From Candidatus Anderseniibacteriota bacterium (GTDB lineage: Bacteria > Patescibacteriota > JAUYIX01): DNA of 64,000 bases. Location: assembly GCA_046350855.1 (NCBI GenBank), contig JAXLZM010000002.1, forward strand, positions 14,103 through 78,102, read 5' to 3'. Below, piece by piece: positions 1-64,000 of the stretch. Numbering within the stretch: position 1 is the first letter of the stretch; each line of letters starts with the position of its first letter. The notes under the pieces are model-generated. The model was not told where the DNA came from. It saw only the letters and a program-made list of their open reading frames with translations, and ran no database searches. A program made the position numbers and the translations under genes.

Positions 1-855
1 GAGCGCCGTTGTGGCAGAAGTGTTGTACGGCTATACGTGTGAGTCGCTCGACTCACGCTGATGTAAATCAATAGATAGTTAGCAGAAGCATCTGGAACGG
101 TGCGCCATAGAAGGTTACAGCCCTGTACGCGAAAATTATTTGTACATCTTTGTATAGATCGTTAGTACTACCAGACACGTGAAATCGGGTAGGAATCCGG
201 GACGACTACCGTCCCAAGGCTAAATACATATTGAGATCGATAGCGAACTAGTACCGTGAGGGAAAGGTGAAAAGCACCCCGGAAGGGGGATGAAAAGAAC
301 CTGAAACCATTTGTTTACGAGGAGTAGGAGCACTATGTCGGTTTACCGATACGTGCGACTGCGTGCCTCTTGGAGAATGAGCGCACGAGTTACTCTCGGT
401 GGCAAGGCTAAGGCGTTAACAGCCGGAGCCGCAGTGAAAGCGAGCACGTCAAGTGCGACAAGTCACTGGGAGTAGACACGAAACTGTGTGAGCTACACTT
501 GGGCAGGCTGAAGCGCGAGTAACATCGCGCGGAGGGCCGAACCCACCAGCCGTGCAATACTGGGGGATGACCTGAGTGTAGAGGAGAAATTCCAATCGAA
601 CACAGAGATAGCTTGTTTTCCCCGAAATAGTTTTTGGGCTAGCCTTGAGCGTCAAACCGTGGAGGTAGAGCACTGGATGGAACTGGATGGCCTTGTGCCT
701 ACTAGTTCCAATCAAACTCCGAATTCCATGGCTATTGGCTCAGGAGTCAGACGGTGGGAGCTAAGTTTCATCGTCAAGAGGAGAAGAGTCCGGATCGTCG
801 TCTAAGGTCCTTAAGTTTAGACTAAGTCGTGAACGAGGTAGAACCGCTTAAACAA

Positions 856-886
<31 letters not shown>

Positions 887-1805
887 TAAAGATAGCGTAA
901 CAGCTCACTGGTCCAGCGGTTCTGCGCGGAAAATATACCGGGGGTAAGTCTAATACCGAAGACACGAACTGTAGCCGACTTCGGTCGGCGCAGTGGTAGG
1001 GGAACGTTCTTGCCAGCAGTGAAGCGATACCGAGAGGAGTCGTGGAGCGGCAAGAAGTGAGAATGTGCGCATGAGTAACCAGAATGTGCCTGAGAATGGC
1101 ACACACCGTAAGTTCAAGGTTTCCTTCGCAACGAAAGTCAGCGAAGGGTGAGGCGGGCCTAAGGCGAGGCTGAAAAGCGTAGCCGATGGACAACAGGTTA
1201 ATATTCCTGTCCCACCGATAAACCGATCAAGCAACTGCGGGAAGCCAGCGAACAGAAGTTGTCGGCCCTTCGGGGTCGATGATGGATGAACGTTGGTGGA
1301 ACGTAGAAGCTAGTCGCAGGGTGACGAGCATGGGTATGTCAGCGGCCACTTGGTTGTGGGCCGTGGACTGCCGTAGTGGGTGAACTAGGCGAAATCCGGT
1401 TCATACTTAAACCACGAAGTAGGTCAAAAGAGTTAGTCTACGGACTAGCACAATCTGACAAGACCTAGGCTCCGAGAAAAACCTTGCCGACGAGGTTTGT
1501 TGGTGTCCGTACCAAAACCGACACAGGTGAACGAGGCGAGTAGCCTCAGGTGATCGGGTGAGTTCTCGTTAAGGAACTCGGCAATACAGCGACCGTAACT
1601 TCGGGATATGGTCTGCTCTGACTTCGGTCAGAGCCGCAGTAAAAGACTTCAGGCGACTGTTTAACAAAAACACAGGTCTCTGCAAAGCCGTAAGGCAACG
1701 TATAGGGGCTGATGCCTGGCCAGTATTGGAACGTTAAGGGCGGGGGTGCAAGCTCTTGCCTCAAGCGCCAATGAACGCCGGCGATAACTATAATCGTCCT
1801 AAGGT

Positions 1806-2121
1806 AGGTAACGCTGCCCTAGTGAGGTATGTAGTCGGATGAACTTCGGTTCAACCAACTACGAGACCTCTGTTCGAACTTTGCTTTTGCCAGCAAAGAG
1901 GTAGAACAAAAATCTGACCAAATGCTGGAACCTCTGGATCAAGTCCAGACAATCAGCAGGAAAGACTGACGCAAGTCAGAATCCTCAGAGACTACACGTC
2001 AGAACTCGGTTCAACCGAGTAAGATATAGTCCGAACTCTATAGCGATATAGAGAGTGTGTTGACCCTGCAGGAAACAGGGACAAACGACACGAATAACAC
2101 TAGAACCACTAGAATGGTTCG
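1806..2121 (+). mobile_element. Group I intron 1 (316 nt, no ORF), inserted after the U equivalent to E. coli 23S U1931 in helix 70.
   Basis: The upstream exon ends ...cctaaggt. 23S identity resumes at agcgaaattcc at 2122. The intron's last nucleotide is G (omega-G, ...ggttcg) and the preceding exon nucleotide is U, as expected for group I splicing. The boundary is ambiguous by 2 nt because of a repeated AG. Confidence 0.65.
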
Positions 2122-2141
2122 AGCGAAATTCCTTGTCGGGT

Positions 2142-2863
2142 AATGCCTGGTCGGCAATTTGCCCGATGGATGCAGCGATGCGTCCTAGCAATCTGGCTAA
2201 TATCGGTGAAGGCTACAGCGGATACGATCCGCTACGCTAATATCGAGGGAAGTTTGGACGGTCTACATGGACCTCCATAACCCCGTAACGACTGAACCGA
2301 AAGGTGAGCTCCAGCCCGTAAAATGGGTGGAGAATACGCCAGCTCTCTCATACAATGAGAGTCATGGAGTTCGCTTCGTACATAACTGGTTTTACCGACG
2401 GAGAAGGGACCTTTAGTGTCTCCTTTAACCGACGTACGAAGCTAAAAACTGGTATCGAGGTACGACCGAGCTTCTCACTTTCGCAACATCAGCGAAACGT
2501 GCAGATTCTCGAGCGTATCAAGGAATACTTTGGGTGTGGCGCGATCCGCTACTCAAAGCGGGACAAGTGCTACAAATACGAGGTTCGTGCAATCAACGAC
2601 CTCATCGAGCACATAATTCCGCACTTCCAACAGTATCCGTTGCACACGACTAAGCGAGCAGATTTTGAGCGGTTCGCCGCGATCTGCCAGTCAGTCGCCA
2701 GCAACAAACATCTAAACCGCGGTTCACTCAGTGTCATCATCAATGATGCATACAGGATGAACGAAAGCGGCATACGACGATATCACAAAGACGAACTCCT
2801 ACAGCTCTTAGAGAGATGAAGATATAGTCTGATCAAACGCGAAAGCGTTTGCTAACACACATG
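2142..2863 (+). mobile_element. Group I intron 2 (722 nt), inserted after the U equivalent to E. coli 23S U1951; carries a LAGLIDADG homing endonuclease ORF.
   Basis: The 20-nt exon agcgaaattccttgtcgggt is followed by non-rRNA sequence until aagttccgacccgcacgaatgg resumes at 2864. The intron ends in G (...cacacatg) and the 5' exon ends in U. Confidence 0.8.
2355..2819 (+). CDS. LAGLIDADG homing endonuclease, single-motif I-CreI-like, probably homodimeric (154 aa); intron-encoded.
   Basis: ORF lies inside intron 2. Protein contains the motif ITGFTDGEGTF (LAGLIDADG-type), is basic, and has the typical ~150-aa size. Confidence 0.88.
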   Translation: MRVMEFASYITGFTDGEGTFSVSFNRRTKLKTGIEVRPSFSLSQHQRNVQILERIKEYFGCGAIRYSKRDKCYKYEVRAINDLIEHIIPHFQQYPLHTTKRADFERFAAICQSVASNKHLNRGSLSVIINDAYRMNESGIRRYHKDELLQLLER

Positions 2864-3403
2864 AAGTTCCGACCCGCACGAATGGCATAACGATCTGAAG
2901 ACTGTCTCAACGAGGAGCCCGGTGAAATTGCATGGGCGGTAAAGATGCCGTCAACCTTCTGCTAGACGAAAAGACCCCGTGCAGCTTTACTACAACTTGG
3001 TATTGGTGCAAGGACGAATCTGTTTAGTGTAGGTGGGAGACTTTGAGGCGCGGTCGCTAGGCCGCGCGGAGTCGTCAATGAAACACCACCCTGATTTGTT
3101 TTTGTATCTAACGTTCGCCCTCTATCGGGTAGAACAGACAGTGCCTGGTGGGTAGTTTAACTGGGGCGGTTGCCTCACAAACAGTAACTGAGGCGTTTAC
3201 AAAGGTTCCCTAGCTCCGGATGGAAATCGGAGCGATAGTGCATTGGCATAAGGGAGCTTGACTGCGAGTCCTATAAGACAAGCAGATACGAAAGTAGAAC
3301 AAAGTGATCCGACCGTTGCTCGTAGGAGCGCGGAAGCTCAACAGATAAAAGTTACGCCGGGGATAACAGGCTGATCTGATCCAAGAGTCCATATCGACGA
3401 TCA

Positions 3404-3461
<58 letters not shown>

Positions 3462-3475
3462 TTGGCTGTTCGCCA

Positions 3476-3523
<48 letters not shown>

Positions 3524-3916
3524 ACTCCTATCTGCAGAAGGCGTGGAAATTTGAGGGGCGCATCCGTTAGTACGAGAGGACCACGGATGACGAACCGCTG
3601 GTGTACCAGTTGTCCTACCAAGGGCATCGCTGGGTAGCTATGTTCGGCAGGGATAAGCGCTGAAAGCATCTAAGTGCGAAGCCCTCCCCAAGATAAGATT
3701 TCATAGAATCCTAGGAGACTACTAGGTTGATAGGTGGTAGGTGGAAGCGCCGCGAGGCGTGGAGCCAAGCCATACTAATATTCATTGTTTTATTTGTGGG
3801 TCTTTGTATGAACCGCGAAGATCGTTTTGATCGACGCGTTCATCCGACTTTGACGAGTCATCTCTGGTAACAGCGTGCCGTTGCACGCGATCAGCAGGTT
3901 AAACCTGCAATAAAAA

Positions 3917-3942
3917 CCGGTCGGTTAGCGGCCGGTTTTTTA
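3917..3942 (+). terminator. Intrinsic terminator downstream of the 23S rRNA.
   Basis: Hairpin ccggtcgg-ttag-cggccgg followed by a tttttta run. Confidence 0.6.
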
Positions 3943-3984
3943 TTTGCTTGCGTTTGGGGCTCAAATGGTAAATCCTACTGCCGT

Positions 3985-5139
3985 ATGGCAACGCTCAAGG
4001 CGCGGGCCGAGCAACTTGTCTCGCTCGCCGATATCAAAATCAATGGCTCCCGTCCCTGGGACCTCCAGGTGCACAACGAGGCACTCTACGCCCGCATTTT
4101 TCGCCAGGGTTCCTTGGGCTTGGGTGAGGCCTACATGGATGGCTGGTGGGACGCGCCCCAGCTCGATCAATTTTTTTACAAAGTCTTTAGGGCCAAATTA
4201 GAAGACAAAGTGCAGCCGGCTACCATGGTGCTGCCGTTGCTCAAATCGTTTTTGGTCAACCAGCAAAATCGCACTACCTCACGCGTGTCGGTAGAACACT
4301 ACAACCTTGGCAACGACTTTTACGCTAAAATGCTCGACCGGCGCATGGCCTACACCTGTGCCTATTTTGGTCAGACCGAGTCACAGGGTGAACCACTCCC
4401 CGGTCGTACCAGTAAAACGCTCGACCAAGCCCAAGAAGACAAACTCGAGTTAGTCTGCAAAAAAATCGGCCTCAAGCGAGGCGAAAAAGTCCTCGACCTT
4501 GGTTGCGGCTGGGGCACCTTTGCCAAGTACGCCGCCGAAAAATACGGCGCACATGTGGTCGGCTACAACATCTCGACCGAGCAGGTGGCCTACGCTAAAC
4601 AAACTACCCAAGGCCTCCCCGTTGAGATTAAGCTCCAAGATTACCGCGACGCCACCGGCACGTACGATAAAGTCGTCTCCATTGGACTGGCCGAACATAT
4701 CGGCTACAAAAACTATCGTGGCTTTTTTGAGGTGATCAATCGCACGCTCAAGAACGACGGATTGGCACTGGTACACACCATCGGTAATCGTCGCTCGGTG
4801 ACCGGTACCGATCCTTGGCTCGCCACGTATATCTTTCCCAACTCAATGCTGCCGTCCATCAAGCAGCTCGGCAAAGCCATGGAAGGTCTCTTTATTATGG
4901 AGGACTGGCACAACTTTGGCGCCGATTACGACCTGACGCTGATGGCGTGGTTCAAAAACTTTGACCGCAATTGGCCAAGTAGTAAAGGTACTCAACCACA
5001 CTTTAATGACCGCTTTTACCGCATGTGGAAGTTCTACCTGCTCAGCTGCGCCGCCCTGTTTAGAGCCCGTAAAACACAACTATGGCAGATCGTGTTGAGT
5101 AAAAACGGCGTGCTCGGCGGCTACCAGTCCGTCCGTTAA
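3985..5139 (+). CDS. cfa: Cyclopropane-fatty-acyl-phospholipid synthase family SAM-dependent methyltransferase (Cfa/UfaM/BfaB-like), 384 aa.
   Basis: SAM-binding motif VLDLGCGWGTF and overall similarity to CFA synthases (…YNISTEQVAYAK…, C-terminal FYRMWKFYLL). Confidence 0.85.
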   Translation: MATLKARAEQLVSLADIKINGSRPWDLQVHNEALYARIFRQGSLGLGEAYMDGWWDAPQLDQFFYKVFRAKLEDKVQPATMVLPLLKSFLVNQQNRTTSRVSVEHYNLGNDFYAKMLDRRMAYTCAYFGQTESQGEPLPGRTSKTLDQAQEDKLELVCKKIGLKRGEKVLDLGCGWGTFAKYAAEKYGAHVVGYNISTEQVAYAKQTTQGLPVEIKLQDYRDATGTYDKVVSIGLAEHIGYKNYRGFFEVINRTLKNDGLALVHTIGNRRSVTGTDPWLATYIFPNSMLPSIKQLGKAMEGLFIMEDWHNFGADYDLTLMAWFKNFDRNWPSSKGTQPHFNDRFYRMWKFYLLSCAALFRARKTQLWQIVLSKNGVLGGYQSVR

Positions 5140-5173
5140 TCGGGATGAACCGCCCCGCCCAATCCCCATCAGT

Positions 5174-6568
5174 ATGATCACCCGCGCGGTATTCGAGGCC
5201 AAAAAACAAGCGTTATTGCGCGAGTTTGTCGCGCTTGCGCCGGCAGAACAAGTGGGCTTAAGCAAAAAAACGTCCAATCTTTTTAGATATCGAGATGACT
5301 CGCGTAAGCATAAGCTCGACGTGCGTTCATTTAATAACGTGATCAGCGTCGATGCAAACGCGCTCGTTGCGGATGTCGAAGGCATGACCACCTACGAGGA
5401 TCTGGTACGTGAGACGTTGCGCTATGGACTACTCCCACCCGTCGTACCGGAGCTCAAATCTATTACGATCGGCGGCGCCGTAAGCGGCATCGGGATCGAG
5501 TCGTCCTCATGGCGATATGGTCTCGTGCACGAGACGGTCCAGGAGTGTGAAGTATTACTCGCCGACGGAACAACCGTGACTTGCACACCTACCAACGAGC
5601 ATCGCGACCTGTTTTTTGGCCTGCCTAACTCGTATGGCACGCTCGGCTATATCGTACGGCTCAAGATCAAGCTCGTGCGCACCAAACCGTTTGTGCAACT
5701 ACGTCACCTGCATTTTTCTGATCCGCAGGCTTATTTTTCTGCCGTAGCACACCTGGTCAGTGCAAAATCGCATGCGGGTGAACCGTTCGATTATATCGAC
5801 GGCACTATTTTTGAGCGCGACAATCTCTACATAACACTGGGCCGCTTTGTCGACACCATCCCATCAGACCCAGCCGGAACGACAACGAGCGACTACACCT
5901 ACCGCCAGATCTACTACAAATCGATCGCACAAAAACAAACCGACTATCTAACAACACACGATTACATCTGGCGCTGGGATACGGATTGGTTTTGGTGCTC
6001 GAGTCACTTTGGCGTGCAAAATCCCTTGATCCGTCTCTTGGTTGGTCGGCGCTTTTTGCGTTCGACCACCTACTGGAAGATCCGCCACTGGTACCAGGGT
6101 GTCAGCGCACGCAGAGCCAAGGACTCGGCAGAAAAGCTGCAAAAAGCTGAATCCGTGGTCCAGGACGTAGAAATTCCGCTCAAAAACGCTGCCGCTTTTC
6201 TTACGTTCTTCCAAAAAAAGATTGGCATCAAACCGGTTTGGATGTGTCCGCTCGTGCCCGGACCTACTGCCAGCAGGTACGAGCTCTATCGCATGGCTCC
6301 GGGCGAGCTCTACATTAACTTTGGTTTTTGGGACGTGGTCAAAAGCAAGACCGCGCATCCGGATGGGTACCGTAACAAGTTGGTTGAGGCCAAGACGGCA
6401 GAACTGGGTGGCAAAAAATCTCTGTACTCCACCGCCTACTACGACCGCGAGACATTTTGGCAACTCTATAACAAATCTGCCTATGACCTGCTCAAGAAGA
6501 AATATGATCCGGCTGGTCGCTTTACAGATCTCTACCAAAAAACGACGCAAGCGGGCCGCGCACGCTAG
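5174..6568 (+). CDS. FAD-binding oxidoreductase with a PCMH-type FAD domain, DHCR24/BfaA-like (464 aa).
   Basis: Motifs ITIGGAVSGIGIESSSWRYGLVHETV and CTPTNEHRDLFFGLPNSYGTLGYIVRLKIKL resemble the DHCR24 / FAD-linked oxidase family. Lies 35 nt downstream of the cfa-like gene on the same strand. Confidence 0.7.
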   Translation: MITRAVFEAKKQALLREFVALAPAEQVGLSKKTSNLFRYRDDSRKHKLDVRSFNNVISVDANALVADVEGMTTYEDLVRETLRYGLLPPVVPELKSITIGGAVSGIGIESSSWRYGLVHETVQECEVLLADGTTVTCTPTNEHRDLFFGLPNSYGTLGYIVRLKIKLVRTKPFVQLRHLHFSDPQAYFSAVAHLVSAKSHAGEPFDYIDGTIFERDNLYITLGRFVDTIPSDPAGTTTSDYTYRQIYYKSIAQKQTDYLTTHDYIWRWDTDWFWCSSHFGVQNPLIRLLVGRRFLRSTTYWKIRHWYQGVSARRAKDSAEKLQKAESVVQDVEIPLKNAAAFLTFFQKKIGIKPVWMCPLVPGPTASRYELYRMAPGELYINFGFWDVVKSKTAHPDGYRNKLVEAKTAELGGKKSLYSTAYYDRETFWQLYNKSAYDLLKKKYDPAGRFTDLYQKTTQAGRAR

Positions 6569-6613
6569 AGATTTCTTGACAAAGGCTGCTTTTTGAGTTA
6601 GAATAGCTCTATT

Positions 6614-9442
6614 GTGACTTCCCGCACATACCGCCAAACACGCGGAAAGACGTCTCAGCCGATTATTTCGCGCTACGGACCGGTAATTCTGGCCTGCTCT
6701 ATGACCTTGGCGGTAGTACTAGTAACGGTAGCCTTAACCTCCCAAGAAAAGTTCAGCCGAGCCTCCTTTAACGGCGCGGCAACCCTGACTTTTACCGAGG
6801 AGTTTGATGCCACCACCTATAGGGACGTTGCTAACACCGATCTCAACTGGAACACGGCTGCGAGCCGTCTCGAGCTCAACCGCGACGCCGGCACGATCGA
6901 TGAGTTTGATCTTACGACCGCCGGTATCGAGACGCTCACCAGCACCGGTGGGTTTGCTGAGACAACTACGGCCCACTCGTTAACTCTCGACTCCCAAGAC
7001 CGACAGATCGTCGGTTTTATTTGTGATGCGGGAGGCGGCATTGGTGGAGCCTGTGTCTCGCGCTGGAATGGTTCAACCATGACCGCGATGGATGGAGTGA
7101 CGCCCGGGGCAGAGCTCGTAAGCGCTGACGACACAGCCCATGTCACGTATACCGTCAGCATCGATCTCAACCCAGTCACCGGCCAACCCTGCATTGCCTA
7201 CGACCAAGAAAACGCCGGGGGTAAGAGCGACGTCAAAATCTCCTGCTATACGGGAAGTGCCTGGCAAGGGCAGCTCTCTGGGGTGCCTGGTACGCCGGAC
7301 AATGTCACCGCCACAGCGGGCGCTAACGAAAACAATCCGAGTATCCGTATCGATTCCAACGGTCGGGCCGTTGTGGCTTACCAAGATGACGCGGGGTTCT
7401 CGGCTGACGTGTACGTCTCCCATAATACCGGCGCAGCGTATGAGGGGTACTTGGGCGCCTCGGACGATCAACTCACCAGCGCCGCTGATTACGAAGCTAC
7501 CCCGTTCCTCCGTCTTGATTCGAGTGATCAGCCCAACGTGGTCTACGGTGATACGACGGACACGGAAATTTACTTTACTCGCTTGGCAAGTGGCGCGTAT
7601 CGAAAACTCGATGGAACGGCTGGTGTGCAGGATATTTCTAACGGGGCGGGTAACTCGACATTTGGTGATATGGCACTGCGGGCTAACGACAACCCCGTCT
7701 TTGTTTGGACCCAGAACATTAGCGCCCCCAACCGACAAATCTGGTACACGGAATGGAATGGGGCCAGCCTCGTCCAATCGGATGGTTCAACCGCTGGACC
7801 GGAGGTCATCGTCACCGGCAACTCCAATGGCAATAGCTCACTCGATCTCGCCTCGGGCAACGAGCCTGCCCTCTGTTTTCTTAAAGCCGGAGTAGATGGT
7901 GGTGCCGCCCCAGATGTGTACTGTATTCGACACGTTGGCGGAACCGGTTGGGTGCACGTTGATGACCGCGCAACCCTGGGCCACCACAACGTCTCCAACT
8001 CCAACGCCATCTTTAATGGCAACCCAACCATCAAGCTGGACTCCTTTGACGATGTCAACCTGGTCTACCAAGAGGAGGTTAGTGGCAGCAACGACCTCTT
8101 TGGCATGGTCGTCGTGCGGCCGCGTATCAACGGCACCGCCCGCTCGACCGCGGTCGACAGCACGAGCGACAACATTACAGCCGCCACTTTGACCGACACC
8201 GAGACCCTCAATGGTGGAACCGACTCCTATAGCGTAAGCAACGATTGCAGCACCTTTGCGGCGGCGACGCCTGGTTCGCCCGTAACCTTTGCGACGACCG
8301 GTTCGGCCTTGTGCTGGCAAGTCGACTCTAACCGCGCGACCGACCCCCGCCGCTCGCCCACCATCGACACGATCAATCTCGAGTACGTGACTCAAGCTAC
8401 CCCCGAGCCCGAGCCAGAGCCCGGCAATGAAGTAATCCGTGTCGAAGGCGACAACCCTACCGACCAATCGATCGAAGTCTCCCAACAACGCTTTACGGAT
8501 GGGTCGGCCAACATTGCCTTTATCGCACGTAACGAACTTATGTCAGATGCCTTTGTCGGTACGACCCTCACGACCGCTTTTAATGGTCCGCTCTTGCTCA
8601 ATGATGTCGAGCACGCTAACCCGAGCATCATAACCGAGCTCCAGCGTGTCTTGGTCGATAACGACCAACCAATTTATCTCCTGGGCCGTGAGCGTGCCCA
8701 AACCGAGCAGGTCAAAGCCGAGCTCGAGGCCGCAGGCTTTACCAACATTGGCCGCTTGGGCGGAATTAATCGCAATGAGACGGCTGAGATTATCGCTAAC
8801 CATCTGACCGACAACAATAAAGTCGGCAGCAAGCTAGCCCTGACCGAAAACACCAGCTTGGTCGATGCTTTGAGCTACGGCGCCATCGCAGCCAATATCT
8901 CAGATGACAAAGTAGACCCGATTTTGATCACCGATCGGGCCAATCGGACCCTCAACGAGTTTGCCGATCGCTTTATGCAAAACCACACCCAGTTTACCTC
9001 ACTCGAAATCGTGGGTGGTTCGGCCGCCGTTGATGAGACGATGGAGCAAACCCTCAGCAGCAAGTTCCCCAATCTTACAACCATCACGCGCCAAGGCGGG
9101 GAGAACCGCTTTAAAACCAACATTGGTTTGGCTGAGACGTACTTTGCGACCCCGGTCACTATCGTGGTCGCTAGTGGCGAGCGCAAAGATATTCCAGGTG
9201 CACGCACAGTGAGTACCAAGCCACAGATTTCTGCGGACCAGTTCTTCTATGCACTCTTGCTGGCGGGTGGACTGGCCGCGGACAACAATGCGCCACTCAT
9301 CATTACGCAAACCGCAACCCTCCCAACCGAGGCGGGCGACTACATCTCCGATCACGCCGCCACGATTACCACGGCGATCATTGTCGGCACGACCGACCAG
9401 GTTAGCCAGGCCGTCCAAGACGAGATCGAGAGTAGTATTTAG
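6614..9442 (+). CDS. Large secreted or cell-surface protein (942 aa): N-terminal signal anchor, beta-rich region, PEPEPEP linker, three C-terminal cell-wall-binding (CWB2-like) repeats.
   Basis: Hydrophobic N-terminus (ILACSMTLAVVLVTVAL). Repeats of the form ...NDQPIYLLGRERAQTEQVKAELEAAGFTNIGRLGGINRNETAEIIANHL..., similar to the repeats in the 53456..55579 protein. GTG start as given by the ORF track; an in-frame ATG at 6701 is an alternative start. Confidence 0.6.
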   Translation: MTSRTYRQTRGKTSQPIISRYGPVILACSMTLAVVLVTVALTSQEKFSRASFNGAATLTFTEEFDATTYRDVANTDLNWNTAASRLELNRDAGTIDEFDLTTAGIETLTSTGGFAETTTAHSLTLDSQDRQIVGFICDAGGGIGGACVSRWNGSTMTAMDGVTPGAELVSADDTAHVTYTVSIDLNPVTGQPCIAYDQENAGGKSDVKISCYTGSAWQGQLSGVPGTPDNVTATAGANENNPSIRIDSNGRAVVAYQDDAGFSADVYVSHNTGAAYEGYLGASDDQLTSAADYEATPFLRLDSSDQPNVVYGDTTDTEIYFTRLASGAYRKLDGTAGVQDISNGAGNSTFGDMALRANDNPVFVWTQNISAPNRQIWYTEWNGASLVQSDGSTAGPEVIVTGNSNGNSSLDLASGNEPALCFLKAGVDGGAAPDVYCIRHVGGTGWVHVDDRATLGHHNVSNSNAIFNGNPTIKLDSFDDVNLVYQEEVSGSNDLFGMVVVRPRINGTARSTAVDSTSDNITAATLTDTETLNGGTDSYSVSNDCSTFAAATPGSPVTFATTGSALCWQVDSNRATDPRRSPTIDTINLEYVTQATPEPEPEPGNEVIRVEGDNPTDQSIEVSQQRFTDGSANIAFIARNELMSDAFVGTTLTTAFNGPLLLNDVEHANPSIITELQRVLVDNDQPIYLLGRERAQTEQVKAELEAAGFTNIGRLGGINRNETAEIIANHLTDNNKVGSKLALTENTSLVDALSYGAIAANISDDKVDPILITDRANRTLNEFADRFMQNHTQFTSLEIVGGSAAVDETMEQTLSSKFPNLTTITRQGGENRFKTNIGLAETYFATPVTIVVASGERKDIPGARTVSTKPQISADQFFYALLLAGGLAADNNAPLIITQTATLPTEAGDYISDHAATITTAIIVGTTDQVSQAVQDEIESSI

Positions 9443-9629
9443 ACGGCTATCTAGCTCCAGCACGTGGGTGAACTTGCTTTTACCCGCCGATTTTTTTAGT
9501 ATCAGCGCAGTGTTCTTTATAGTCAGAAATGGCCGATCACCCCTTTGAGGGGAGACCGGCTGTTTCGCTTTTCCAGGTGCTAGACAAAGCCCGACTTGAC
9601 GTGGTTCTCCCAGTAGGATAGCCTCCTCG

Positions 9630-9740
<111 letters not shown>

Positions 9741-9749
9741 TATGAAAGA

Positions 9750-9776
9750 ACCGCCCCCGAAGGGTGGTTTTTTCTT
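9750..9776 (+). terminator. Intrinsic terminator after the 5S rRNA.
   Basis: ccgccccc-gaa-gggtgg hairpin followed by ttttttc. Confidence 0.55.
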
Positions 9777-9811
9777 TACAAAAAAGGCCGACCTAGTTGC
9801 TCTAGGTCGGC
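9776..9811 (-). terminator. Intrinsic terminator for glnII (minus strand).
   Basis: 10-bp stem gccgacctag/ctaggtcggc preceded on the plus strand by an A6 run, which reads as a T-run after the hairpin on the minus strand. Confidence 0.6.
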
Positions 9812-9831
9812 ACAGTAGGTGGTCCTCGGTT

Positions 9832-10899
9832 CTACCAGTTGTACTGCTTGGGATCAAATCCCTCTCCGCAGATCGTGTCGAGCAAAGCCGTGCACACCTT
9901 GTAGGGGTCTGCGTTGGCGGCTGGGCGACGATCCTCGAGGTACCCGTAGGTATCGCGAACAACGCCGAGAGGAATCCGCACGGAGGCACCCCGGTCACCC
10001 TTGCCCCAGCGGAACTGCTCGATCGAGCAAGTCTCGTGGAGTCCGGTCAGGCGCTTGTCATTACCTCGGCCATAGACCGCAATGTGCTGAGCGTGACGCT
10101 TTTCCAGGCTACGGCAGGCCGCTTCGATAACCGAGAGACCATCCTTTTGACGCATCTCCTGAGTCGAGAAGTTGGTGTGTGCTCCGGCTCCGTTCCAGTC
10201 GCCCTCGACCGGTTTGGGTGAGAGCTTGACATAGGCCCCATGCTTGGCCGCGATCCGATACAGGAGCCAACGACAGAGCCAGAGATGGTCCGCGACCATG
10301 AGGGGGTTCTGGTGGCCGACCTGAAACTCCCATTGGCCCGGCATGACCTCGGCGTTGGTACCGGCGATCAGCAAGTCAGCGTCCAGGCAGGCCTTGGTAT
10401 GCTCCTCGACGATCTCTGTCCCGAACACTTCGTCGTAGCCGACCCCACAGTAGTACCCACCCTGTGGCTCGGGGTAGCCCTCGGGCGGAAATCCCAGTGG
10501 ACGCCCCTTCTTAAAGAAGGTGTACTCCTGTTCGATCCCGACCCATGGCACACTCTCGCGATACTTGTAACAAGCCCCCTCCAGGGGCCTACGCGTGTTG
10601 GACTTGTGCGGCGTTAGCACCTTATCGAAGTTGAGCACCTCACAGAGCACCAGGACATCCGCCCCTCCCCGCAGTGGATCGGGAACGACGGTCATTGGCT
10701 TGAGAACCCGATCCGAGTTGGCCGTGTCGGCCTGGTACGTGGAAGAGCCGTCGAACCCCCACTCCGGTAGGCGCTCCTTGTCCGAGCTAGCACTGACGAT
10801 CTTGGTTTTGGAACGAAGCTTGGCGGTGTCGCGCTCGTTTTTTTCCTTGTCGAGCACTTTACCGCCATCGATCCAGATATATTCCGCGCGAAATCTCAC
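9832..10899 (-). CDS. glnII: Glutamine synthetase type II (GSII, eukaryote-like), 355 aa.
   Basis: N-terminal EYIWIDG motif and ~350-aa length typical of GSII, plus overall GS catalytic-domain similarity. Confidence 0.85.
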   Translation of the reverse strand: MRFRAEYIWIDGGKVLDKEKNERDTAKLRSKTKIVSASSDKERLPEWGFDGSSTYQADTANSDRVLKPMTVVPDPLRGGADVLVLCEVLNFDKVLTPHKSNTRRPLEGACYKYRESVPWVGIEQEYTFFKKGRPLGFPPEGYPEPQGGYYCGVGYDEVFGTEIVEEHTKACLDADLLIAGTNAEVMPGQWEFQVGHQNPLMVADHLWLCRWLLYRIAAKHGAYVKLSPKPVEGDWNGAGAHTNFSTQEMRQKDGLSVIEAACRSLEKRHAQHIAVYGRGNDKRLTGLHETCSIEQFRWGKGDRGASVRIPLGVVRDTYGYLEDRRPAANADPYKVCTALLDTICGEGFDPKQYNW

Positions 10900-11043
10900 G
10901 GTGTTTCTCCTTTTCGCTGTGTGTTCGCCGCTGTACTTACAGCATGCGGTTGTAATAGGACACTGGGTTCACCCTAGCCTATGACCATGCCTACCTGCAA
11001 ACAGCTTGAAAAGCTAAGCCGCTATTGGTAGACCTAGGAGGCT

Positions 11044-11135
11044 GGAGAGGTGCGTGAGCGGTTGAAACGAGCAGTTTCGAAAACTGCCATACCCTTTATC
11101 GGGTATCGTGGGTTCAAATCCCACCCTCTCCGCCA
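11044..11135 (+). tRNA. tRNA-Ser (anticodon CGA), class II with long variable arm; CCA encoded.
   Basis: Acceptor ggagagg/cctctcc. Anticodon stem-loop gcagt-ttCGAaa-actgc. Long variable arm ccatacccttt atcgggtat. T-arm gggttcaaatccc. Confidence 0.9.
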
Positions 11136-11158
11136 GCTAACTGATGAGGCGGCGACGC

Positions 11159-11170
11159 CTGCTATACTAC
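11159..11170 (+). promoter_or_regulatory. Extended -10 promoter element (cTGcTATACTac) ending 6 nt before the ATG at 11175; implies a leaderless transcript.
   Basis: TGnTATAaT-like sequence. The same 12-mer recurs at 16838..16849 and a close variant at 57805..57813. Confidence 0.45.
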
Positions 11171-11174
11171 CCTC

Positions 11175-11906
11175 ATGCAACTTAACCCCCGACTCATGCT
11201 CGCAGGCTCACTCGTGCTTGGTGCACTGGGTGGCGTCGTACTAGGCGTAGCTTTTAAACCAGCCATGGTTGACTATACGCCGATTATTAATCCGGTCGAT
11301 TTTGTCGGAGAAATCAGCAATCCCTTTTTTACGCTTACACCCGGGAGCGTTTTTACCTATGAGAACAGCACACCTGAGGGTCTTGAGGTCATTACGGTCA
11401 CCGTCACCCATGAGACTAAGCGCATTATGGGGGTGACTACGACGGTGGTGCATGACGTCTCGACCGTCAACGGGCAACTCCACGAGGACACCCAGGACTG
11501 GTACGCCCAAGATCGCGATGGAACGGTCTGGTACTTTGGCGAGGCGGTCGACAATTACGAGAACGGCGCGATCAAAGACCACGCTGGCTCATGGGAGGCC
11601 GGCGTCAATGGCGCCCAACCCGGTATCATCATGCAGGCACACCCGGCCGTCGGCCAAACCTATCGCCAAGAGTATTCCAAGGGGATCGCGGAGGATCTGG
11701 CTGAGGTTGTGGACCTAGACCAAAGTGTGACCGTTCCAACCGGCACTTACACCGGCTGCCTCCAAACTCGCGACTCGAGCGCCATCGAAAAATCTTTGAT
11801 CGAGAGCAAATACTATTGTCCAACGGTAGGGTTTATCACCCTTGAGACGGATTTGGCCGGCGGCACCGACAAGGTCCAGCTGACCAAATTTACCCAACCA
11901 AAATGA
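11175..11906 (+). CDS. Hypothetical secreted or membrane-anchored protein (243 aa).
   Basis: N-terminal hydrophobic segment LMLAGSLVLGALGGVVLGVAF. No recognisable family. First gene of a translationally coupled set (overlaps the next ORF by 4 nt). Confidence 0.55.
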   Translation: MQLNPRLMLAGSLVLGALGGVVLGVAFKPAMVDYTPIINPVDFVGEISNPFFTLTPGSVFTYENSTPEGLEVITVTVTHETKRIMGVTTTVVHDVSTVNGQLHEDTQDWYAQDRDGTVWYFGEAVDNYENGAIKDHAGSWEAGVNGAQPGIIMQAHPAVGQTYRQEYSKGIAEDLAEVVDLDQSVTVPTGTYTGCLQTRDSSAIEKSLIESKYYCPTVGFITLETDLAGGTDKVQLTKFTQPK

Positions 11907-12304
11907 GCGATCGGGCTCGTCAGGCCGAGTCGTTTTATCAGGAGGCCCGTAGCCTCATGTCCCAAGCCAACGACAAACTCACCTCTTTGGCCGTGTTTGT
12001 AGCGGGGATTGGATTTACCGCGGCAGAACTCTTTGGCATCGAGCGCTTGGCCAGTTTTGAGCGCTATTTGCTTCTGGCCGCCCTCCTACTCAATCTCATC
12101 TCGGCCTGTTTAGGGGTCTGGGTCACCTTGCGGGTTAATGATTTTCTCAACTCGACCGGCGAGGTCCTCTCGAGTAGTTCTCCCGACAGCCAATTGGCGC
12201 AAGATTTTGAACCCTGGCAGTTTAAGATGCAACTCGCCACCTTTGTCCTGGGCCTGATCGCTCTGATCGGCCTGGTCTCGATCCGGCTAGTGAGCGCCCC
12301 ATGA
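11903..12304 (+). CDS. Hypothetical small membrane protein (133 aa).
   Basis: Several predicted TM helices. Start overlaps the upstream stop (ATGA), and its stop overlaps the start of the next ORF. Confidence 0.5.
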   Translation: MSDRARQAESFYQEARSLMSQANDKLTSLAVFVAGIGFTAAELFGIERLASFERYLLLAALLLNLISACLGVWVTLRVNDFLNSTGEVLSSSSPDSQLAQDFEPWQFKMQLATFVLGLIALIGLVSIRLVSAP

Positions 12305-14559
12305 CCGCTCCGACTAGTGGTTCACCCTGGTTTACAAGCACCGCGGACAAGCAGCGGTACCCCACCCTGACCGGCAGTAAACGCGCCGAGGTCGTGGTTG
12401 TAGGTGCCGGAATTGCGGGCTGTCTGACGGCCTGGCGTCTGGCTGAACTCGGCGCGCAGGTCGTGTTGCTCGAGGCCAACCACGTTGCCACGGGCGACAC
12501 AGGATTTACTACCGCCTTTGTGACGCGCGTACCCGATACTGCACTGGCACCGTTAGCAAAGCGCTACGGCGAACGCTTTGTCGAGCGTCTCTTTGAGGCC
12601 AATGCCGAGGCGCAACGCTACCTGCGCGAGCTGGTCACCAAGCAACGACTCGACTGCGACTGGCACGAGTGCCGTTCCTTTATCGTTGAGTTTGGACAGA
12701 GCAGTGCGGCTCTCGATCATGAGTGGCAGATTTTGCAGCAGGTAGAACCTCGCTCCCACCGCGCTACCCCCGAGGAGCTCAAAAAAGCCGTGCCGTCCGC
12801 CAACCATGGCCTCGTTATCGAGCAAGAGGCGCGTTTTGACCCGCGCGCGTTTTTGCTCGGTCTCCTCGCCACCCCGACCGGCAGCACGATCGCTGTTCAC
12901 GAACAGTCCGCCGTGACTGATTTTACGGTCGATGGCTTGGGCGTCACGGTCAAGACCGAGCAGGGTGAGATCAAGGCTGACAGAGTCATTTTTACTACAG
13001 GCCTCCCTAACCCAGGGTTATTTGAACTGCACCACCTCTTTACGCCACGTAAAACTTTTGCGCTCCTCGCTCAGTATGCGCGCCTCCCAATGAGCGACGA
13101 CTTGGTTTGGGACACCTCCGACCCGTACTTTTACCTACGTACCCTCAAGGGTCAACTCATGTTGGGTGGGGCCGACACACCCCTTGGTAACACCAGCGCC
13201 GACCCCAAAGCCTCGTACGCCAAACTGGAGCACTTTTTAGAGCGGCGCTTTGCGGGCCAGCACCAAGTCACCGCGCGCTGGTCGGGCACTCTTTTGTATA
13301 CGAGTGATGGATTGCCGTACGCCGCCGTCCACCCGCACTATCGGGGCCGCGTCTTAGTAGCCTGCGGGTTTGCCGGCAACGGGATGGTGATGGGGACGGC
13401 TGCCGGCCTGCTCCTGGCCGAGCTCGCTCTCGAGCACAAATCCGCCACCACTGAGCGCGCTGATCTTTTTGCCTTTGCTCGCACCCACGCCAGTATCCCT
13501 GCTCCCCAAAAAGAGTCGAGCGCACCTGCGGCGGCGGTAGTGGCCTCTGGCGGCAGACTACAGATCGGTGTTCTGGCGGCCAAAATTCTGCTGCCGGTGA
13601 TCTATGTGATCGCACTGGTGGCACCTGCTCTCGTCTTTTTTACCCAACGCAACGGTTTTGGCTTTATCAGCGCCGCACCCGATCTCAAGACGCTCAGCCT
13701 ACTGCTCTTTCCACTGGTAGGACTCTATGCCTTTACCCTGGTGTGGGCCCAAGTGATGCTGGGGTCCGGCATGCCGCTCTGGCGACGAGCCTACCCCTGG
13801 ATCGAAAAATTCCACCGGGTCGAGGGCGTCTTTGTGTTGCTTTTTGCGGGCCTACATCCAAGTCTGATCTTTTTTGCCTACGGAGTGGACTACTTCCACT
13901 TTCCGTTTGTTACCCCGGACCACCGCATCTTTGCTTGGATGGGGGAGTTCCAGCTCACTTTGATCATCGTCACGGTGCTCACGGCACTGCTACGCAAATC
14001 CAAACGACTCCAAAAAGTGTGGCGCTACATCCACTGGGCCAACTACGTGGTCTTTACCTCGGCCTGGATTCACTCCTGGTTTTTGGGATCGGACGTACGC
14101 ACGACCTCGCTTAAGTACCTCTGGCTCTTTTTTGGAGCAAGCGTTGTAGTCTCCTTTGTCTTACGGATCGCACGCGGGATCAAAAATAAGCGCGCCGCTC
14201 AAGCGGGTCCAAGTACGGGCGTGGGGGGAACCACAGCAAAAGCCGCTGGCCTGGGCCACTTTGTCCCGGTCGTGGCCGCGGCCCAGGTGCCCGACCAAAA
14301 ACCGCTCTGTGTCACGGTCAACAAGCAAGCCATCGCCCTCTACAAAATCAATGGGCGCTTTTTTGCCACGACTAACACCTGCTCCCACCAAGGCGGCCCG
14401 CTCTGCGAGGGCCAACTGCGCGACGGGGTTGTGCAGTGCCCCTGGCACGGCTCCCGCTTTAACGTCAAAACAGGCGCGGTGGTGGGCGGCCCTGCAGAGC
14501 GGGCCGTCACGGTCTACCCCACGCGTGTGCGCAACGGCCAAGTAGAAATACAGGTCTAG
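12301..14559 (+). CDS. Three-part fusion protein (752 aa): N-terminal FAD-dependent oxidoreductase (DAO-like), central ~6-helix transmembrane region with conserved His, C-terminal Rieske [2Fe-2S] domain.
   Basis: Dinucleotide-binding motif VVVVGAGIAGCLTAWRLAELGAQVVLLEA. Hydrophobic helices at aa ~420-640 (e.g. IHWANYVVFTSAWIHSWFLG). Rieske boxes CSHQGGPLCEG and CPWHGSRFN. Confidence 0.7.
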   Translation: MTAPTSGSPWFTSTADKQRYPTLTGSKRAEVVVVGAGIAGCLTAWRLAELGAQVVLLEANHVATGDTGFTTAFVTRVPDTALAPLAKRYGERFVERLFEANAEAQRYLRELVTKQRLDCDWHECRSFIVEFGQSSAALDHEWQILQQVEPRSHRATPEELKKAVPSANHGLVIEQEARFDPRAFLLGLLATPTGSTIAVHEQSAVTDFTVDGLGVTVKTEQGEIKADRVIFTTGLPNPGLFELHHLFTPRKTFALLAQYARLPMSDDLVWDTSDPYFYLRTLKGQLMLGGADTPLGNTSADPKASYAKLEHFLERRFAGQHQVTARWSGTLLYTSDGLPYAAVHPHYRGRVLVACGFAGNGMVMGTAAGLLLAELALEHKSATTERADLFAFARTHASIPAPQKESSAPAAAVVASGGRLQIGVLAAKILLPVIYVIALVAPALVFFTQRNGFGFISAAPDLKTLSLLLFPLVGLYAFTLVWAQVMLGSGMPLWRRAYPWIEKFHRVEGVFVLLFAGLHPSLIFFAYGVDYFHFPFVTPDHRIFAWMGEFQLTLIIVTVLTALLRKSKRLQKVWRYIHWANYVVFTSAWIHSWFLGSDVRTTSLKYLWLFFGASVVVSFVLRIARGIKNKRAAQAGPSTGVGGTTAKAAGLGHFVPVVAAAQVPDQKPLCVTVNKQAIALYKINGRFFATTNTCSHQGGPLCEGQLRDGVVQCPWHGSRFNVKTGAVVGGPAERAVTVYPTRVRNGQVEIQV

Positions 14560-14586
14560 ACCGGGTATGCTTAAGCCATAAGGAGC

Positions 14587-16035
14587 ATGCAACGCTTTCT
14601 GCGGATTTTCCGCCCACTCGCCAACCCCCACTTCCGATCCGCGCCTAGGCGCTGGTCTCGTGCGCGTCGTACTACTGCCGGGCGCGCACTACGCTTACTG
14701 GTGGTTCTGCTTTTGCCAACGATCTTGTCGGCTTGTGCTAGTCCGCAGGGCCAGCCACTCCACCTCACCTGGTGGAACGTCTTTGACGACCCGACCGTCT
14801 ACCAAGACATGATCAAAACCTACGAGGAGGACCACAACGTCGACATTGAGCTCGTGACCTTCTCCTACGCCGAGTATGAGCAAGAACTGGTGCGCTCGCT
14901 CGCCGCTGGGACCGGCCCTGACATCTTTACCATTCAAAATACCTGGCTGCCCGAGCACCGCGATTTGATTGCCCCCGTGCCCGTCGCTGAGGACTTTACC
15001 AGCGCCACCCCGGATGAACTCAAGGCCATTCAACCCCGCGTCGAGGCCCTGCCTGGATTACGCAGTTTTGTTGATACCTACGTCCCCACCGTCTCGCAAG
15101 ATTTTGTCTCGGAAGGCCGCATTTACGCCATCCCGCTCTACGTTGATAGCTTGGCGCTCTACTACAACAAGGACTTACTCAACTCCGCCAACCAGCAGGT
15201 TCCAACCACCTGGGACGAATTTGTCAAAGTAGCTAATGCACTTACCACGCGCGACGCCAATGGCCGCATCACCCGCTCGGGAGCCGCCTTGGGTGCCGCG
15301 ACTAACATTAATCGTTCGACCGATATCCTCTCGGCCTTGATGCTCCAAAACGGAGCGAGCCCCGTCGACACCGAACGTCAGTTTGCCGCCTTTGATCGCG
15401 GCGAGGAGCGAGCGGACGGCAGCGAACTCAACCCTGGCTTGGATGCCCTCAAGTTTTATACGGATTTTGCGATCGATTCGAGCGATCATTTTACCTGGAG
15501 CCTGGACCCCGCTATCTGGTACTCGATCGACAACTTTGCCTCAGGCGAGGTAGCCATGATGCTCAATTACTCGCACCAGGTCGACGAGGTACGGAGCAAA
15601 AATGCCAAGCTCAACTTTGGAATTGCCCGACTACCTAACCCAGCCGGCGCGCGGTTCTACCAGACCTATGCCAATTACTGGGGGCAGACCGTCTCCAAAG
15701 CGAGCCCCAACGTCTTAGATGCGTGGGAATTTATCAACTATCTGAGCCGGGACGATAATAACCTGACGTATTTGCAAAACGCCCATAAACCACCCGCCAA
15801 ATTGGCTCAAATTCCCGCCTTTGAAAACGATTTAGATCTCGGTGTCTTTGCCGATCAAGCCGCCGTGGCCAAGAGCCTCTATACCCCGGACATCAACCTG
15901 ACGGAGACGGTCCTTGCAGCAGCGATCGAAGATGTTATCCTCAACCGACGCCCGGCTCTAGACGCGCTCCAGGTCGCTGCCAGCCAAATCACACAGCGCT
16001 TGCAGAGCCGTGCCTTTCCACCCACAGGCATTTAA
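14587..16035 (+). CDS. Extracellular solute-binding lipoprotein of an ABC transporter (482 aa).
   Basis: Lipobox LLPTILSAC. Family 1 SBP-like sequence. RBS aaggag 6 nt upstream of the ATG. Confidence 0.7.
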   Translation: MQRFLRIFRPLANPHFRSAPRRWSRARRTTAGRALRLLVVLLLPTILSACASPQGQPLHLTWWNVFDDPTVYQDMIKTYEEDHNVDIELVTFSYAEYEQELVRSLAAGTGPDIFTIQNTWLPEHRDLIAPVPVAEDFTSATPDELKAIQPRVEALPGLRSFVDTYVPTVSQDFVSEGRIYAIPLYVDSLALYYNKDLLNSANQQVPTTWDEFVKVANALTTRDANGRITRSGAALGAATNINRSTDILSALMLQNGASPVDTERQFAAFDRGEERADGSELNPGLDALKFYTDFAIDSSDHFTWSLDPAIWYSIDNFASGEVAMMLNYSHQVDEVRSKNAKLNFGIARLPNPAGARFYQTYANYWGQTVSKASPNVLDAWEFINYLSRDDNNLTYLQNAHKPPAKLAQIPAFENDLDLGVFADQAAVAKSLYTPDINLTETVLAAAIEDVILNRRPALDALQVAASQITQRLQSRAFPPTGI

Positions 16036-16060
16036 GCCCTATCTAAGGTAAGCTATAGCC

Positions 16061-16471
16061 ATGATCGAGAACGTAAAGGACCAGGTTTTGTTGCTGGCCA
16101 CTACGCTAAGTCAACGTAACCCCTTTCCTACCGGCGGTGGAACTGGTAATCCCCCGACGGGAGGTGGCACCGGCAACCCTGTTAACTGTCCAGCAGGGCA
16201 GGTGTGTCCGCCGAGCAATTTACCAACCGGGTCCCTTGAGGGGATCGTCACTAACGTTATCAACTGGGGTTTGGGCATCGCCGGAACCGTAGCGGTCTTG
16301 ATGTTGGTTGTCGGTGGCTTTATGTACATCACCGCTGCCGGGGACGAACGCCGCCTCGATCGCGCCAAGGCTATCGTACGCGGAGCGATTACGGGGGTCA
16401 TTATTATCTTGATTTCCGCTATAATAGTTAACACACTTAATTACGCCCTTTTTAGGGGCACCACACCATGA
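16061..16471 (+). CDS. VirB2/TrbC-like T4SS-pilin-type small membrane protein, paralog 1 (136 aa), with an N-terminal Gly/Pro-rich repeat (PTGGGTGNP x2).
   Basis: Conserved core VTNVINWGLGIAGTVAVLMLVVGGFMYITAAGDERRLDRAKAIVRGAITGVIIILISAIIVNTLN forms a two-helix hairpin shared with the next two ORFs. Confidence 0.6.
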   Translation: MIENVKDQVLLLATTLSQRNPFPTGGGTGNPPTGGGTGNPVNCPAGQVCPPSNLPTGSLEGIVTNVINWGLGIAGTVAVLMLVVGGFMYITAAGDERRLDRAKAIVRGAITGVIIILISAIIVNTLNYALFRGTTP

Positions 16472-16821
16472 TCAAAACTCTTCTTTTAGCGCAGCAATAT
16501 ATTTCTCCGCCTTCGAGCGTAAACTTGCCAGGCAGTAGCGGTGGAGTAACCATTACGACCCCGATCGTTAACGTTATCAACTGGGGCCTCGCGGTTGCAG
16601 GCGGGGTCGCGATCTTGGTACTGATTATCAGCGGCTTTTTGTACGTGACCGCGGCTGGTAACGAGCGCGGTCTTGAGCGCGCCAAAACCGGCATCAAGGG
16701 CGCTATCACGGGCATTATCATCATGCTCTTGGCCGCCATCATTGTGAACACGATCAACTTTGCCTTGACCCGCGGGGGTGGCAGTGGGACTTCTACACCA
16801 CGTACGATTTTTACCCCCTAG
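16468..16821 (+). CDS. VirB2/TrbC-like T4SS-pilin-type small membrane protein, paralog 2 (117 aa).
   Basis: Core IVNVINWGLAVAGGVAILVLIISGFLYVTAAGNERGLERAKTGIKGAITGIIIMLLAAIIVNTIN. Start overlaps the paralog 1 stop. Confidence 0.6.
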   Translation: MIKTLLLAQQYISPPSSVNLPGSSGGVTITTPIVNVINWGLAVAGGVAILVLIISGFLYVTAAGNERGLERAKTGIKGAITGIIIMLLAAIIVNTINFALTRGGGSGTSTPRTIFTP

Positions 16822-16837
16822 AGCAGGCCGTCACAGT

Positions 16838-16849
16838 TCTGCTATACTA
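16838..16849 (+). promoter_or_regulatory. Extended -10 promoter element (cTGcTATACTac) upstream of pilin paralog 3.
   Basis: 12-mer identical to the one at 11159..11170. The predicted TSS leaves a ~45-nt leader containing the RBS aaaaggagc. Confidence 0.45.
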
Positions 16850-16898
16850 CTTGCACGGTTTTCCACAATAAGCTAAAAAGGAGCAACCTAACACACCT

Positions 16899-17255
16899 AT
16901 GAACAAACTCACTTCAAAAGTCATCGCAAAAACCAGCGCCGTTGCCGGTGCAGTCGGTAGTCTCTTAGTTGCTCGCAGCGCCTGGGCCCAAGTCGGCGTG
17001 CCGCGTATTCCGCAGCTTCGCAATGACACCATCTTCGACACGATCATCGCGGTCGTGACCTGGGGTCTTGGGATCGCCGGTGCGGTGGCAGTGCTCTACC
17101 TGATCGTTGGTGGGTTCCTCTACATTACCGCCGGTGGAGATGAGGGTCGGATCGAAAAAGCCAAGAACACGATTAAGAACGCCATCATCGGTATCGTCGT
17201 GATCTTGCTGGCCTTAGTCATCGTGCTCACCCTCAACGAGGTCTTGGCACCCTGA
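16899..17255 (+). CDS. VirB2/TrbC-like T4SS-pilin-type small membrane protein, paralog 3 (118 aa), with a cleavable signal peptide.
   Basis: Signal peptide MNKLTSKVIAKTSAVAGAVGSLLVARSAWAQ. Core VVTWGLGIAGAVAVLYLIVGGFLYITAGGDEGRIEKAKNTIKNAIIGIVVILLALVIVLTLN. Confidence 0.6.
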   Translation: MNKLTSKVIAKTSAVAGAVGSLLVARSAWAQVGVPRIPQLRNDTIFDTIIAVVTWGLGIAGAVAVLYLIVGGFLYITAGGDEGRIEKAKNTIKNAIIGIVVILLALVIVLTLNEVLAP

Positions 17256-17432
17256 TCGGTCAGTCCCAAAAGGACGAACTTTTTAAGCAAAAGAAAAAGA
17301 CCACCAGGATACAACCGGGTGGTCTTTTGTAATTGGGTCGCTAATCCGCGACCGTGAAGGTGCAAACGTGCAAAGGAACTAGAGTCTAAACAGTAGTGCC
17401 TGGGACGGACCGAGGCGCTTGTCTTTCTCTTT

Positions 17433-18917
17433 CTAGGAGTGGGTTTCGTGTGGCACGGTCCGCTCCACAACCGTGCTGGCTTCCTGGTCGCTACAGCCGG
17501 ACATCAAAAGCCAGTAGCCGTCGACATCGTTTCCCCCCAGAGGACGCCAGTCACGATAGGGATCAGCGGCAGTCGTAAAGCGGGGATGCCGCTTGTAGTA
17601 CTTGACCGGTCCCGATGCGTCCACAATCCAGGTGTATCGGTCATCCGCCTTGAGATTGACATACAAGTAGTGCCCCGGGGGAGCCGAGAGATTGGTGAGC
17701 TTCTTGGTGAAGCCCGCCTCTCCCCGTGGACTGAGAGAGGTCTCTTTCTCAAGGGGTGTCGCCTCACAGCCAAAGCTAGCATTTTGACACTCCTCGGGCA
17801 GAACATCCTGTCTAGTGACCCAGTACACATCCAGCTTTCCCTCCACAGGATCACAGTTACCTGCCTCAAAGTTGAATCCACTGGTGGCCAGAAGAGGCAT
17901 CTTGGGCCCTGTTCCGGCTGGAGTAACCGAATCGGCTGCACTCTCAATTGCCGTAGTGACACCAGTTCCAACCGCAACGAGCGGACGAGCCGCCCACTTT
18001 GGTAGAACCGTGTCAGCAGGAGTGTCCTTGATCCTCTTGTAGGTGGGCCAAATGGCCAAGAACAAGAGTACCACTGCCCCAAACTTGGCCAGCGATCCAA
18101 CGGGCTTGGTAGTCACCGACATCTTGAAGATGCCGCTGACCATCAGCAGGATCGCCGCTCCAATGAAGTACCATGGGGTGATGCCGTTCCAGTTGAGGTT
18201 GTTGGGAACCCGAAGTCCCATCCAGTCGAACAGGCCAAAAGCCTGTAAGACTAACAACACTACCCCGCCAATGAGACCGGCGTGAACAGCCTGCTTCATG
18301 GGCGGCGACATTGGGATGTCCTTGTAACCTACCCATACCACGGCGGCAAGGTAGAGCAACAAAACCCCAACGCGCATGCCAAAGGCAATGGGGTGTCCTA
18401 GTTGGTAGCCCTCCCAAATGATCGCGCACCAGACCAGGTGTACCGCCAGTACGCCCGCGCCATAGATACGAGCCAACTTGAGGGCGCCCGCAACTTTGTC
18501 CCAGCCGATATCCTCATCTCCGACGATCGGGATGGCGCTGCCTCGCCACACTTGGGCGATCCGCCGCATGATACCGGCCCCGAGGTTCCCGATTCCCTCC
18601 ACACCATCCAACAGAGCAGCTGCGATTGCGACCAGAATCGTCAGTTCATACAGCGCACCAACGAGGGCGATGTTGCTGACGAAGATGGCCATACAGTCGA
18701 CGGTCCATGCGACGTAGGGGAAAGCCACAAAAGCTCCCATCGACGCGAATAAGCCGAACAGATGTGCGACCAGGAAGAGAACGATGAACAGGGCGAACCG
18801 GAACATCCTCCTGACGAGGAAGGCCCAGAAATCCTGGTAGTTGGCCAAGAAGAGGTTACGAAAGAACCTCGTCAAGGCCTTGGCGTTGAAGAGCAGGAAA
18901 CGATTCCATGTGTGCAT
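17433..18917 (-). CDS. Polytopic integral membrane protein (494 aa, about 9 TM helices) with a C-terminal soluble Cys-rich domain. Possible VirB6/TrbL-like T4SS channel component (speculative).
   Basis: Many hydrophobic helices. RBS ggagg 8 nt upstream of the ATG at 18917. Divergently adjacent to the pilin-like paralogs. Confidence 0.5.
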   Translation of the reverse strand: MHTWNRFLLFNAKALTRFFRNLFLANYQDFWAFLVRRMFRFALFIVLFLVAHLFGLFASMGAFVAFPYVAWTVDCMAIFVSNIALVGALYELTILVAIAAALLDGVEGIGNLGAGIMRRIAQVWRGSAIPIVGDEDIGWDKVAGALKLARIYGAGVLAVHLVWCAIIWEGYQLGHPIAFGMRVGVLLLYLAAVVWVGYKDIPMSPPMKQAVHAGLIGGVVLLVLQAFGLFDWMGLRVPNNLNWNGITPWYFIGAAILLMVSGIFKMSVTTKPVGSLAKFGAVVLLFLAIWPTYKRIKDTPADTVLPKWAARPLVAVGTGVTTAIESAADSVTPAGTGPKMPLLATSGFNFEAGNCDPVEGKLDVYWVTRQDVLPEECQNASFGCEATPLEKETSLSPRGEAGFTKKLTNLSAPPGHYLYVNLKADDRYTWIVDASGPVKYYKRHPRFTTAADPYRDWRPLGGNDVDGYWLLMSGCSDQEASTVVERTVPHETHS

Positions 18918-19102
18918 TATTTTTTCCTCCGGACCTGGTCGATCAGGTTGAACGACCGAGGCAGCCGAATGGGTGCACGCACCAGTTGATTGGGAGAGCC
19001 GCCAGTCGTAGTGTCTGGCAGTAAGCCGGCAGGTTCAGGCGGGACACCTTGAGCGGTTGTTTCTTGGGCCGGCGCCACATCGATCACCATGCCATTGTGG
19101 TG

Positions 19103-19390
19103 TCACGAAGAAGGGTTATTCTTGACCTTTTGCGCTTCCAACGAAAGAAGCTGCCCAGGGTCGAGAGAGCGCCAGCAGCCACTCGAGGAATTAAATCGAT
19201 CCTCCTCGCGCTGCCGAGCCTGTTCCTCCGTCATGGGCCGGTAGGAGCCGGAGTTGAAGATGTGTCCGTCCAGTGCGGTTGGAGCAGACGCAGCTTGTGC
19301 TGGTCCGTAGCAGAGTTCAGCGGGTTTTAAGCGAAGGCCTCGAACTCTCGCTTGTGTCATTCTCACCCAAAGTCCATCTTCATCCTCCAA
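19103..19390 (-). CDS. Hypothetical small protein (95 aa; TTG start, or 19351 if the in-frame ATG MTQARV is used).
   Basis: ORF with a GGAGG motif immediately upstream. Overlaps the upstream ORF by 11 nt. Weak coding evidence. Confidence 0.3.
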   Translation of the reverse strand: MEDEDGLWVRMTQARVRGLRLKPAELCYGPAQAASAPTALDGHIFNSGSYRPMTEEQARQREEDRFNSSSGCWRSLDPGQLLSLEAQKVKNNPSS

Positions 19391-19805
19391 AAAGGCCTCG
19401 ACGGATCTTCCTTAGACTTCTCCGGTCTTCTCCTCTTCTTTGCTCACTTGCCATTGAACAACGAAGTGAAGAATGCCGGGAAAGCTCCCGCTTGGCTTCT
19501 TTGCGATTGTCCTGTTCGTTGTTGGGCAGTTTGTCGGTCGCAGCGGTTTCACCGCCGAGCGTACCAACGATAAAGCTGGCAATGACGGCGGCGTTGTCCT
19601 TGACGACCTTGGCACTCTTGGGTCCAAGATCGGCTACGAACTTCTTGATCTTGACGCCGTGCAACTGCCAAAAAGCCAAAGCCGTGACAGCACCTCCCAG
19701 GTCGAGAGACCCTAGTAAAAAGATCTCGCGAACCATTTTGAGTACCTGGTATGCCTCAGCCAAGCGAAAGGCTGCGTTGAATGCGTCCGCTCCCTTATTC
19801 TTCAT
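19380..19805 (-). CDS. Hypothetical small protein (141 aa) with a basic C-terminus.
   Basis: ATG at 19805 preceded by aaggag (5-nt spacing). Protein begins MKNKGADAFNAAFRLAEAYQVLKMVREIF. Confidence 0.4.
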   Translation of the reverse strand: MKNKGADAFNAAFRLAEAYQVLKMVREIFLLGSLDLGGAVTALAFWQLHGVKIKKFVADLGPKSAKVVKDNAAVIASFIVGTLGGETAATDKLPNNEQDNRKEAKRELSRHSSLRCSMASEQRRGEDRRSLRKIRRGLFGG

Positions 19806-19942
19806 GAATCTCCTTGCGCTCCTAAGGGGAGCGAGTTGGGTCGGGCAACGAACCCGACGTAGTACGTTTGAATAGATTGGGAATGTCCGGTCTTGTGAGC
19901 GCCACCTAAGGCCTCTCCAAGAGCCCGACAAACTACCACAAT

Positions 19943-19971
19943 TTGAACAAAAAGTCAAGGTTCGCTAGAGT
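19943..19971 (+). promoter_or_regulatory. Sigma-70-like promoter TTGAAC-17-TAGAGT upstream of tRNA-Leu and gdh.
   Basis: -35 ttgaac at 19943..19948, 17-nt spacer, -10 tagagt at 19966..19971. Confidence 0.45.
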
Positions 19972-20009
19972 GCCCCCAGTGGCCGTAATCGGTGTAAAAA
20001 AGCCGCTTT

Positions 20010-20096
20010 GGGCGAGTGGCGGAATGGCAGACGCGCCAGGCTTAGGACCTGGTGGTTGCATAAACCATGGAGGTTCGAGTCCTCTCTCGCCCACCA
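20010..20096 (+). tRNA. tRNA-Leu (anticodon UAG), class II; CCA encoded.
   Basis: Acceptor gggcgag/ctcgccc. Anticodon arm ccagg-cTTAGga-cctgg. Long variable arm tggttgcataaaccat. T-loop ggttcgagtcc. Confidence 0.88.
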
Positions 20097-20167
20097 GCAA
20101 TTTTTCTGAGGCAATACAGGGTGAACACCTAGCTTTGCCGAGCCCGGGCCCGTACAATACGGGGACT

Positions 20168-21442
20168 ATGCCCACATCCTCACGCAGCCAGTCCCAGCAA
20201 GAAAACGCCTTTACCAACGCCCTGACCCAGCTGCACGCTGCAGCCGAGGTGGCCGGGCTCGATCCGGACATACTGACGCAGCTCGAGCGCCACGACCGCA
20301 TCGTGGAGGTGGCCTTGCCAGTGCGTCGAACCAGTGGCCCCAACAAGGGACACATCGAGGTGTTGACCGGCTTTCGCGCCCAACACAACAATGCGCGCGG
20401 ACCCTACAAAGGTGGGATTCGCTACCACCAAAATGTTTCGCTCGATGAGGTTAAAGCACTCTCGCTCTGGATGTCGCTCAAGACTGCCGTTGCCGATATT
20501 CCTATGGGTGGTGGCAAAGGTGGCGTGATCGTTGATCCTAAAACCCTCAATCAGGCAGAACTCGAAGCCCTCTCGCGGGCCTATGCCCGTGGGATCGCCG
20601 CGGTGATTGGTCCTGAGGTAGACGTACCAGCCCCGGACGTCAACACGACGCCCGCTATCATGGCTTGGATCAGAGATGAGTACGAGAAGATCACGGGCAC
20701 GACCGCCCCCGGTGTTATCACCGGTAAACCGGTCGAGGCCGGCGGGTCGCAAGGTCGGGACACGGCTACGAGCGAAGGGGCTTTTTATGTCTGGGAATAT
20801 GCCGCAGCCAAGCTCGGGATGCAGCCGGCCCAAACACGTGTGGTCGTAATCGGCTTTGGCAACGCCGGGTTCTTTTTTGCCAAACGCCTACATGCAGCTG
20901 GCTACAAGGTGATTTCGGTCTCGGATTCTAGAGGGGCCGTGATCGATCCGGCCGGCCTCGATCCCGACCAAGTCATGGCGCACAAAAAGAAGACGGGGTC
21001 GGTTGTGGGGTTCAACCGGTTACCTAAGCAGACCCTCGAGGATCAAATTGCGTTGGAGGCAGAACTGCTCGCCCCGGCCGCCCTAGAAAATCAAATCCAC
21101 AAAGACAACGCGAGTTTAGTTAAGGCGCGCGCAATTATCGAACTCGCCAACGGACCGGTCACGCCTGAGGCGGATACGATTTTGGACGGTAAACAAATCC
21201 CGGTTATCCCGGATATTTTGGCTAATGCCGGTGGGGTCACCACCAGCTACTTTGAGTGGTACCAAAATCAGCACGATGAGCGCTGGACCCGCGAGCAAGT
21301 CTTTACCAAACTCAAAGCCAAGATGCATGCCGCCACCCAGGCGGTTTGGAGTATGTCCGAGGGTAAAAAAATCTCGCTGCGGCGCGCGGCGGGTGTGGTG
21401 GCGGTTCAGCGCTTGGCCGAGGCCATGCAAAAACGAGTCTAA
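20168..21442 (+). CDS. gdh: Glutamate dehydrogenase (Glu/Leu/Phe/Val dehydrogenase family), 424 aa.
   Basis: Motifs GPYKGGIRYH and PMGGGKGG. The ORF-track start at 19943 would overlap the tRNA; the start was moved to the first ATG after the tRNA (MPTSSRSQ...). Confidence 0.88.
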   Translation: MPTSSRSQSQQENAFTNALTQLHAAAEVAGLDPDILTQLERHDRIVEVALPVRRTSGPNKGHIEVLTGFRAQHNNARGPYKGGIRYHQNVSLDEVKALSLWMSLKTAVADIPMGGGKGGVIVDPKTLNQAELEALSRAYARGIAAVIGPEVDVPAPDVNTTPAIMAWIRDEYEKITGTTAPGVITGKPVEAGGSQGRDTATSEGAFYVWEYAAAKLGMQPAQTRVVVIGFGNAGFFFAKRLHAAGYKVISVSDSRGAVIDPAGLDPDQVMAHKKKTGSVVGFNRLPKQTLEDQIALEAELLAPAALENQIHKDNASLVKARAIIELANGPVTPEADTILDGKQIPVIPDILANAGGVTTSYFEWYQNQHDERWTREQVFTKLKAKMHAATQAVWSMSEGKKISLRRAAGVVAVQRLAEAMQKRV

Positions 21443-21470
21443 CGGGAGCCCACGCCCGCCGAGTGAACAC

Positions 21471-23063
21471 ATGATTGCCGCACCAACGCAGCCACGACGC
21501 AAAGGAGTGGTCGACCGCTTACTCGGGTGGTTCAGCCTCAAACCGAGGCACGCTTACGGGATTGTATTGGTGGTGCTGGCGGTTGGCTTAGTGTTTGCCG
21601 GCTACAAACTGCCCAGTGACCCCGATCTGTTTTGGCACATCCGCGCAGGGGGTGACATTTTGCGCATGGGGATCCCCCATGTGGATTGGTACTCGCACAC
21701 GCTCCCGACCTTTTTTTGGATCGACCACGAGTACGCTCAAGATGTTTTTATGTACTGGGTGCACGGCTTGGTCGGTTTTAAGGGACTCAGCATCGTCTAT
21801 GCGATCCTGGTCGCTCTGATTTTGAGCGTGGGGTTGCGCTGGAGTCTGGCGCGTCGTTTGCCCTGGACCTGGTCGTTGGCGGGTGGCTTACTCGTAGCCC
21901 TCGGTTCGCGCTCCTTTATTGGCGCTCGGCCCCAGATGCTCACCTGGCTTTTAGTACTACTCTTGCTTGGGCTGATCCGACGGGCCCTTTCGAGTACTAC
22001 AGTGGGGTGGTTTAGCCTGATCCCACTCCTGTTTGCGCTCTGGGCCAACCTACACGCTAGTTTTGTAGCGGGCTTTATTATTTTGTTGGTCTGCATCATC
22101 TGTGAGTCGATCAAGGCCATCTTTGCGCCCGTGTATACGTTTGGCCGAACCCCACGGATCCAATCCGTGGCCTGGCTCGCAGTGGCGAGTGCTCTCAGTG
22201 TGCCGGCTACTTTTGCCAATGCCTACGGGTGGAACATTTGGCTTGAACCCTACCGCACCCTGACCGACAAAGCCTTACACAACAATATTGTGGAATGGTT
22301 TGCCCCGGATCCCTACAGTCACACTGGGTACATTTTGTTTGGGATGATCGTAGTGTATATCGGCTTTTTGGTGGTACGCCAAAAGCGCGCCGATCTGACC
22401 GATGTGGGCTTGACCTTGGCCTTTTTTGTCTCGTCGCTCTTAGCCGTACGCAACGTGCCACTCTTTTTACTGATCGCGGTGCCCTTAGCCCTAGAAGGCT
22501 TTAGAACTTTGGTAGTGGCCACTCCTCGTACCAAACGAGCCTGGACCCAAGTCGTACTACTCTGGCCGACCCTCTTAGCCTTGGCCCTTTTTACCGCCGC
22601 CGAGGTGGGGCGGTTTCCCTGGCAAGATTTTGGCCGCTTGGATCGAGATTTAACGGTGTTCACCCGGGATGGCTATCCAGAAGGGGCCGCGGCTTTTTTG
22701 AGCCAGCAAACTGAGTGGGCCGCGCGCTCGCAGCAAGGGACGGTTCATCCGTACAACGAATACGCCTGGGGCGGCTATCTTTTATACCGCGTACCCTGGT
22801 TTAAAACCTTTATCGATGGACGCATGCCCTCCTGGGTAGGGGGAGACAAGGGCGATCTCAAAATAATTGACAAGTATTTCACGATCGACCGCCGGGAGAA
22901 CTGGCGCGCGACCGCCGACGAGTTTGCGGTCAACCTTTTTGTGATTAAGGCGGACAATGCGCTCGGGGGAGAACTCAAGCAGGACGGCCGTTTTGTCGAA
23001 GTATTTAGAGATGCGCAGGCCGTGGTCTTTGCAACTAAAGAGTTAGCTGCGATCAAACGCTAA
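21471..23063 (+). CDS. Polytopic membrane protein (531 aa; ~11 TM helices plus C-terminal periplasmic domain). Possibly a GT39/GT83-type (PMT/ArnT-like) glycosyltransferase; family uncertain.
   Basis: Multiple hydrophobic helices. First-loop acidic motif SDPDLFWHIRAGGDI. Start moved from the ORF-track 21225 to the first ATG after the gdh stop. Confidence 0.55.
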   Translation: MIAAPTQPRRKGVVDRLLGWFSLKPRHAYGIVLVVLAVGLVFAGYKLPSDPDLFWHIRAGGDILRMGIPHVDWYSHTLPTFFWIDHEYAQDVFMYWVHGLVGFKGLSIVYAILVALILSVGLRWSLARRLPWTWSLAGGLLVALGSRSFIGARPQMLTWLLVLLLLGLIRRALSSTTVGWFSLIPLLFALWANLHASFVAGFIILLVCIICESIKAIFAPVYTFGRTPRIQSVAWLAVASALSVPATFANAYGWNIWLEPYRTLTDKALHNNIVEWFAPDPYSHTGYILFGMIVVYIGFLVVRQKRADLTDVGLTLAFFVSSLLAVRNVPLFLLIAVPLALEGFRTLVVATPRTKRAWTQVVLLWPTLLALALFTAAEVGRFPWQDFGRLDRDLTVFTRDGYPEGAAAFLSQQTEWAARSQQGTVHPYNEYAWGGYLLYRVPWFKTFIDGRMPSWVGGDKGDLKIIDKYFTIDRRENWRATADEFAVNLFVIKADNALGGELKQDGRFVEVFRDAQAVVFATKELAAIKR

Positions 23064-23291
23064 GTGTGGACAAGTCAGGATTGACGTTCGGTTTTTGTTC
23101 GGTTACTGTTAGAGACATGATCGAAACAACCACACTCTCCCTCACGCAAGCACTTCCGCAGACGCTCGCAGTTACGCGGATTAAGAGCTATACCCGTAAG
23201 TTAGCCGAGATCGAGCGCTTTATTGAGCATTATGTGGAGACACCCCGCTCGACAGAACCCGAGGTAACGGTCCACACCTACTGGAGCGCTC

Positions 23292-23909
23292 ATGTCTAGT
23301 ACGTCTCTGACTAAAAAGCAGCGTTTGGTACTGGATTTTGTCACCAGTTTTCTCAAGCGCAAAGGCTACAGCCCCAGCTACCGGGAGATTGCCCAACACT
23401 TTAGATTATCTTCGGTCGCAACCGTCCACCAACACGTACAGACCTTGCAAGACAAAGGCTTTTTACAGAGTGAGGGTAAAGATGGACAGTATCGTTCGCT
23501 CGAGCCCTCTACCGTACGACGGCCAGAGTACTCGCTCGTCGATATCCCGTTGGTGGGGTTGATTACAGCCGGGCAACCCATTGAGGCCTTGCAAGAGCAA
23601 GAGACCCTCACCATTCCACAAAACATGGTTGGGCGGGGCCACTATTATTCTCTACGGGTTAAAGGGGACTCGATGATCGAGGATGGAATTTTGGACGGAG
23701 ACTACGTGATCGTTGAGGAACGTGATAGCGCACACAACGGTGAGATCGTAGTCGCTCTACTCGAAAATCAGTTTGCGACTCTCAAACGCTTTTACAAAGA
23801 ACGAGACCACGTGCGTCTGCAGCCAGCCAACTCCAGCATGGAGCCGTTTCGAGTTCGGTCGGTCAAGATTCAAGGTAAGGTGGTGGGCTTGCTCCGGTCG
23901 TACCGTTAG
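23292..23909 (+). CDS. lexA: LexA repressor (SOS regulator, S24 peptidase family), 205 aa.
   Basis: N-terminal winged HTH (LTKKQRLVLDFVTSFLKRKGYSPSYREIAQHF). Cleavage-region and catalytic motifs VGLITAGQP, RVKGDSMIEDGI and LKRFYKE. Confidence 0.88.
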   Translation: MSSTSLTKKQRLVLDFVTSFLKRKGYSPSYREIAQHFRLSSVATVHQHVQTLQDKGFLQSEGKDGQYRSLEPSTVRRPEYSLVDIPLVGLITAGQPIEALQEQETLTIPQNMVGRGHYYSLRVKGDSMIEDGILDGDYVIVEERDSAHNGEIVVALLENQFATLKRFYKERDHVRLQPANSSMEPFRVRSVKIQGKVVGLLRSYR

Positions 23910-24031
23910 GGGAGGCTCTCTCCGGTTACTCAATGGCGCGGTAGTAACAGGAGAGACCTATAAAAATAATCTCTCTCGTATAGTGTGTCCGTTCTCCTGC
24001 TTCCCCTGGGAACGGCCACTATACGTTTGAG

Positions 24032-24598
24032 CTACTCTGCCTGGGCAGAAATGCCCGACGCAGCACCAAGAGCCGTCTCTGGTTCACGAGCTAACTCCGC
24101 TGCCGCGGCTGGTTTGAGTGCAGCTTTAATAATGGCCTCATCGACGATGATCGCTTGGGGTGTAATCCCCACGATTTGCGAGCGGCTAATGAGCAAGATT
24201 TGTCTCCAGAGATCTCGTAGAACTAAGGGGGGCTTAACCCAAAGAGCGGTCAAGTTGCCGGTCTCACTATCAAATTTATAGGTAACAAGCTTACCGAGAT
24301 ATCGTTTACGCTCCGTAAACACTTCTCGCTCGGTCAAGTCACCAAAACGATTAAGATCGGCAAACGGCTCTTGCTGTGCATCCCGTGCGACCGGGGAGGG
24401 TTGGCCCAACTGCACCTGCTCGGCCGTAATAGCCGTAACGGTGCTAAAGGGTATCGTTTGGGTTCTGCCAAAAAGACCACTGCGTGCAAGGGTGAGAGCA
24501 GCGATTTTGATTTTTTTGTAATCGACCAAGACGCGCTTAGCGCGTAGTTTGGCCTCGCCCACCGGCAGCTCCCTTAGCTGGTCTACCGTGAGGATCAT
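24032..24598 (-). CDS. Hypothetical protein (188 aa), PRC-barrel-like.
   Basis: Two beta-rich segments of the PRC-barrel kind (…GKLVTYKFDSETGNLTALWV…). No strong family signal. Confidence 0.4.
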   Translation of the reverse strand: MILTVDQLRELPVGEAKLRAKRVLVDYKKIKIAALTLARSGLFGRTQTIPFSTVTAITAEQVQLGQPSPVARDAQQEPFADLNRFGDLTEREVFTERKRYLGKLVTYKFDSETGNLTALWVKPPLVLRDLWRQILLISRSQIVGITPQAIIVDEAIIKAALKPAAAAELAREPETALGAASGISAQAE

Positions 24599-24600
24599 TG

Positions 24601-25161
24601 CTAGAGCTTGATGTCGTCCAGGGTAAAGCCCTTTTGAGCAAAACTCTTAACGACGCGTGACTCGTGTTTGGGCTTGATTACCACTCGACGATTAGGCTCC
24701 TGTCCTAGACTCTCGGTTGTGACCTCAGGACGCTCCTGCAAGGCAACGTGCACCAAGCGACGCTCAAAACTGGTCATGGGGCGCAGGATTACCATATTAT
24801 CCGTGCGGGTGGCTTTTTCGGCAGCCTCACGGGCCAGATCAATAATTTGCTGCTCGCGTTTAGCCTTGTAGTCGTTGACATCCACCGTGGCAAAACAGGG
24901 TCGGCCGGTTTGGCCTGAGACGAGCAGACGCACCAGGTGTTGGAGGGCCTGGAGTGTAGCACCGTGCTGACCGATCAGACGACGAGACTCCTCTGTAGTG
25001 ATCTGGACCTTGAGATCGCGACGCTGACGCCCGACCGGCTCGAGCGTACACGTCACCGCAGCATCCTCGCACAAAAATCCCACGAGTGTAGTGACCGTCG
25101 TTTTGACGAGCTCCAAGGATACGGTCTTGTCGACGGTTTTGACGGTGTTGGTGGTAGACAT
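24601..25161 (-). CDS. jag: Jag/KhpB RNA-binding protein (KH + R3H domains), 186 aa.
   Basis: R3H motif MTSFERRLVHVALQE. Conserved position downstream of yidC. Confidence 0.8.
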   Translation of the reverse strand: MSTTNTVKTVDKTVSLELVKTTVTTLVGFLCEDAAVTCTLEPVGRQRRDLKVQITTEESRRLIGQHGATLQALQHLVRLLVSGQTGRPCFATVDVNDYKAKREQQIIDLAREAAEKATRTDNMVILRPMTSFERRLVHVALQERPEVTTESLGQEPNRRVVIKPKHESRVVKSFAQKGFTLDDIKL

Positions 25162-25165
25162 TGTC

Positions 25166-25933
25166 TTACTTAACGACAGCTACCTCGGTCTCGCTATGGT
25201 CTGGCTTGGGCCGGGAGGCAGGTGTGCGCATAATAATCCACTGCTGCAGAATTGCAAAGAGGGTCGAGGCGAGCCAGTAGAGGGCCAAACCGGCCGGGAA
25301 CTGGTAGGCAAAATACCCGGTCAAAAGTGGAAAAATATAGGTCAAGTTATTGGTGAGAGACTGCGCCGCGGCGCTCGGATCGTTGGCGGCTGGTTTTCCT
25401 TGCTGTTGCTTTTTGCGCCGACGCGTCAGCATCCAGGATTGGTAAAACTGCGCCGCGGCCGTAATGACTGCCAAGTAAATATTGTGTGTTGCGCTCAGAT
25501 CTAAGAAGTTCAAAAAATGGAGGTCCATCGGCAAGGTCGGGTGCGCAATAAAGGGATAGAGCCGACTGGTAAAGTCCACGCCACTAATGGTGGTTCTAAA
25601 GACGATAAAGAGAGGGTAGATAAAGAGGATCTGGACGACGAGGGGGAGGCACGAGGAGAGGGGGTTGACCCGATTTTTTTTGTAGAACTCCATGAGGGCC
25701 TTGGTCTGGGCCTCTTTATCGGCTTTATGTTTTTCGCGAATCTCATTGATGCGCGGCTGCAAATCCTGCATAGCGCGCTGAGCTTTGATTTGGCGTGCGG
25801 CAAAGGGATACAAAATGAGTCGCACAATCAAGGTCAGCAAAATAATCGCGATACCCAGATCAGTGCCAGGGAGTATGTTCCTCAAAAAAATGAGGAGGTT
25901 TAAAAATGGATCGACAAAAATAGTTTGGAGCAT
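25166..25933 (-). CDS. yidC: Membrane protein insertase YidC (short form), 255 aa.
   Basis: Conserved N-terminal helix and motif LYPFAARQIKAQRAMQDLQPRINEIREKHK. Located in the rnpA-yidD-yidC-jag context. Confidence 0.88.
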   Translation of the reverse strand: MLQTIFVDPFLNLLIFLRNILPGTDLGIAIILLTLIVRLILYPFAARQIKAQRAMQDLQPRINEIREKHKADKEAQTKALMEFYKKNRVNPLSSCLPLVVQILFIYPLFIVFRTTISGVDFTSRLYPFIAHPTLPMDLHFLNFLDLSATHNIYLAVITAAAQFYQSWMLTRRRKKQQQGKPAANDPSAAAQSLTNNLTYIFPLLTGYFAYQFPAGLALYWLASTLFAILQQWIIMRTPASRPKPDHSETEVAVVK

Positions 25934-25934
25934 A

Positions 25935-26198
25935 TTAGTCAGCTACGGGATCAACGCCACCCTGCGACCAGGGCTGACAGCGCATCACACGCCACACTAT
26001 CGTAGGCAGCGCCACAATACCAGTCTTAACCAACCGTTGGGCAGCGTACTCAGAGCAGCTGGGGTAAAAACGGCAGTAGCCGTGCGGATAGTAGGCTTTG
26101 AGCCAACCGTGGTCCGGTGAGAGTGTTTTTTGGTAGAACCGCACAAGGAGATACAACGGGTATCCCACTAATTTTGAAATTGTGTACACAATGGTCAT
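25935..26198 (-). CDS. yidD: Membrane protein insertion efficiency factor YidD, 87 aa.
   Basis: Motifs YQKTLSP, YPSCSEYA and CQPWSQGGVDPV. Confidence 0.85.
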   Translation of the reverse strand: MTIVYTISKLVGYPLYLLVRFYQKTLSPDHGWLKAYYPHGYCRFYPSCSEYAAQRLVKTGIVALPTIVWRVMRCQPWSQGGVDPVAD

Positions 26199-26209
26199 GG
26201 AATCGGTGG

Positions 26210-26554
26210 CTAGAGTTGCCTCAGTAGTGCGGTAAGCGCGCGGCCGAGCGCGGTATATGACTTACCGAGCGCGGGTGCTTTTACCGTGAGTACCAGATCG
26301 CGCGCCGGTTGGAGCCGCTGTAACGGTTGGGCTAACAGAGCACGAACTTGGCGTTTAATTCGATTACGATCGACCGCACGCTTGGCCACACTTTTTGCGA
26401 CTACCACGGTCGCACGAGAATGCGCAGAGGCTGCTGGCAGACGTGCACTGGTGGGCGAGACTCGCAGTCCAAAATCGGCGTTTTTTAAAATACGCCCGCG
26501 CTTGGCACGCGCTATGTCACGAGCACGTCGGAGACGGTATTGCTTTGCCAACAT
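26210..26554 (-). CDS. rnpA: Ribonuclease P protein component RnpA (start taken at MLAKQY, 26554).
   Basis: Basic protein with an RNR-like motif (KRAVDRNRIKRQVR). Start overlaps the rpmH stop. Confidence 0.8.
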   Translation of the reverse strand: MLAKQYRLRRARDIARAKRGRILKNADFGLRVSPTSARLPAASAHSRATVVVAKSVAKRAVDRNRIKRQVRALLAQPLQRLQPARDLVLTVKAPALGKSYTALGRALTALLRQL

Positions 26555-26555
26555 G

Positions 26556-26702
26556 CTACTTTCCGACCACGACACGCCAGCGGCCTTTTTGCCGGCGACG
26601 ACGTAAAACTTTGCGTCCGCCCGTAGTGCGCATACGACTGCGGTAGCCGTGACGCTTGAGACGGCGCTTCTTTTTAGGTTGGTAGGTTCGCTTGGTTGCC
26701 AT
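26556..26702 (-). CDS. rpmH: 50S ribosomal protein L34 (48 aa); not in the supplied ORF track.
   Basis: Manual minus-strand translation gives [48 protein letters not shown]. Classic position immediately upstream of rnpA. Confidence 0.85.
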
Positions 26703-26920
26703 GCAGGTGTAGTGGGATGCTACCCCGCCCACAGAGCGCGGTCAATTTATCCACCGTATCCACATCTTCTGCACATCAAAAGCGACAAATTATTCATCTA
26801 TGGGATATGTGGATAGTCGCTTTGGACTCTACTGAGCCAAACTTGCCCTATTTTTTTGTTCTTATCCACAATGTGCTACATTTTGGACTTGTTCTAAACA
26901 TAACTTCTCAACACCCACGT
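26703..26920. promoter_or_regulatory. oriC: oriC part 1: DnaA-box cluster in the rpmH-dnaA intergenic region (also the dnaA promoter region).
   Basis: DnaA boxes: TTATCCACc (26747..26755), gTATCCACA (26756..26764), TGTGGATAg (minus orientation, 26808..26816) and a perfect TTATCCACA (26862..26870). Confidence 0.7.
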
Positions 26921-28336
26921 ATGGATCAAGAAAAAGTCTGGCAGGCAGCACTCTCGGAACTAGAACTCACCATCAGCAAGGCAAATTTTACGACGTGGCT
27001 CAAAAAAACCTGGATTAACACCCTCTCGGAGAACGAGGCCAACATTGGTGTACCCAACGCTTTTACTAAAGAGTGGCTCGAAAAAAAGTATCACAAGCAG
27101 ATCGTGACCGCCCTCAAGCACTGTACCGGCAGTCACATGTTTAAGGTGCTCTATGAGATCGGGACAAAGGTGCCCAAGCGCGAGATGGCCTCAGTTGCAC
27201 CAGCTTTAGTGCAGGCCGCGACGGGTCCCACGGCTAGTATGCAGTTGGGTGGCGCGGCTACACGGACTTCGGTGCATGGAAGTGTCAGTCTGGGCGGCTC
27301 AATTGATGATCAGAGCAATCTCAACCCGCGCTACACCTTTGAGACTTTTGTGGTGGGACCTTCTAACGAACTGGCACACGCCGCCTGCAGTGCGGTAGCC
27401 AACAACCCCGGTACAACCTACAACCCGCTCTTTATCTATGGGGGAGTAGGACTCGGCAAAACCCACCTCATGCAAGCGATTGGTAACGCGATCAAAAAGC
27501 GAAACCCAGAAAAAAAGGTTTGGTACGTCACAAGCGAGCGCTTTACCAATGAGTTCATCGACTCAATCAGTAATAAAGGCAGCAACTTTAAAAATCGTTA
27601 CCGCGATGTGGACGTCTTAATCGTGGATGATATTCAGTTTATTGCCGGTAAAGAACAAACACAGCAAGAGTTCTTCCATACTTTTAACACTCTGCATGGC
27701 AACAATAAGCAGATTATCCTCTCAAGCGACCGGCCTCCTAAAGCTATTCCTACCCTAGAGGATCGCCTACGCTCGCGTTTTGAGGGCGGCATGATTGCGG
27801 ATATTGGAGCACCCGAACTTGAGACACGCGAGGCGATTTTACGAGAGAAATGCCGGGTTAAGAGCTTTGAGGTAGAGGATAAGGTCATTACTTTTATTGC
27901 CGCTCATATTCAGCACAACATTCGTGAGTTGGAGGGCGCGCTCAACCGCGTGGTGGCTCACTGTCAGCTCAAAAAGCTTGTACCGACCACCGATATTGCC
28001 AAAAGTGTCTTAGCAACCATTATCGCTAATCCGCAGCGGCGAGGGATCGTTCCACGCCAAATCGTGGAGACGGTAGCGCAGTTCTACGATGTCTCAATTG
28101 AGGATTTAGTGGGGGCTTCTCGCAAAAAAGAGATTGTTCGTCCACGTCAAATTGCCATGTTTTTGATGCGCGAGGAGATTAAGGCGAGTTTTCCCTCAAT
28201 TGGTAACGAATTGGGTGGACGTGATCACACCACCGCCATGCACGCCACCGAAAAAATTACCAAAGAAGTCGATCGTGACGATGCCGTACGTCAAGAATTA
28301 GATTTGATTCGGCAACGGCTGTACGTTCCTCAGTAA
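26921..28336 (+). CDS. dnaA: Chromosomal replication initiator DnaA (471 aa).
   Basis: N-terminus MDQEKVWQAALSELE. AAA+ Walker A GGVGLGKTHL. C-terminal DNA-binding signature. Start moved from the ORF-track 26696 to 26921. Confidence 0.9.
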   Translation: MDQEKVWQAALSELELTISKANFTTWLKKTWINTLSENEANIGVPNAFTKEWLEKKYHKQIVTALKHCTGSHMFKVLYEIGTKVPKREMASVAPALVQAATGPTASMQLGGAATRTSVHGSVSLGGSIDDQSNLNPRYTFETFVVGPSNELAHAACSAVANNPGTTYNPLFIYGGVGLGKTHLMQAIGNAIKKRNPEKKVWYVTSERFTNEFIDSISNKGSNFKNRYRDVDVLIVDDIQFIAGKEQTQQEFFHTFNTLHGNNKQIILSSDRPPKAIPTLEDRLRSRFEGGMIADIGAPELETREAILREKCRVKSFEVEDKVITFIAAHIQHNIRELEGALNRVVAHCQLKKLVPTTDIAKSVLATIIANPQRRGIVPRQIVETVAQFYDVSIEDLVGASRKKEIVRPRQIAMFLMREEIKASFPSIGNELGGRDHTTAMHATEKITKEVDRDDAVRQELDLIRQRLYVPQ

Positions 28337-28640
28337 AAACTGTTTATAACCCAGTGGATTACCTGGTGTGTTCTCAGGTAAAAGCCGTGGGCTCTGTGCG
28401 GACAAAAAAACACAAAGACGTACCTACACAAACAGGTAAAACCAACAAGACTCAACTTTTCCTGAGTCACCCACAGATCGTACGCAGGGGTTATCGAGAA
28501 GTTGTTCACACAACGGTGCCCAATTTCTTAAGAAATTATTAGAACTGTATTAAAAAAATCTTAAAGAGCCGGGGTTGTCCCCACTCTCCACCGCACTATT
28601 ACTACAACTAGTTTAATTAATACCTATAAGATACGGATCT
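28337..28640. promoter_or_regulatory. oriC: oriC part 2: dnaA-dnaN intergenic region with degenerate DnaA boxes and an AT-rich candidate DNA-unwinding element.
   Basis: AT-rich tracts ttcttaagaaattattagaactgtattaaaaaaatcttaaag (28526..28566) and actagtttaattaatacctataag (28600..28630). Weak box-like sequences agtggatta, tgtgcggac and ttatcgaga. Confidence 0.5.
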
Positions 28641-29738
28641 ATGAAACTTGCCTGTACACAGGAGAACTTACAAAAGGGATTATCTATTGTTGGTCGTGTG
28701 GTGAGTCGCAATGCGACACTACCGGTCTTGGGTAATGTTCTTCTTAAAACTGAGACGGGTGGGCTTAAGTTAGTCGCAACCGATTTAGAAGTAGGCGTGA
28801 CCTGTATTGTGGGCGGTAAGGTCGAACAAGCTGGTGAGATTACCATTCCAGCACGTCTACTAGCTGAATACATTAATCAGCTGCCCCGCGAGCACGTGAC
28901 CCTCCATACTGACGGAAAAGAGTTACGCGTCGCTTGTCAGGAGACTAGTGCTGAGATTAAAGGAATTGGCGCAGACGAGTTTCCACTCTTACCCGCTTTT
29001 AAGTCGGTTTTTGAAGCGGTTCTGCCGGCGGATCAGTTTAAAGAGGCGATTAGCCAAGTGATTACCGCGGTAGCCCACGACGAATCTCGTCCAGAGCTCA
29101 CGGGGGTGTACCTTCAATTTGGAGCGGGTGGCTGTACTTTAGCGGCGACCGATAGCTTTCGCTTGGCCGAGCGTACCATTCCTGTTAAGGGAGCGGTCAC
29201 TGAGCGCGCTGTGATTGTACCGCTTAAAACCATGGCAGAAATTGGTCGAATTATTGAACCCGTTGATTCGGTGGTACTGCGACTTTCAGAAAATCAGATT
29301 AAATGTAGCTACAAGAATATTGAGTTAATTTCACGTCTGATTGAGGGTCACTATCCACCCTACAAAGATATTTTGCCCAAAAAACTACCAACGCGCTGTG
29401 TGGTAAATCGCGAAGAGTTTATTGGAGCGGTACGGTCAGCTGGATTATTTTCTAAAACCGCCGCCCAAGATGTAGTCGTCTCGGTTAACGCTGAGAAAAA
29501 ACAACTCCAAATCCAAGCCGAAGCCAATCAAGTTGGCGGCCACCACCAAAAATTAGCCGCCTCGATCTTGGGACCCTCTGACCGTGTCGTCTTTAACTAC
29601 CGCTACCTGGTCGAGGGACTCCAAACCTTTACCAGTGAAAAAATTATTTTTGAAACCGGGGGCAGTAGCAGTCCGGGGCAGCTGACCGCACCTGAGAGTA
29701 CGGGCTACCTCTACATTTTGATGCCCATAAAGGTCTAG
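28641..29738 (+). CDS. dnaN: DNA polymerase III beta sliding clamp (365 aa).
   Basis: N-terminus MKLACTQENLQKGLSIVGRVVSRNATLPVLGNVLL. Conserved dnaA-dnaN order. Confidence 0.9.
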   Translation: MKLACTQENLQKGLSIVGRVVSRNATLPVLGNVLLKTETGGLKLVATDLEVGVTCIVGGKVEQAGEITIPARLLAEYINQLPREHVTLHTDGKELRVACQETSAEIKGIGADEFPLLPAFKSVFEAVLPADQFKEAISQVITAVAHDESRPELTGVYLQFGAGGCTLAATDSFRLAERTIPVKGAVTERAVIVPLKTMAEIGRIIEPVDSVVLRLSENQIKCSYKNIELISRLIEGHYPPYKDILPKKLPTRCVVNREEFIGAVRSAGLFSKTAAQDVVVSVNAEKKQLQIQAEANQVGGHHQKLAASILGPSDRVVFNYRYLVEGLQTFTSEKIIFETGGSSSPGQLTAPESTGYLYILMPIKV

Positions 29739-29740
29739 AC

Positions 29741-30883
29741 GTGCAGCTGCGGTACCTTAGTCTGGAGCGGTTCCGCACCTACCAACACACGCGTGTTGCG
29801 TTTACTGCTACGGTGAGCGTGCTCGTGGGGCGTAATGCGGCGGGTAAGAGTAATCTTCTTGAGGCCCTCATGCTCCTCAGTACCACGCGCTCGCTGCGGG
29901 CTCGGGTAGAGTCGCAGTTGATCGCGCGCGGCTCGGATTCGGCGCGCATCGAGGCGGGCCTGACCCTCGAAGGCCGCGCCCAAGAACTCCTCTGTTTCCT
30001 GGACGCCCGTTCTGGCAGAACCAAAAAACTCTGGCGACTCCAAGGTGCTCCCAAAACCAGTCGTGCCGTAGTGGGACTCCTCACAACCTGCCTTTTTAAG
30101 CCCGAAGACGTCGATACCTTACAAAAAAGTAGTGCCGCTCGTCGCGCTGTCTTGGACCAGTTGCTCGTGGTGCGTAATCCCGAATTCTTTATGACTCTGC
30201 AGCGTTTGCGCGGTACGCTCCTGCAGCGCCAGCGTCTGTTGGAGCAGGCTCGGGCGGGACAGCGCGATGGTCTCGATGCCTATGACGAACCTCTCGTCCA
30301 AGACGGCGCACGTGTGTCCTTGGCACGTGCTCGTCTCGTTGCCACCCTAACCGAGCAGTTTGCTGAGTCTGTACGAGCCATCTCAGGTGCGAGCAAGACG
30401 ACACAAGCTGCCCTCACCCTGACCACTCCCGCCACCAATACCCTCCCCACCACACTAGAACAATGGATCGCCCTCTACCGTAGTCAAATTGCTGCCCTCC
30501 GTGAGCGCGAAGTTGCGGCCGCCCGTAACCTGGTTGGTCCACACCGCGAGGATCTTGTTTTGACGGTTAATACTATTGCGCTCCGAGAGTACGGTTCGCG
30601 TGGGGAGTGGCGCAGTGCCGTTTTGGGATTGCTCCTGGCCTCATGTACCTATCTCGAGCAGCTCACTGGTGAGCGCCCGCTCCTGCTTCTTGACGATGTG
30701 TTTTCTGAACTCGATCCGGCCCGGCGCGCCGCCCTCCTGCCGTACCTTACCCAACAGCAAACCCTCATTACTACCGCTGATGTAGGTGAGGTTCCCCCAG
30801 AACTGTTGCAACAAGCGCAACTCTTTACCATCGCGGATGGCACCATCACGCCCAAAGCTAAAACCCATGCGTTCGCTGCGTGA
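29741..30883 (+). CDS. recF: DNA replication and repair protein RecF (380 aa).
   Basis: Walker A GRNAAGKSNLLEA. C-terminal signature LLLLDDVFSELD. Confidence 0.88.
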   Translation: MQLRYLSLERFRTYQHTRVAFTATVSVLVGRNAAGKSNLLEALMLLSTTRSLRARVESQLIARGSDSARIEAGLTLEGRAQELLCFLDARSGRTKKLWRLQGAPKTSRAVVGLLTTCLFKPEDVDTLQKSSAARRAVLDQLLVVRNPEFFMTLQRLRGTLLQRQRLLEQARAGQRDGLDAYDEPLVQDGARVSLARARLVATLTEQFAESVRAISGASKTTQAALTLTTPATNTLPTTLEQWIALYRSQIAALREREVAAARNLVGPHREDLVLTVNTIALREYGSRGEWRSAVLGLLLASCTYLEQLTGERPLLLLDDVFSELDPARRAALLPYLTQQQTLITTADVGEVPPELLQQAQLFTIADGTITPKAKTHAFAA

Positions 30884-31169
30884 AGACATTCAATTTTTGG
30901 CCCGGCGCTACGGACTTCGTCAGGGGGTTGAGGCTGCGGCCGTGCTCAAAGCTGCCCGACAGGTTCTGCCCCAAGTGTTACCGCGTCTGGTCCAAGAAGA
31001 AGCTCGCGTAGAAGCCTATCGTGACGGCACCCTCTTTATCACCGCACCCAGTGGGCCGGCCGTCGCGACGGTCTTTGGGTACCGCCAACCACTCTTGCAA
31101 GCCCTCAAAATAAAACTCGGCCGCGCAATGGTGGCCAAGGTTGTGGTTCGGCCACGTTTGGCGGCCTGA
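30867..31169 (+). CDS. DUF721 (RemB-like) protein downstream of recF (100 aa).
   Basis: Conserved position after recF. Start at MRSLREDIQFLARRYGL overlaps the recF end by 17 nt. Confidence 0.55.
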   Translation: MRSLREDIQFLARRYGLRQGVEAAAVLKAARQVLPQVLPRLVQEEARVEAYRDGTLFITAPSGPAVATVFGYRQPLLQALKIKLGRAMVAKVVVRPRLAA

Positions 31170-31180
31170 GACGAGACGGG

Positions 31181-31528
31181 TTAATAGCGCTCTAACTCTT
31201 GCAAGCGCACCACAAAGAGGGTTGTGCCCCCTAAGGTCAGCCGGGCCGCCCCGACCGGTACGTCCACCTGTCCGGTTTCTTGGCCGAGCGAACTGATATC
31301 TGTACCACTCACCAAAGCACTCCGTTCTTTGCCGGCCGAACCCAAAATCTTTTTGAGATCCGCTAAGCGTTTTTCGTTGGGGAGACCGATAAGCAACGTC
31401 GCACTACGCTTACGCAAAAAACCACCCGAAGATCCCAGACGCGTAAAGACAAACTCTTGGGCGACCAGTCGCTTACGGACGGCGCCCTCGCGCGTGTGAT
31501 CTACAATTGCGATCGCTAAGAGGGCCAT
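31181..31528 (-). CDS. darA: Cyclic-di-AMP receptor protein DarA/PstA (PII-like, DUF970), 115 aa.
   Basis: Pattern AIVDHTREG..FVFTRLGSSGGFLRKRSATLLIG....VPVGAARLTLGGTTLFVV matches the B. subtilis DarA family signature (TTGGFL..GNTTL..G ... VGGATVFV). Confidence 0.75.
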   Translation of the reverse strand: MALLAIAIVDHTREGAVRKRLVAQEFVFTRLGSSGGFLRKRSATLLIGLPNEKRLADLKKILGSAGKERSALVSGTDISSLGQETGQVDVPVGAARLTLGGTTLFVVRLQELERY

Positions 31529-34320
31529 TACGGGATGGTAATACTTTTTTGTTTAGTACCGATGTTACCGGCGGCATCTTCTACGGTCAGGGTCACCGTG
31601 TAGGTCCCGGCGCTTGTATAGGTGTGGCTGGTAGTTTTGCCGCTGCCCGCACTGCCATCTCCAAACGTCCAGGCATACGAGACGATCCCAGTGTTATCCG
31701 TCGAGGCACTTGCATCAAACGAGGCAACCAGCGCAGCAACCGCAGAGGTAAAGCTCGCTTTAGGTTTTTGGTTATCGACCTTAATGTTGACGTCGATGGC
31801 CGTCTCAGCTTTGCCGCCGTACTTGTCGGTCACGACCGCCGAGATGGAATGAAATCCGTTAGAGACGTTAACCGGAAATGTCACGGTGTACGGCGCGGCC
31901 GTTGCGGTGCCCACGATGCCACCGTCGAGTGCAACGTCCACCACACTGACCCCCGCCAAGGCGCGTGCACTCACTACCACCGTCAACGAGGACGAGGTGA
32001 CGTTGGCGCCCGAGCTTGGCTGCGCAATCGAAATACTCGGCTGAACTTCTTTAGCACCGTACGGGCTGGTCTCTTTGGGTATGCCACCGGTCTTTTTACC
32101 CTTACTCCAGGCATTGACGGCTGCCTCCCAGTTTTTGTACTGAGGGTCCTCAGAGGGGTTGCTTGGGTAGGGTCCTTGCGGATCGTCTTTGTAGACATAG
32201 TGCAAGATGGAGTGGTACTCCACAAATTCTTTTTCTTCGACATAGTTGGCCGGTAAATCTTCGGGCGCCAACTTGCCGTCAATTTTACTGACACGCACCT
32301 TTTGTCCCTTGCCCCCAGCTTGGCCGGCCAGGATCGGCTTAGGTGCGGGGATCGGTTCTGGATCGGGATACCACTCGGCCTTGGTGTCTTTGAGCGCGGC
32401 CAGCATAAATTGGTGCTCGATTGGGGCCGCCGTAAAAGATCCATCTCCTCCCGGGAAGGGTTTGTTGTCGTTGTTACCGACCCACACGCCGACCGCCAGC
32501 TGCGGTACGTAGCACATGGTCAAGCCGTCGGTGTTGTTCTCGGTCGTTCCGGTTTTACAGGCGATTTTGCGATCGGGCAACGTCAACGGACCACCCGAAC
32601 CAAAAATCGGCGCGCGTGCGGCATCATCCGAGAGCACGTTGCTCATAGTCAACGCCACGTTGCGGTCGAGGACTTGTTCACCCTGGGGTTGTTTAAACTC
32701 ATCCAAGACCTTGCCACTGGGGTCCTCAACTTTGAGCCAGAGCGCTCGGGGAACACGCTTACCTTGGTTGGCAAAAACGCCAAAGGCGGCCGTGTGATCG
32801 ATTAGCTTAACTTCACCAGCACCCAGTCCAACCGCCAAGCCGTACTGTGACTTGTCTTGCAAATCTGTAATGCCCATTTTGTGGACCTGGTCGATCACAT
32901 TCTCCACGCCAGCTAAGTACATAGTTTGCACGGCCGGAATGTTGAGCGACATTTGCAAGCTCGAGCGCATGGTCAGAGGCCCGCGCTGGCCCTTGTCATA
33001 GTCCTCAGGTTTGTAATTGCCGCCAAAATCCGTGCGCACATCAAACAAAATCGTGCTAGGTGGGTAGCCTTTAGCAAAGGCGGCCGAGTATTCGTACGGC
33101 TTAAAGGACGAACCCGGCTGTTGCAAGGTGCGCGTCACATCCACCGATCCGTCGATCGAGTCATTAAAGTAATCCTTAGAACCCACGTGGGCCATGACTT
33201 GACCACTGCGTGGATCGATGGCGGTCAGGGCGGCGTTTTCTACTCCGTACTGGGCGAGATTACGGGCGGCGCCATCTTTGACGGCCTGTTCTGCCGCTTT
33301 TTGCATATCCAAATCCAAGGTGGTCGTCACGCGTAAGCCTCCACGTTCCACGACCTGCTCGCCGTACTGCTCGATCAGCGCGTCCTTAACCCAAAAGACA
33401 AAGTGAGGTGCTTTGATCTCGATATTGACCTCTTCAAACGTTAGTTTGACCGCCTTGGCTTTGTCAGCCTCGTCCTGACTAATAAAACCGAGCTTTGCCA
33501 TGCGATCCAAAATGTAATCTTTACGGTCTAAGAGCTGGTCCTTGTTGGGGCCGTAAGGGGAGAGCGAACTTGGGCGCTGCGGGAGTGCTGCTAGGGTGGC
33601 CGACTCAGCCAAGCTCAAGTCCTTGGCATCTTTATTAAAGTAGGTTTGCGCGGCCGCCTCGATCCCGTAGGCGTTGGAGCCGTAGGGAATCTCGTTGAGG
33701 TAGAGGTGTAAAATTTCGTCCTTGGTAAAGCGGCTCTCGATCTCGATCGCCAAGATGACCTCTTTAATTTTGCGGGAGAGGGTGTGCTCGTCGGTCAGGA
33801 TGGCGTTTTTAACGAGTTGCTGTGTGATGGTCGAACCACCCTCGCTCGATTTACCGGTGACGTTGCGGAAGAGGGCTCGCAGAATACCTTTAAAGTCCAC
33901 GCCGTGGTGGTGGTAAAAGTCCGCGTCCTCTACTGCCACCGTGGCTTTTTTGACCGAGTCCGGAATTTGGTCAAAGGGGATGCTGGTGCGGCGCTCCTCA
34001 TCGTAAATTTCGTAGAGAATAGTTTTGCCGTCGCGGGCATAAATTTTGGTCGACTCGGTCGCGGCGCGATTTTTGAGCTCGGTGCCGTTGGGGAGGTCTT
34101 TAGTAAAATAGGCAAAGAGGCTGCCGATCGTCACGATTCCAAGGACGACGATGGCTACTCCAATTTTGAGCGCCAAGCGCTTCCACTCCTGTTTTTTGTT
34201 GGCCCGACGGGAACGCTTACGAGCAATGTGGGTCGCGACGGTACGCTCGCGCTCACGCCGCGCTTGGCGCGAGGCGTGTAGATGCCCGTTTCGACTAAAG
34301 CGACGAAAGGCTGCTACCAT
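31528..34320 (-). CDS. Class A penicillin-binding protein (PBP1A-type glycosyltransferase + transpeptidase) with a C-terminal Ig-like region ending in a PKD domain; 930 aa.
   Basis: GT51 motifs EDADFYHHHGVDFKGILRA and TITQQLVKN. Transpeptidase motifs SSFKP and KTGTT. C-terminal PKD segment SYAWTFGDGSAGSGKTTSHTYTSAGTYTVTLTVEDAAGN. Confidence 0.88.
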   Translation of the reverse strand: MVAAFRRFSRNGHLHASRQARRERERTVATHIARKRSRRANKKQEWKRLALKIGVAIVVLGIVTIGSLFAYFTKDLPNGTELKNRAATESTKIYARDGKTILYEIYDEERRTSIPFDQIPDSVKKATVAVEDADFYHHHGVDFKGILRALFRNVTGKSSEGGSTITQQLVKNAILTDEHTLSRKIKEVILAIEIESRFTKDEILHLYLNEIPYGSNAYGIEAAAQTYFNKDAKDLSLAESATLAALPQRPSSLSPYGPNKDQLLDRKDYILDRMAKLGFISQDEADKAKAVKLTFEEVNIEIKAPHFVFWVKDALIEQYGEQVVERGGLRVTTTLDLDMQKAAEQAVKDGAARNLAQYGVENAALTAIDPRSGQVMAHVGSKDYFNDSIDGSVDVTRTLQQPGSSFKPYEYSAAFAKGYPPSTILFDVRTDFGGNYKPEDYDKGQRGPLTMRSSLQMSLNIPAVQTMYLAGVENVIDQVHKMGITDLQDKSQYGLAVGLGAGEVKLIDHTAAFGVFANQGKRVPRALWLKVEDPSGKVLDEFKQPQGEQVLDRNVALTMSNVLSDDAARAPIFGSGGPLTLPDRKIACKTGTTENNTDGLTMCYVPQLAVGVWVGNNDNKPFPGGDGSFTAAPIEHQFMLAALKDTKAEWYPDPEPIPAPKPILAGQAGGKGQKVRVSKIDGKLAPEDLPANYVEEKEFVEYHSILHYVYKDDPQGPYPSNPSEDPQYKNWEAAVNAWSKGKKTGGIPKETSPYGAKEVQPSISIAQPSSGANVTSSSLTVVVSARALAGVSVVDVALDGGIVGTATAAPYTVTFPVNVSNGFHSISAVVTDKYGGKAETAIDVNIKVDNQKPKASFTSAVAALVASFDASASTDNTGIVSYAWTFGDGSAGSGKTTSHTYTSAGTYTVTLTVEDAAGNIGTKQKSITIP

Positions 34321-34402
34321 GGGTTTCTATCCGCAATACTCTGCCACGGCCAAGGCCCTGTGTCAAGGACCGGCGGCTCCACAAAAGCAGTACAATCATC
34401 CT

Positions 34403-35131
34403 ATGTCCGGGCACTCCAAATGGGCCACCACTAAGCGCCAAAAAGCCGTTGTCGACGCTAAGCGCGGCAAGGTTTTTACCAAGTTAGCTAACGCCATCGC
34501 GCTGGCGGCCCGCCAAGGTGGGGGCGACCCGGCCGCCAACCCCAACTTACGTCTCTTGGTCGATAAGGCACGTGAGGCCAACATGCCGGGGGCCAACGTT
34601 GAGCGCGCCATCAAGCGCGGCACGGGACAGCTCGAGGGGGTTACCTTTGAGGAGTTCACCTACGAGGCGGCCGGTCCGGGTGGCAGTGCATTTATTATTG
34701 AGGGCGTGACCGATAAAAAAACCCGCACGGTTGCGGATGTCCGACAGCTCCTCACCCACCACGGTGCAAAACTGGCCGCCGCGGGTAGTCAGCTCTGGCA
34801 GTTCCAACGTCTGGGGCGCTTGCAAGTACCCCTCGCAGCAGACCAATCTGCAACGATGCAACTCGAGCAAATACAACTCGAGATGATTGAACTTGGCGCG
34901 CAAGACGTGCAGACCCAAGCGGGCGGATTGCTGGTGTATGTTCAGCCGGGTCAACTGGGAGCTATGCGCCAAAAACTGAGCGCCAAAGGGTTTACCGCGA
35001 GCGAAGCCAGTTTGGTTTTTGTACCGACCAATCGGATCGCCTTGCCGGAGGCTGAACATACACGTGCGCAGGAGATCTTGACTGCACTAGAAAATCACGA
35101 CGACGTTCAGCAAGTTGCGGTAAACTTTTAG
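34403..35131 (+). CDS. yebC: YebC/PmpR family DNA-binding transcriptional regulator (242 aa).
   Basis: N-terminus MSGHSKWATTKRQKAVVDAKRGKVFTKL. Start moved from the ORF-track 34151 to 34403. Confidence 0.88.
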   Translation: MSGHSKWATTKRQKAVVDAKRGKVFTKLANAIALAARQGGGDPAANPNLRLLVDKAREANMPGANVERAIKRGTGQLEGVTFEEFTYEAAGPGGSAFIIEGVTDKKTRTVADVRQLLTHHGAKLAAAGSQLWQFQRLGRLQVPLAADQSATMQLEQIQLEMIELGAQDVQTQAGGLLVYVQPGQLGAMRQKLSAKGFTASEASLVFVPTNRIALPEAEHTRAQEILTALENHDDVQQVAVNF

Positions 35132-35133
35132 CC

Positions 35134-35604
35134 ATGGTGGTGATAGGCATTGACCCAGGGATCGAGCGTACTGGCTACGCGGTTGTTGAGATTGATGGAC
35201 ACGCGGTGCGTGCTCTCGAGTACGGCTGCATTTCTACCACCGCACACATGCCGATGGGTCAACGCTTGGCTGAACTCCGACAGGATCTAACCCAGGTGCT
35301 CACTACACACAAACCGGTCGCGGCCGTGATCGAACGACTCGTCTTTGTACACAATGCGACCAGTGCGCTGGCCGTCGGGCAAGCGCGCGGGGTGATTATG
35401 TTGACGCTGCACGAGCACGGACTGACCGTCCGCGAGTACTCGCCGACCGAGGTAAAACGTGCCGTGACCAGTAATGGCGCTGCGGATAAGCAGGCGGTCG
35501 GACAAGCCGTTAGGCTCATCTTTGGTCTGGAGCGCGTTCCCACGCCAGATGACGCAGCTGACGCTTTGGCCCTCGCCGTGTGCCATGCCGGACAGGTACA
35601 ATAA
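35134..35604 (+). CDS. ruvC: Holliday junction resolvase RuvC (156 aa).
   Basis: VIGIDPGIERTGYAVVE catalytic N-terminus. Conserved yebC-ruvC order. Confidence 0.88.
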   Translation: MVVIGIDPGIERTGYAVVEIDGHAVRALEYGCISTTAHMPMGQRLAELRQDLTQVLTTHKPVAAVIERLVFVHNATSALAVGQARGVIMLTLHEHGLTVREYSPTEVKRAVTSNGAADKQAVGQAVRLIFGLERVPTPDDAADALALAVCHAGQVQ

Positions 35605-35612
35605 GGAGACCC

Positions 35613-37160
35613 ATGAAGCTTCGCTCGTTTACCTTGGCCACACTACTCCTACTGCTGACATTCACTCTGTCGGTCGGTCTGCCACTTACGGTCTTGGCCC
35701 AAGCAGCACAGCCGACCACGCCGACCCCCACTCCCGAGCTCAAAGCTAACGCGGGTCCCGATCGTGAGGGTCTCGTCGATCAAGAGTTGGACTTTGATGC
35801 CGTCCTCGAAAATCTGCCCGAGGGCACCAAGGCAACGTTTGCTTGGAGCTTTGGTGATCAAACTGGTCAAGCGCAGGGCGATCGCGTCCGCCACACTTAC
35901 CATGACATTGGTCGTTACAAGGTGACCCTCACTGCCACGACTCCGACGGCGACCGTGAGCGACAGTGCGGTCGTGACGATTTATGAGCGCAGTTTGATCG
36001 TGATCACCGATACGGCTACCGACGCCAACCAAGAGAGTGAACTCAAGCGTCAAGCCGATCGCTCCGATACACAGCTCATTATCCTAGCGGACCGCGCAGG
36101 CAGCACCGATTTTGTGCGGCAAGATAATTTGTCGCGTATGTTGCTCGATCGCGCGGCCGATCTGCGTCGGGCGGACGCCTTGATCGACTGGACTACAGGA
36201 GACACCGGTCTCAACGCCCTCACCAAATTTGCGCAGCAGGTTCCCAATCTGCAGGACCTACGTCTGAGTGACAAGCCGATCATTAGTTTGGCGGCGCCCT
36301 TCTCGGTTATCTCGCGCATCGCGCAAAGTACCTTTGATATTCTCAAGCCCAAGTACATTTTGTTGACCAGTTCTACCGCGCTGGATGCGGTGATCGAGGC
36401 CGCTAGCTCCGATCAGATCCTCAACCGCGTCCAACAGACCGGTAACGAGTATCGCTTGATCGGGACTTTTTCTGAGCGAGCTATCTCGGATCTGACCCCG
36501 CTCAACCTCATGTCTTTTTTGGTCAACTTTATGATCAACAAGGGTGTGCCGGTTAATACTATCGTGCTGATCCTGATGTTGCCGATCATTGCGACGATCT
36601 TTGCCTTTGCCCGCCAGATCGTGGGACTGCGCGCTTTTGGTATTTACATCCCGACCATCGTGACCCTCTCTTTTTTGGCGCTCGGTCTGACCTACGGTTT
36701 GACCGTCTTTTTTGTGGTGTTGGCAGTGGGAACACTCTTTAGAGTGCTCTTGCGGCGCATTCGTCTGGCCTACGTGCCGCGTCTTGCTATCGTGCTCACG
36801 ACCATCGCCTTTGCGATTTTGGGATTGCTTGCAGTCGGCGCCTACACCAACCAGACCACCTTTGTGGCGCTAGCGATCTTCCCAATTTTGATCATGGTGG
36901 CTTTGGCAGAACAATTTGTCTCAGCCCAGATCGAGCAAGGGTTTAGTGCCGCGGTCCTCTTGACCGTCGAGACCTTGGTGCTCTCGATCGCGACCTACTA
37001 CTTAGTCAGTTGGGATCCGTTCCAGAGTTTGATTTTGGCTTACCCCGAGTTGATTCTGCTCACCTTTATCATCAACATTTTGCTCGGGCGTTGGACCGGG
37101 CTGCGACTTATGGAGTACTACCGGTTCCGCCAAGTCCGTCGCTTTGCTAAGTTGCCCTAA
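35613..37160 (+). CDS. Signal-peptide protein with an extracytoplasmic PKD-like domain and a C-terminal ~7-TM domain (515 aa). Predicted membrane partner of the downstream ATP-grasp ligase; resembles the '7TM receptor / inactive transglutaminase-like' proteins found with RimK-like ligases.
   Basis: RBS aaggag, ATG at 35613. Signal MKLRSFTLATLLLLLTFTLSVGLPLTVLAQA. PKD-like segment FAWSFGDQTGQAQGDRVRHTYHDIGRYKVTLTAT. Seven hydrophobic helices in the last ~230 aa. Confidence 0.6.
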   Translation: MKLRSFTLATLLLLLTFTLSVGLPLTVLAQAAQPTTPTPTPELKANAGPDREGLVDQELDFDAVLENLPEGTKATFAWSFGDQTGQAQGDRVRHTYHDIGRYKVTLTATTPTATVSDSAVVTIYERSLIVITDTATDANQESELKRQADRSDTQLIILADRAGSTDFVRQDNLSRMLLDRAADLRRADALIDWTTGDTGLNALTKFAQQVPNLQDLRLSDKPIISLAAPFSVISRIAQSTFDILKPKYILLTSSTALDAVIEAASSDQILNRVQQTGNEYRLIGTFSERAISDLTPLNLMSFLVNFMINKGVPVNTIVLILMLPIIATIFAFARQIVGLRAFGIYIPTIVTLSFLALGLTYGLTVFFVVLAVGTLFRVLLRRIRLAYVPRLAIVLTTIAFAILGLLAVGAYTNQTTFVALAIFPILIMVALAEQFVSAQIEQGFSAAVLLTVETLVLSIATYYLVSWDPFQSLILAYPELILLTFIINILLGRWTGLRLMEYYRFRQVRRFAKLP

Positions 37161-37185
37161 CCTGCGGTCACGCCGCTGATTCGCC

Positions 37186-38694
37186 ATGGCCCAAAAACTC
37201 TCAATCCTCGGGATGAACGCACGCAACCTGCGTTTTTTGCGGCCCTACAACCGACGCCGAGCTGTACGTGTGGCAGATGACAAGCTGCTGACCAAGCAGG
37301 TCCTCGACCAGCACAGCATTCCCAACCAGCGGCTCTTTGCGGTCATTACCAGCTCACGGGATCTCAAGGGTTTTCGCTGGGAAAAACTACCGAGTTCGTT
37401 TGTAATCAAGCCCAACCGGGGTCTAGCCGGGGGTGGGATTATCGTAATCCGGCACAAAAAAAAGGTGCCCAAGGGTACAGAACTGACCTACATCGCCTCC
37501 GATCGCTCCGAGTGGACTATTACACAGTTGGAGGAACATATCCGCGACATTTTGGATGGCCGGTTCTCCCTGACTAACTCTCCGGACCTCGCCTTTATTG
37601 AAGAGCGGATCAAGTTACACCCCGCCTTTGAAGAATTTACCTATCGCGGCATCCCAGACATCCGCGTGGTGGTGTTTAACGGAATTCCGGTCATGGCGGC
37701 CGTGCGCTTGCCCACCGCTAAGTCTAAAGGTAAGGCTAACATTGCGCTGGGTGCCGCGTATCTCGGGATCGACTTGGCTACGGGCGCAGCCACTAACGCT
37801 GTACTCAAAAAACCGCGACGGCGCTTTATCACGCACCATCCCGACACCGGGGCCGACTTGTTGCAACTGCGCGTGCCGTACTGGGATCAGATTTTGGAGA
37901 TCGCGCTCAAATCTAGTGAGGCGAGTGGATTGCGCTACATCGGAGCGGACATCGCCCTGGACCGTGACAAAGGTCCGGTCGTAATGGAGCTTAACGCACG
38001 CCCAGGACTCGAGATCCAGTTGGCTAACCTCGCACCACTGGGTAGCCGTTTGGAACGGGTCGAGGGGATCAAGGTAGGTGACACTCAAAAAGCCATTCGT
38101 TTGGCTAAAGATCTTTTTGGGGGCGACATCGAACGTTTGGTCGAGGACCTCTCGCACCGGCACGTCTTGGGCATCGTCGAGTCGGTCGAGTTGGTCAGTC
38201 GCTCCGGACAGCGCACCAAGACCTATGCCAAGGTCGATACGGGCGCGGGCTTTACTTCGATCGACGTTGAGCTGGCCACTAAAATTGGATTCACCAAGGT
38301 ACGCTCGGTAATTAAGGAGTACAAGCTCAACCGTGTTTTGACCGGCCGCGAAGCCCGTGAACTCAGCAAGACCGCCCGCGCCAAAATCCTCAAAACCTAT
38401 ACAGAAATCGTCGGTACCGCGCTGGTGCACTCAAGCCACGGCTCGACTTTTAGATTGCTCGTCCCGATTACCTACTATTTAGCGGGGGTTAAAGTTACGA
38501 CGCGAGCCACCATCGTCGAGCGCGAGGAGCTAGACTATCCCATGATCATCGGGCGGCGTGACCTAGAGAACTTTTTGATCGACCCCACCTTGCAGCGCGA
38601 CGTAAAGCCCGAGCCAGGTAGGGCGCCCCGCGCCAGCCGCCCAGCAAAACCGCTGCCGCCAAAGTCGCCCACTCCAGCAGGTGGCCAAGGTTAG
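37186..38694 (+). CDS. RimK-type ATP-grasp peptide ligase (alpha-L-glutamate ligase-like) fused to a C-terminal retropepsin-like aspartic protease domain (PF05618-like); 502 aa.
   Basis: ATP-grasp motifs FVIKPNRGLAGGGIIVI, DIRVVVFNGIPVMAAVRLP and RYIGADIALD..GPVVMELNARPG. C-terminal domain carries the aspartic protease signature AKVDTGAGFTSID (D-T-G-A). Confidence 0.75.
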   Translation: MAQKLSILGMNARNLRFLRPYNRRRAVRVADDKLLTKQVLDQHSIPNQRLFAVITSSRDLKGFRWEKLPSSFVIKPNRGLAGGGIIVIRHKKKVPKGTELTYIASDRSEWTITQLEEHIRDILDGRFSLTNSPDLAFIEERIKLHPAFEEFTYRGIPDIRVVVFNGIPVMAAVRLPTAKSKGKANIALGAAYLGIDLATGAATNAVLKKPRRRFITHHPDTGADLLQLRVPYWDQILEIALKSSEASGLRYIGADIALDRDKGPVVMELNARPGLEIQLANLAPLGSRLERVEGIKVGDTQKAIRLAKDLFGGDIERLVEDLSHRHVLGIVESVELVSRSGQRTKTYAKVDTGAGFTSIDVELATKIGFTKVRSVIKEYKLNRVLTGREARELSKTARAKILKTYTEIVGTALVHSSHGSTFRLLVPITYYLAGVKVTTRATIVEREELDYPMIIGRRDLENFLIDPTLQRDVKPEPGRAPRASRPAKPLPPKSPTPAGGQG

Positions 38695-40393
38695 GCCCAG
38701 TTTGAACTAAAGCCGCGCCGGTCTTAGTACCAGAGCTTATATCGCTTGTCGCACGCGGGGCCACGACGACCTGCTCGCCTGAGCGCAAGACGATCCCGCT
38801 GACCGTGACCAGACTGCCTTTTTTGGGAGCGGCTGCGCTAATACCCGTAGTTTTACGAACAGAAACGAGCGTGCTCTTTTGGTTAGCACTCGCGGTAGCA
38901 CGCGCTACTCTAAAAGATTTACCGCTCCGGGAACTGACCTGTCCTTGCAAGCGTACCGCCTGTCCAAGCAGACTTTCGTCCACTCCACCCGGTTGCACCA
39001 CGCGGTAGCTGACTTTGGCCCTACCGGTCACTACCAAGCTAGTCGCGAGTATCCGCGGCTGGTGAGCGTAGCTTTCGAGTTTGCCCACGATCGTGACCGT
39101 ATCGCCTATGGCCGCCCGCGTCTCGGAGGAGACTTTGGCGAGTGCGGCACCGCTCGGGTCGGAGAGGTGCAGAGTATCTGTATAAAACGTCCCGCGGGCG
39201 GCACTCACTACGCCTTGGACGCTCACTAGGGTACCCTCGGCCTCTGAGGCGAGATCCGCCAAGTGCGGGATCTCGGTTGCGTTCTCCTCAGTCTCCTGGA
39301 CAGCCTCTGGGGCTGCCTCCTCACCCGTCTCATCAGTCGCATCCTGCGCATCACTCGATTGGGGGCTAGCGGGTTCATCCAAGATGTTATGCGCACCGGG
39401 CGTTGGTGCAACCGTCCAGGCAAACCCCTCCTCAAAAGCTGCCCAACTTTGGTCACTGATCGCATTGGTATAGGTGGTTTTGTCGAGCACGCTAGCCGGC
39501 GTGGGTAGCTGCCAGAGTAGCTCAACCGTGTCGCCGTCGTTATTGAGGGAGAGGCCGGTCGTGGGCTTAGTCAACGCGGTGTAGCTGCCTGCCGCAAGCG
39601 AACCACTCAAACGCACCGTTTTGCCGGAGGCGTCCCGCAGAGCCAGGGTACTCAGATCGAGGGCTTGCGGACTTGCGTTGTAGAGCTCCACAAATTCCTG
39701 GGCGCTACTGGGATTAGGCAAAAGCTCTGAGAGTATTACTTGAGGCGCAGTAGGAGGGGGAGCCTGGTGGACCAGCCACCCCAGTGACCGACTCGCACCC
39801 GGAGCTAACTCGGTCAAGCCCGTCGGCCCCAGTTCACGGGCCAGGGTGACTTCGCTGCCGGGGTCGCTCGACCAGGCATATAAATCGCAGTTTGTCCCGT
39901 CGGGCGCTACAATACCGGCTGCGTCACTCGTATTGGCCAGAGACAAATTCCCTGTACTCGTTTTGAGGAGCAGGATGCCATCGCTCGAATCGGATTGCAG
40001 AATTTCCGCGTTGTATTCACCGGCGTAGTCTTTATCGAGCACTAACCCAACTTGCCCCGGTGCGAGCAGTAAGCCGCTGGCCCCAAACTGCAAGCTCGTC
40101 CCAAACTCCACTAAACTCTGTTGTAGGTTGGAGCCATCGATAAAGTGGTACTTCGTCAGATCGACCGGAGTAGCCCCGCTGTTATAGAGCTCTAACAGTT
40201 CGCCCGTGTTCTCGTTGAGGGCATTGGGCAAAATCTCGCTTAAGCGGATGGGACAGGTGGTCAAACCGCCAGGGCTACTTGGACCGAGGGCCAGGGCGGC
40301 CAGCGGCGGGGCGGCGGCCAGTAGGCTGAGTGTGAGGCTAAGGAGGCTGTGCACTGCAAGGCGCCGATAGAGAGAGTGGTTCATGTGGACCAC
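38546..40393 (-). CDS. Secreted protein with two lamin-tail domains (LTD) and a C-terminal hydrophobic anchor (615 aa).
   Basis: Signal peptide MVHMNHSLYRRLAVHSLLSLTLSLLAAAPPLAALA. LTD motifs LSEILPNALNENTGELLELYNSGATPVDL and ILSELLPNPSSAQEFVELYNASPQALDL. C-terminal LLEWATLAAAVLLGGW. 3' end overlaps the convergent ATP-grasp gene by 149 nt. Confidence 0.65.
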   Translation of the reverse strand: MVHMNHSLYRRLAVHSLLSLTLSLLAAAPPLAALALGPSSPGGLTTCPIRLSEILPNALNENTGELLELYNSGATPVDLTKYHFIDGSNLQQSLVEFGTSLQFGASGLLLAPGQVGLVLDKDYAGEYNAEILQSDSSDGILLLKTSTGNLSLANTSDAAGIVAPDGTNCDLYAWSSDPGSEVTLARELGPTGLTELAPGASRSLGWLVHQAPPPTAPQVILSELLPNPSSAQEFVELYNASPQALDLSTLALRDASGKTVRLSGSLAAGSYTALTKPTTGLSLNNDGDTVELLWQLPTPASVLDKTTYTNAISDQSWAAFEEGFAWTVAPTPGAHNILDEPASPQSSDAQDATDETGEEAAPEAVQETEENATEIPHLADLASEAEGTLVSVQGVVSAARGTFYTDTLHLSDPSGAALAKVSSETRAAIGDTVTIVGKLESYAHQPRILATSLVVTGRAKVSYRVVQPGGVDESLLGQAVRLQGQVSSRSGKSFRVARATASANQKSTLVSVRKTTGISAAAPKKGSLVTVSGIVLRSGEQVVVAPRATSDISSGTKTGAALVQTGPNLGHLLEWATLAAAVLLGGWRGAPYLARALRRAARWGRSKSSLGHAAR

Positions 40394-40484
40394 TCTAGTG
40401 GCCGATACCTTAAAAAAAGATTAGACTTGCCTTAAGAAAAGCTAAAAAACGGCCCACGCTGGCCGAACTTCTCCACTTTCCCCA

Positions 40485-40685
40485 ATGAAACCTTCCACTT
40501 TTATTGCCACGCTCATTGGCGCCCTCATCATCGGGGGCGGTATTGCCGCTTTGCTGCTCGTTGTAGGTAACGCTCAGACCCAAATTGTCATCCCGGAGAA
40601 AACCTGCACGGTCTCGGATCTCGACCAAGACGGCGACTGTATCGCCGGGGATCTTGATTTTTATCCCTACGACCCGTTGCGGTAA
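40485..40685 (+). CDS. Hypothetical small membrane-anchored protein (66 aa).
   Basis: N-terminal TM helix FIATLIGALIIGGGIAALLLVV. No clear SD. Confidence 0.35.
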   Translation: MKPSTFIATLIGALIIGGGIAALLLVVGNAQTQIVIPEKTCTVSDLDQDGDCIAGDLDFYPYDPLR

Positions 40686-40702
40686 CGCCGCTCAGCCCTC
40701 AA

Positions 40703-41329
40703 TTAGTCGATATCGGGGAGGCGTTGGCCGAGCCGCTGGATTTGCTGATCGGTAATCGGCTGACCGGTGCGCACCGCACCGCTAATCTCACGTTTGGTGC
40801 GTTCTTCCAGCTCGGTCTGACGGTCGATAATGTGTTTTTCTACCTCGTAGGGTTTTGGAATATACCTAAACTCGAGCAGCTCGGTCGTACCGGCGGTCTG
40901 CACAAAAATCGTGCCGTAACCCAAAAACGTCGCTAAAATTCCTTTGACGCGACTTTGTACGTCCTGCACGGTCGACAAATCCAACTCCGTAATCTGCCGG
41001 TTGAACAAACTACGCTGTTTAATCTGTACGATCCGTTCATTAGTCAAAATCCAAATGTCGAGGTAGTAGTCGATAAACTTGACGTACATAAAGAGCCAGG
41101 CCATGAGGAGCACGATGCCACTGACCGTCACCAACACCAGGCGCGGAATCCCACGGGTAAAGTCGATCGGTGCTACGCGTAAAATCACAAAGAGCGCGGC
41201 GAGATAGGCTGCCACCATGAGCACTACAAACACGGTCGAGGCCAAAATCTGGATCCAGTGCCGTCGCGTAAAAATCAAGACTTGCTCGTCGCTGCGCTGG
41301 CCAGGAAAGAGTGCGGTAGGTTCGTGCAT
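40703..41329 (-). CDS. Membrane protein with a bacterial PH-like (YdbS/DUF304-type) domain (208 aa).
   Basis: Two TM helices followed by YYLDIWILTNERIVQIKQRSLFNRQITELDLSTVQDV. Confidence 0.5.
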   Translation of the reverse strand: MHEPTALFPGQRSDEQVLIFTRRHWIQILASTVFVVLMVAAYLAALFVILRVAPIDFTRGIPRLVLVTVSGIVLLMAWLFMYVKFIDYYLDIWILTNERIVQIKQRSLFNRQITELDLSTVQDVQSRVKGILATFLGYGTIFVQTAGTTELLEFRYIPKPYEVEKHIIDRQTELEERTKREISGAVRTGQPITDQQIQRLGQRLPDID

Positions 41330-41330
41330 G

Positions 41331-41549
41331 TTAAAAAATTCCTAAATAAATAACCGTAAAGGCTACCAACACCACACTCCCTGCCAAAAAAATGATCAGA
41401 GCGGGATAGGTCAACTTGTCGCCTTTAAAGCCGTACTTGATGGCGTGGTAGATGGCAAAAAATCCGTAGAGCAGATAAAAAACTAAAAAAGCCCCAAAAA
41501 TAATCGTGAGGATGAGGCGCACGGTATCGATGGTAAAAAAATCGCTCAT
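41331..41549 (-). CDS. Hypothetical small membrane protein (72 aa).
   Basis: Two predicted TM helices. Tightly packed between neighbouring genes (1-nt and 12-nt gaps). Confidence 0.45.
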   Translation of the reverse strand: MSDFFTIDTVRLILTIIFGAFLVFYLLYGFFAIYHAIKYGFKGDKLTYPALIIFLAGSVVLVAFTVIYLGIF

Positions 41550-41561
41550 GGGGCTGGGGCT

Positions 41562-42617
41562 TTAGGTCAGTTTGAGTTGGGCGGTGGCGGGTGGGGTCAG
41601 GCCGAGTTGAGTATACGCTTTTTGAGTCGCCACGCGACCCCGGTGAGTGCGATCGATAAACCCTGCTTGAATGAGGTAGGGTTCGACCACGTCGAGCAGG
41701 GTGTTCTCGTCTTCGCCTAGGTTGGCAGCGATAGCGTTGAGTCCGACCGGGCCGCCGTTAAAGCGCTCGATCACCGTACGGAGAAGGGCCTGATCGAGGC
41801 TGTCTAAGCCGGCTTGGTCGACCCCCAATTGATCGAGGGCAGCCTGCGCCACGGAGTTACTGATACTCGTCTCACCCGCCACTTCCGCAAAGTCGCGCAC
41901 ACGTTTGAGGAGACGGTTGGCAATGCGCGGGGTAAGTCGTGCCCGCGCGGCCAAGATTTGGATCGCGGCTGGTTGGATCTCGATCTTAAGGATTTTGGCC
42001 GACCGTGCGATAATCTCGGCGATATCTGCCACTTGGTAAAAGTTGAGCCGGTAGCTGGCACCAAAGCGATCACGTAAGGGGCCCGAGAGCATACCTAGGC
42101 GGGTGGTCGCGCCGATGATCGTAAACTTGGGGAGGTCGAGCCGCAGCGAGCGCGCCCCAGGGCCTTTGCCGACGACCAAGTCTAAAGCATAGTCCTCCAT
42201 AGCTGGATACAGCACTTCTTCTACCGTCCGGTGCAGCCGGTGAATCTCGTCGATAAATAAAATGTCGCGTTCCTTAAGGTTGGTCAGCATGGCGGCGAGA
42301 TCGCCCTGTCGCTCGATGGCTGGCCCACTGGTCACCACCAACTGCACCCCCATCTCGGCTGCAATAATGTGCGCTAAGGTCGTTTTGCCCAACCCCGGTG
42401 GCCCCGAGAGTAAGACGTGCTCGATTGGTTCGTTGCGTTTTTTGGCCGCCGCTAAAAAGACCTGCAAGTTTTTTTTGAGGTCGGCTTGGCCGATAAATTC
42501 ACCCAGCCGTTTAGGTCGCAAGCTCAACTCCAATTTGGCCTCAGAGCGCTTAACTTGGGGCTCCGAGACCCGCTCGCTCATGACCCCCTTAGTAACGCTG
42601 GTTCGTTCGATTGCCAT
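41562..42617 (-). CDS. ruvB: Holliday junction branch migration ATPase RuvB (start at 42617 or 42581; the ORF track extends to 42680).
   Basis: Walker [19 protein letters not shown]. Sensor and arginine-finger regions. C-terminal winged helix. Confidence 0.88.
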
Positions 42618-42699
42618 AGATCCAGTATATCCGTAGTTTGGATGAACCCAAAACTTGACCCCCAGAGGCCAATCTTGCACTCTGGTCTTGTTCAGCAGG

Positions 42700-43040
42700 A
42701 CGACCGGCAGGGGTAGTGGTGCGAGGTCGTGTCCGTTTTGCGGAGCAGTTCGTTACCGTATGCCGACCGAAGCTCAGGTACATCGGTTGGTGAGTAAGGT
42801 GCCTGGTTTTTTTGGCAGTATGTGTCACGAGGGTGGCACGGAGCAAGTAGCGTCTCCGCTCCCGCAGCACCGATGGTTCACTCGCGATTTTTCGCGGGCA
42901 CCTCCGGTCGAAGGTCCTGGAGAGGAGTCTCACGCCGTTGGATGACGCCCCCCAAGGGTCTTGTCGTACCAGGGTCATTTACTGACCTACCCCCGTCATT
43001 CCAACTCCTTTGGTTGAACATTAACAATACGCCCCGTTCG
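42700..43040 (+). ncRNA. Candidate structured non-coding leader (~340 nt) immediately 5' of the reverse transcriptase gene; possible RT template or scaffold RNA (retron msr-msd-like or DRT-type ncRNA).
   Basis: No credible ORF: the frames here give Arg/Ser/Pro-rich translations and have no SD. Several local hairpins: ggtgcc...ggcac (42798..42840), tcgcga-ttttt-cgcgg (42882..42897), ggtca-tttac-tgacc (42972..42986). The RT has a strong SD but no recognisable promoter directly upstream. Confidence 0.3.
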
Positions 43041-43057
43041 CAAGTAGGAGGCACTGT

Positions 43058-44131
43058 ATGTCGATGCTGCAGCTGCCTTTGCCGGGCAGCGAAAAGTTTT
43101 TTCCTGAGACTGACTTTGATCGAGCTCGTGTTGAGCATTACGTCGGCCAGATCGAGCCGACCTTGCGACCCTGCCAGATCCAGCCAAGTGTGGTCGTGGA
43201 GATTCTCTGCAACCCAACTCCCTTTTGGAAACGCACCATAAAGGTGGACCACGTAAAGTGCAAGACGCGCATCTGCTGGTCTCCCCTGGTACAACTGCGC
43301 AAGATCCAACGAGCCTTGCTCTTGCAACTGCGATTGCCGAAAGGGTTTCCATCTATGGCGTTTGAACCTGCAGATTCGATCATCTGGAACGCGCGTTGTC
43401 ACATCGGTAACAAAGCCAGTTTGATGGTCGATCTCAAAAATGCCTACGAGTCGATCAAAACCAAGCATGTGCAGCGCTACCTCAGGCGAGAACAATACTG
43501 CAGTAAGGCCGAGGCTTGGGTGATCGCGCGGCTCATAACCTATCGAGGTCTCTTGCGTATGGGAGCGCCCATCTCCGGATGGATCTTTAACGCCATGTTG
43601 TACCGTTTTGACCAAGAGGTACTTACGGTGTTTGGAGCACCGACGATAGCGATGCGGCATGATGACGAGTCCAGTGTCAGTCTGTTCTACAAAGCTGGTA
43701 GAAAGCCGCGCCCCCACAGTCATGGGATCGTGTACACGCGCTATGCGGACAACCTCTGCATTTCTGTACCAGGTACGTGGGTGAGAGGGATCACCGAAAA
43801 CATGCTTGAAAAAGTCCTTGCACGTCATCATCTCACGCTCAACCCCGACAAAACGGTACATGGGCACAATGGTCGCTTGTTCTTTCCTGGCATTGAGCTA
43901 TCTGACAACAAGATCTATCCCAACATGGACTACCTTTCTTGGTTTGCCTATCAGTTCCACTTAAAGCAGTTACTGCCTCAGCAGCTCATGGGGCACCTCT
44001 GCTACCAGCGTATGTTTGGTGACAGCGTCTACCAGGATCTTCGGCAAGCGTTTCCGACGCCAGGAGGTGAGGACGCTTTAGCTGAACTACCGATGTACTG
44101 GCAGATGGAAGATCCGTATGAAAACTGCTGA
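43058..44131 (+). CDS. Reverse transcriptase, compact (357 aa), retron-like; no maturase, endonuclease or other fused domain.
   Basis: RBS aggagg 7 nt upstream. RT motifs: KRTIKV...SPLVQLRKIQRALLLQL (motifs 0/1, retron-type LKxIQ), NARCH (retron NAxxH), LMVDLKNAYESIK (motif A), GAPISGWIFNAMLY (motif B'), IVYTRYADNLCISV (motif C, reading Y-A-D-N rather than YxDD), LTLNPDKTV (motif D). Confidence 0.85.
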   Translation: MSMLQLPLPGSEKFFPETDFDRARVEHYVGQIEPTLRPCQIQPSVVVEILCNPTPFWKRTIKVDHVKCKTRICWSPLVQLRKIQRALLLQLRLPKGFPSMAFEPADSIIWNARCHIGNKASLMVDLKNAYESIKTKHVQRYLRREQYCSKAEAWVIARLITYRGLLRMGAPISGWIFNAMLYRFDQEVLTVFGAPTIAMRHDDESSVSLFYKAGRKPRPHSHGIVYTRYADNLCISVPGTWVRGITENMLEKVLARHHLTLNPDKTVHGHNGRLFFPGIELSDNKIYPNMDYLSWFAYQFHLKQLLPQQLMGHLCYQRMFGDSVYQDLRQAFPTPGGEDALAELPMYWQMEDPYENC

Positions 44132-44134
44132 CAA

Positions 44135-44166
44135 GCTCGATTCCTTGCGAGGGATCGAGCTTTTTT
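44135..44166 (+). terminator. Strong intrinsic terminator immediately after the RT stop codon.
   Basis: Stem gctcgat(t)cc / ggatcgagc with a 7-nt loop, followed by tttttt. Confidence 0.7.
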
Positions 44167-44202
44167 GTAGCTTCTACCTGCCACGTATAAAGGAGGCCCG
44201 AC

Positions 44203-44802
44203 GTGCCGCTCATTAAGAATATCCAGTCCTGCCTGATTAACGGTGTTCGTCTCATCGAACTCAACCTCTTTGCCGACGAGCGCGGGCACTTTGCCCTGCT
44301 GTTCTCCCGACAAGAGATGCGTAAGGCCAAGCTCAAGCCCTACCGTTTTTGCTACTTTGCCGAGTCGAGTTCTAAGCAGGGGGTCGTGCGGGCCTTTCAT
44401 ATCGCGCGCTACACCAAGTACATCCACATCACCTGGGGATGTGCCCATGCCGCGATCATGGACTGCCGGCTGTACTCCCCAACCTTTGGTCAGATCGTCA
44501 CATTTACCCTGGACGAACACAACGTCCTGATCCTGCCGCCCAATTGCGGTAACGGGTTCCAGGCCCTCACGCCGACCGTCAAGTATCTGTATGCCGCGAC
44601 CGGGTACTGGACCCCGACCGCCGAGAGAGGTGTCTCATACCAAGAGCATCGGTGGCCACTCCCCCCGATCGTTTCGGAGCGTGATCGCAACTACCTGCCT
44701 TTTGTTGAGGCCTACCGCAAAGAGATCGAGCGCCGTATGCGCTCCCGCAAGAGTACTTTGATCATCGTTCGCAAGGCTCTCAGTGAGAGTTCCGTGGCAT
44801 GA
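44203..44802 (+). CDS. RmlC-like cupin (dTDP-4-dehydrorhamnose 3,5-epimerase family), 199 aa.
   Basis: GTG start with aggagg 7 nt upstream. Motifs FADERGHF (RmlC GDERGFF), SPTFGQIVTF (RmlC SPTFGQW), LPPNCGNGFQAL, YAATGYW. Confidence 0.7.
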   Translation: MPLIKNIQSCLINGVRLIELNLFADERGHFALLFSRQEMRKAKLKPYRFCYFAESSSKQGVVRAFHIARYTKYIHITWGCAHAAIMDCRLYSPTFGQIVTFTLDEHNVLILPPNCGNGFQALTPTVKYLYAATGYWTPTAERGVSYQEHRWPLPPIVSERDRNYLPFVEAYRKEIERRMRSRKSTLIIVRKALSESSVA

Positions 44803-44805
44803 GAG

Positions 44806-44834
44806 TTGACAAAAACCCCGTATCCTGCTAGGAT
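44806..44834 (+). promoter_or_regulatory. Sigma-70-like promoter TTGACA-17-TAGGAT, with a ~220-nt leader before the next ORF.
   Basis: -35 ttgaca at 44806..44811, 17-nt spacer, -10 taggat at 44829..44834. The leader contains the hairpin cgtaggcttgccctacg. Confidence 0.55.
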
Positions 44835-45058
44835 GCGGCGTTCTTTTCTATACACAAAAGGAAACACGCGACACTTTCCCCACGTGGCACGTGCGCCTTT
44901 GTATTTCGCCGATTTGGACCCCTAAGCAATCAACGGTGGGAAAAAATAAGGATGAGGTGGCCCGTAGGCTTGCCCTACGCTCCTGCTCCCTCACCCCTTG
45001 ATTTTCTTGCTTTGCTTAGGGCTCCCAGTCGGTGATCCAGTACAAACAAGGAGCGGCC

Positions 45059-45352
45059 ATGATCAAGGACATCAACAAGATTGGTAAAGTGTTGGTCAAG
45101 CGCCAGGGCGACAAGCTGGAGATCAAGTTACTCAGCATCGACAATCGTTCGATCGACTGGGCACGTGATCCCATCGAGATCGATTCGGAGGAACAGCTCG
45201 CGCAATTTCTCCAGATCCTGGGCCTCATGCTCTACTCGAGCGAGCAGACCTTTGTGCGGACCCACGCGGACAACGGCAACACCGTCTACATCAATCGCGT
45301 GCACGCCAGGGGCTACTACAGTCCCCACGAGCTCCGCCTCATGCTAGTCTAG
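45059..45352 (+). CDS. Hypothetical small protein (97 aa).
   Basis: RBS aaggag 8 nt upstream of the ATG. Sequence MIKDINKIGKVLVKRQGDKLEIKLLSIDNRSIDWARDPIEIDSEEQLAQFLQ... Confidence 0.5.
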   Translation: MIKDINKIGKVLVKRQGDKLEIKLLSIDNRSIDWARDPIEIDSEEQLAQFLQILGLMLYSSEQTFVRTHADNGNTVYINRVHARGYYSPHELRLMLV

Positions 45353-45392
45353 ACTCTCGGACACCACGGATAACCAAGGAGGTTCCTACCGG

Positions 45393-45584
45393 ATGAACAA
45401 AGCCGACAAACTCTTCTTCGAGCACCTCAATGCCATGGAGATGGTCGTGACCGGCGAGGTCAAGGCGCTTCACGACGAACGCGGTCCCCTCATCGAGCCG
45501 CGAGTGCAGCACCTCAAGGACCAGCTCGAACACATCCACGAGCTGCGTGCCATGCGTGAGAACAAGGACTACAAGCAGACCTAA
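45393..45584 (+). CDS. Hypothetical small protein (63 aa), helical and charged.
   Basis: RBS aaggagg upstream of the ATG. Sequence MNKADKLFFEHLNAMEMVVTGEVKALHDERGPLIEPRVQHLKDQLEHIHELRAMRENKDYKQT. Confidence 0.45.
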   Translation: MNKADKLFFEHLNAMEMVVTGEVKALHDERGPLIEPRVQHLKDQLEHIHELRAMRENKDYKQT

Positions 45585-45644
45585 CGCGACATCGTCGCCA
45601 CTCTCTGTTATCGGCCCATGGCTAACCGCCCTGGGCCTTTTTCT

Positions 45645-47618
45645 TTAGCGTGTCAATTTAAACTTGGAGAGCGGCTGAAAAGCTGACAAAAATTCACGTT
45701 GCCGCACAACTTTGTGGGTTTTGTCATCGGTCACCGTGTAGGTAAAGCTGGTCGTGCCACCGCCGGCCGGGCTACCGCTCAAACGGTAGGGGCCATCGAT
45801 TTGGGTGGTTCTGCCTGGATCGGTGCCATAGATATCGACGTGGGCCATGTAGTCCTCGTCCAGGTAGGCCATGATCAAAATGTACCCCTCGGTGTCGTTG
45901 ATAAAACGTAGGTCGGGGTGATCATCGTAGAGCGTGGCCTCCACCCCCCAGTCGCCGTAGGGCCAGAGGTAGTGGTCCACCACAAAAGCGTGGTTTTGGC
46001 GCTCGGTGATCTCAAAGCCCGCGTCGAGGGCGGCTCTAAAGAGGGTCGTACCCACTTGGCACAGTCCACCGCCGTACTCGGGTCGGATCTTGTTGCCGGT
46101 GATGACCAACTCTGGTACGTAGCCGTTGTAGCCATCGATCGGCGCGATGGCTTGGATCGTCGAGAATTCTTGGCCAGGAGCCACGACCAATCCGCTCAGT
46201 AACTCAAAACCGCGGTTGATATTATGGATCCGGTTGAACGAACTATTGGTCGAGTCACTGATGCCACGGGCGATGAGCGTCTTAATGCCAAGCTCGTCGA
46301 TGACATCCTCGTTGATGGCGGGCTTTTTTTCGACCAAGCTTAGTTTGACGCTCGGCTTGTCGGTCGCAATGCTAAAGAGGGCGTCCTCGACCGCCGCATC
46401 CAAATCAACACCCGTGCCGGCTTTACTCGGCTGGGTCACTTTGACTTGGCCTTTTTCAAAAGCGAGACGGGCATTTTGACCTTCGATATCGAGTTCCGCT
46501 GCGGGGTGCGCGAGGAGCCAGTGGGTCAGGCCGTCGCGATTGAGGCCAACCACCGCCATCGCTTTGCCTCGTTTGAGTTCGGGAGCACTTGCTCTATTGA
46601 GACCGGTAAAGTTTTCGCGGGGGAGCAGCACGATATAGGGGTCGGTAGCCTTGTCGCCGCGCCGCTTTTGATCAAAGGGAGTCACGACCAGTGACGGCAA
46701 GGTGGCGCTGTCCGGAACAATCTCTTCACCGCGCTTCTTTTTTGGCTCTGGCAGACCACAGGCGCAACTCGCTTTACCCTGCACGTTCTCGGGTGTGATT
46801 GACATAAATTCTAACCACCCGCCAATCTCGTCACGCGTGGGGGAGTAGTTTTTTTCTTTGTAGTAAAAGTTGAGCTTGGAGTCGAGCAGTTGCTCCGCGA
46901 GAGCCTGACTAGCCGCTAATTGCTCCGGCTGAACCTCTGGCTGGGTCGGCCCGAGACTCAATTGTAAATCTGTGTGCGACAATGTTTGCGCATTGCTTTG
47001 GAGCGTTTGATAGGCCGGCTCCCGAATAATTTCGTTACCGAGTTCTGGCTTGAGTTGTGTCAGTTTGCCGTTTGCGTAGGAGAGGCGTGCATCTTTGGCG
47101 GGTTTTTCGATGGTCAAAAAGGCCGTCTCAAACATGCCGTCTAGAGTGTCGCGATCAAAGTTGGCTACGACCGGCAGATGCCCACCGCCAAACGCTACAG
47201 AAACCTGCGCCGCTACATTTTTAAACTTATTTTGGTCGTGTCCCAAATCGTAGGCGGCGGCCACACTTGCGGCAACGTTAATGGTCAAACCGAGATCCTG
47301 CGCGGAGAGCTCAAAGCGCTTGGCCTCGCCCGACTCAGCGGTACCAGTAAAGACAAACGGTTTAGCTAAAAAAGCGTCAACCGCTTTTTGCAGCAGTACA
47401 GTTGCCTCCTCACGAGTTTTGCCGCTCACGTCCACGCCCCCGACCGACATGCGGGGGAGCATGGCCGGATCCTCTGCTACATCCAGTGACCAAGCGGCGG
47501 CACCGGTGCCGGAGCCTAGCGTTACGAGCGAGACGACCAATACAACAAACCACTTGCTTGCTGCCCAGTGGGTTGTCTCGACCTTTTTATTTTTCACCGT
47601 GTTTTTTATGTTCTCCAC
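45645..47618 (-). CDS. VanW family protein (657 aa): N-terminal TM anchor, repeated beta domains, C-terminal VanW domain.
   Basis: VanW signature GGGLCQVGTTLFRAALDAGFEITERQNH. N-terminal hydrophobic anchor. Confidence 0.75.
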   Translation of the reverse strand: MENIKNTVKNKKVETTHWAASKWFVVLVVSLVTLGSGTGAAAWSLDVAEDPAMLPRMSVGGVDVSGKTREEATVLLQKAVDAFLAKPFVFTGTAESGEAKRFELSAQDLGLTINVAASVAAAYDLGHDQNKFKNVAAQVSVAFGGGHLPVVANFDRDTLDGMFETAFLTIEKPAKDARLSYANGKLTQLKPELGNEIIREPAYQTLQSNAQTLSHTDLQLSLGPTQPEVQPEQLAASQALAEQLLDSKLNFYYKEKNYSPTRDEIGGWLEFMSITPENVQGKASCACGLPEPKKKRGEEIVPDSATLPSLVVTPFDQKRRGDKATDPYIVLLPRENFTGLNRASAPELKRGKAMAVVGLNRDGLTHWLLAHPAAELDIEGQNARLAFEKGQVKVTQPSKAGTGVDLDAAVEDALFSIATDKPSVKLSLVEKKPAINEDVIDELGIKTLIARGISDSTNSSFNRIHNINRGFELLSGLVVAPGQEFSTIQAIAPIDGYNGYVPELVITGNKIRPEYGGGLCQVGTTLFRAALDAGFEITERQNHAFVVDHYLWPYGDWGVEATLYDDHPDLRFINDTEGYILIMAYLDEDYMAHVDIYGTDPGRTTQIDGPYRLSGSPAGGGTTSFTYTVTDDKTHKVVRQREFLSAFQPLSKFKLTR

Positions 47619-47689
47619 ACCTAAATCTTGCTGACTTTGGTCAGTTTGTCAAGTCTAGCGCCGCCGCAGTCTGCTTCCAAAGGCGCCGA

Positions 47690-50455
47690 TTAGGCTGACA
47701 CTTTGGCCAGTTTTTTGGCAGGCTTATCAGCGCTCGGCTTAACGGCCGGTTTACTGGGGGCTTTGCTCTCGCCCCGCGTGGCTTTAAACGTAAAGGCCTT
47801 AGCTTTTTCTTGGTAGTCGACCTCGATGGTCTGGCCTGAGGTGTACTCACTCGCCAGGAGTTTTTCGGAGAGAGGGTTCTCAATCTCACGCTGAATCACA
47901 CGACGCAAGGGGCGCGCTCCAAAAGTCGGATCGTACCCCTTATCGATCAAAGCATTTTTAGCGGGCATCGAGACTTTGAGTTTGATATTTTGTGCGTGCA
48001 AGAGCGACTGCAACTCTTTGAGCATCAAGTCCACGATCGCGCGGACCTGGGTCTTGTCCAGGGCGTGGAACACGATCACCTCGTCGATGCGGTTCAAAAA
48101 CTCGGGGCGGAACACTTTTTTTAGTTCATCCTGCAGTTGTCCCTTGAGTGTCTCGTGAGCGCGTTTTTCTTTGTGCTTGGCGTCGCTCTCGACTGCCTCA
48201 CCGTCAAACCCAAAAGTTGCCCCGGTCTTTTGTTGGATCAGTTGCGAGCCGACGTTAGAGGTGGCAATGATAATCGTATTTTTAAAATCGACTAAGCGTC
48301 CCTTGGCATCCGTCAAACGGCCGTCTTCCAAAATTTGCAACAAAATGTTGAACACATCCGGGTGTGCCTTCTCAATCTCATCCAGCAAGATCACAGCATA
48401 AGGCTTTTTGCGGATGCGTTCGGTGAGTTGACCACCTTCTTCAAACCCGACGTAGCCGGGCGGCGAACCCACCAGGCGTGAGACGGTGTGGCGCTCCATG
48501 TACTCAGACATGTCGACACGGATAAGGGCTTCCTCGTCACCAAAGATGAGTTCGGCCAGTGCTTTGGCCAGCTCGGTCTTACCCACACCGGTCGGACCCA
48601 AAAAGATAAAGGAGCCGATGGGACGGTTTGGATCTTTGAGGCCGGCACGACCGCGCCGCACGGCTTGGGCCACGGCCTTGACGGCCTCCTCTTGACCGAT
48701 GATGCGCTCGTGCAGACGATCCTCTAGTTTGAGCAACTTTTGAACCTCTTCCTCGGCGAGCTGCGTGACGGGGATTCCGGTCCACTCCGACAAAATCTTT
48801 TCGATATCGCTCGAGGTGAGGGTCGGCTGTCCGGTCGACTTGGTCTTTTTCCAGCTAGTCTCAAGCTCCTTGAGCTCTTTTTTGAGATCGGTCACTTGCT
48901 TGCCGAGTTTGAGTACCTTGGCGCGGTTTTTAGCTTTAGAGGCGGCTTCTTTTTCGTTTTCGAGGCGACGGATCATACGGTGCTTTTCTTTGAGTTGGTC
49001 TGGCACGTTGATTGAGGCGAGGCGTACCTTGGCGGCACCTTCGTCGACCAAATCGATGGCCTTATCGGGCAAAAAGCGATCGGTAATATAGCGATCGGAG
49101 AGGGAGGCGGCGGCCACGATGGCTTCTTCGGTAATTTTAACTTTGTGGTGTGCCTCGTAACGATCCCGCAGTCCGCGTAAAATCTCGATGGTGTCCTCGA
49201 CGTTGGGTTCCTCCACTAAAATGGGCTGAAAGCGACGCTCAAGTGCAGCGTCTTTTTCGATATGTTTTTGGTACTCATCTAAGGTAGTTGCGCCGATGGC
49301 CTGTAAATCACCACGCGCTAGGGCAGGCTTGAGCATGTTGGCGGCATCGATGGCACCCTCGGCCGACCCCGCCCCGATTAAGGTGTGTAATTCATCGATA
49401 AAGAGGATGACCTCTTTTTGTGAGGCGACGATTTCCTTCATGACTTTTTTGACGCGCTCCTCAAAGTCCCCACGGTGTTTGGTGCCGGCGATCATGCCCG
49501 AGAGGTCGAGAGCTAAGACGCGCTTGCTCTTGAGTGTCTCCGGAATGTTGTCCGAGGCGATACGTTGGGCCAAACCCTCGATCACGGCGGTCTTACCGAC
49601 CCCCGGCTCACCAATCAAGACCGGATTATTTTTGGTGCGACGCGACAAGACTTGGATCACGCGGGCAACTTCTTTAGCACGCCCGACCACGGGATCCAGT
49701 TTACCCTCCCGTGCCATCTCGGTCATATCCCGGGAGAACTCATCCAAAGTTGGCGTGTTGCTACGCGCTTTGCGCCGGCGTGTACCGGTCCCGACAAAAT
49801 TGATCACGGCCGCGCGCGCCTTGGTGTGATCGATCCCATACTTGGCAAAGACTTGCGCCCCCAAGCCCTCACCCTCGCGGATCAACCCAAGTAAAATGTG
49901 CTCGGACCCAACATAGTTGTGTTCCATGTTGCGCGCCTCATGAAAAGCCAACTCCAATACCCGCTTAGCGCGCGGGGCCAGGTCAAACTGTTCTACCGGC
50001 TCGGTGCCAGCCACGATAGTTTCCTCAACATACGCCCGAATATCCTCCGGGTTGACCCCAAAGCCCTTGATGAGCTTGTAAGCCACCTCTTTTTCTTCTA
50101 ACAAACCCAGCAGGAGGTGTTCGGTATCGATTTGACGTGATTTAAACTTGCGCGCCGCCTCAACCGCTTTATCTAAGACCAGTTTGGCCCGCTCGCTAAA
50201 ATAGTCGACGATGTTAATGCGCTCGGGCTGCTGTAACATGCCCTGGTTGGGCACGGGTGCCCCACCAAAAACCGAGGGACCACCGCCGAGTGCTCCAGGA
50301 GCGCCGCCAAAAAAACTCTGCAAAAAGGAGTCGCCGCCAAAAAACATGCGGTCCTCGGCGCAGGAGTGGCAGAGGTGCAAGCGATGCACCTTTCCGTTGA
50401 TAGTTTGTCGGATAGCGATGGAAGCGGGGCGCTGTCCGCAGGATTGGCAAAGCAT
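47690..50455 (-). CDS. clpC: Clp ATPase ClpC-like (two AAA+ modules, UVR motif) with an N-terminal ClpX-type C4 zinc ribbon and Gly-rich linker, plus a Lys/Ala-rich C-terminal tail; 921 aa.
   Basis: Both Walker A sites (GEPGVGKT, GPTGVGKT). Clp N-repeats. UVR-like coiled coil. N-terminal CQSCGQRP...LCHSCAE. CIRCE operator upstream. Confidence 0.85.
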   Translation of the reverse strand: MLCQSCGQRPASIAIRQTINGKVHRLHLCHSCAEDRMFFGGDSFLQSFFGGAPGALGGGPSVFGGAPVPNQGMLQQPERINIVDYFSERAKLVLDKAVEAARKFKSRQIDTEHLLLGLLEEKEVAYKLIKGFGVNPEDIRAYVEETIVAGTEPVEQFDLAPRAKRVLELAFHEARNMEHNYVGSEHILLGLIREGEGLGAQVFAKYGIDHTKARAAVINFVGTGTRRRKARSNTPTLDEFSRDMTEMAREGKLDPVVGRAKEVARVIQVLSRRTKNNPVLIGEPGVGKTAVIEGLAQRIASDNIPETLKSKRVLALDLSGMIAGTKHRGDFEERVKKVMKEIVASQKEVILFIDELHTLIGAGSAEGAIDAANMLKPALARGDLQAIGATTLDEYQKHIEKDAALERRFQPILVEEPNVEDTIEILRGLRDRYEAHHKVKITEEAIVAAASLSDRYITDRFLPDKAIDLVDEGAAKVRLASINVPDQLKEKHRMIRRLENEKEAASKAKNRAKVLKLGKQVTDLKKELKELETSWKKTKSTGQPTLTSSDIEKILSEWTGIPVTQLAEEEVQKLLKLEDRLHERIIGQEEAVKAVAQAVRRGRAGLKDPNRPIGSFIFLGPTGVGKTELAKALAELIFGDEEALIRVDMSEYMERHTVSRLVGSPPGYVGFEEGGQLTERIRKKPYAVILLDEIEKAHPDVFNILLQILEDGRLTDAKGRLVDFKNTIIIATSNVGSQLIQQKTGATFGFDGEAVESDAKHKEKRAHETLKGQLQDELKKVFRPEFLNRIDEVIVFHALDKTQVRAIVDLMLKELQSLLHAQNIKLKVSMPAKNALIDKGYDPTFGARPLRRVIQREIENPLSEKLLASEYTSGQTIEVDYQEKAKAFTFKATRGESKAPSKPAVKPSADKPAKKLAKVSA

Positions 50456-50483
50456 GTGGGGTAGCCAGTAGGGTAGTACCTAA

Positions 50484-50510
50484 CTAGCACTCTATCTGTT
50501 TGAGTGCTAA
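50484..50510 (-). promoter_or_regulatory. CIRCE (HrcA operator) inverted repeat upstream of clpC.
   Basis: cTAGCACTC-tatctgttt-GAGTGCTAA matches the consensus TTAGCACTC-N9-GAGTGCTAA. Lies 29 nt upstream of the clpC start. Confidence 0.75.
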
Positions 50511-50585
50511 TGCGTCAACACTGCGAGCGAGTCGGTTTCGCATCGTCATCACGTTTGGGTCGGCCACTCCGTTACGCAAAACTCC

Positions 50586-51050
50586 TTAGCGTGCGCTACT
50601 AACCTTGATCCGCTTGGTCTTAGCCTTGGTGGCCTTAGGCAAAAGCACTTTGAGCACGCCGTCTTTGAGTTCGGCCCTAACTTTGTCGCCATCCACATCC
50701 ACTGGCAAGATTACCGAGCGACTAAAGGTGCCCCAGTAATTTTCTTGGTAAAAGTAATCTTCTTGCTTGGCCTCGGCGGGATTAGTGCGTGAGCCGCGGA
50801 TCGTGAGCAAATCGTTGTTGAGCGTGATTTCAAGATCGGCCGACTTTACGCCCGCAATGGTCGAGAGCACCACTACATCATCGGGGGTTTGGTAGACGTC
50901 GATGGTGAGTTGGCCTTCTTCTTCCTCCGACTCTTGGGTCTGGGTAACCGGTACTTGCGCATCGGTAAGCGCCGCATCTGTTTGCGGGACCTGGGCGGTA
51001 ATGGATGTGTCGGTGTTCATCTCGGTGGAAGTGATGTTTGTGTCTTGCAT
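50586..51050 (-). CDS. Hsp20/alpha-crystallin family small heat shock protein (154 aa).
   Basis: ACD motifs TIDVYQTPDDVVV..., GVLKVLLPK. Start set at ATG 51050 (MQDTNI...); the ORF track uses an upstream TTG. Confidence 0.8.
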   Translation of the reverse strand: MQDTNITSTEMNTDTSITAQVPQTDAALTDAQVPVTQTQESEEEEGQLTIDVYQTPDDVVVLSTIAGVKSADLEITLNNDLLTIRGSRTNPAEAKQEDYFYQENYWGTFSRSVILPVDVDGDKVRAELKDGVLKVLLPKATKAKTKRIKVSSAR

Positions 51051-51184
51051 GGCGCGAGCCAACTCCTTTTTAATACCTAAACGATACTCGTGTGAGCCTC
51101 CTTAGTATATAGGACAGCTCTCGGCAGAACAAATAGCAGGTGAGAAACCGGTGGAAAAGTCAACCGATCTGGCCAAGACAAGGC

Positions 51185-51886
51185 CTAGGTGGGTCGCACC
51201 GGGTTTTTGGCGTCGCGCTTTTGGAGAGTGCGGGTGAACAAATCGAACAGTAAAAAGACCGCCGCCATCATGAGCAGCAAAATCGAGAGCTTAATAGTCG
51301 AGTTGGAGATCGCGACCAGGTCATACACTCCATGCAAGGCGATCCCGAGCACCAGACCCAATAGGACGATCCAACTACCCCCACGTTTGGCAAAACGGCC
51401 GAGGCCCATGCAGTAGCCAATGATGCCGGCCGCCAAAGCGTGCAAAAGAGTAGCGGTTACAAAACGGATCGGCAGCACCCCAGCCCCGTCCCCCAAAACG
51501 ATCAAAATATTTTCGACGGTCGCAAATCCAAGTGAGGCCACCACCATATAGATCACGCCGTCGAGGCGTTCGTTAAAGACGGGGTGATGGTACACACTGG
51601 CGTACACCACCGAGAACTTAGCCAGCTCTTCGACCGGGGCGACCACAAAGAGTGCACCGATAATCGCGGCTTGGGAGAATCCCGGTCCGCTAAAGCCCAG
51701 GTATAGATCGATGGTGTATTCGACAAAGAGGGCCGGCAGCGTCACGAGCATCCCCAATAAAAAAACCCGCCACAAAAAGCGCCGCGGCTCAGGGTGAGCC
51801 CGGTCTTGGCGCACGTACCACCACAGCCAAAAAATGCTTGGCAGCAAGGCGAGCACGACGTTCCGGACGGTAATGAGCCACTCCAT
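51185..51886 (-). CDS. prsW: PrsW family intramembrane metalloprotease (233 aa).
   Basis: Motifs APVEELAKF (EExxK) and FATVEN, with multiple TM helices. Confidence 0.7.
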   Translation of the reverse strand: MEWLITVRNVVLALLPSIFWLWWYVRQDRAHPEPRRFLWRVFLLGMLVTLPALFVEYTIDLYLGFSGPGFSQAAIIGALFVVAPVEELAKFSVVYASVYHHPVFNERLDGVIYMVVASLGFATVENILIVLGDGAGVLPIRFVTATLLHALAAGIIGYCMGLGRFAKRGGSWIVLLGLVLGIALHGVYDLVAISNSTIKLSILLLMMAAVFLLFDLFTRTLQKRDAKNPVRPT

Positions 51887-51912
51887 TAGTTGACATGGTA
51901 CTCTAGCTCTGG

Positions 51913-53472
51913 ATGCTAAGCGAACGTGCGACTTCCCAGCACTTGCGCGAGCTACTCACGCGGCCCAGCTACGCCCCGCTCGCCAAGCTTACTCGACACT
52001 CCGGGGTCGAGGTCTTTGTGGTGGGCGGTGCTGTGCGGGATGTTGTGCTCGGCAAGACCCCGGATGATTTAGATTTTGTAGTGCGAGGTGCTGCTCCCGC
52101 AAAGCTCGAGCGCTGGCTTGGTCACATCGGCCGAGTCGTCTTAGTTGGTAAGCGTTTTGGGGTCTATAAAGTCTGGCCACGGGGACAAACGGGTGCAGGT
52201 ACCAGTGTTAGTGTGGACGTGGCCTTGCCCCGTCTGGAAGAACCCACCGGTCGGGGTGGCTACCGCGACGTGCAGATCGCCGCCGACCCGCACCTACCCA
52301 TCCAACAAGACTTGGCTCGGCGCGATTTTACGGTTAATGCCTTGGCGTACAATTGCAAAACCGGGCAGCTGATCGATCCCTACGGCGGTCGAGGGGACTT
52401 GCGCGCTCGTATACTTAGAGCGGTTGGCAATCCCGCTAAACGATTAGAAGAAGATTACTCACGCATGGTGCGTGCGGTGCGTCTGGCGGTGCAGCTCGAG
52501 GCCAAATTAGATTCCGAGCTGGCTCGGGCTATTCGAGAGCACGCCTCCAAAATTGATCAGGCCGACTCCGAGGGTCGCTTGGTGGCGTGGGAGGTGATCG
52601 GTAAGGAGCTCGCGCGAGCTTTTTTCTACGACGGTCGTCGCGCTCTCGAGCTGCTTGAGAAAACCAACTTGCTGTCGGAGGTTCTGCCAGAAGTTGCAAA
52701 ATTAGCGCGCATTACACAGTACGTGGTGTTCCATCCAGAGGGCGATGTCTTGACGCATACCAAGCAGGCGCTCGACCGCTTGTACCAACTCAAGCCTAAG
52801 CCGACACTCATTGAGAGTATTTCGGTTTTGTTACATGACGTGGGTAAGGCTGAGCGGGTGCAGATTAAGGATCCTCCCGACGGTCCGCGCAGTGCTATCA
52901 AACCTGTCCACGACCCCGAACAATTTTTTGCGAGCGGCGCGTATGATCCAAAGCGTCAGCGCGTGATGCACATTGGGCATGCCGAGGCCTCCGTCGCCAT
53001 CGCTCGACGCATTTTTGCACGGCTCGGCTGGGTGCGTTTTGTGGGGACCGCTGGCCAAGCCGAGATTGTGCATAACATTCGGTACCATTTGCTCCAAGAC
53101 ATCGACAAGATGCGGCCCAGTAAGGCAGAACCCATTTTATTTTTTCCAAACGGCCGGGTGCGCTGGAGTTTATTGGCTTTGGCCCAGGTTGACCCGACGC
53201 CTGAGGCCGCTCGACCCAATAATCGCTACAGGTTGGCCCTCGACCGTGTGCAGACACTCATGGCTCAGCACTTACAAAAGGCACCGGTTGCAACGCCTGG
53301 TTTGGCGCGTCCACTGGTAAGTGGCACAGACCTTTTAGAGCTCGGTCTCGAGGCGGGTCCGCAGCTGGGCGACGTCTTGGCTTCGGTCAGAGACGCGCAG
53401 CTTGCCGGTCGCGTGGCGACCCGGCAAGCTGCGCTCAAACTGGCGCGAAGTTTTGCTAAAACAGCGCGTTGA
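51913..53472 (+). CDS. cca: tRNA nucleotidyltransferase (CCA-adding enzyme) / poly(A) polymerase family with a C-terminal HD domain (519 aa).
   Basis: Motif VFVVGGAVRDVVLGKTPDDLDFVV (head domain GG..RD...DxD). HD motif LLHDVGK. Confidence 0.85.
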   Translation: MLSERATSQHLRELLTRPSYAPLAKLTRHSGVEVFVVGGAVRDVVLGKTPDDLDFVVRGAAPAKLERWLGHIGRVVLVGKRFGVYKVWPRGQTGAGTSVSVDVALPRLEEPTGRGGYRDVQIAADPHLPIQQDLARRDFTVNALAYNCKTGQLIDPYGGRGDLRARILRAVGNPAKRLEEDYSRMVRAVRLAVQLEAKLDSELARAIREHASKIDQADSEGRLVAWEVIGKELARAFFYDGRRALELLEKTNLLSEVLPEVAKLARITQYVVFHPEGDVLTHTKQALDRLYQLKPKPTLIESISVLLHDVGKAERVQIKDPPDGPRSAIKPVHDPEQFFASGAYDPKRQRVMHIGHAEASVAIARRIFARLGWVRFVGTAGQAEIVHNIRYHLLQDIDKMRPSKAEPILFFPNGRVRWSLLALAQVDPTPEAARPNNRYRLALDRVQTLMAQHLQKAPVATPGLARPLVSGTDLLELGLEAGPQLGDVLASVRDAQLAGRVATRQAALKLARSFAKTAR

Positions 53473-55579
53473 GCGAACTCTCCACGTTGCTGGTGATGGC
53501 GGCGGTTCCGCCAGCGATGTAGCCGTGCTGGAGGGTGCCGACCGAGGAAAGATAACTGCTGGTCTCACTCGGGATCGAGCTAGCGTTGACCAATAAGATC
53601 GGGCCCGAGATGGTTTGCGACAAGCCTGACAAGCTCACGATGCCGGCAAAGGGGGCGGCCACGAGCGCATCCGGAAACTTGTTACCCAGGGCAAAGACCG
53701 CGGTGGTCGGACCGGTCGGGAAAAAGTTAGCGGCGATGATTCGGGCCGTGTCAAAGCGGTTGGTTCCGCCAAGACGTGTCACACTCCCCGCAAAAGCCGT
53801 GGCGCTTGAGGCAACTTGGGCGCTGAGGGCGGCCGTTCCACCGGCTAGGTAAATCGTGTTGAGTTGAGCCACGTCTTGTAGATACATCTCGGCGTGCTCG
53901 TTGAGGGCGTCGCTCTCGGTCAGGAGGATTGGCATGTAAAACGGATTGACGCTCGAGTTGGCCGCGCTTGCGCCGGCCGTCAGCGCATCCGGAAAGTCCG
54001 TACCCTTGGCCAAAAAGGCCCCCGTGGCGTTGGTCCCGCGGATCGTATCCATCTTAGCCGCGACAAAGTGAGACGTCTCGTAACGGTTGCTGCCTGCGAT
54101 GCGACCGACATCGATTTTGGAGTTGATCGCTTTGACCGCGTTGACCACCGCGTCGCTGACCACGGCCGAACCCCCAATCACCCAGACATCCTCCTCGGGG
54201 TCATCTACGTTATCAAAGACGCGCGCGATCTCGGCTTGTGTCTCGGCCGGCAGGCTCGCTTTAGTCGTGCCGAGCAAGGGTCCCTTGATCAAGCCTGCTA
54301 GAGGGGCGGCTACCAAACTATCTGGAAAGACTTCTAGGCTGGCGAGCACCAGGGCGTCCACGCTCTTGTCGCCAAAAGCTTCTTTGCTGACTTGGACACC
54401 CGTGTCGTAGCGGTTGGCCCCGGCAAAACGCTGCAGCGCTTTAGGCGATTTGGCGATCTCCATGCCGTAGGGGTTGGCGCCACCGGTGAGTGGCACGACC
54501 GCGGCTTCCGACATCGAGCCTGAGGGATTGAGATTAATCACCGAGACTTTGTCACTCGCGGTCAAGCTCACAAAAGCCCGATCGACCTTGCTAGAAAAAG
54601 CGATCTCGGAGGGCTGGTCCGCGCCCGCGTTGCCACCCAAATTGCTCAGATGCCGCACCTCACTAAAGGGACTGCTCGTGTTGAACTCTATCACCGAGTC
54701 GCCCGTGGGCGGACCGGCTACAAAACCACCCGTCACCAAAAAGCGTTTGGGGCTGCGAGGCTCCCGCTCGACCGCCCAGGGGCCGAGTCCGTACCCGGTC
54801 GAAGAACTCATTGTGGCACTGGTGTTGCTTTGATCGTCAAAGGTACGCATGACGCTCGACAAGCCATCCGCATACATGGCGCGATTGTTGTCGTTGCCAT
54901 CGCCCACAATACCGTAGCCGCTGGCGGCCGTGCCGGGCGTGATGCTGTCGATTTGAGCCAAGCTGCTCGGGCTAAACGAGCGGACTTGTCCGGTCAGAGC
55001 GCCACTGGTGACCCACAAGCGGTCCTCGTTTTTGCTTAAAGCCAGATCCCAGGGTGTAAAGCTCGGGCTGAGGGTCGGTGAGGTCGCCACACTAGTACGA
55101 CTGCGCGTGTCGATTTTAACCACGTTGGTATCCGTCGCGACGTACAAATAATTGCCGTTGCCACTGAGCGCCAAACCTTGCGGTGTGTGTGAGAGCGGGA
55201 TGGAGTATTCTAGGACGTCGCTGTCTGTATTGAGTACGTGGATCAACTTAAAAGCCGAGTCACTGGCATACAGGTATGGCCGAACCGTATCCGCCACGAG
55301 TTCTTCTGGTTCTGCCCCGGCCCCCAATGAGATGGTTGTGAGCGGCGTTGAACTGGCCGCAATCGAGTCCGCATCAAACACAGCGATACTATCGAGGCCT
55401 TGCTGCCCGACATAGAGTTTTTCCATTCCGGCGTGGCCAGCCTGAGCTTGCGGCAACTGCAGTGGCTGCAGTGACCACAATGGAGAAATGAGAGTACTTG
55501 CGGCGAGCAGGACTCCAAAAAAGAGGGTGAGGGGGGTACGCAGGTGGGTTCTGCCGGATTTGTGTAAGGGGTAAAACAT
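53456..55579 (-). CDS. Secreted protein (707 aa): signal peptide, YVTN-type beta-propeller repeats, C-terminal cell-wall-binding (CWB2-like) repeats.
   Basis: Signal peptide LFFGVLLAASTLISPLWS. YVATDTNVVKID repeats. Repeats QRFAGANRYDTGVQVSKEAFG / RLGGTNRFDTARIIAANFF. Confidence 0.65.
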   Translation of the reverse strand: MFYPLHKSGRTHLRTPLTLFFGVLLAASTLISPLWSLQPLQLPQAQAGHAGMEKLYVGQQGLDSIAVFDADSIAASSTPLTTISLGAGAEPEELVADTVRPYLYASDSAFKLIHVLNTDSDVLEYSIPLSHTPQGLALSGNGNYLYVATDTNVVKIDTRSRTSVATSPTLSPSFTPWDLALSKNEDRLWVTSGALTGQVRSFSPSSLAQIDSITPGTAASGYGIVGDGNDNNRAMYADGLSSVMRTFDDQSNTSATMSSSTGYGLGPWAVEREPRSPKRFLVTGGFVAGPPTGDSVIEFNTSSPFSEVRHLSNLGGNAGADQPSEIAFSSKVDRAFVSLTASDKVSVINLNPSGSMSEAAVVPLTGGANPYGMEIAKSPKALQRFAGANRYDTGVQVSKEAFGDKSVDALVLASLEVFPDSLVAAPLAGLIKGPLLGTTKASLPAETQAEIARVFDNVDDPEEDVWVIGGSAVVSDAVVNAVKAINSKIDVGRIAGSNRYETSHFVAAKMDTIRGTNATGAFLAKGTDFPDALTAGASAANSSVNPFYMPILLTESDALNEHAEMYLQDVAQLNTIYLAGGTAALSAQVASSATAFAGSVTRLGGTNRFDTARIIAANFFPTGPTTAVFALGNKFPDALVAAPFAGIVSLSGLSQTISGPILLVNASSIPSETSSYLSSVGTLQHGYIAGGTAAITSNVESSLNALF

Positions 55580-55637
55580 GGGGGTAGAAATTTAACGACG
55601 ATAGCGCTAGTCTACCTCGGTCACAGGGACTACCAAA

Positions 55638-56519
55638 ATGAGACTTACACGGCCACAACACCTAGAGATGATGGTTGGGGCAGAACCCTTTACCTACGCT
55701 GGCAGTAGCGGTGTGGCTTGTTTGTTGCTGCATGGCTTTACCAGCACGCCGCAAACCTTGCGCGAGCTGGCGTTGCTGTTGCAACGGCGTGGGATTACCA
55801 CTCGGGCGCCGCTTTTGCCGGGGCACGGCACACACGTGACCGATCTCAATGCGCGCACGTGGGAGGAACTAGAAGCCTATGCCGAGCGTGAACTCTTGCA
55901 GCTCTGTCAAACACATCAAAAAATTATTTTAGTCGGCGAGTCTTCCGGTGGAACCATTGCGCTACGACTGGCGGTTAAGCACCCCGACAAAATCGCGGCC
56001 GTCGTCTCGGTAGGCGGGGCCTTGGTGTTTCCGTTTGATACGGTCATGCGCACGATTTTGCCGGTCTACAAACACATCAGCCCCATGCAACGTAAGGTGC
56101 GGGTGGCGGATGTGTGCGACAAGCGAGCTTTACGGGAGCGGGTAGCCTATCGATTTATTCCGATGCACATGTTCCATCGCTTGTTGCGGTACTCGCAGCT
56201 TGCTATCCAGGATTTACCAGAGCTCCAAGCACCGCTCCTCATTTTGCATGCCCGCCAAGACCACTCCGTCTCACCCCGTAGTGCTGAGTTGATGCGTAAG
56301 CGTGCAGGTTCACGCTACAAAAAAATTATTTGGTATCCGCGCAGCTTCCACAATTTGCTAATCGACCTAGAAAAGCAGCGGGTCTTTAAAGATATCGAAC
56401 GTTTTGTGCGACGCATTGCTCGTAGTCGCCGCGTGGTAACGATCCTGCCGGAGTCACTTGGCCAAGCCAGTCGACCGGCTAGTACGCTTAAAGTCAGCAA
56501 GGACTTTGTCATACAGTAA
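55638..56519 (+). CDS. Alpha/beta hydrolase (carboxylesterase-like), 293 aa.
   Basis: LLLHGFTSTP and GESSGG nucleophile elbow. Confidence 0.75.
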   Translation: MRLTRPQHLEMMVGAEPFTYAGSSGVACLLLHGFTSTPQTLRELALLLQRRGITTRAPLLPGHGTHVTDLNARTWEELEAYAERELLQLCQTHQKIILVGESSGGTIALRLAVKHPDKIAAVVSVGGALVFPFDTVMRTILPVYKHISPMQRKVRVADVCDKRALRERVAYRFIPMHMFHRLLRYSQLAIQDLPELQAPLLILHARQDHSVSPRSAELMRKRAGSRYKKIIWYPRSFHNLLIDLEKQRVFKDIERFVRRIARSRRVVTILPESLGQASRPASTLKVSKDFVIQ

Positions 56520-57665
56520 GGCCTGGGCGACAGCCATCTTGTCGCCGGTGTACTGCGCTGCAACGTCTTGTCCCTGCTGACCAAGCCGTTGTCCGAGTGA
56601 GACATCTTGTGCCACTCGAATCACTCCCGCCGCAAAATCGGCCGCCGTATTTTCCGTCAACACACCGGAGTGATCGTGTTGGACAAAATCGATCGTCCCC
56701 GGTCCGCGAGTCGCCACCACTGGTAGTCCAGCCGAGAGGGCCTCAAGGGTAATAATGCCCTGGGTCTCCGAGACGGAGGGGTAGACAAACAGATCGGCAG
56801 AACCGTACCAGTCGGCTAGTTCGGTATTGCGGATTGGTCCGATAAAACGCACACGCTCAGCCAGCCCGTGCATCTTTGTAATCTGTTTGAGGCGTGCCAA
56901 GTCTGGACCACCACCAACCAGGACCAATTGCGCGGTTGGTACGACCGCGCAGATCTTAGGTAGCGCGGTGATGAGCAGCAATAAGTTTTTATCCTGGATC
57001 GAAATCCGTGAGACACACAGTAAGAGTGGCTTGGTACTGGGTAAACCGGTTTTTTTACGGAGCACCTCTTTAGTTGCGCTACTCGCAAAGGAGCGGCGCA
57101 AGCCTGTCGGAATCACTGTGATTGGTCGGGTAATGCCGTGTTCTTGCATAAACCGCTTAGTCGAGGCGGAGGGCGCGATCAGCGCGTCGCACGAATTTGC
57201 AAAACGGGTGACCGAGCGCAAGACGCGCCGGGTTGCGACGGCCCGTGGCAGCAGCGGTACATAATGTGCGTACAAGTCGTAACGGGCATGGTGGGTAAAG
57301 ACCAGGGGTACTCCGAGCCGCCGCGCAACCCGGCGCGCAAAGCGTCCCACGGTAAAAGGCTGCATGGTATGCACGACCTGCACGCCGGCCTGCCGCAAGC
57401 GCCGCAGCAGCCTGGGGGTCATCACAAAGAGCCCGATCGGGTACTCCGGGTACAGCGGGTTGGGCACGGCCGGCACTCTAATCACATCCGGATCCGTGGC
57501 CGTGGGGTCTTGGGTCGCAACTGCTGCGCGGGCCCGACGATAGCGCGGGGTCAGCACGAGTACGCGATGGCCCATTTTTTGTAGGGCCGTTCTAAAATGT
57601 TCTGCCGAAATCGCCACACCACTGATGGCGGGGGGATAGGCGTTAGCCACAAACAAGATGGTCAC
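56454..57665 (-). CDS. Glycosyltransferase family 4 (GT-B fold), 403 aa.
   Basis: C-terminal GT1/GT4 signature (…FVYPSVSETQGIITLEALSAGLPVVAT…). Confidence 0.8.
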   Translation of the reverse strand: MTILFVANAYPPAISGVAISAEHFRTALQKMGHRVLVLTPRYRRARAAVATQDPTATDPDVIRVPAVPNPLYPEYPIGLFVMTPRLLRRLRQAGVQVVHTMQPFTVGRFARRVARRLGVPLVFTHHARYDLYAHYVPLLPRAVATRRVLRSVTRFANSCDALIAPSASTKRFMQEHGITRPITVIPTGLRRSFASSATKEVLRKKTGLPSTKPLLLCVSRISIQDKNLLLLITALPKICAVVPTAQLVLVGGGPDLARLKQITKMHGLAERVRFIGPIRNTELADWYGSADLFVYPSVSETQGIITLEALSAGLPVVATRGPGTIDFVQHDHSGVLTENTAADFAAGVIRVAQDVSLGQRLGQQGQDVAAQYTGDKMAVAQALLYDKVLADFKRTSRSTGLAK

Positions 57666-57804
57666 GCCGGTAGCCTAGTCGATCGCCCTGCTCTTAGCCA
57701 GTCAGCCCTGAGTTATCCCAAAAAAAGTGGACAAAGCTGTGGAATCAGCATGGATAAGTTGTGCAATCCACGCTCCTTGACTAAACAAAAACCACACAAG
57801 GCGT

Positions 57805-57813
57805 TGCTATACT
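57805..57813 (+). promoter_or_regulatory. Extended -10 promoter element TGcTATACT upstream of a non-coding stretch.
   Basis: Same motif as at 11160 and 16840. No ORF follows on the plus strand. Confidence 0.4.
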
Positions 57814-57819
57814 AGTCGT

Positions 57820-58025
57820 GCGATCAAGCGGTCCTTTAGGCAAACGAGCCATAGGTAGCTACTGAACGTCTCAAACGGTGAGGTCTGGGAAGTGCTTCGC
57901 GGTTTGAGCAGGGCTACAGCGGGCCGCTCTCGCTAACAAAATAAGAGCTCTAGTTCGTCTCTTGATTCCCGGAAGGTCACTGGCGCCAAAGCGCACCAGG
58001 GCTTTTCGGTTTTGCGAGATACAAA
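57820..58025 (+). ncRNA. Candidate small RNA (~200 nt) with a long imperfect hairpin capped by a GGGA (GNRA) tetraloop. SRP-RNA-like features are weak and the identity is open.
   Basis: ctcaaac-ggt-gagg-t-ct-GGGA-ag-tg-cttc-gcg-gtttgag (57877..57922). The 5' strand aGGTgAGGTCtGGgA resembles SRP domain IV aGGUcAGGUCcGGaA. Bounded downstream by the minus-strand terminator. Confidence 0.25.
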
Positions 58026-58026
58026 A

Positions 58027-58062
58027 AAGAGGGCCCACGGAGATGCTCCGCGGGCCACGATC
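58027..58062 (-). terminator. Intrinsic terminator of the minus-strand gene 58064..58435.
   Basis: Hairpin ggcccacggag-atg-ctccgcgggcc, preceded on the plus strand by aaaaaag (T-run on minus). Confidence 0.6.
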
Positions 58063-58063
58063 G

Positions 58064-58435
58064 TTAGCCAACCTGGAGAGGTTCTAACAGAGTGTTTTTG
58101 ATAATGCGCTCGAGCGCGGTCGCGACCAGCTCCTCCGGAAAACGCAGGAGCGAGTCTTGGTCGAGCGTGCACACCCACGTCTTGTGGATGCACTCGTAGG
58201 TAAAGAGCTTGCCTGACCGTGTGATGAACAGAAATCGACCATCCTCCTCGCAGATTCGGTGACCGTACCAGTACTGGAAATTCCAATCCTCGGCCTCTTT
58301 TGCGAGATCCTGCACAAACGGCTTCCAAGTCGCCTTGTCCGCGTACTGGTGGACTTGGAGTGGGGGCAACTGAGCGGCCAGACCTTGTACTTGGGTGAGT
58401 AGCCGTTCCAGCCTGGGTGAGAGTGGTGTACGCAT
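58064..58435 (-). CDS. Hypothetical protein (123 aa).
   Basis: ORF with a terminator directly downstream. No family recognised. Confidence 0.45.
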   Translation of the reverse strand: MRTPLSPRLERLLTQVQGLAAQLPPLQVHQYADKATWKPFVQDLAKEAEDWNFQYWYGHRICEEDGRFLFITRSGKLFTYECIHKTWVCTLDQDSLLRFPEELVATALERIIKNTLLEPLQVG

Positions 58436-58762
58436 CTAACCTCCTTTAAAAAAACGAACACTTCCGGCTTGGCCGGTCGCCCTTTGGTACCGATTTGGAG
58501 CAAACCTGTCAAGCGAGACAAAGCCCTGTGGCTGCGCTTTAGGTGGGCAAACGCGGCATATTGACAAAAGGTCCCAAGTAGTGTAAAGTCGTCCAGTTGA
58601 GCATCTTTGGGAAGTGGATGCTCAATAACTGGGTGGCTTTTGAGTGCCCTCACGGGTGCTCCCCGCCCATAGGAAAGCCGAGGCCTTGTGCCGCGGCTTT
58701 TCTCTTTATCTAGAAAAATTCTGGCCGAACCCACCGTAAAAAGTGTTACGATTTGGCGACAG

Positions 58763-60091
58763 ATGCAAAAACTTCCACCGCAACTGCTCAAGGGCTTTAG
58801 GGATTACCTGCCCCCCGACGCCTTACCCCTCCACGAACTCATCCAACGGATCGAGCGGGTTTTTAGATTGTATGGCTTTGCCCCACTCCTAACACCGGTA
58901 CTCGAGTACGCGGCTTTGCTGACAGGTAAGTACGGACCCGAAGCCGACAAACTCATGTACACCTTTGTTGATCACGGTGGCCGAACGGTGGCCATGCGCT
59001 ACGACCACACCGTACCGCTGGCCCGTGTGATCGCTACCAACCAAAATCTTCCGCTGCCACTCAAGCGCTACACCATCGCTCCCGTCTGGCGAGCCGATAA
59101 ACCCCAGCGCGGACGGCTACGCGAGTTCTACCAGTGTGACGTCGATATCGTGGGCTCGGACCAAACCCGCGCGGATGCTGAGATCATTGCTGTGGCGCAC
59201 GCACTCTTTGTGGCGCTTGGGATTAAAGAGTTCAGCCTCCGGATTAACCATCGTCGTTTGATTAGTGCCGTGGTTGAACAAGTTGACGGTGTTAGTAAGA
59301 CGCAAGTGCCGGCCGTCATCCGTGTGATCGATCGTTTGCCCAAGATGGGTGAGTCCGCCGCGATCAAGTATCTGGCACAACAAGGCCTGACCGAATCCCA
59401 GGTGGAGCAGCTGCTTAAGCTCCTTGCTGCAAGCGGGTTGCACGGCCCGGCCGACAAAGCACTTGGTGCGTTACGTGGATTTCTTAAGCCCAACAAAGAC
59501 ACTGAGGCGGCGCTCAATGAGATGGACTCGATTGTACGACATGCCGTGGCGTTGGGAGTGCCAAAAGAGTCGCTCATGCTCGATCTCAACGTCGTCCGTG
59601 GTCTCGACTACTACACCGGGCTCGTGGTCGAGAGCGTTATCACCAACTTACCGTTATATGGCAGCGTCTTTGGTGGCGGTCGCTACGATGCCTTGATCGG
59701 CCAGATCGCCGGTAAAAAAGTGCCGGCGGTGGGGATTTCGTTGGGACTCGGGCGCCTTTTTGACGCTCTGTCGGAGCTCAAGCTCCTGCCACAGGTAGAA
59801 CCCGCCGCGCGAGTCGTTATCGCTCTGCTCGACGAGGGGGATTCAGCGGCTGCCCAAAAAGCCGCACAGGTGTTGCGTACCCACGACATCACGACCGAGG
59901 TCTACTTGGGTCGCCCCACTAAAATCGACAAGCAACTCAAATTTGCTGACAAACGTGGCGCGGCTTGGGTAGTTTGGCAAGGTGCCAAAGAAAAAAAGAA
60001 GCGGCTCTATGCCGCTAAACATCTGAGGACCCGTACCCAAGTCGAGCTACCCCTCGATCAGCTCGTCGAAAAAATCCAGCAACTCGCCTAG
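58763..60091 (+). CDS. hisS: Histidine--tRNA ligase (442 aa).
   Basis: N-terminus MQKLPPQLLKGFRDYLP. Class II motifs (…RYDHTVPLAR…, FGGGRYDAL). Start moved from the ORF-track 58688 to 58763. Confidence 0.88.
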   Translation: MQKLPPQLLKGFRDYLPPDALPLHELIQRIERVFRLYGFAPLLTPVLEYAALLTGKYGPEADKLMYTFVDHGGRTVAMRYDHTVPLARVIATNQNLPLPLKRYTIAPVWRADKPQRGRLREFYQCDVDIVGSDQTRADAEIIAVAHALFVALGIKEFSLRINHRRLISAVVEQVDGVSKTQVPAVIRVIDRLPKMGESAAIKYLAQQGLTESQVEQLLKLLAASGLHGPADKALGALRGFLKPNKDTEAALNEMDSIVRHAVALGVPKESLMLDLNVVRGLDYYTGLVVESVITNLPLYGSVFGGGRYDALIGQIAGKKVPAVGISLGLGRLFDALSELKLLPQVEPAARVVIALLDEGDSAAAQKAAQVLRTHDITTEVYLGRPTKIDKQLKFADKRGAAWVVWQGAKEKKKRLYAAKHLRTRTQVELPLDQLVEKIQQLA

Positions 60092-60111
60092 GGTAGTTAC
60101 CTCGAGCACCG

Positions 60112-61134
60112 CTACTGAACTGGAAACGGCACGTTAGGTTCGTAGGGGGTGGTTGTGTTACCGCCGTCCGTGTTGGGAGCAACTAAGTGCTCATCCGATG
60201 TTTGCGTGTCGATTGACTCGGTTGAGGGCTCGGTTTTTGTAGAAGTGGGTTGCAAGCGCTTGAGCAGCTCTTCAAAGGTTAGTGGAACGGCCTTGTCCAG
60301 GGGCTCGATCGTGAGGCGCTGGTCCAACTCGTGGATGGTCAGCTCAAGGGTGCCGGTTCTGCCAGCGACTTGGGTAAACTCTCCTCGCAGTTTTACCAGG
60401 GCACCGGTTTTGTTGCTGATCCAGAGCTCGATGGGCGCGCTCTCGATAGTTTGTACGACTGGGTGTTGCTGCGGACGACCGCTCAAGGTGGCGAGTTGCG
60501 CTAAGAGGCGGTTGATCGCGTCGGGATTAAGCTGGGCCCGGTAGTGCTGCGTGGGTTGTCCGTCAAGTGACTCGACTCCTAGGTCCGCGATATTGGTAAA
60601 GAGGTCCGGTGTCTCGCGCAGCACCTGTGCCAGGCTTGCCCGCTCAAGTGGTGAGAGACTCTGGTTTTTAGGGAGAAGGGCTTGGAGTTCGGTGAGCGGA
60701 AAGTAAAAGGCGGTGCCCATAAAAGCTGATAGGTCGAGCTCATGGGTGGTCGGGAGCTGATCGATGCGGACGTACCCAACTTGACCGAGGACACGGAGTT
60801 CTCCCTGTAGTTTTTGTCCGTGCTCGTCTTGGATGGTGATACTGGCAGAACCACTCGGCCCGGTTTTGCGGTTGTGTTGGTCGTAGGCTAGGTCGGCGTG
60901 GCCGGTGACGGCTAGGTAGGTTTTGCTAAAATGCGGCAAGCGTACCGGCAGGCGCTCGAACGAAAGATCAAGCGTAGCGTTAAACGAGTTGGCTTCTACA
61001 ATTTCCGCTAGACTATTGACCAGGGCTTGCTCGGGAGTGAGCCGAATACGCGTACAGGCGCTGATGGTCAGAGCGAGGAGTGGAAGCAGCACGAGGCTGA
61101 GGCTGTGCCGAATAGTGTTTGGGGTGGAGCTCAT
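60112..61134 (-). CDS. Hypothetical lipoprotein (340 aa).
   Basis: Lipobox LALTISAC. Downstream of rsmH with a 4-nt overlap. Confidence 0.55.
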   Translation of the reverse strand: MSSTPNTIRHSLSLVLLPLLALTISACTRIRLTPEQALVNSLAEIVEANSFNATLDLSFERLPVRLPHFSKTYLAVTGHADLAYDQHNRKTGPSGSASITIQDEHGQKLQGELRVLGQVGYVRIDQLPTTHELDLSAFMGTAFYFPLTELQALLPKNQSLSPLERASLAQVLRETPDLFTNIADLGVESLDGQPTQHYRAQLNPDAINRLLAQLATLSGRPQQHPVVQTIESAPIELWISNKTGALVKLRGEFTQVAGRTGTLELTIHELDQRLTIEPLDKAVPLTFEELLKRLQPTSTKTEPSTESIDTQTSDEHLVAPNTDGGNTTTPYEPNVPFPVQ

Positions 61135-62057
61135 AGTTTTTGGCAGGCGCGTAGCTTAGCACTGCGGGCTCGTGGATTGGTAGCACGCTCGTGTGGCGTG
61201 GGCGTGACCGGTTTTTTGGTAAGGATTTTGGCGAGCGGGTCATGACCACAGCGACAGACCGGTAACTCGGGTGGACAGATGCAGCCAGCCGCCCACTCTT
61301 TTAATTGTTTTTTGACGAGACCATCTTCGAGTGACTGAAAACTAATCACGACGAGGCGCCCTCCGGGTCGTAGGGTGGTGAGTGCGGCGTTGAGACCAGC
61401 TTGGAGTTGTTGGAGCTCATCGTTGACCGCCAGACGCAAGGCTAAGAAGGTTTTGGTGGCGACGTGGACGCCGCGTGCGCGCCCGCGCGGGGGTACAGCG
61501 GACTCGATGAGGTCAGCCAATTGATCAGTGCGCTGAATGGGCGACTCGGCGCGGGCGCGCACTACCGCCCGCGCGATCCGCGCGGCGGCACGCTCACCCA
61601 CTAGGTGTAGTTGTTCACGCAACCGCTCCTCACTCCACTCAGCGAGGAGCTCAGCTGCGGTCGGCCCCCGGCTCGGATCCATCCGCATGTCGAGCGGGGC
61701 CTGTCTCGTAAAACTAAATCCCCGAGTCGGCGAGAGGAGCTGTGTACTGGACACACCCGCATCGATCACAACGCCGTCGACTTGGACTCGTCGCTCTTTG
61801 ACTACCTGAGCGAGTTCAGAAAAACGGGCCTGCAGCAATTCCAGTCGGCCCGCCTTGAGTTCTGCCGCAAAAGTCTCTTTGCCCGCTGCGATGGCACTCG
61901 CATCACGGTCCAGTCCGAGTATCTTTCCGTTGGGGCCGAGTCTATCCAGCAGCACTTGAGTGTGACCACCCGCACCAAACGTCGCATCTACGATCGTCTG
62001 GCCGGGCTGCGGGGCCAAGTAGGTTAAGACTTCTTGAGGTAAGACGGGTGTGTGCAT
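61131..62057 (-). CDS. rsmH: 16S rRNA (cytosine1402-N4)-methyltransferase RsmH/MraW (308 aa).
   Basis: N-terminus HTPVLPQEVLTYL...DATFGAGGHT. Confidence 0.85.
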   Translation of the reverse strand: MHTPVLPQEVLTYLAPQPGQTIVDATFGAGGHTQVLLDRLGPNGKILGLDRDASAIAAGKETFAAELKAGRLELLQARFSELAQVVKERRVQVDGVVIDAGVSSTQLLSPTRGFSFTRQAPLDMRMDPSRGPTAAELLAEWSEERLREQLHLVGERAAARIARAVVRARAESPIQRTDQLADLIESAVPPRGRARGVHVATKTFLALRLAVNDELQQLQAGLNAALTTLRPGGRLVVISFQSLEDGLVKKQLKEWAAGCICPPELPVCRCGHDPLAKILTKKPVTPTPHERATNPRARSAKLRACQKL

Positions 62058-62761
62058 TAGTCTGTCACCTCTGTTACTGGATCAAACGAGACGTAGTGCG
62101 ACCCCACTGCGTATAGGTGTGAATCAACTTTGAGTGCCACCACCTTATTCACCACCGGCCCAACCAACTCCAACGCCGCCGCACTGGTCACCGGCACGGC
62201 CACCGTGATCGTCCGGGCACCTTGGCGTCGTAACACCTCGGCCGCCAAGCGCACCGTATAGCCCGTCGCCATGCCATCGTCCACCAAAATCACGTCGCGA
62301 TCTTTAATTACGGCGGGGTGACTCTGCGCTTGGCGCTGCCGTTTTAGTTCTGCCACCAGCCGCGCCCGCTCTTTCTCTATATAAGAGACGTCCGCGCCAA
62401 ATTCTTTGGCTGATTTTTCATCCACAAGTAATCCACCGTCCTCCGCTACGGCTCCAATGGCGAGTTCGTGAGAATCTGGCGGGGTCAGCTTTTTGACAAA
62501 GACGAGGCCAAGCTCCGCTCCCAAGGCCTGGACGAGGGGCTGCGCCACCGCCACTCCACCCCGCGGAATCGCTACAATCAGCGATTTTTTGAGCGCAGCC
62601 GGTACGCGTGCCAAAGCATCTGTGCTACCTGTACCGACAATTTTTTTGGTCAGGAGTCGACCCGCTTCAAACCGGTTGGCAAACCGCCCCGGAATCGTTA
62701 GTGGCATGATTTTTGCGACATCTGTCAAGTTCATCCAGACACTACCACATGTTAGACTCAT
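62057..62761 (-). CDS. Type I phosphoribosyltransferase domain protein (234 aa; the real start may be an internal Met).
   Basis: PRPP-binding motif VILVDDGMATG. Confidence 0.7.
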   Translation of the reverse strand: MSLTCGSVWMNLTDVAKIMPLTIPGRFANRFEAGRLLTKKIVGTGSTDALARVPAALKKSLIVAIPRGGVAVAQPLVQALGAELGLVFVKKLTPPDSHELAIGAVAEDGGLLVDEKSAKEFGADVSYIEKERARLVAELKRQRQAQSHPAVIKDRDVILVDDGMATGYTVRLAAEVLRRQGARTITVAVPVTSAAALELVGPVVNKVVALKVDSHLYAVGSHYVSFDPVTEVTD

Positions 62762-62817
62762 CGATCACCCGCAAAGCATTGGAGGGCGGGGCTTATCTGT
62801 AACCTACCCGAGGGGAG

Positions 62818-63531
62818 GTGAGAACCATTAGCAACAACAAGCCCAACAGCTCTAATCAGAGTGCGCCGAGCCAGATGAAGACCGACCAAGAGATCTTGGA
62901 GGAACTTAAGCAAGCCGGGGGTGGCGAACGTCGCCGCAGTTTTGGATTGACCGCTTTTATCGTATTGCTCGCGATTATTATCGGTGTGTTTACGTATATG
63001 AACCGCAAGGATGAGAACAGCACGAACAACACGGCCAACACCAACAATACCGTCGCGACCAACAACAGTACCGAGAACACTGACAACAACGAGAGCATGA
63101 ATGAAACGAACGAGTCGAATGACAGCACCGAATCGAACGAGACGGCCAACACCCCTTCTGAGGAATCAAATCAAACTATCGCTACGCCATCTAACGGCGA
63201 AGCGTTTGGAGAGGAATCAAATGCGCAAAGCACACACTCTGAGACGGCCTATACCGAGACGACACAAGCGGGGGAAGGTGTAACCCACTTAGCTCGTCGC
63301 GCGTTGCACGGCTATCTGCATGAGAAAGGCATTAGTGATCTCACGGCCGAACACAAAGTGTTCGTCGAGGATTACTTGGCCAAAAATGCAGGATACGCGG
63401 CCCTTGAGATCGGCAATACTCGTACGTTTGAGACGTCGACTCTTGATCAAGCCATCGCAGCAGCTCGTGCTTTAACGCCGAGTCAGTTACAAAATCTTGA
63501 ACAGTATTCAGCGCAGGTACCCGGATTATAA
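62818..63531 (+). CDS. Hypothetical membrane-anchored protein with an Asn/Thr/Glu/Ser-rich low-complexity region (237 aa).
   Basis: TM helix FGLTAFIVLLAIIIGVF followed by NSTNNTANTNNTVATNNSTENTDNNESMNETNESNDSTESNETANTPSEESNQ. Confidence 0.5.
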   Translation: MRTISNNKPNSSNQSAPSQMKTDQEILEELKQAGGGERRRSFGLTAFIVLLAIIIGVFTYMNRKDENSTNNTANTNNTVATNNSTENTDNNESMNETNESNDSTESNETANTPSEESNQTIATPSNGEAFGEESNAQSTHSETAYTETTQAGEGVTHLARRALHGYLHEKGISDLTAEHKVFVEDYLAKNAGYAALEIGNTRTFETSTLDQAIAAARALTPSQLQNLEQYSAQVPGL

Positions 63532-63582
63532 TTCGTGCGTCGATCGACGTTCGTTGAATCGTTTAAGAATCAAAAGCGCCCG

Positions 63583-63602
63583 GCACGTCCGGGCGTTTTT
63601 GT
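63583..63602. terminator. Bidirectional intrinsic terminator between convergent genes.
   Basis: gcgcccggcacgtccgggcg hairpin flanked by A-run and T-run. Confidence 0.55.
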
Positions 63603-63613
63603 AGTTGGGCGAA

Positions 63614-64000
63614 TTATTTTCGTTTCTTTACTTCAAGGGCGGCGATTCTGCCCTCGTGTCGGGCATGGGCATGCTTGTGCGCTGCGTGTTCGGTGTCGTA
63701 TGTTTTTATTTTTCCTACTACCAGGTTATCCAAGTGCGTTAACGTCTTGTCGACTTTTTCCTCGGTGCGTTCACTGGTAGCTCGCATTTCTGACATGTCG
63801 ACTTGGAGTACCGTCAATCGAATACTATCCTCTTTTTGCTCCTTTTCAATTTTTTTGACCGTTGTTTTCAAGCTTGTAACGTCGCGTTTTACGACTTTCA
63901 TGTCCTGCTTGAGCCCGCTTACATCAATTTTTAAAGTTCCTACATCTTGCTTGAGAACTCCAACATCCTTAGTTAGTTTCGCAAATTGCGTGCCTTGAAC
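63614..64000 (-). CDS. Coiled-coil repeat protein, 5' end beyond the window (partial).
   Basis: The frame stays open upstream of the annotated Met to the window edge. Heptad-like repeats (…DVGVLKQDVGTLKIDVSGLKQDMKVVKRDVTSLKTTVKKIE…). Confidence 0.5.
   Translation of the reverse strand, partial: VQGTQFAKLTKDVGVLKQDVGTLKIDVSGLKQDMKVVKRDVTSLKTTVKKIEKEQKEDSIRLTVLQVDMSEMRATSERTEEKVDKTLTHLDNLVVGKIKTYDTEHAAHKHAHARHEGRIAALEVKKRK

What the first reader, a model, noticed from the sequence alone, without database searches (positions are those of the whole stretch)
16061..18917. Three tandem VirB2/T4SS-pilin-like paralogs next to a large polytopic membrane protein
Three consecutive small ORFs share a conserved two-helix core (INWGLGIAG.VAVL.LIVGGF.YITAAG.ER...RAK..I..AI.G.II.L.AAIIVNT.N) but have different N-termini. 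Paralog 1 carries a PTGGGTGNP repeat, paralog 3 a classical signal peptide, and paralog 3 has its own extended -10 promoter. A 494-aa ~9-TM protein of unknown family is divergently adjacent. This looks like a diversified pilin set for a T4SS, competence or host-attachment apparatus of the kind expanded in episymbiotic bacteria. No VirB4/VirD4 ATPase is in the window.
Basis: partly seen in the sequence, partly recalled or inferred. Interest (0 to 1): 0.55.

Follow-up and report, generated by a model that had tools for sequence, protein, structure and literature searches.

The report
Secretion-system pilin gene array in ultrasmall bacterium
Three neighbouring small genes in a tiny, probably host-dependent bacterium (Candidatus Andersenbacteria) encode pilin-like subunits of a kind already described in this bacterial group. 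The less expected result is that they sit in one operon with a sugar-binding-type lipoprotein in dozens of related genomes.

Summary
The three ORFs are real genes. All three score above Pfam's threshold for PF18895 (T4SS_pilin), and NCBI already names one of them "pilin". The window comes from a Candidatus Andersenbacteria genome (Patescibacteria/CPR), close to dnaA.

Tandem arrays of VirB2-like pilins are already published for this phylum (Wang 2023; Quinonero-Coronel 2025), so this is a new member of a known kind.

- The 494-aa membrane protein is convergent with the pilin genes, not divergent.
- It shows no detectable similarity to VirB6/TrbL.

What I add:
- The paralogs form three old orthologous groups. 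The third (118 aa) has a signal peptide, its own conserved extended -10 promoter and a nearly invariant mature sequence, so it looks like the major subunit. The first two have variable tails and no classical signal peptide.
- A family-1 solute-binding lipoprotein gene lies directly upstream on the same strand in 54 of 69 related loci. In some lineages that module continues into VirB6-like, PrgI and VirB4 genes.
- The 494-aa protein belongs to a very small, fast-evolving, clade-restricted family that is always convergent with the array.

No VirB4 is in the window. Its presence elsewhere in the genome rests on published class-level data only.

The parts
14587..16035 (+). Family-1 extracellular solute-binding protein, a probable lipoprotein (lipobox ILSAC). 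It ends 25 nt before pilin 1 and is the likely first gene of the operon.
   Evidence: Pfam SBP_bac_1 2.5e-33 and SBP_bac_8 1.3e-31. NCBIfam gives only sub-threshold matches to carbohydrate-binding proteins. A same-strand homologue lies within 300 nt upstream of the pilin array in 54 of 69 non-duplicate evaluable loci. No ABC permease or ATPase is in the window.
16061..16471 (+). Pilin paralog p1 (136 aa). It has a short LLAxxLSQ-type N-terminus without a classical signal peptide, a PTGGGTGNP x2 repeat, a CPAGQVC motif, and then the two-helix pilin core.
   Evidence: PF18895 at 35.1 bits against a gathering score of 26.6. Orthologues occupy the first array position in relatives. Two hydrophobic helices flank a basic loop.
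16468..16821 (+). Pilin paralog p2 (117 aa). Its start overlaps the p1 stop (ATGA), which suggests translational coupling. It has no classical signal peptide and a G/S/T-rich C-terminal tail.
   Evidence: PF18895 at 36.3 bits; sequence; orthogroup alignment.
16840..16848 (+). Extended -10 promoter element TGCTATACT for p3. It is followed by a conserved CACAATAAG motif and the ribosome-binding site AAGGAG (16878-16883).
   Evidence: Conserved in 7 of 8 loci within otherwise variable intergenic DNA. Not found by the -35/-10 consensus scan.
16899..17255 (+). Pilin paralog p3 (118 aa). It has a Sec signal peptide (predicted cleavage AWA|QV) and an 88-residue mature helical hairpin, and is the candidate major subunit.
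   Evidence: PF18895 at 59.8 bits. PF04956 TrbC at 23.5 bits (below gathering score) over the full length. NCBIfam NF045849 'pilin-like conjugal transfer protein' at 39.8 bits against a cut-off of 40. AlphaFold2 hairpin H45-77/H82-116 with pLDDT above 90. The mature sequence is nearly identical in genomes whose GDH is only 75-81% identical. NCBI name: 'pilin'.
17295..17328 (.). Bidirectional intrinsic terminator hairpin shared by the convergent pilin operon and the 494-aa gene.
   Evidence: -19.4 kcal/mol on both strands, z = -5.8 and -5.4, with U runs on both sides. A hairpin at the same place in relatives keeps pairing through compensatory changes.
17433..18917 (-). M494: a polytopic membrane protein (about 7-8 helices; conserved N-terminal 200 residues with invariant D104, E107 and GxDK) plus a C-terminal beta-rich domain bracketed by two invariant cysteines. 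It belongs to a clade-restricted, fast-evolving family of unknown function.
   Evidence: Only 5 other representatives among 1.84 billion proteins, at 24-39% identity. All are convergent with a pilin array. A remote member occurs in L001/L002 (hhalign 97%). No Pfam, PDB or Foldseek match. Not VirB6-like. Identity to relatives is 25-36% where neighbouring genes are 60-92%.
18917..19958 (-). Region upstream of M494 holding three short ORFs (192, 95 and 57 aa). The stop of the last one overlaps the M494 ATG. Relatives have one 209-400-aa gene here, so this may be a degraded or mis-assembled partner gene.
   Evidence: ORF list. Partner genes in relatives. No detectable similarity to the window.

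Best explanation
The locus is the pilin module of a Patescibacteria-type (monoderm, MPF-FATA-derived) type IV secretion system, placed in the chromosomal core about 9 kb from dnaA.

Shown:
- Three genes encode PF18895 (VirB2/TrbC-like) two-helix proteins.
- They follow a solute-binding lipoprotein gene on the same strand with gaps of 25 nt or less.
- The last gene has its own conserved extended -10 promoter.
- A bidirectional terminator ends the unit.
- The three paralogs are old, differentiated orthologous groups.

Inferred:
- p3 is inserted through Sec, cleaved after AWA, and is the abundant major subunit.
- p1 and p2 are low-abundance variant subunits. They are co-transcribed with the binding protein and carry variable G/P/T-rich tails, and they reach the membrane without a classical leader.
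- A VirB4-driven machine encoded elsewhere in the genome extracts the subunits from the membrane and polymerises them into a surface filament or conduit, which the cell uses to contact or exploit a host cell.
- The co-encoded binding lipoprotein acts at that interface, capturing a host-derived glycan or solute or mediating adhesion.
- The convergent 494-aa protein is a rapidly diverging, surface-exposed accessory specific to this clade. It is not a core secretion component.
For: - Family assignment: PF18895 above the gathering score for all three proteins; TrbC sub-threshold. NCBIfam pilin-like conjugal transfer protein at 39.8 against a cut-off of 40. Confident helical-hairpin model. Basic inter-helix loop.
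- Source organism: Candidatus Andersenbacteria; the third gene is named 'pilin' by NCBI.
- Literature: 441 VirB2 arrays of 2-11 genes in 383 Patescibacteria assemblies, with the secretion system often near dnaA. The six-pilin array is essential in S. epibionticum.
- Operon anatomy.
- Orthogroups and rates: the mature part of p3 is nearly invariant; p1 and p2 are 47-78% identical to their counterparts.
- Link to a secretion system: homologous binding-protein/pilin arrays continue into VirB6-like (PF04610, E 1e-5 to 1e-3), PrgI (PF12666) and VirB4 (P-loop_TraG, AAA_10, TraC) in L040, L058 and L083. They sit beside the same genes in L086 and L090.
- VirB4 is listed as present in 6 of the 9 Andersenbacteria-class assemblies I could read in Table S1 of PMC12102498.
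Against: - No VirB4, VirD4, PrgI or VirB6 homologue is in the 64-kb window. None is within 10 kb of the array in any Andersenbacteria-like locus.
- Only 5 of 83 loci have VirB4 within 10 kb.
- I could not examine the rest of this genome.
- No solved VirB2 or TraA pilin is recovered by sequence profile or by Foldseek, because a helical hairpin is not discriminating.
- p1 and p2 lack the signal peptide typical of VirB2-type propilins.
- No pilus of this kind has been seen in any Patescibacterium ('potential to elaborate conjugative pili').
Confidence: 0.6

Rival explanations
1. The PF18895 proteins here are not pilus subunits. They are small two-helix membrane proteins that work with the co-encoded orphan solute-binding lipoprotein, for example as its membrane dock or as an unconventional uptake or scavenging device, independently of any type IV secretion ATPase.
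For: - The tightest and most widespread linkage is to the binding protein (54 of 69 loci at 300 nt or less; 64 of 69 at 651 nt or less), not to VirB4 (5 of 83).
- The binding protein has no ABC permease or ATPase partner in the window.
- The neighbours in most loci are housekeeping genes such as NTP transferase, ComM, LspA and FtsH.
- A pilus has never been observed.
Against: - In L040, L058 and L083 the same binding-protein/pilin module runs straight into VirB6-like, PrgI and VirB4 genes.
- In S. epibionticum the pilin array lies inside the essential secretion-system cluster without any binding protein.
- The family shows sub-threshold but consistent similarity to TrbC/VirB2 and to a Mycoplasma ICE pilin-like protein.
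- Two-helix proteins are an unlikely substitute for ABC permeases.
Confidence: 0.2
2. The 494-aa protein is the extremely diverged VirB6-type assembly platform for these pilins. That would explain why it always accompanies the array in this clade.
For: - It is polytopic, with about 7-8 helices and an extracytoplasmic domain.
- Every detectable family member is next to a pilin array.
- In canonical clusters a VirB6-like polytopic protein is the immediate neighbour of the array.
- The literature notes VirB6 is 'scarce or absent' in some classes, 'suggesting extreme sequence divergence'.
Against: - No PF04610 hit in any of the six members, even at E up to 5.
- hhalign against 12 Patescibacterial VirB6-like proteins gives probability 1%.
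- Foldseek finds no TrwI/VirB6 match, although the model is poor (pLDDT 56).
- It is half the size of those proteins (494 against 770-1075 aa) and convergent rather than co-oriented or divergent.
- All carriers belong to one narrow syntenic clade, so adjacency may be inherited rather than functional.
- It evolves far faster than a core machine part would be expected to.
Confidence: 0.1
3. The 494-aa gene and its upstream partner are unrelated cargo in a variable, tRNA-Leu-adjacent slot, such as a surface-variation or defence-type islet. They merely abut the pilin operon.
For: - The slot between the pilins and tRNA-Leu/gdh holds undetectably related genes in L003/L004, L015, L016 and L017.
- Identity is 25-36% where neighbouring genes are 60-92% identical.
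- The partner gene is only 48% identical between two genomes whose pilins are 98-100% identical.
Against: - The same two-gene architecture (a polytopic protein of about 420-530 aa plus a partner, both convergent with the array) recurs in most of these loci: the window, L001/L002, L007, L009, L011 and L014-L017. L003/L004 carry a possibly split three-gene version.
- The gene is under purifying selection (dN/dS 0.15).
- No integrase or repeats flank it. No defence-system library search was run on it.
Confidence: 0.3

Closest known systems
VirB2-like pilin arrays of Patescibacteria (Wang et al. 2023, Cell 186:4803, SEML1_0014-0019; Quinonero-Coronel et al. 2025, Microb Genom 11:001409)
   Same: Tandem same-strand PF18895/PF04956-type genes in a CPR chromosome near the replication origin. 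The paralogs are sequence-diverse but structurally alike. No relaxase context.
   Different: - Only three genes, and they are more alike (40-60% identity) than the published average of 25% (maximum 54%).
- No virB4 within at least 16 kb on one side and 47 kb on the other.
- Preceded by a solute-binding protein gene, which those papers do not mention in the text I could search.
- Followed by a convergent protein from a clade-specific family.
TrbC/VirB2 conjugative pilins of Gram-negative systems (Pfam PF04956; A. tumefaciens VirB2, RP4 TrbC)
   Same: A long Sec-type leader on p3, a mature hairpin of two hydrophobic helices of about 70-90 residues, and a basic inter-helix loop. The N- and C-termini of mature p3 (QV...LAP) are strictly conserved.
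   Different: - Scores are below the PF04956 gathering threshold.
- The host is a monoderm.
- No VirB5, VirB7, VirB9 or VirB10 is present.
- p1 and p2 have no leader.
- Whether the pilin is cyclised or processed as in VirB2/TrbC is unknown; that comparison rests on my own knowledge and was not tested.
Mbov_0395 family pilin-like conjugal transfer protein of Mycoplasma ICEs (NCBIfam NF045849)
   Same: A small two-helix protein of a monoderm MPF-FATA-type transfer system. p3 scores 39.8 bits against a cut-off of 40.
   Different: It falls just below the cut-off. It is chromosomal and not on an integrative conjugative element, and it occurs in triplicate with a solute-binding protein.
TrbL/VirB6 polytopic channel and platform proteins (PF04610), including the 770-1075-aa Patescibacterial versions next to pilin arrays
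   Same: M494 is a polytopic membrane protein encoded beside a pilin array.
   Different: No sequence, profile or fold similarity was found. It is half the length, convergent in orientation, restricted to one clade and very fast-evolving.

Membership tests
Pfam PF18895 T4SS_pilin | Whole-protein score at or above the gathering score (26.6 bits) | tested here: met
   35.1, 36.3 and 59.8 bits for p1, p2 and p3. The precomputed Pfam tag on homologues is also PF18895.
Pfam PF18895 T4SS_pilin | Two hydrophobic helices joined by a short basic loop (helical hairpin) | tested here: met
   Hydropathy shows two helices with 4 K/R in the loop for each paralog. AlphaFold2 model of p3: H45-77, a 4-residue turn, H82-116, pLDDT above 90.
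VirB2/TrbC pilins (PF04956) | Score at or above the gathering score (27.9 bits) | tested here: not met
   19.2, 14.8 and 23.5 bits. The p3 match covers model positions 1-97 of 98, at E 6.5e-5.
VirB2/TrbC pilins (PF04956) | Cleavable N-terminal signal peptide on the propilin | tested here: inconclusive
   p3 has an n-region, an h-region and an AWA|Q site, read by eye from the sequence. p1 and p2 have only a short LLAxxIAQ-like N-terminus. No dedicated signal-peptide predictor was available.
Type IV secretion system pilus subunit (functional class) | A VirB4 ATPase encoded in the same genome | not testable with these tools
   - None in the window.
- The rest of the 229-kb contig and of the genome could not be reached.
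- Literature Table S1 lists VirB4 as 'Yes' in 6 of the 9 Andersenbacteria-class assemblies read.
Type IV secretion system pilus subunit (functional class) | Homologous arrays physically clustered with VirB4, VirB3(PrgI) and VirB6 genes | tested here: met
   - L040, L058, L083: binding protein, pilins, VirB6-like, PrgI, an unassigned gene, VirB4.
- L086, L090: the divergent layout seen in S. epibionticum.
- Only 5 of 83 loci show this within 10 kb.
Type IV secretion system pilus subunit (functional class) | Polymerises into an extracellular filament | not testable with these tools
   Needs microscopy or biochemistry. It has not been shown for any Patescibacterium.
Patescibacterial VirB2 array (Quinonero-Coronel 2025) | Two to eleven pilin genes in tandem or separated by one non-pilin gene | tested here: met
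   Three consecutive genes on one strand. Related loci carry arrays of 2-8.
TrbL/VirB6 (PF04610), for the 494-aa protein | Profile or fold similarity to VirB6 | tested here: not met
   - No Pfam hit for any of the 6 members at E up to 5.
- hhalign against 12 Patescibacterial VirB6-like proteins: probability 1%.
- Foldseek against PDB: best E 0.011, TM below 0.2, no VirB6. The model is poor, pLDDT 56.
ABC-transporter substrate-binding protein, cluster of SBP_bac_1 | Domain match, plus adjacent permease and ATPase genes | tested here: inconclusive
   The domain match is met. There are no partner permease or ATPase genes in the window and none among the conserved neighbours in 83 loci. NCBIfam equivalog scores are far below their cut-offs.

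The most novel reading that the evidence does not exclude
Across several Patescibacteria classes, the type IV secretion pilin array forms a fixed operon with an orphan carbohydrate-type solute-binding lipoprotein. This suggests the pilus or conduit is coupled to capture of a host-derived molecule, or to glycan-based host recognition. That would be a concrete handle on the unknown function of this essential secretion system. In Andersenbacteria the module has separated from the ATPase genes and has gained a hypervariable, surface-exposed membrane protein (the M494 family) that may set host specificity.
Probability: 0.25. Interest if true: 0.7.

Novelty: new member of a known kind. Interest (0 to 1): 0.38.

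Why it matters
[quoted passage not shown] The system is essential in the one species tested, it lacks a relaxase, and it is the only monoderm system with pilin genes.

This window adds no new kind of element. The comparative work around it gives three testable leads:
- A division of labour between one invariant, separately promoted pilin and variable partner pilins.
- A widely conserved operon link between the pilins and an orphan solute-binding lipoprotein, which fits the 'uptake conduit' idea.
- A fast-evolving membrane protein that always accompanies the array in one clade.

If the binding protein proves to be part of the apparatus, it would point to what the machine binds or imports.

Tried and rejected
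- **VirB6 identity of the 494-aa protein.** Pfam on six members, a PDB sequence profile, AlphaFold2 plus Foldseek, and hhalign against 12 VirB6-like proteins were all negative. The AlphaFold2 model is too poor (pLDDT 56) for the fold search to count as strong evidence.
- **Structural confirmation of the pilin fold against solved VirB2/TraA pilins.** Foldseek and the PDB profile returned only generic helical hairpins, so this was uninformative.
- **Third homologue search, with the M494 family alignment.** It returned only the query itself, because the candidate list was saturated by membrane-protein words.
- **Looking for VirB4 in close relatives' complete genomes.** A metagenome scan with a five-sequence VirB4 alignment filled its top 80 with other lineages. 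None of the Andersenbacteria contigs appeared.
- **Extending beyond the window ends.** There was either no record or only 2-3-kb Logan contigs.
- **Idea that the slot downstream of the pilins holds unrelated genes in L001.** Rejected. The '901-aa' gene call is an antisense artefact, and the real gene is a remote M494 homologue.
- **Diversifying selection on the M494 family.** In the one close pair, dN/dS is 0.15. That indicates purifying but relaxed selection, not positive selection.
- **A diversity-generating retroelement near the reverse transcriptase at 43 kb.** No template/variable repeat pair was found.
Full report
**What is there**

The window comes from a Candidatus Andersenbacteria genome (Patescibacteria/CPR). 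The 494-aa protein and the third small protein both match NCBI entries from one 229-kb contig of that organism. The surroundings are chromosomal core:
- a 23S rRNA gene with a group I intron, and an unlinked 5S rRNA gene;
- yidC, jag, dnaA, dnaN and recF at 24-31 kb;
- gdh, lexA, ruvABC, clpB and hisS.

The three ORFs lie at 16061-16471, 16468-16821 and 16899-17255 on the plus strand. All three score above Pfam's gathering score for PF18895 T4SS_pilin (35.1, 36.3 and 59.8 bits against 26.6). They score below threshold for TrbC/VirB2 PF04956. The third also reaches 39.8 bits against a cut-off of 40 for NCBIfam's Mycoplasma-ICE 'pilin-like conjugal transfer protein', and NCBI already names it 'pilin'.

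An AlphaFold2 model of the third protein, built on 31 sequences, gives a signal-peptide helix followed by a confident hairpin of two long helices (pLDDT above 90). Each paralog has two hydrophobic helices and a basic connecting loop.

The 494-aa gene (17433-18917) is on the minus strand and is convergent with the pilin genes, not divergent.

**Operon anatomy**

- A family-1 solute-binding protein gene (14587-16035; SBP_bac_1) carries a lipobox (ILSAC) and ends 25 nt before p1.
- The p2 start overlaps the p1 stop (ATGA).
- A 77-nt spacer precedes p3. It contains TGCTATACT, an extended -10 element that is conserved in 7 of 8 related loci although the flanking DNA is not. A conserved CACAATAAG motif and an AAGGAG ribosome-binding site follow it.
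- Downstream of p3 is a hairpin of -19.4 kcal/mol on either strand (z about -5.6), flanked by A and T runs. It is a bidirectional terminator shared with the convergent gene. Relatives keep it through compensatory changes.
- My reading is inference: the binding protein, p1 and p2 share one transcript, and p3 gets extra transcription of its own.

**Three orthologous groups, not recent copies**

I aligned 22 pilins from 8 related genomes.

- The last gene of every array is a 118-aa protein. Its leader varies, but its mature part (QVGVPRIPQLRNDTIFDTIIAVVTWGLGIAGAVAVLYLIVGGFLYITAGGDEGRIEKAKNTIKNAIIGIVVILLALVIVLTLNEVLAP) is almost unchanged in genomes whose glutamate dehydrogenase is only 75-81% identical.
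- The first two positions hold proteins with short LLAxRIAQ-type N-termini and no classical signal peptide. Their N-tails are low-complexity (G/P/T/S-rich) and vary in length. Their C-tails also vary. In some genomes these carry cysteine-rich domains, and one is 260 aa with TGQTG repeats.
- In the window, the two copies of the PTGGGTGNP repeat in p1 differ at 8 of 9 synonymous positions. The repeat is therefore maintained at the peptide level.
- This pattern suggests one major structural subunit and two variant subunits.

**What is already known**

Pilin arrays of exactly this family are published.
- Wang et al. 2023 found six PF18895/PF04956 pilins (SEML1_0014-0019) inside the essential type IV secretion cluster of Southlakia epibionticum. 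They lie next to VirB6-like, PrgI and VirB4 genes and a few kb from dnaA.
- Quinonero-Coronel et al. 2025 searched 3,035 genomes with PF18895 and PF04956. They found 441 arrays of 2-11 pilins in 383 assemblies, pilins near virB4 in 1,135 of 1,948 assemblies, and frequent proximity to dnaA.
- A 2025 review calls these the only monoderm systems with pilin genes.

The finding is therefore a new member of a known kind.

**Is there a secretion ATPase?**

There is none in the window. I scanned every long ORF with Pfam, and a VirB4 profile built from five Patescibacterial proteins found nothing. I could not reach the rest of the genome.

Two lines of indirect evidence remain:
- Table S1 of the 2025 paper marks VirB4 as present in 6 of the 9 Andersenbacteria-class assemblies I could read.
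- I fetched 79 loci from species-representative genomes with a p3 alignment. Nearly all carry same-strand arrays of 2-8 pilins.
  - In L040, L058 and L083 the order is: NTP-transferase, binding protein, pilins, one or two VirB6-like proteins (770-960 aa; PF04610 E 1e-5 to 1e-3, best 25.6 bits against 25.9), PrgI, an unassigned gene, VirB4.
  - L086 and L090 show the divergent S. epibionticum layout.

So the module in the window is homologous to the front end of genuine secretion clusters. Still, only 5 of 83 loci have VirB4 within 10 kb.

**The solute-binding protein link**

After removing duplicate loci, 54 of 69 loci with enough upstream sequence have a same-strand homologue of the window's binding protein ending within 300 nt of the first detected pilin. 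The count rises to 64 of 69 within 651 nt. In a neighbourhood clustering, the binding protein is the most widely shared neighbour (64 loci, median 55 nt upstream, always co-oriented). An NTP-transferase is next, in 58 loci.

No ABC permease or ATPase accompanies it. By record titles, the loci span Andersenbacteria, Doudnabacteria, Saccharimonadia and unclassified Patescibacteria.

One caveat applies. The loci were retrieved with peptide patterns from p3, so this describes the p3-type array and not all PF18895 arrays. S. epibionticum has no such gene beside its array. The two key papers do not mention this link in the text I could search.

**The 494-aa protein**

- **Family size.** A full phmmer scan of 1.84 billion representatives found only five relatives (24-39% identity, 459-524 aa). 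They align from residue 3-8, so the 494-aa start is right and NCBI's 419-aa call is short.
- **Position.** All five relatives are encoded convergent with a pilin array, with a second fast-evolving gene upstream of them. The 531-aa protein at the same place in L001/L002 is a remote member (hhalign 97%, E 8e-11 over the N-terminal 165 columns). The '901-aa' gene call there is an antisense artefact.
- **Other related loci.** L014, L015 and L017 have a convergent polytopic protein of 420-464 aa plus a partner gene. L016 has a comparable convergent pair of 346 and 537 aa. L003/L004 carry three shorter convergent genes (271, 155 and 290 aa), possibly a split version. Homology is marginal or undetectable (L014 at 32%).
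- **Architecture.** A cytoplasmic N-terminus is followed by about 7-8 helices. The first 200 residues are conserved (invariant D104, E107, G138, D140). A P/A-rich linker leads to a beta-rich C-terminal domain bracketed by two invariant cysteines (C355, C475), which is probably extracytoplasmic.
- **Similarity searches.** Nothing matched in Pfam, NCBIfam, PDB sequences or Foldseek. The family is not similar to Patescibacterial VirB6-like proteins (hhalign 1%).
- **Rate.** It is 25-36% identical between genomes whose DnaA, LexA, GDH and binding protein are 75-88% identical and whose p3 is 84-92% identical. In the one close pair, dN/dS is 0.15. That is the highest in the locus but still purifying.
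- **Limits.** All carriers belong to one syntenic clade, so the constant adjacency is weak evidence of a functional tie. I treat the protein as a fast-evolving surface-exposed accessory of unknown role.

**Verdict**

The pilin interpretation is right, and the phenomenon is already described. The VirB6 suggestion is not supported, and the orientation was misread. The most useful new lead is the conserved operon of binding protein and pilins. The division into one invariant pilin and two variable ones is a second lead.

I put the probability that these genes supply subunits to a VirB4-driven apparatus at about 0.6. The main rival is a membrane-resident role tied to the binding protein (about 0.2).

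Noticed in passing
window 1-3656, 1832-2053, 2355-2819, 9631-9740: The 23S rRNA gene carries a group I intron (Rfam, 62.7 bits) and a 154-aa ORF inside the rRNA span, possibly a homing endonuclease (not checked). The 5S rRNA gene lies 6 kb downstream, separated from the 23S gene by three protein-coding genes. This is an rRNA layout typical of CPR bacteria.
   Followed up: no
window 43058-44131 (+): A reverse-transcriptase gene (RVT_1, E 3.5e-12) sits between ruvB and a VanW-domain gene. No template/variable repeat pair of 40 nt or more was found in 38-48 kb, so a diversity-generating retroelement is not evident.
   Followed up: partly
window 18917-19958 (-): Relatives have one 209-400-aa gene upstream of the M494 homologue. 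The window instead has three short ORFs (192, 95 and 57 aa; one frame change and one in-frame stop). The stop of the last one overlaps the M494 ATG. This may be a decayed partner gene or an assembly error.
   Followed up: partly
window 17433-18917 (-): NCBI annotates this gene as 419 aa (U0517_01720). Five homologues align from residue 3-8 of the 494-aa ORF, so the annotated start is probably 75 codons too late.
   Followed up: yes
window 20010-20096 and 19943-21442: tRNA-Leu(TAG) lies between the variable slot and gdh. The longest gdh ORF runs over the tRNA gene, so the real gdh start is downstream of it.
   Followed up: no
window 6614-9442 (+) and 53456-55579 (-): Two large proteins (942 and 707 aa) carry triple CW_binding_2 domains. 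They are candidate S-layer or cell-wall-anchored surface proteins. Similar giant CWB2 proteins flank the locus in relatives (L006, L009).
   Followed up: no
L001 versus L002, locus coordinates 7752-10357: Between two related JGI genomes, the synonymous divergence of the binding-protein gene (0.027) and p3 (0.021) is 5-40 times lower than that of the flanking genes (0.13-0.92). This suggests a recent recombinational sweep of the module or very strong codon-level constraint.
   Followed up: partly
L068:9812-18453 and L078:2401-11136: Two loci encode giant proteins (893-1,970 aa) that contain a PF18895-like pilin domain. No solute-binding protein lies upstream. These may be pilin-anchored surface adhesins.
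   Followed up: no
L001:10728-13433 (+): The JGI gene call of 901 aa is an antisense artefact. It lies over two real minus-strand genes: an M494-family protein and its partner.
   Followed up: yes
window 12301-14559 (+): A fusion protein (FAD-dependent oxidoreductase, ferric-reductase-like membrane domain and Rieske domain; 752 aa) lies immediately upstream of the binding-protein gene. It is syntenic in most Andersenbacteria-like loci. This is unusual redox equipment for a CPR genome.
   Followed up: no
window 35580-38694 (+): A gene for a PKD domain plus 7TM_transglut protein is followed by a sugar-transfer-associated ATP-grasp gene. This is a conserved pair of unknown role.
   Followed up: no

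Follow-up and report, generated by a model that had tools for sequence, protein, structure and literature searches.

Two genes behind yebC-ruvC in a Candidatus Anderseniibacteriota genome appear to encode a compact, fused CPR form of the Rlo system

In the genome of a Candidatus Anderseniibacteriota bacterium, yebC and ruvC are followed by two genes, one for an exported membrane protein with seven transmembrane (TM) helices and the other for an ATP-grasp ligase whose chain runs on into a retropepsin-like protease. The locus raises the question of what the two products do together and how they came to stand at this place. It had been proposed that the pair was inserted here and replaces ruvA, that such trios of ATP-grasp, 7-TM and retropepsin modules make and process peptide tags or poly-amino-acid tails in response to an extracellular cue, and that they remain uncharacterised. 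The last point is true only in part, as structural and genetic work on the rloABC operon of Pseudomonas aeruginosa was published in 2025 (Lormand et al.; PMC12239564). The general idea holds that peptide or poly-amino-acid chains are made and trimmed by such a trio. Homology of all the parts indicates that the gene pair is a compact, fused form of the Rlo system in the candidate phyla radiation (CPR, Patescibacteria). The features of the locus within the window, that is, the whole stretch of 64,000 nucleotides that was analysed, are collected in Table 1.

Table 1. Features of the locus, with positions counted from the first letter of the window
Feature	Position	Strand	Basis or remark
Class A penicillin-binding protein, PBP1A-like, with C-terminal PKD domain	31528..34320	-	recurrent neighbour of the module
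yebC (TACO1/YebC family)	34403..35131	+	Pfam PF20772 and PF01709; first gene of the conserved block
ruvC	35134..35604	+	Pfam PF02075, E 5.5e-46; directly 5' of gene 1
AGGAG Shine-Dalgarno sequence of gene 1	35604..35608	+	sequence reading; 4 nt ahead of ATG 35613
Gene 1: predicted 7-TM membrane protein with exported PKD domain and alpha/beta ectodomain	35613..37160	+	515 aa
Sec-type signal peptide, gene 1 aa 1-31 (...VLAQA/AQP, cleavage predicted at the slash)	35613..35705	+	hydrophobic segment aa 3-32; model helix aa 4-21
PKD domain, gene 1 aa 45-122	35745..35978	+	PF18911 (PKD_4) aa 45-120, E 7e-15; PF00801 E 1e-9
Lineage-specific alpha/beta ectodomain, gene 1 aa 124-297	35982..36503	+	alternating beta-alpha elements, pLDDT >90
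Seven-TM bundle, gene 1 aa 314-493	36552..37091	+	PF14402; N-out/C-in
Basic cytoplasmic C-terminal helix, gene 1 aa 494-515, GLRxxEYxRFR motif	37092..37157	+	conserved
Gene 2: ATP-grasp ligase fused to retropepsin-like protease, predicted cytoplasmic	37186..38694	+	502 aa
RloC-type ATP-grasp ligase domain, gene 2 aa 13-293	37222..38064	+	ATPgrasp_ST PF14397
RloA/RimB-type retropepsin-like domain, gene 2 aa 324-470	38155..38595	+	domain profile and hhalign
Catalytic D351-T352-G353	38236..38244	+	translation
Pro-rich C-terminal tail, gene 2 aa 473-502	38602..38691	+	non-conserved; pLDDT <50

Both open reading frames were found at the positions at which the original prediction had placed them. 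The Shine-Dalgarno sequence of gene 1 overlaps the stop codon of ruvC, and gene 1 is probably translationally coupled to ruvC, the two genes forming an operon coupled to yebC-ruvC. At its 3' end gene 2 overlaps a convergent LTD gene (ORF 38546-40393, minus strand).

The signal peptide, the PKD domain and the seven C-terminal TM helices ascribed to gene 1 are borne out by PF18911, PF14402, hydropathy and the AF2 model alike. The signal peptide is followed by a Pro/Thr-rich linker. The top Foldseek matches of the PKD domain are the PKD domains of collagenases; such domains are common in surface and glycan-binding proteins. The alpha/beta domain behind it gave no match in Pfam and no PDB sequence match; it is found in 137 representative clusters among 1.84 billion proteins, nearly all of identical architecture. 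The AF2 model (pLDDT 82.5) consists of an N-terminal hydrophobic helix, the beta PKD domain, the alpha/beta domain (aa 126-295) and a helical membrane region. In Pfam the membrane part belongs to 7TM_transglut (PF14402, aa 317-508, E 1.7e-29). Hydropathy and the positive-inside rule predict seven TM helices with the N-terminus outside and the C-terminus inside, with 12 Lys and Arg residues in those loops and the tail that would be cytoplasmic and 0 outside. The conserved part of the protein is the RloB-type bundle, together with a cytoplasmic loop and the basic C-terminal helix: G496, L497, R498, E501, R504 and F505 are invariant among 51 homologues, and of the acidic residues in the TM helices E433 is invariant and E453 nearly so. 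Transglutaminase-like models had also been suggested for gene 1, but no such domain was found by Pfam, NCBIfam, the AF2 model, Foldseek or a PDB sequence search. The 7-TM region matched no transporter family in Pfam or NCBIfam, and the profile searches did not assign gene 1 to an unrelated transporter family.

Gene 2 was correctly described as a RimK-related ATP-grasp enzyme. Pfam places its ligase half in PF14397 (E 1.3e-66, 225 bits against a cut-off of 31.4 bits), to which canonical RloC belongs as well, and the best NCBIfam family is TIGR02291, with 263 bits, which is below the equivalog cut-off of 314 bits. The RimK models gave much lower scores, namely 56 bits for TIGR00768 (cut-off 143) and 20.8 bits for PRK10446 (cut-off 331). 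The profile searches did not assign the enzyme to ordinary RimK or GshB devoid of a protease domain. The top Foldseek matches of the ligase are ArgX/LysX, RimK and cyanophycin synthetase, all of which extend the C-termini of peptides or proteins or amino-acid polymers. D255, E268 and N270 are invariant in 44 homologues and correspond in the alignment to D248, E260 and N262 of RimK from E. coli, which we take to be the Mg2+ ligands of that enzyme. The sequence of gene 2 shows neither a signal peptide nor a TM segment. The mean net charge is +18.6 for the ligase domain and +5.8 for the protease domain; a strong positive charge of both domains may be typical of the proteins of this organism generally.

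The retropepsin-like domain with its VDTGAG motif, expected on the same chain, is indeed present with an intact DTG. PF05618 stays below threshold on the lone sequence (aa 330-470, 21.1 against 27 bits in Pfam), but it is precomputed in most homologues, and the profile of the C-terminal domain finds two crystal structures of RloA, 9g58 (E 8e-7) and 9g59, followed by Legionella 2pma and, more weakly, the Ddi1 and ApRick retropepsins. The predicted domain is rich in beta structure, and behind the IIGR motif it has a short helix. The catalytic motif lies in AKVDTGAG (38227-38250), in which D, G and A of DTGA are conserved in 44 of 44 homologues and T in 43 of 44. Farther on, in YPMIIGRRDL, G456 is invariant and IIGR(R/K)(D/N) invariant or nearly so among the homologues. 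Three basic residues, namely K349, a K or R in all 44 homologues, and R423 and R446, each conserved in 44/44, align with K46, R114 and R137 of RloA, which bind polyglutamate; the RloA mutants R114A and R137A lose function (PMC12239564). No cysteine occurs in the sequence of the domain. Between DTG and R423 the model has a three-helix insert (aa 361-404) where RloA has a disordered flap, so the specificity could differ. The Pro-rich tail is missing in most homologues.

The rloABC operon encodes a secreted retropepsin (RloA), a 7-TM protein whose transglutaminase domain is inactive (RloB) and an ATP-grasp protein (RloC), and the name stands for retropepsin-like osmotic stress tolerance (PMC12239564). 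In Pseudomonas, rlo mutants are affected in their cell shape, in their sensitivity to beta-lactams and in their survival under hypo-osmotic conditions (PMC12239564). Both RloA and RimB cleave polyglutamate. With a canonical rloABC on a Legionella adelaidensis plasmid (NZ_LR134414.1, L086) taken as the reference, all three modules of the window proved to be homologous to their Rlo counterparts: the ligase is 40% identical to RloC over aa 3-281 (E 7e-65), the 7-TM core of gene 1 aligns with RloB aa 310-504 at an hhalign probability of 99.5% (E 2e-22) and has the CPR-invariant residues and the GLRxxEYxRFR motif in common with it, and the protease, with its DTG and three basic residues, aligns with RloA (hhalign E 1.7e-6). 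In both systems the genes are adjacent and co-oriented. The differences lie in the way in which the parts are put together. Rlo has three genes in the order protease, 7-TM, ligase, whereas here there are two, the 7-TM gene followed by the ligase-protease gene. RloA is a separate periplasmic protein with a conserved disulfide and a signal peptide, which is also present in the Legionella protein, whereas the CPR protease forms the C-terminal part of the ligase chain and lacks a signal peptide. In place of the inactive transglutaminase domain PF14400 of Legionella RloB, gene 1 carries the PKD and novel alpha/beta domains; PF14400 is absent from it in Pfam, and the NCBIfam RloB model aligns only at positions 312-504. 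The host also differs, being a member of the CPR here, whereas 96% of RloB hits are in Proteobacteria (PMC12239564). It should be noted that loss of the periplasmic RloA of Pseudomonas is toxic only in cells that have RloB and RloC (PMC12239564), which suggests that the product there is located outside the cytoplasm. As the protease here would be cytoplasmic, the logic of Rlo cannot be transferred unchanged.

In a collection with one genome per species, at least 541 loci encode a relative. The presence of ligase and protease on one polypeptide was confirmed, but it is not special to the window: the protease follows the ligase in frame in 83 of 83 related loci, and the fusion is the standard form in CPR/Patescibacteria. 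A 7-TM gene lies directly upstream of the ligase-protease gene in 73 of 80 loci under a strict gap test, ruvC stands upstream on the same strand in 64 of 71 related loci, and yebC does so in 49 of the 62 with enough flank. The order yebC-ruvC-7TM-ligase/protease is kept in distant CPR lineages in which the ligase is only 43-49% identical; thus, contrary to what had been supposed, the pair belongs to an old syntenic block across CPR classes and was not inserted in place of ruvA. In most relatives the 7-TM partner has no ectodomain at all, the minimal form being of 218 aa, and an extracellular cue is therefore not a general requirement. Paralogues resembling the CphA G domain are present in related loci. 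An independent fusion was found in the archaeon Halobacterium sp. DL1, where the 7-TM part (PF14402, aa 51-243) and the ligase (PF14397, aa 286-557) form one chain, the ligase domain beginning about 40 residues after the GLRxxEYxRFR motif.

The most likely function is that of a membrane-tethered enzyme which builds and trims acidic (polyglutamate) chains. We consider it somewhat probable that the CPR form of Rlo is such a 7-TM-associated cytoplasmic enzyme, both making and trimming chains of the polyglutamate type. The ligase would dock onto the 7-TM protein from the cytoplasmic side and, driven by ATP, would join acidic residues, glutamate in alpha linkage or others, singly to an acceptor or to one another as a free peptide; glutamate is suggested as the substrate by the partner protease and by RimK. 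The fused retropepsin domains would dimerise and cut polyglutamate chains, limiting their length and recycling glutamate as RimB does for RimK, and the 7-TM partner could localise or gate the activity or pass the product to the envelope. Structures were predicted for monomers, and the retropepsin dimer and the docking on the 7-TM protein lie outside what these models show. By analogy with Rlo, the physiological role could be in envelope or osmotic homeostasis. Other systems also pair a polymer-forming ligase with a dedicated hydrolase, such as cyanophycin synthetase with cyanophycinase, and PgsBCA/CapBCA with its depolymerase. The Pgs/Cap synthase is associated with the membrane, and PgsB is a Mur-ligase-type enzyme forming gamma linkages. 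Cyanophycin synthetase is among the top structural matches of the ligase described here; however, the membrane components and hydrolases of the cyanophycin and Pgs/Cap systems are of other folds and families, and no homology of gene 1 to either system was detected.

A closer cytoplasmic parallel is the RimK-RimB(-RimA) system for S6 glutamylation in Pseudomonas and E. coli, which likewise combines a ligase of the ATP-grasp alpha-L-glutamate ligase fold with a cytoplasmic PF05618 protease. RimB is a polyglutamate-specific protease acting with RimK, and a direct interaction of the two has been reported (PMC7343187); the pairing that is brought about there by interaction is made permanent here through fusion. 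The fused enzyme could be a ribosome modifier which adds and trims glutamates on S6 (RpsF), the 7-TM gene being a mere neighbour. The substrate of Rim is S6 ending in Glu-Glu; among the ORFs scanned here none matched rpsF. The structural likeness of the ligase to RimK would fit this, as would a protease that is cytoplasmic, without signal peptide or cysteines, as described for RimB. The operon also contains yebC, a gene linked to translation. We nevertheless regard a ribosome modifier as quite unlikely, since the ligase reaches 263 bits with TIGR02291, the RloC-type model, against 56 with TIGR00768, which by that curated model places it outside the RimK family, and is 40% identical to an RloC. 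In some relatives a separate RimK-like gene with a better RimK match (127 bits) adjoins the module. Further, Rim has no 7-TM partner, whereas here that gene is an almost obligate neighbour and is fused to the ligase in an archaeon, and no RimA/EAL gene is present.

The activity could also be directed at the envelope, with the ligase making an acidic peptide or polymer or modifying a wall precursor, the 7-TM protein passing or presenting the product to the wall, where it would act jointly with the neighbouring PBP1A, and the protease serving only as cytoplasmic quality control. In 48 of 63 related loci a homologue of PBP1A is encoded just downstream on the same strand (in the window it is adjacent, on the opposite strand), and the syntenic orthologue of the latter in L005 has Transgly, Transpeptidase, Big_7 and PKD domains. 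Between the module and PBP1A, 50 of 63 loci have extra ATP-grasp ligases (RimK-like, cyanophycin-synthetase-like or GshB-like), GNAT and sometimes GT4 genes. The PKD domain in the ectodomain of gene 1, the envelope phenotypes of Pseudomonas rlo mutants and the secretion of RloA in that organism point in the same direction. However, CPR genomes are very small, and gene order near their replication origin may be inherited rather than functional. The ectodomain is missing from most 7-TM partners, the 7-TM protein matches no transporter family, and the conserved acids E433 and E453 are ill-suited to a polyanion channel; on balance, an envelope-directed variant appears rather improbable. An ATP-grasp enzyme, a protease and a membrane protein are also a frequent layout of RiPP clusters, in which they would act as macrocyclase, leader protease and exporter, and the graspetide ligase PsnB is among the lower-ranked structural matches. 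That the locus is a graspetide maturation cluster or an anti-phage module is very improbable: the intergenic gaps within the operon, of 9 nt and 25 nt, leave no space there for a precursor gene, the top ligase matches are of the RimK/LysX/CphA type and not graspetide ligases, PADLOC gave no hits, GC content across the locus is unremarkable, and the locus, close to dnaA and adjoining yebC-ruvC, is a conserved block of the core genome and no variable island.

For the preferred reading, of a membrane-tethered enzyme acting on polyglutamate-type chains, the fusions are informative. The ligase-protease fusion of the CPR and the archaeal fusion of 7-TM part and ligase argue that the three parts work in touch with one another on the cytoplasmic side of the membrane. 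The former also implies a protease able to work in the cytoplasm, and this limits the models for the location of the product. The CPR form bears in this way on the molecular job of Rlo, namely what RloC ligates and what role the 7-TM protein plays (PMC12239564). The public names of the two proteins, 'sugar-transfer associated ATP-grasp domain-containing protein' and '7TM domain-containing protein', obscure their relationship to Rlo. A ligase and protease on a single chain, together with the minimal 7-TM partner of the relatives, would be convenient for reconstitution. The retention of the module and its fixed position across the CPR, whose members are mostly uncultured, suggest an important housekeeping role. 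One could go farther and regard it as a core machine that nearly all of these reduced genomes have inherited vertically, in which 7-TM protein, polyglutamate-type ligase and trimming protease form one membrane-bound complex; the chain would be made at the inner face on or beside the 7-TM protein and perhaps be threaded to the outside, and through it the growth of the envelope (PBP1A) or turgor would be coupled to the glutamate of the cytoplasm. This is unlikely in our estimation. If it is true, the machine with its two independent fusions would reveal how the whole Rlo family works, and would amount to a new membrane-coupled peptide-polymer system spanning bacteria and archaea.

The gene pair is a form of the Rlo system with a fused, cytoplasmic protease and no transglutaminase domain. 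The source genome belongs to Candidatus Andersenbacteria (CPR/Patescibacteria), and NCBI contains proteins identical to the products of both gene 1 and gene 2. It was found that both ORFs lie exactly at the positions of the original prediction. The ATG of gene 1 is four bases downstream of AGGAG, which overlaps the stop codon of ruvC, and 25 nt separate gene 1 from gene 2. A promoter scan returned 0 promoters, and terminator-like sites were at chance level.

The N-terminal part of gene 2 (aa 13-293) is an ATP-grasp domain (Pfam PF14397, E 1.3e-66). Among NCBIfam models, TIGR02291 'alpha-L-glutamate ligase-like' scored best with 263 bits, and the RimK family model reached only 56 bits. Residues D255, E268 and N270, which are invariant in the gene 2 homologues, fall in the alignment on E. 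coli RimK residues D248, E260 and N262, the Mg2+ ligands of that enzyme; judged by this alignment, the catalytic residues of the ligase are intact. The closest structural neighbours found by Foldseek are ArgX/LysX, RimK and cyanophycin synthetase, all of which lengthen C-termini or amino-acid polymers. No additional ATP-grasp paralogue besides gene 2 was present in the window ORFs scanned.

The beta-rich region at aa ~324-470 contains AKVDTGAG and YPMIIGRRDL. PF05618 scored below threshold on the gene 2 sequence alone (21 vs 27 bits). Since the top 50 Foldseek matches of gene 2 in the PDB all cover the ATP-grasp domain, the protease domain was examined by profile searches, with a profile built from 20 homologues. 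This profile matches 9g58 (E 8e-7) and 9g59, which are the RloA structures from Lormand et al. 2025 (PMC12239564), followed by 2pma from Legionella; two retropepsins, eukaryotic Ddi1 and ApRick of Rickettsia, match more weakly. D351, G353 and A354, as well as G456 of the IIGR motif, are invariant in 44 homologues, and T352 is present in 43 of them. The profile matches and the invariant residues thus bear out the predicted retropepsin-like DTG domain on the ligase chain. In RloA, K46, R114 and R137 are contact residues for polyglutamate, and function is lost in the mutants R114A and R137A (PMC12239564). The profile alignment brings these onto K349, R423 and R446 of gene 2. Position 349 is K or R in 44/44 homologues, both arginines are likewise present in 44/44, and they are 23 residues apart in RloA and gene 2 alike. 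The predicted polyglutamate-binding residues of gene 2 are, in this alignment, intact. It should be noted that gene 2 overlaps a convergent lamin-tail-domain (LTD) gene by 149 nt; the overlapped part is a Pro-rich, non-conserved tail with low confidence in the model. The orthologous pair in the related locus L005 overlaps too, by 74 nt.

The product of gene 1 begins with a Sec-type signal peptide and a Pro/Thr linker, followed by a PKD domain (PF18911, E 7e-15), an alpha/beta domain of ~170 residues and a membrane region matching PF14402 '7TM_transglut' (E 1.7e-29). Hydropathy and charge distribution predict seven TM helices with the N-terminus out and the C-terminus in; the loops and tail predicted as cytoplasmic hold 12 Lys/Arg, and 0 are outside. 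Sequence searches with the alpha/beta ectodomain gave no Pfam match and no PDB relative. The domain occurs in only 137 clusters among 1.84 billion representative proteins, essentially always in the same architecture as in gene 1. Among the related loci a PKD/alpha-beta ectodomain was present in only 17/71, the usual partner being a 7-TM-only protein of ~218 aa. Therefore sensing of an extracellular cue through an ectodomain cannot be the general mode.

The CPR fusion joins the ligase to the protease. Another fusion was observed in an unannotated ORF on a plasmid of Halobacterium sp. DL1, in which PF14402 (aa 51-243) is fused to an RloC-type PF14397 (aa 286-557) with no protease domain. Here the 7-TM part ends in ...EYYRF, and the ligase N-terminal motif follows after ~40 residues. 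Taken with the N-out/C-in topology, the two fusions put the ligase on the cytoplasmic side of the membrane, where it would dock beside the conserved helix at the C-terminus of the 7-TM protein, and the CPR protease, being fused to it, there as well.

The NCBIfam models named RloB and RloA3 pointed to a 2025 mBio paper on rloABC (PMC12239564). In P. aeruginosa the system consists of the secreted retropepsin RloA, the inactive-transglutaminase-7TM protein named RloB and, in the cytoplasm, the ATP-grasp RloC. Cells that have lost all three RloA paralogues die in low-salt medium, and their shape, biofilm and beta-lactam tolerance are also altered; deletion of rloB or rloC suppresses these effects (PMC12239564). 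Polyglutamate is cleaved by RloA and by its cytoplasmic homologue RimB (PMC12239564, PMC7343187). For direct comparison, a canonical rloABC operon was taken from a plasmid of Legionella adelaidensis; its products are a PF05618 protein that has a signal peptide, a PF14400 plus PF14402 protein and a PF14397 protein. Residues 3-281 of gene 2 are 40% identical to Legionella RloC (E 7e-65), the CPR 7-TM profile aligns to aa 310-504 of RloB with 99.5% probability, and the CPR protease profile matches RloA (E 1.7e-6). CPR-invariant 7-TM positions, including the C-terminal G.R..E..RF motif, are common to RloB. By the homology of these modules, the window pair is thus truly related to Rlo. However, the CPR protease is fused behind a cytoplasmic ligase whereas RloA is secreted, and with no signal peptide and no cysteines it is in this respect nearer to cytosolic RimB. 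PF14400 is absent, the ectodomain being PKD plus alpha/beta instead, and the locus has two genes where Rlo has three, arranged in another order. A literature search, which included CPR together with RimK/ATP-grasp, found no description of the CPR form.

The top 120 gene 2 homologues come from CPR lineages with query coverage of at least 91%; nearly all are 456-513 aa and one is 797 aa. With one genome scanned per species, at least 541 loci were found to encode a relative. The best 80 of these are all consistent with CPR MAGs and span Andersen-, Moran-, Kuenen-, Falkow-, Kerfeld-, Pacei- and Dojkabacteria; certain taxon labels assigned to them automatically, for example 'Bdellovibrionales' and 'Bathyarchaeia', look unreliable. 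Synteny was counted in 83 non-redundant loci, with denominators varying by feature. The protease domain lies in frame behind the ligase in 83/83, so that the fusion is widespread in CPR and no peculiarity of this genome. A 7-TM gene is directly upstream in 73/80 by a strict gap test; on a looser reading of the match table it is just upstream in all loci except L060, where the ligase begins 210 bases from the locus end. On the same strand, ruvC (64/71) and yebC (49/62) are upstream and a PBP1A homologue is downstream (48/63). Many relatives have one to three extra ATP-grasp genes 3' of the ligase-protease and before PBP1A (at least one in 50/63), which are RimK-like (127 bits), cyanophycin-synthetase-G-domain-like (305 bits) or GshB-like. 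A GNAT acetyltransferase often accompanies them, and a GT4 glycosyltransferase sometimes does.

The window's lineage is without these extra ATP-grasp, GNAT and GT4 genes. PBP1A is just upstream of yebC, and ruvB and a bPH-domain gene are downstream, all on the opposite strand; the gene set is that of Moranbacteria, rearranged. Given the gene order conserved across CPR loci, the pair is part of a syntenic block that is old in CPR; dnaA-dnaN-recF is a few kb away. Thus, while the predicted domains and the ligase-protease on one chain hold, insertion after yebC-ruvC does not. Replacement of ruvA was rejected, as the arrangement is ancestral in CPR and no RuvA domain was detected in the scanned window ORFs of at least 150 aa. 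As dnaA, dnaN and recF lie 5-9 kb upstream, the module is near the probable origin region.

Coordinates of the features in the window and in related loci
Feature	Position (nt)	Strand	Description
Gene 1	35613-37160	+	515 aa; PKD + alpha/beta domain + PF14402
Gene 2	37186-38694	+	502 aa; PF14397 ATP-grasp + retropepsin-like domain
LTD gene	38546-40393	-	convergent with gene 2
Gene 2/LTD overlap	38546-38694		
dnaA, dnaN, recF	26696-30883		
LexA	23292-23909		
PBP1A-like protein	31528-34320	-	
23S/intron/endonuclease/5S region	1-3656, 1832-2053, 2355-2819, 9631-9740		
RVT_1 ORF	43058-44131	+	reverse transcriptase
Glutamine-synthetase-like ORF	9832-10899	-	short
Glutamate dehydrogenase	19943-21442	+	
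CWB2 protein	6614-9442	+	large
CWB2 protein	53456-55579	-	large
VanW/PG_binding_4 protein	45645-47618		
Extra ATP-grasp region, related locus L001	7392-11768		
Extra ATP-grasp region, related locus L003	7397-9368		
Extra ATP-grasp region, related locus L045	9390-11875		
7TM::ligase ORF, related locus L088	3164-4918	reverse	584 aa; CP007061.1, 106091-107845

We favour, with modest confidence, a membrane-tethered enzyme which adds and trims alpha-linked glutamate (acidic) residues. The ligase would add alpha-linked glutamate to an acceptor or build a free chain, its own retropepsin domains, forming a dimer between ligase subunits, would trim the chains, and the 7-TM protein would localise or regulate the enzyme or pass the product on. 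The main tension with Rlo is that the Pseudomonas protease acts outside the cytoplasm but the CPR protease inside. An envelope-directed product linked to PBP1A, a frequent neighbour in the relatives, is possible, if unlikely. An enzyme modifying ribosomal protein S6 in the manner of RimK/RimB would have the same pairing of activities, but the low RimK model score and the obligate 7-TM partner make it quite improbable. A RiPP or defence cluster is scarcely credible, as there is no room for a precursor gene, the position is in the core genome and PADLOC gave no defence-system match.

The 7-TM C-terminus was rejected as a general acceptor for glutamylation by the favoured enzyme, because no 7TM partner in 85 sampled loci ends in -EE; a single acidic C-terminal residue was seen in only 4. 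About a third of the PKD-type gene 1 homologues end in -EE or -EEE, and in the window's clade gene 1 ends in -AKLP. Among the more distant PKD-7TM homologues (within P0195-P0240, some labelled Peregrinibacteria), many have such an end, for example ...KHAEE and ...HLQEE. RimK extends the Glu-Glu C-terminus of S6, and these ends recall it.

The window has other features as well. In the PBP1A-like protein, an Arg/Lys-rich N-terminal stretch of ~50 residues precedes a hydrophobic membrane segment; at the C-terminus there is a PKD domain of the same type as in the gene 1 ectodomain. The CWB2 cell-wall-binding repeats of two proteins, together with the VanW/PG_binding_4 protein, point to a Gram-positive-type wall. 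Genes of glutamate metabolism share the window with the putative glutamate ligase. A group I intron splits the 23S rRNA gene, which also bears a LAGLIDADG endonuclease ORF; 5S rRNA is ~6 kb away with protein-coding ORFs between. The reverse-transcriptase ORF lies just past ruvB, and L005 has an RVT_1 gene at the same relative position.

The Rlo-like fused form is not unique to this genome, and it offers useful constraints and convenient material for resolving what Rlo-type systems do.

Follow-up and report, generated by a model that had tools for sequence, protein, structure and literature searches.

A retron-lineage reverse transcriptase from Patescibacteria and its conserved structured leader RNA: a candidate self-contained unit

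The window analyzed here, i.e. the whole 64-kb stretch of DNA, contains a gene of a reverse transcriptase (RT) that has the retron fold and retron signatures. The RNA upstream of this gene has a conserved structure and is specific to the RT clade, and no protein partner is conserved. Judging from sequence comparison, the RT comes from a small branch of the retron lineage that is apparently not yet described and has been seen so far only in ultra-small Patescibacteria (CPR). The evidence leans slightly towards a self-contained unit of this clade, in which a weak promoter is followed by some 370 nt of structured RNA, the RT gene and a terminator. An initial annotation of the same DNA had recorded an RT gene with a leader and a terminator, and this observation is confirmed. 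The accompanying interpretation is supported in part: the retron-lineage RT, the structured RNA and the terminator stand, whereas the reading with an effector and the weight given to the YADN sequence in the active site do not.

The RT locus

Profile searches identify the genes flanking the RT gene as ruvB and a gene encoding an RmlC-like cupin, in agreement with the initial annotation. The leader before the RT gene, originally described as a stretch of about 370 nt, is indeed free of open reading frames (ORFs), but it is longer, spanning 440 nt (42618-43057), because the start codon of ruvB is most likely the ATG at 42617 and not the GTG at 42680. RuvB translated from this ATG has 351 amino acids and aligns over its full length with the orthologs from the family loci L002 and L148. 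The strong Shine-Dalgarno box that had been claimed for the RT gene is present with a spacing of 6 nt to the ATG. It is preceded by an A-rich block; the TAACAAT of this block is kept in L002, and similar A-rich blocks occur in the leaders of L072, L006 and L074. The interval between the RuvB and VanW genes is a variable islet carrying orphan ORFs. The features of the locus are as follows.

42655..42683, plus strand: candidate promoter, -35 box TTGACC (42655-42660), 17-nt spacer, weak -10 box CACTCT (42678-42683)
42700..42730, plus strand: 5' hairpin, P1-like, ACGACC (42700-42705) pairing with GGUCGU (42725-42730); the loop carries the family motif CAGGGGUAGUGG
42731..42794, plus strand: lineage-specific insertion of about 65 nt between P1 and the junction, compared with about 0-15 nt in relatives (by the model alignment and L002/L148)
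42795..42840, plus strand: junction (CCUGG, 42802-42806) and hairpin with a GAGG loop, match of the covariance model R1
42841..42986, plus strand: variable hairpin-rich 3' domain (MFE folds), candidate template (msd-like), containing the GUCUCCGCUC block common to L002
42987..42997, plus strand: C-rich block CUACCCCCGUC
43021..43051, plus strand: A-rich block UUAACAAU (43021-43028) and Shine-Dalgarno box AGGAGG (43046-43051)
43058..44131, plus strand: RT gene, 357 amino acids, retron lineage, no fused domain
43742..43756, plus strand: motif C, Y-A-D-N-L (tat gcg gac aac ctc), with Asn232 in place of the second catalytic Asp
44133..44168, plus strand: intrinsic terminator, 13-bp stem and 4-nt loop (44133-44162) followed by TTTTTT

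Distribution of the RT family

The family was recovered only by exhaustive HMMER search, as a word-indexed protein search gave the RT itself and two weak matches. There are 74 representatives at E<=1e-10, of which about 45 cluster representatives (32-45% identity) have E-values from 1e-18 to 1e-60. All six members from reference genomes come from Patescibacteria. In syntenic genomes whose RuvB proteins are about 80% (79-81%) identical, the identity of the RTs is 37-40%. No family-level homolog was found in IMG/VR, which yielded only generic retron RTs with 22-31% identity, and thus a phage origin is unlikely. A literature search on retrons in CPR, Patescibacteria and Parcubacteria, and on YADN, found nothing relevant.

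Lineage of the RT

The predicted 357-aa RT is real (Pfam RVT_1, 46.9 bits with a cut-off of 29.6), and its assignment to the retron lineage is borne out by profile HMMs, a sequence search against the PDB and a confident AF2 model (pLDDT 84, pTM 0.81). The best PADLOC matches are the retron profiles RT_II-A (89 bits) and III-A (86 bits), each split into two stretches, and the RT-Protease_XI profiles score 72-73 bits. Among the NCBIfam profiles, retron_St85 has an E-value of 2.8e-27, compared with 2.9e-5 for Drt3a, 2e-3 for group II and 2.5e-3 for Drt2. The cut-off of no described retron type is reached: the scores are 95.7 bits against 235 for retron_St85, 47 against 450 for Ec67, and 42.5 against 600 for TIR-RT. 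All 12 matches in the PDB sequence search are retron RTs. When the model is compared with PDB structures by Foldseek, the best 16 matches are all retron RTs, followed by G2L4, group II, DRT9, DRT2 and DGR enzymes, with E-values of about 1e-15 for retron RTs, 1e-7 for DRT2/DRT9 and 1e-6 for the DGR RT.

DGRs constitute some 80% of the RTs reported in CPR (PMC8632793), and a UG/Abi group, UG38, has been reported from Parcubacteria (PMC9226505), which would speak for a fragment of another RT class, be it a group II intron, DGR or UG/Abi (DRT) system. However, a group II intron is contradicted by the RT/maturase profile TIGR04416, with 17 bits where the cut-off is 300, and by the Rfam search, which shows no intron RNA. 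The DRT2/DRT9 lineage is ruled out by the Drt2 (17 bits against 390) and Drt3a (23.6 against 200) profiles. A DGR is contradicted as well, since there is no template/variable repeat pair in the window: the leader is not repeated elsewhere in it, even if A positions are masked. Moreover, the structural neighbors rank retron RTs far above the rest. An origin from another RT class is thus largely refuted already, and we consider it extremely improbable. UG38 itself (UG/Abi class 2; Parcubacteria, Nealsonbacteria) resembles the family in being a small, rare group from CPR hosts without an extra known domain (PMC9226505). It differs in having been defined among RTs that match a UG/Abi profile best; when this rule is applied, the window RT falls to the retron lineage, as its matches to retron profiles are better by over 20 orders of magnitude, and this argues indirectly against UG38.

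Retron types II-A and III-A (e.g. Retron-Eco1/Ec86) provide the best profile, sequence and structure matches of the window RT. They share with the family a length of about 320-360 aa without a fused domain, the NAxxH motif between RT2 and RT3, the invariant glycine of the RT7 triplet, and a structured RNA directly upstream on the same strand, here predicted to be co-transcribed. The retron signatures reported initially can be traced in the alignment to the Ec86 RT, where NARCH stands opposite NATPH, LVQLRKIQ opposite SRELKALQ, and VDLKNAYESI (motif A) opposite IDLEDFFPSL. N111 and H115 of the NAxxH motif are invariant across 40 family members; the Asp of motif A, the first Asp of motif C and the xPG glycine do not vary in the family either. 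Nor does the RT contain maturase X or a fused effector, as had been stated, since profile searches show no extra domain. On the other hand, the family differs from types II-A and III-A in several respects. The position of the retron VTG triplet is occupied by F/L-P-G (FPG in the window), so that V and T are replaced and G278 is invariant. There is an additional, family-specific C-terminal motif GHxxFLxQFG, and the scores are far below the cut-offs. Finally, there is no effector gene, the hosts are CPR bacteria, and the RNA differs in architecture, having the P1 stem, the GGGG motif and the GAGR hairpin, whereas an a1/a2 duplex cannot be demonstrated in it.

Catalytic motifs

The YADN sequence noted in motif C is read directly in the DNA (gac aac at 43748-43753) and stands opposite YADD of the Ec86 RT. 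The family consensus of motif C is Y[G/A]DD, and Asn is a recurrent minority state: YxDN occurs in 6 of 40 family members on at least five branches, and all six are otherwise intact and keep the motif D Lys. Judging from this alignment, YADN is not a hallmark of the element.

The window RT deviates from the family consensus at three positions of the active-site motifs, Q168M, P174G and D232N. Moreover, the -10 box is weak and the syntenic RT copy of L002 has an in-frame TAA, a nonsense codon in motif A. The window lineage could therefore be losing activity. Taken further, the locus would be a decaying relic, with an RT catalytically dead or dying and a leader kept merely by recent descent. The 65-nt insertion in the leader and the low RT identity (37-40% where RuvB has about 80%) would fit such decay. 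However, the RT ORF is intact and full-length in the window and in L148, and it retains the residues invariant in the family, among them the Asp of motif A, the first Asp of motif C and the Lys of motif D. The hairpin, the GGGG motif, the Shine-Dalgarno box and the terminator are retained too. YxDN recurs in five other intact lineages. The Q-to-M substitution has a counterpart in Q151M of HIV-1 RT, which we take to be the equivalent change in motif B and compatible with activity. The D-to-N substitution is tolerated by the Ty1 RT, whose D211N mutant retains polymerase activity with a 223-fold lower kpol and prefers Mn2+, whereas D-to-N at the same site is inactivating in retroviral RTs (PMC2148107). 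We consider decay of the window locus unlikely.

The Ty1 mutant carries the same change of YXDD to YXDN at the second Asp of motif C (PMC2148107). However, it was engineered from the RT of a eukaryotic LTR retrotransposon and has lost transposition in vivo, whereas Asn in the family is natural and repeated. Altered metal chemistry, one of the readings offered in the initial annotation, is plausible by analogy with D211N, but would concern only some members of the family. Asn at the second position of motif C is probably a tolerated variant, with the polymerase being slower and maybe Mn2+-preferring, but not dead.

Leader RNA

An ORF-free gap of 290-480 nt precedes the RT gene at every family locus examined. 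The several hairpins described initially in the window leader are not supported by the sequence taken singly. Its folding energy is no different from that of shuffled sequences on either strand (whole-leader z of -0.47 on the plus and -0.93 on the minus strand), and this line of evidence was dropped. However, comparison of the family loci does support a structured RNA, which is conserved in the family, covaries and is specific to the RT clade.

The covariance model R1 was built from five loci and comprises the P1 stem, the GGGG motif and the hairpin with the GAGR loop. Of 18 family loci, 14 have the R1 element upstream of the RT gene and on its strand, the window among them. There were no significant matches in L003, L004, L069 and L075; in L069 and L004 a variant is seen by eye, with GGAGGAGGCUAAGG and a GUG-loop hairpin. 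In a specificity search over 910 kb the top 13 matches were all family leaders on the RT strand, and some 75 control retron loci produced their first match only at E 0.32. The match in the window (42795-42839, E=0.005) is the best one on both strands of the 64-kb window and aligns the junction and the hairpin only. Since the model left the P1 part of the window unaligned, P1 was assigned there by eye.

Both P1 and the GAGR hairpin covary: in the MAFFT alignment 97% of cells are paired, compared with 24-46% when the partner is slid. In the alignment of 14 leaders these values are 95% and 23-50%, and eight pairs have double changes. The GAGR hairpin is found by exact scan in 12 of 18 leaders; it is 99% paired in the 14 leaders and has double changes at five of seven pairs. 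The prevalence of G.U over A.C pairs (16 to 6) favors an RNA on the RT strand. RNAalifold applied to the MAFFT whole-leader alignment recovers the GAGR hairpin only, and P1 required a hand-checked seed alignment. No relevant Rfam family was found in the window leader and ten family loci in either gathering or E-value mode; a match to Rfam RT-6 at 44771-44840 on the minus strand was discarded as noise.

In the window, the GGGG of the CAGGGGUAGUGG motif occupies positions 42710-42713, and all three syntenic leaders have CAGGGG unchanged. For the relatives, the model alignments show a GGGG-W3-4-AAGG motif inside the P1 stem, which encloses only about 50 nt. The GAGG-loop hairpin of the window has the stem 42821-42828/42833-42840 and the loop 42829-42832. 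The 3' domain varies in length from about 80 to 230 nt among the relatives, and its MFE folds did not establish a common fold. The CCCCG of the C-rich block is invariant in the three syntenic leaders, and in most relatives a C-rich block lies 40-80 nt ahead of the ATG. A long-range duplex of GGGG and CCCC similar to a1/a2, proposed by eye, was dropped, as its energies do not surpass those obtained with shuffled targets (z between -1.9 and +0.7) and as the C-rich strand of several loci has a local partner in place of GGGG. A single apparent compensatory change was seen by eye, GGGG/CCCC in L005 and GGAG/CUCC in L068.

The leader might be a mere cis-regulatory 5' UTR controlling translation or stability of the RT, with the enzyme acting on other nucleic acids. 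Neither the canonical msr/msd layout nor an a1/a2 duplex can be demonstrated, the conserved domain, being located at the 5' end, is remote from the ATG, and the C-rich and A-rich blocks by the Shine-Dalgarno box could be regulatory. However, in every characterized retron, as well as in single-gene RT-ncRNA systems, the adjacent structured RNA serves the RT as a template or scaffold (PMC7736814), and solved RT-ncRNA complexes are among the fold matches of the window RT. Besides, the polarity of the leader, conserved 5' and variable 3', matches that from msr to msd. A purely regulatory leader is, in our estimate, improbable.

Promoter and terminator

The initial annotation saw no obvious promoter, and the consensus scan likewise gave zero matches. 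However, TTGACC-17-CACTCT at 42655-42683, which the scan missed, is a candidate promoter. The TTGAC of the -35 box is invariant in the leader alignment of the window, L002 and L148, and the aligned sequence in L148 is TTGACT-16-TAGGAT. The position of the candidate corresponds to that of near-consensus promoters in relatives, and in nine family loci a sigma-70-like promoter ends just before the start of the RNA model. The terminator reported directly after the RT gene is confirmed, with its 13-bp stem followed by TTTTTTG and an energy of -16.8 kcal/mol; in 10 of 18 family loci terminators are situated directly behind the stop codon of the RT gene.

Neighboring genes

As claimed, there is no recognized effector next to the RT gene, the neighboring genes having no PADLOC match. 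No conserved neighbor emerged from the all-against-all comparison of 13 loci and the gene tables of four further loci, and the 13-locus comparison revealed no gene cluster common to the non-syntenic loci. Since there is no conserved neighbor, and since a promoter and a terminator bracket the unit in many loci, the favored one among the initial readings is the single-gene RT-ncRNA module; a role in defense is not part of this support.

An effector accompanies each of the 13 retron types described (PMC7736814), and the family might be a conventional tripartite retron whose effector has escaped recognition, namely the cupin, one of the small ORFs, or a gene acting in trans from elsewhere in the genome. 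The cupin gene adjoins the RT gene in three syntenic genomes and has diverged like the RT (28-33% identity, against 79-81% for RuvB), and the RuvB-VanW islet is variable and has orphan ORFs. However, the cupin gene is seen in the three syntenic genomes only, being absent from the other family loci examined; it is cut off by the strong terminator and has no PADLOC match, and was thus rejected as an effector. The small ORFs were rejected too, as they lack conservation even between the syntenic genomes and have no matches in Pfam or PADLOC. The lack of a common gene cluster in the non-syntenic loci also argues against this explanation. The adjacent effector suggested initially is not upheld, and a tripartite retron, with the trans variant included, seems unlikely.

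The parallel with DRT2 (UG2) and DRT9 (UG28) holds for the architecture, a single RT gene with an adjacent structured ncRNA and no protein effector, but not for the RT, which is of another lineage. In DRT2 and DRT9 the cDNA product is itself the effector. Their RTs are larger, with C-terminal extensions, and their ncRNAs are unrelated to that of the family. Retron types VIII and XI are, like the family, non-canonical systems within the retron lineage (PMC7736814). However, their RTs are partnered with or fused to proteases or esterases and lack a recognizable ncRNA, so the family, with a clear ncRNA and no partner, is the opposite case.

Proposed mechanism

If the locus is a self-contained unit, the RT would recognize its own leader through the conserved 5' domain, that is, the P1 stem, the GGGG motif and the GAGR hairpin, and would copy a part of the variable 3' domain into cDNA. 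The biological activity would then reside in the RT-RNA-cDNA complex or in the cDNA itself, and not in an adjacent toxin. Most likely, this activity would be conflict-related, as the distribution is sporadic and the evolution is fast. A bolder proposal, possible but with the odds against it, is that the family represents a new class of the retron lineage, an autonomous CPR RT-ncRNA element without a protein effector. Its output would be the cDNA or the RNP itself, as in DRT2/DRT9 but evolved independently, with a new RNA fold, possibly non-canonical priming, and an Asn in motif C that has been repeatedly tolerated.

Conclusions

In the current view, three parts make up a retron, namely an RT, an ncRNA and an effector. 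The RTs of CPR bacteria are believed to be almost exclusively of the DGR type (PMC8632793). If our interpretation is correct, a retron-lineage clade in CPR with a covarying RNA and no partner would widen both pictures, and an RT-RNA pair of the retron type could then function without a toxin or with one in trans. The RNA would be a further candidate structured RNA, one that Rfam does not contain, and the repeated natural replacement of the second motif C Asp by Asn would provide a natural series on the relaxation of RT metal ligands. A compact RT-RNA pair of about 1.5 kb with a new RNA scaffold would possibly be useful in tools for the production of RT-DNA.

Reverse transcriptase gene and its affiliation

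The following features surround the reverse transcriptase (RT) gene.

42617: probable start of ruvB
42618-43057: non-coding leader upstream of the RT gene
42655-42683, + strand: candidate promoter of the RT unit
42700-42705 with 42725-42730: proposed 5' stem P1 of the leader RNA
42795-42839, + strand: best match of the covariance model of the leader RNA
43058-44131, + strand: RT gene, 357 aa
43559-43579: motif B (residues 168-174)
43742-43756: codons of motif C
44203-44802: RmlC-like cupin gene
45032-45352 and 45393-45584: orphan small ORFs

The RT gene matches Pfam RVT_1 (46.9 bits, cut-off 29.6), and the motifs and signals listed for it in the initial annotation are real. In HMMER alignments VDLKNAYESI lies opposite motif A of Ec86 (IDLEDFFPSL), NARCH opposite the retron NAxxH, and LRKIQ opposite LKALQ. 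The Asn of motif C is encoded (tat gcg gac aac ctc, Y-A-D-N-L) opposite YADD of Ec86. A strong Shine-Dalgarno box, AGGAGG, is located 6 nt upstream of the ATG, and a terminator, a hairpin with a 13-bp stem and a T-run, starts 2 nt past the stop codon. At 0.50-0.53 (positions 43000-44200), the gene has less GC than ruvB (0.58-0.60), which would fit foreign origin or different constraints. An antisense ORF of 329 aa (42878-43867, - strand) covers most of the gene; no evidence for a gene was found there, and the ORF is probably a by-product of composition.

Profile, sequence and structure comparisons all point to the retron lineage. All 25 PADLOC models listed are retron RTs, with RT_II-A (89 bits) and III-A (86 bits) at the top. 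The NCBIfam E-value is 2.8e-27 for retron_St85, versus 2.9e-5 for Drt3a, 2e-3 for group II and 2.5e-3 for Drt2. All 12 matches of the PDB sequence search are retron RTs. With an AlphaFold2 model made from the family alignment (pLDDT 84, pTM 0.81), the 16 best Foldseek matches in PDB are again retron RTs (E 1e-15 to 1e-10); G2L4 and group II RTs (1e-10 to 1e-8) rank next, then DRT9 and DRT2 (about 1e-7) and a DGR RT (about 1e-6). The nearest relatives among known RTs are those of type II-A and III-A retrons (Ec86-like). However, every score is far below the curated family cut-offs (retron_St85, 95.7 bits versus 235), and thus the RT falls outside all the described retron types. The NAxxH feature is present, and the Gly alone is retained from the retron VTG triplet, the family version being F/L-P-G. 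The UG38 RTs were reported from Parcubacteria (PMC9226505). Judged by the assignment rule of the study defining UG38, it is unlikely that the RT belongs to that family.

The protein family

A word-indexed protein search yielded essentially no relatives. An exhaustive HMMER search of 1.84 billion representatives produced a distinct set of about 45 proteins, 300-400 aa long (E 1e-18 to 1e-60, 32-45% identity), with generic retron RTs next. Invariant residues in the alignment of 40 members are Asn and His of NAxxH, the Asp of motif A, the first Asp of motif C and the VTG-equivalent Gly, and GHxxFLxQFG at the C-terminus is a family-specific motif. The family has the retron fold, and the catalytic residues are intact in most members. 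When one genome per GTDB species was searched, all six family-level matches came from Patescibacteria (CPR): Parcubacteria, Saccharibacteria, Wildermuthbacteria and an unclassified Patescibacteria group bacterium. A search of IMG/VR viral contigs yielded no homolog at the family level. The distribution is sporadic, the evolution fast, and the inheritance vertical over short term.

The initial annotation stressed the YADN of motif C. The Asn is a secondary feature, as the family consensus is Y[G/A]DD. It occurs in six of the 40 members (the window RT, P0004, P0005, P0009, P0020 and P0037), on at least five separate branches of a neighbour-joining tree, although this count is approximate because the tree has long branches. 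All these proteins are full length, and each retains the remaining catalytic residues, the Lys of motif D among them. In the syntenic relative L002 motif C reads YADD. The engineered D211N mutant of the Ty1 RT retains polymerase activity in vitro, with kpol about 223-fold lower and Mn2+ markedly preferred, whereas the same change inactivates retroviral RTs (PMC2148107). Since the Asn recurs on several intact branches and Ty1 D211N is active, YADN is a tolerated recurrent variant rather than a hallmark of the element. Besides motif C, the window RT deviates from the consensus at two positions of motif B, Q168M and P174G (RMGAPISG versus RQGAPxSP). The latter is common to the window and L002, and the Q-to-M change is common to the window and P0009, a YxDN member. 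The window may thus hold a weakened copy.

The leader and its conserved RNA structure

The region upstream of the RT gene is indeed non-coding, but it measures 440 nt rather than about 370 nt, since ruvB starts at 42617 according to the gene caller (351 aa) and ortholog alignments. The start codon is probably this ATG, not the GTG at 42680 of the mechanical ORF. A block conserved in L002 (42620-42654, - strand) contains TTGGGT-16-TATACT with the ATG 6 nt further, and this sequence suggests that the ruvB mRNA may be leaderless or very short-leadered. The homologs keep the upstream region: in every family locus there are 290-480 nt without a credible ORF.

The folding energy of the leader, initially noted for its hairpins, is unremarkable (z = -0.47 and -0.93); the evidence for conserved structure is comparative. 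No Rfam family is matched by the leaders of the window or its relatives. The leaders of the window and L002 have discrete blocks in common, among them a GAGG-loop hairpin. An exact scan found GAGR closed by a 7-8-bp stem in 12 of 18 leaders, with a chance expectation, by our own estimate, of about 0.004 per leader. RNAalifold applied to a MAFFT alignment of nine leaders found the same hairpin with compensatory double changes at five of seven pairs. Inspection by hand added stem P1 around the motif GGGG-W3-4-AAGG and a YGG junction upstream of the hairpin.

A covariance model of 98 positions and 14 pairs was derived from five seed leaders. With both strands of the whole 64-kb window searched, its best match is in the leader (E=0.005). 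In a specificity search (910 kb, 97 loci) the 13 top matches, eight of them at non-seed loci, were all family leaders on the RT strand upstream of the RT; the best E-value at about 75 control loci with other retron-type RTs was 0.32. In the seed alignment (MAFFT) 97% of cells are paired, versus 24-46% with the partner column slid, and the covariation score exceeds those of all 500 shuffles. In 14 model-aligned leaders 95% of cells are paired versus 23-50% (hairpin 99%, P1 89%), with double changes at eight pairs. The G.U pairs outnumber the A.C pairs (16 versus 6), the bias expected if the RNA is read on the RT strand. The leader thus holds a covarying RNA that is cognate to the RT, clade-specific and in the same orientation as the gene.

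The model's alignment to the window covers just the junction and the hairpin; P1 was identified there by eye around CAGGGGUAGUGG, followed by a 65-nt insertion. The model failed to detect the element at L003, L004, L069 and L075. Saccharibacteria-type leaders (L069, 753-847; L004, about 1200-1330) contain a variant element, GGAGGAGGCUAAGG, under the significance threshold, with the hairpin GUCGCUCC-GUG-GGAGCGAC having a GUG loop instead of GAGR. In L148, the closest intact relative, P1 and the GGGG motif are canonical, and in place of the GAGR hairpin there is a 5-bp stem, GUGCU/AGUAC, whose 21-nt loop contains GAGAG (4718-4750). The 3' halves of the leaders (80-230 nt) are rich in hairpins, and no common fold was established for them. 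An a1/a2-like GGGG/CCCC duplex was proposed and then found unsupported by shuffled controls; the canonical retron layout is not evident in the leader RNA.

Transcription signals

In nine loci the RNA model starts just downstream of a sigma-70-like promoter, which directly abuts it in five (promoters are, for example, TTGACT-17-TATAGT in L068 and L005, TTGACT-16-TATAAT in L074, TTGACT-16-TAGGAT in L148). Ten of 18 loci have a strong hairpin and T-run immediately after the RT stop codon. Thus the family unit is promoter - RNA - RT - terminator, with autonomous transcription signals. In the window a consensus scan finds no promoter, as noted initially, because the -10 element is poor; however, there is a candidate, TTGACC-17-CACTCT, whose -35 element is invariant in the three syntenic genomes. 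A terminator-like hairpin just upstream of ruvB (42655-42672, - strand) overlaps this proposed -35 element; it is probably a chance match, as 2.3 such sites are expected in shuffles.

Genomic neighbourhood

Two further genomes have the RT at the same site. In L002 (a Parcubacteria MAG) the order is LTD - small ORF - bPH_2 - small ORF - RuvB, then a 485-nt gap and the RT; L148 (a 1.05-Mb contig) shares this order and has cupin and VanW in addition. The identity to the window proteins is 81% and 79% for RuvB, 75% and 63% for bPH_2, 55% for VanW, 46% and 41% for LTD, 40% and 37% for the RT, and 33% and 28% for the cupin. The L002 RT has one in-frame TAA instead of the motif A Tyr (aac gct taa, 'DLTNA*'; JAZDNR010000042, 6376-6378), the frame being otherwise intact. 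Either the gene became a pseudogene recently, or the stop codon is an error of assembly or sequencing.

Outside these three genomes the RT neighbours are unrelated housekeeping genes (ribosomal proteins, Mur ligase, HPF, SecA, CTP synthase, M48 peptidase). All-against-all comparison of neighbours within 4.5 kb at 13 loci revealed no gene in common beyond local synteny. The initial annotation saw no recognised effector beside the RT; none is conserved among the neighbours either, and a conserved protein partner is absent. The cupin was considered as an effector and rejected: among the family loci compared it occurs only in the three syntenic genomes, it has no PADLOC match, and the terminator lies between it and the RT.

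The cupin gene product scores 107.8 bits with dTDP_sugar_isom and 79 bits with rmlC (cut-off 155). It is as divergent between genomes as the RT (28-33% identity versus about 80% for RuvB), and in L002 has an N-terminal extension of about 30 aa. The RuvB-VanW interval behaves as a variable islet in the three genomes (window, 43058-45600; L148, 5001-9700; L002, 5986-8600), containing the fast-evolving RT and cupin and then unrelated orphan small ORFs, five of them in L148. The small ORFs between cupin and VanW are unconserved and have no Pfam or PADLOC match.

Possible mechanism

The nearest architectures are DRT2 and DRT9, which combine one RT with one ncRNA; however, their RT lineage is different. 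The RT would bind the conserved 5' domain of the RNA and might make cDNA from a section of the variable 3' domain; the order of the two domains, conserved 5' and variable 3', matches that from msr to msd. The output would then be the RT product rather than an adjacent toxin, and the role may be conflict-related.

The window element is real and more than an isolated oddity. It belongs to a coherent clade of RT-RNA units of the retron lineage that is CPR-specific, lacks an effector and has a new RNA motif. According to reviews, DGRs constitute some 80% of CPR RTs (PMC8632793), and our literature search found no account of retron-lineage RTs in CPR. What appears to be new is the presence in CPR of retron-lineage RT-RNA units that have no effector and carry an RNA motif absent from Rfam.
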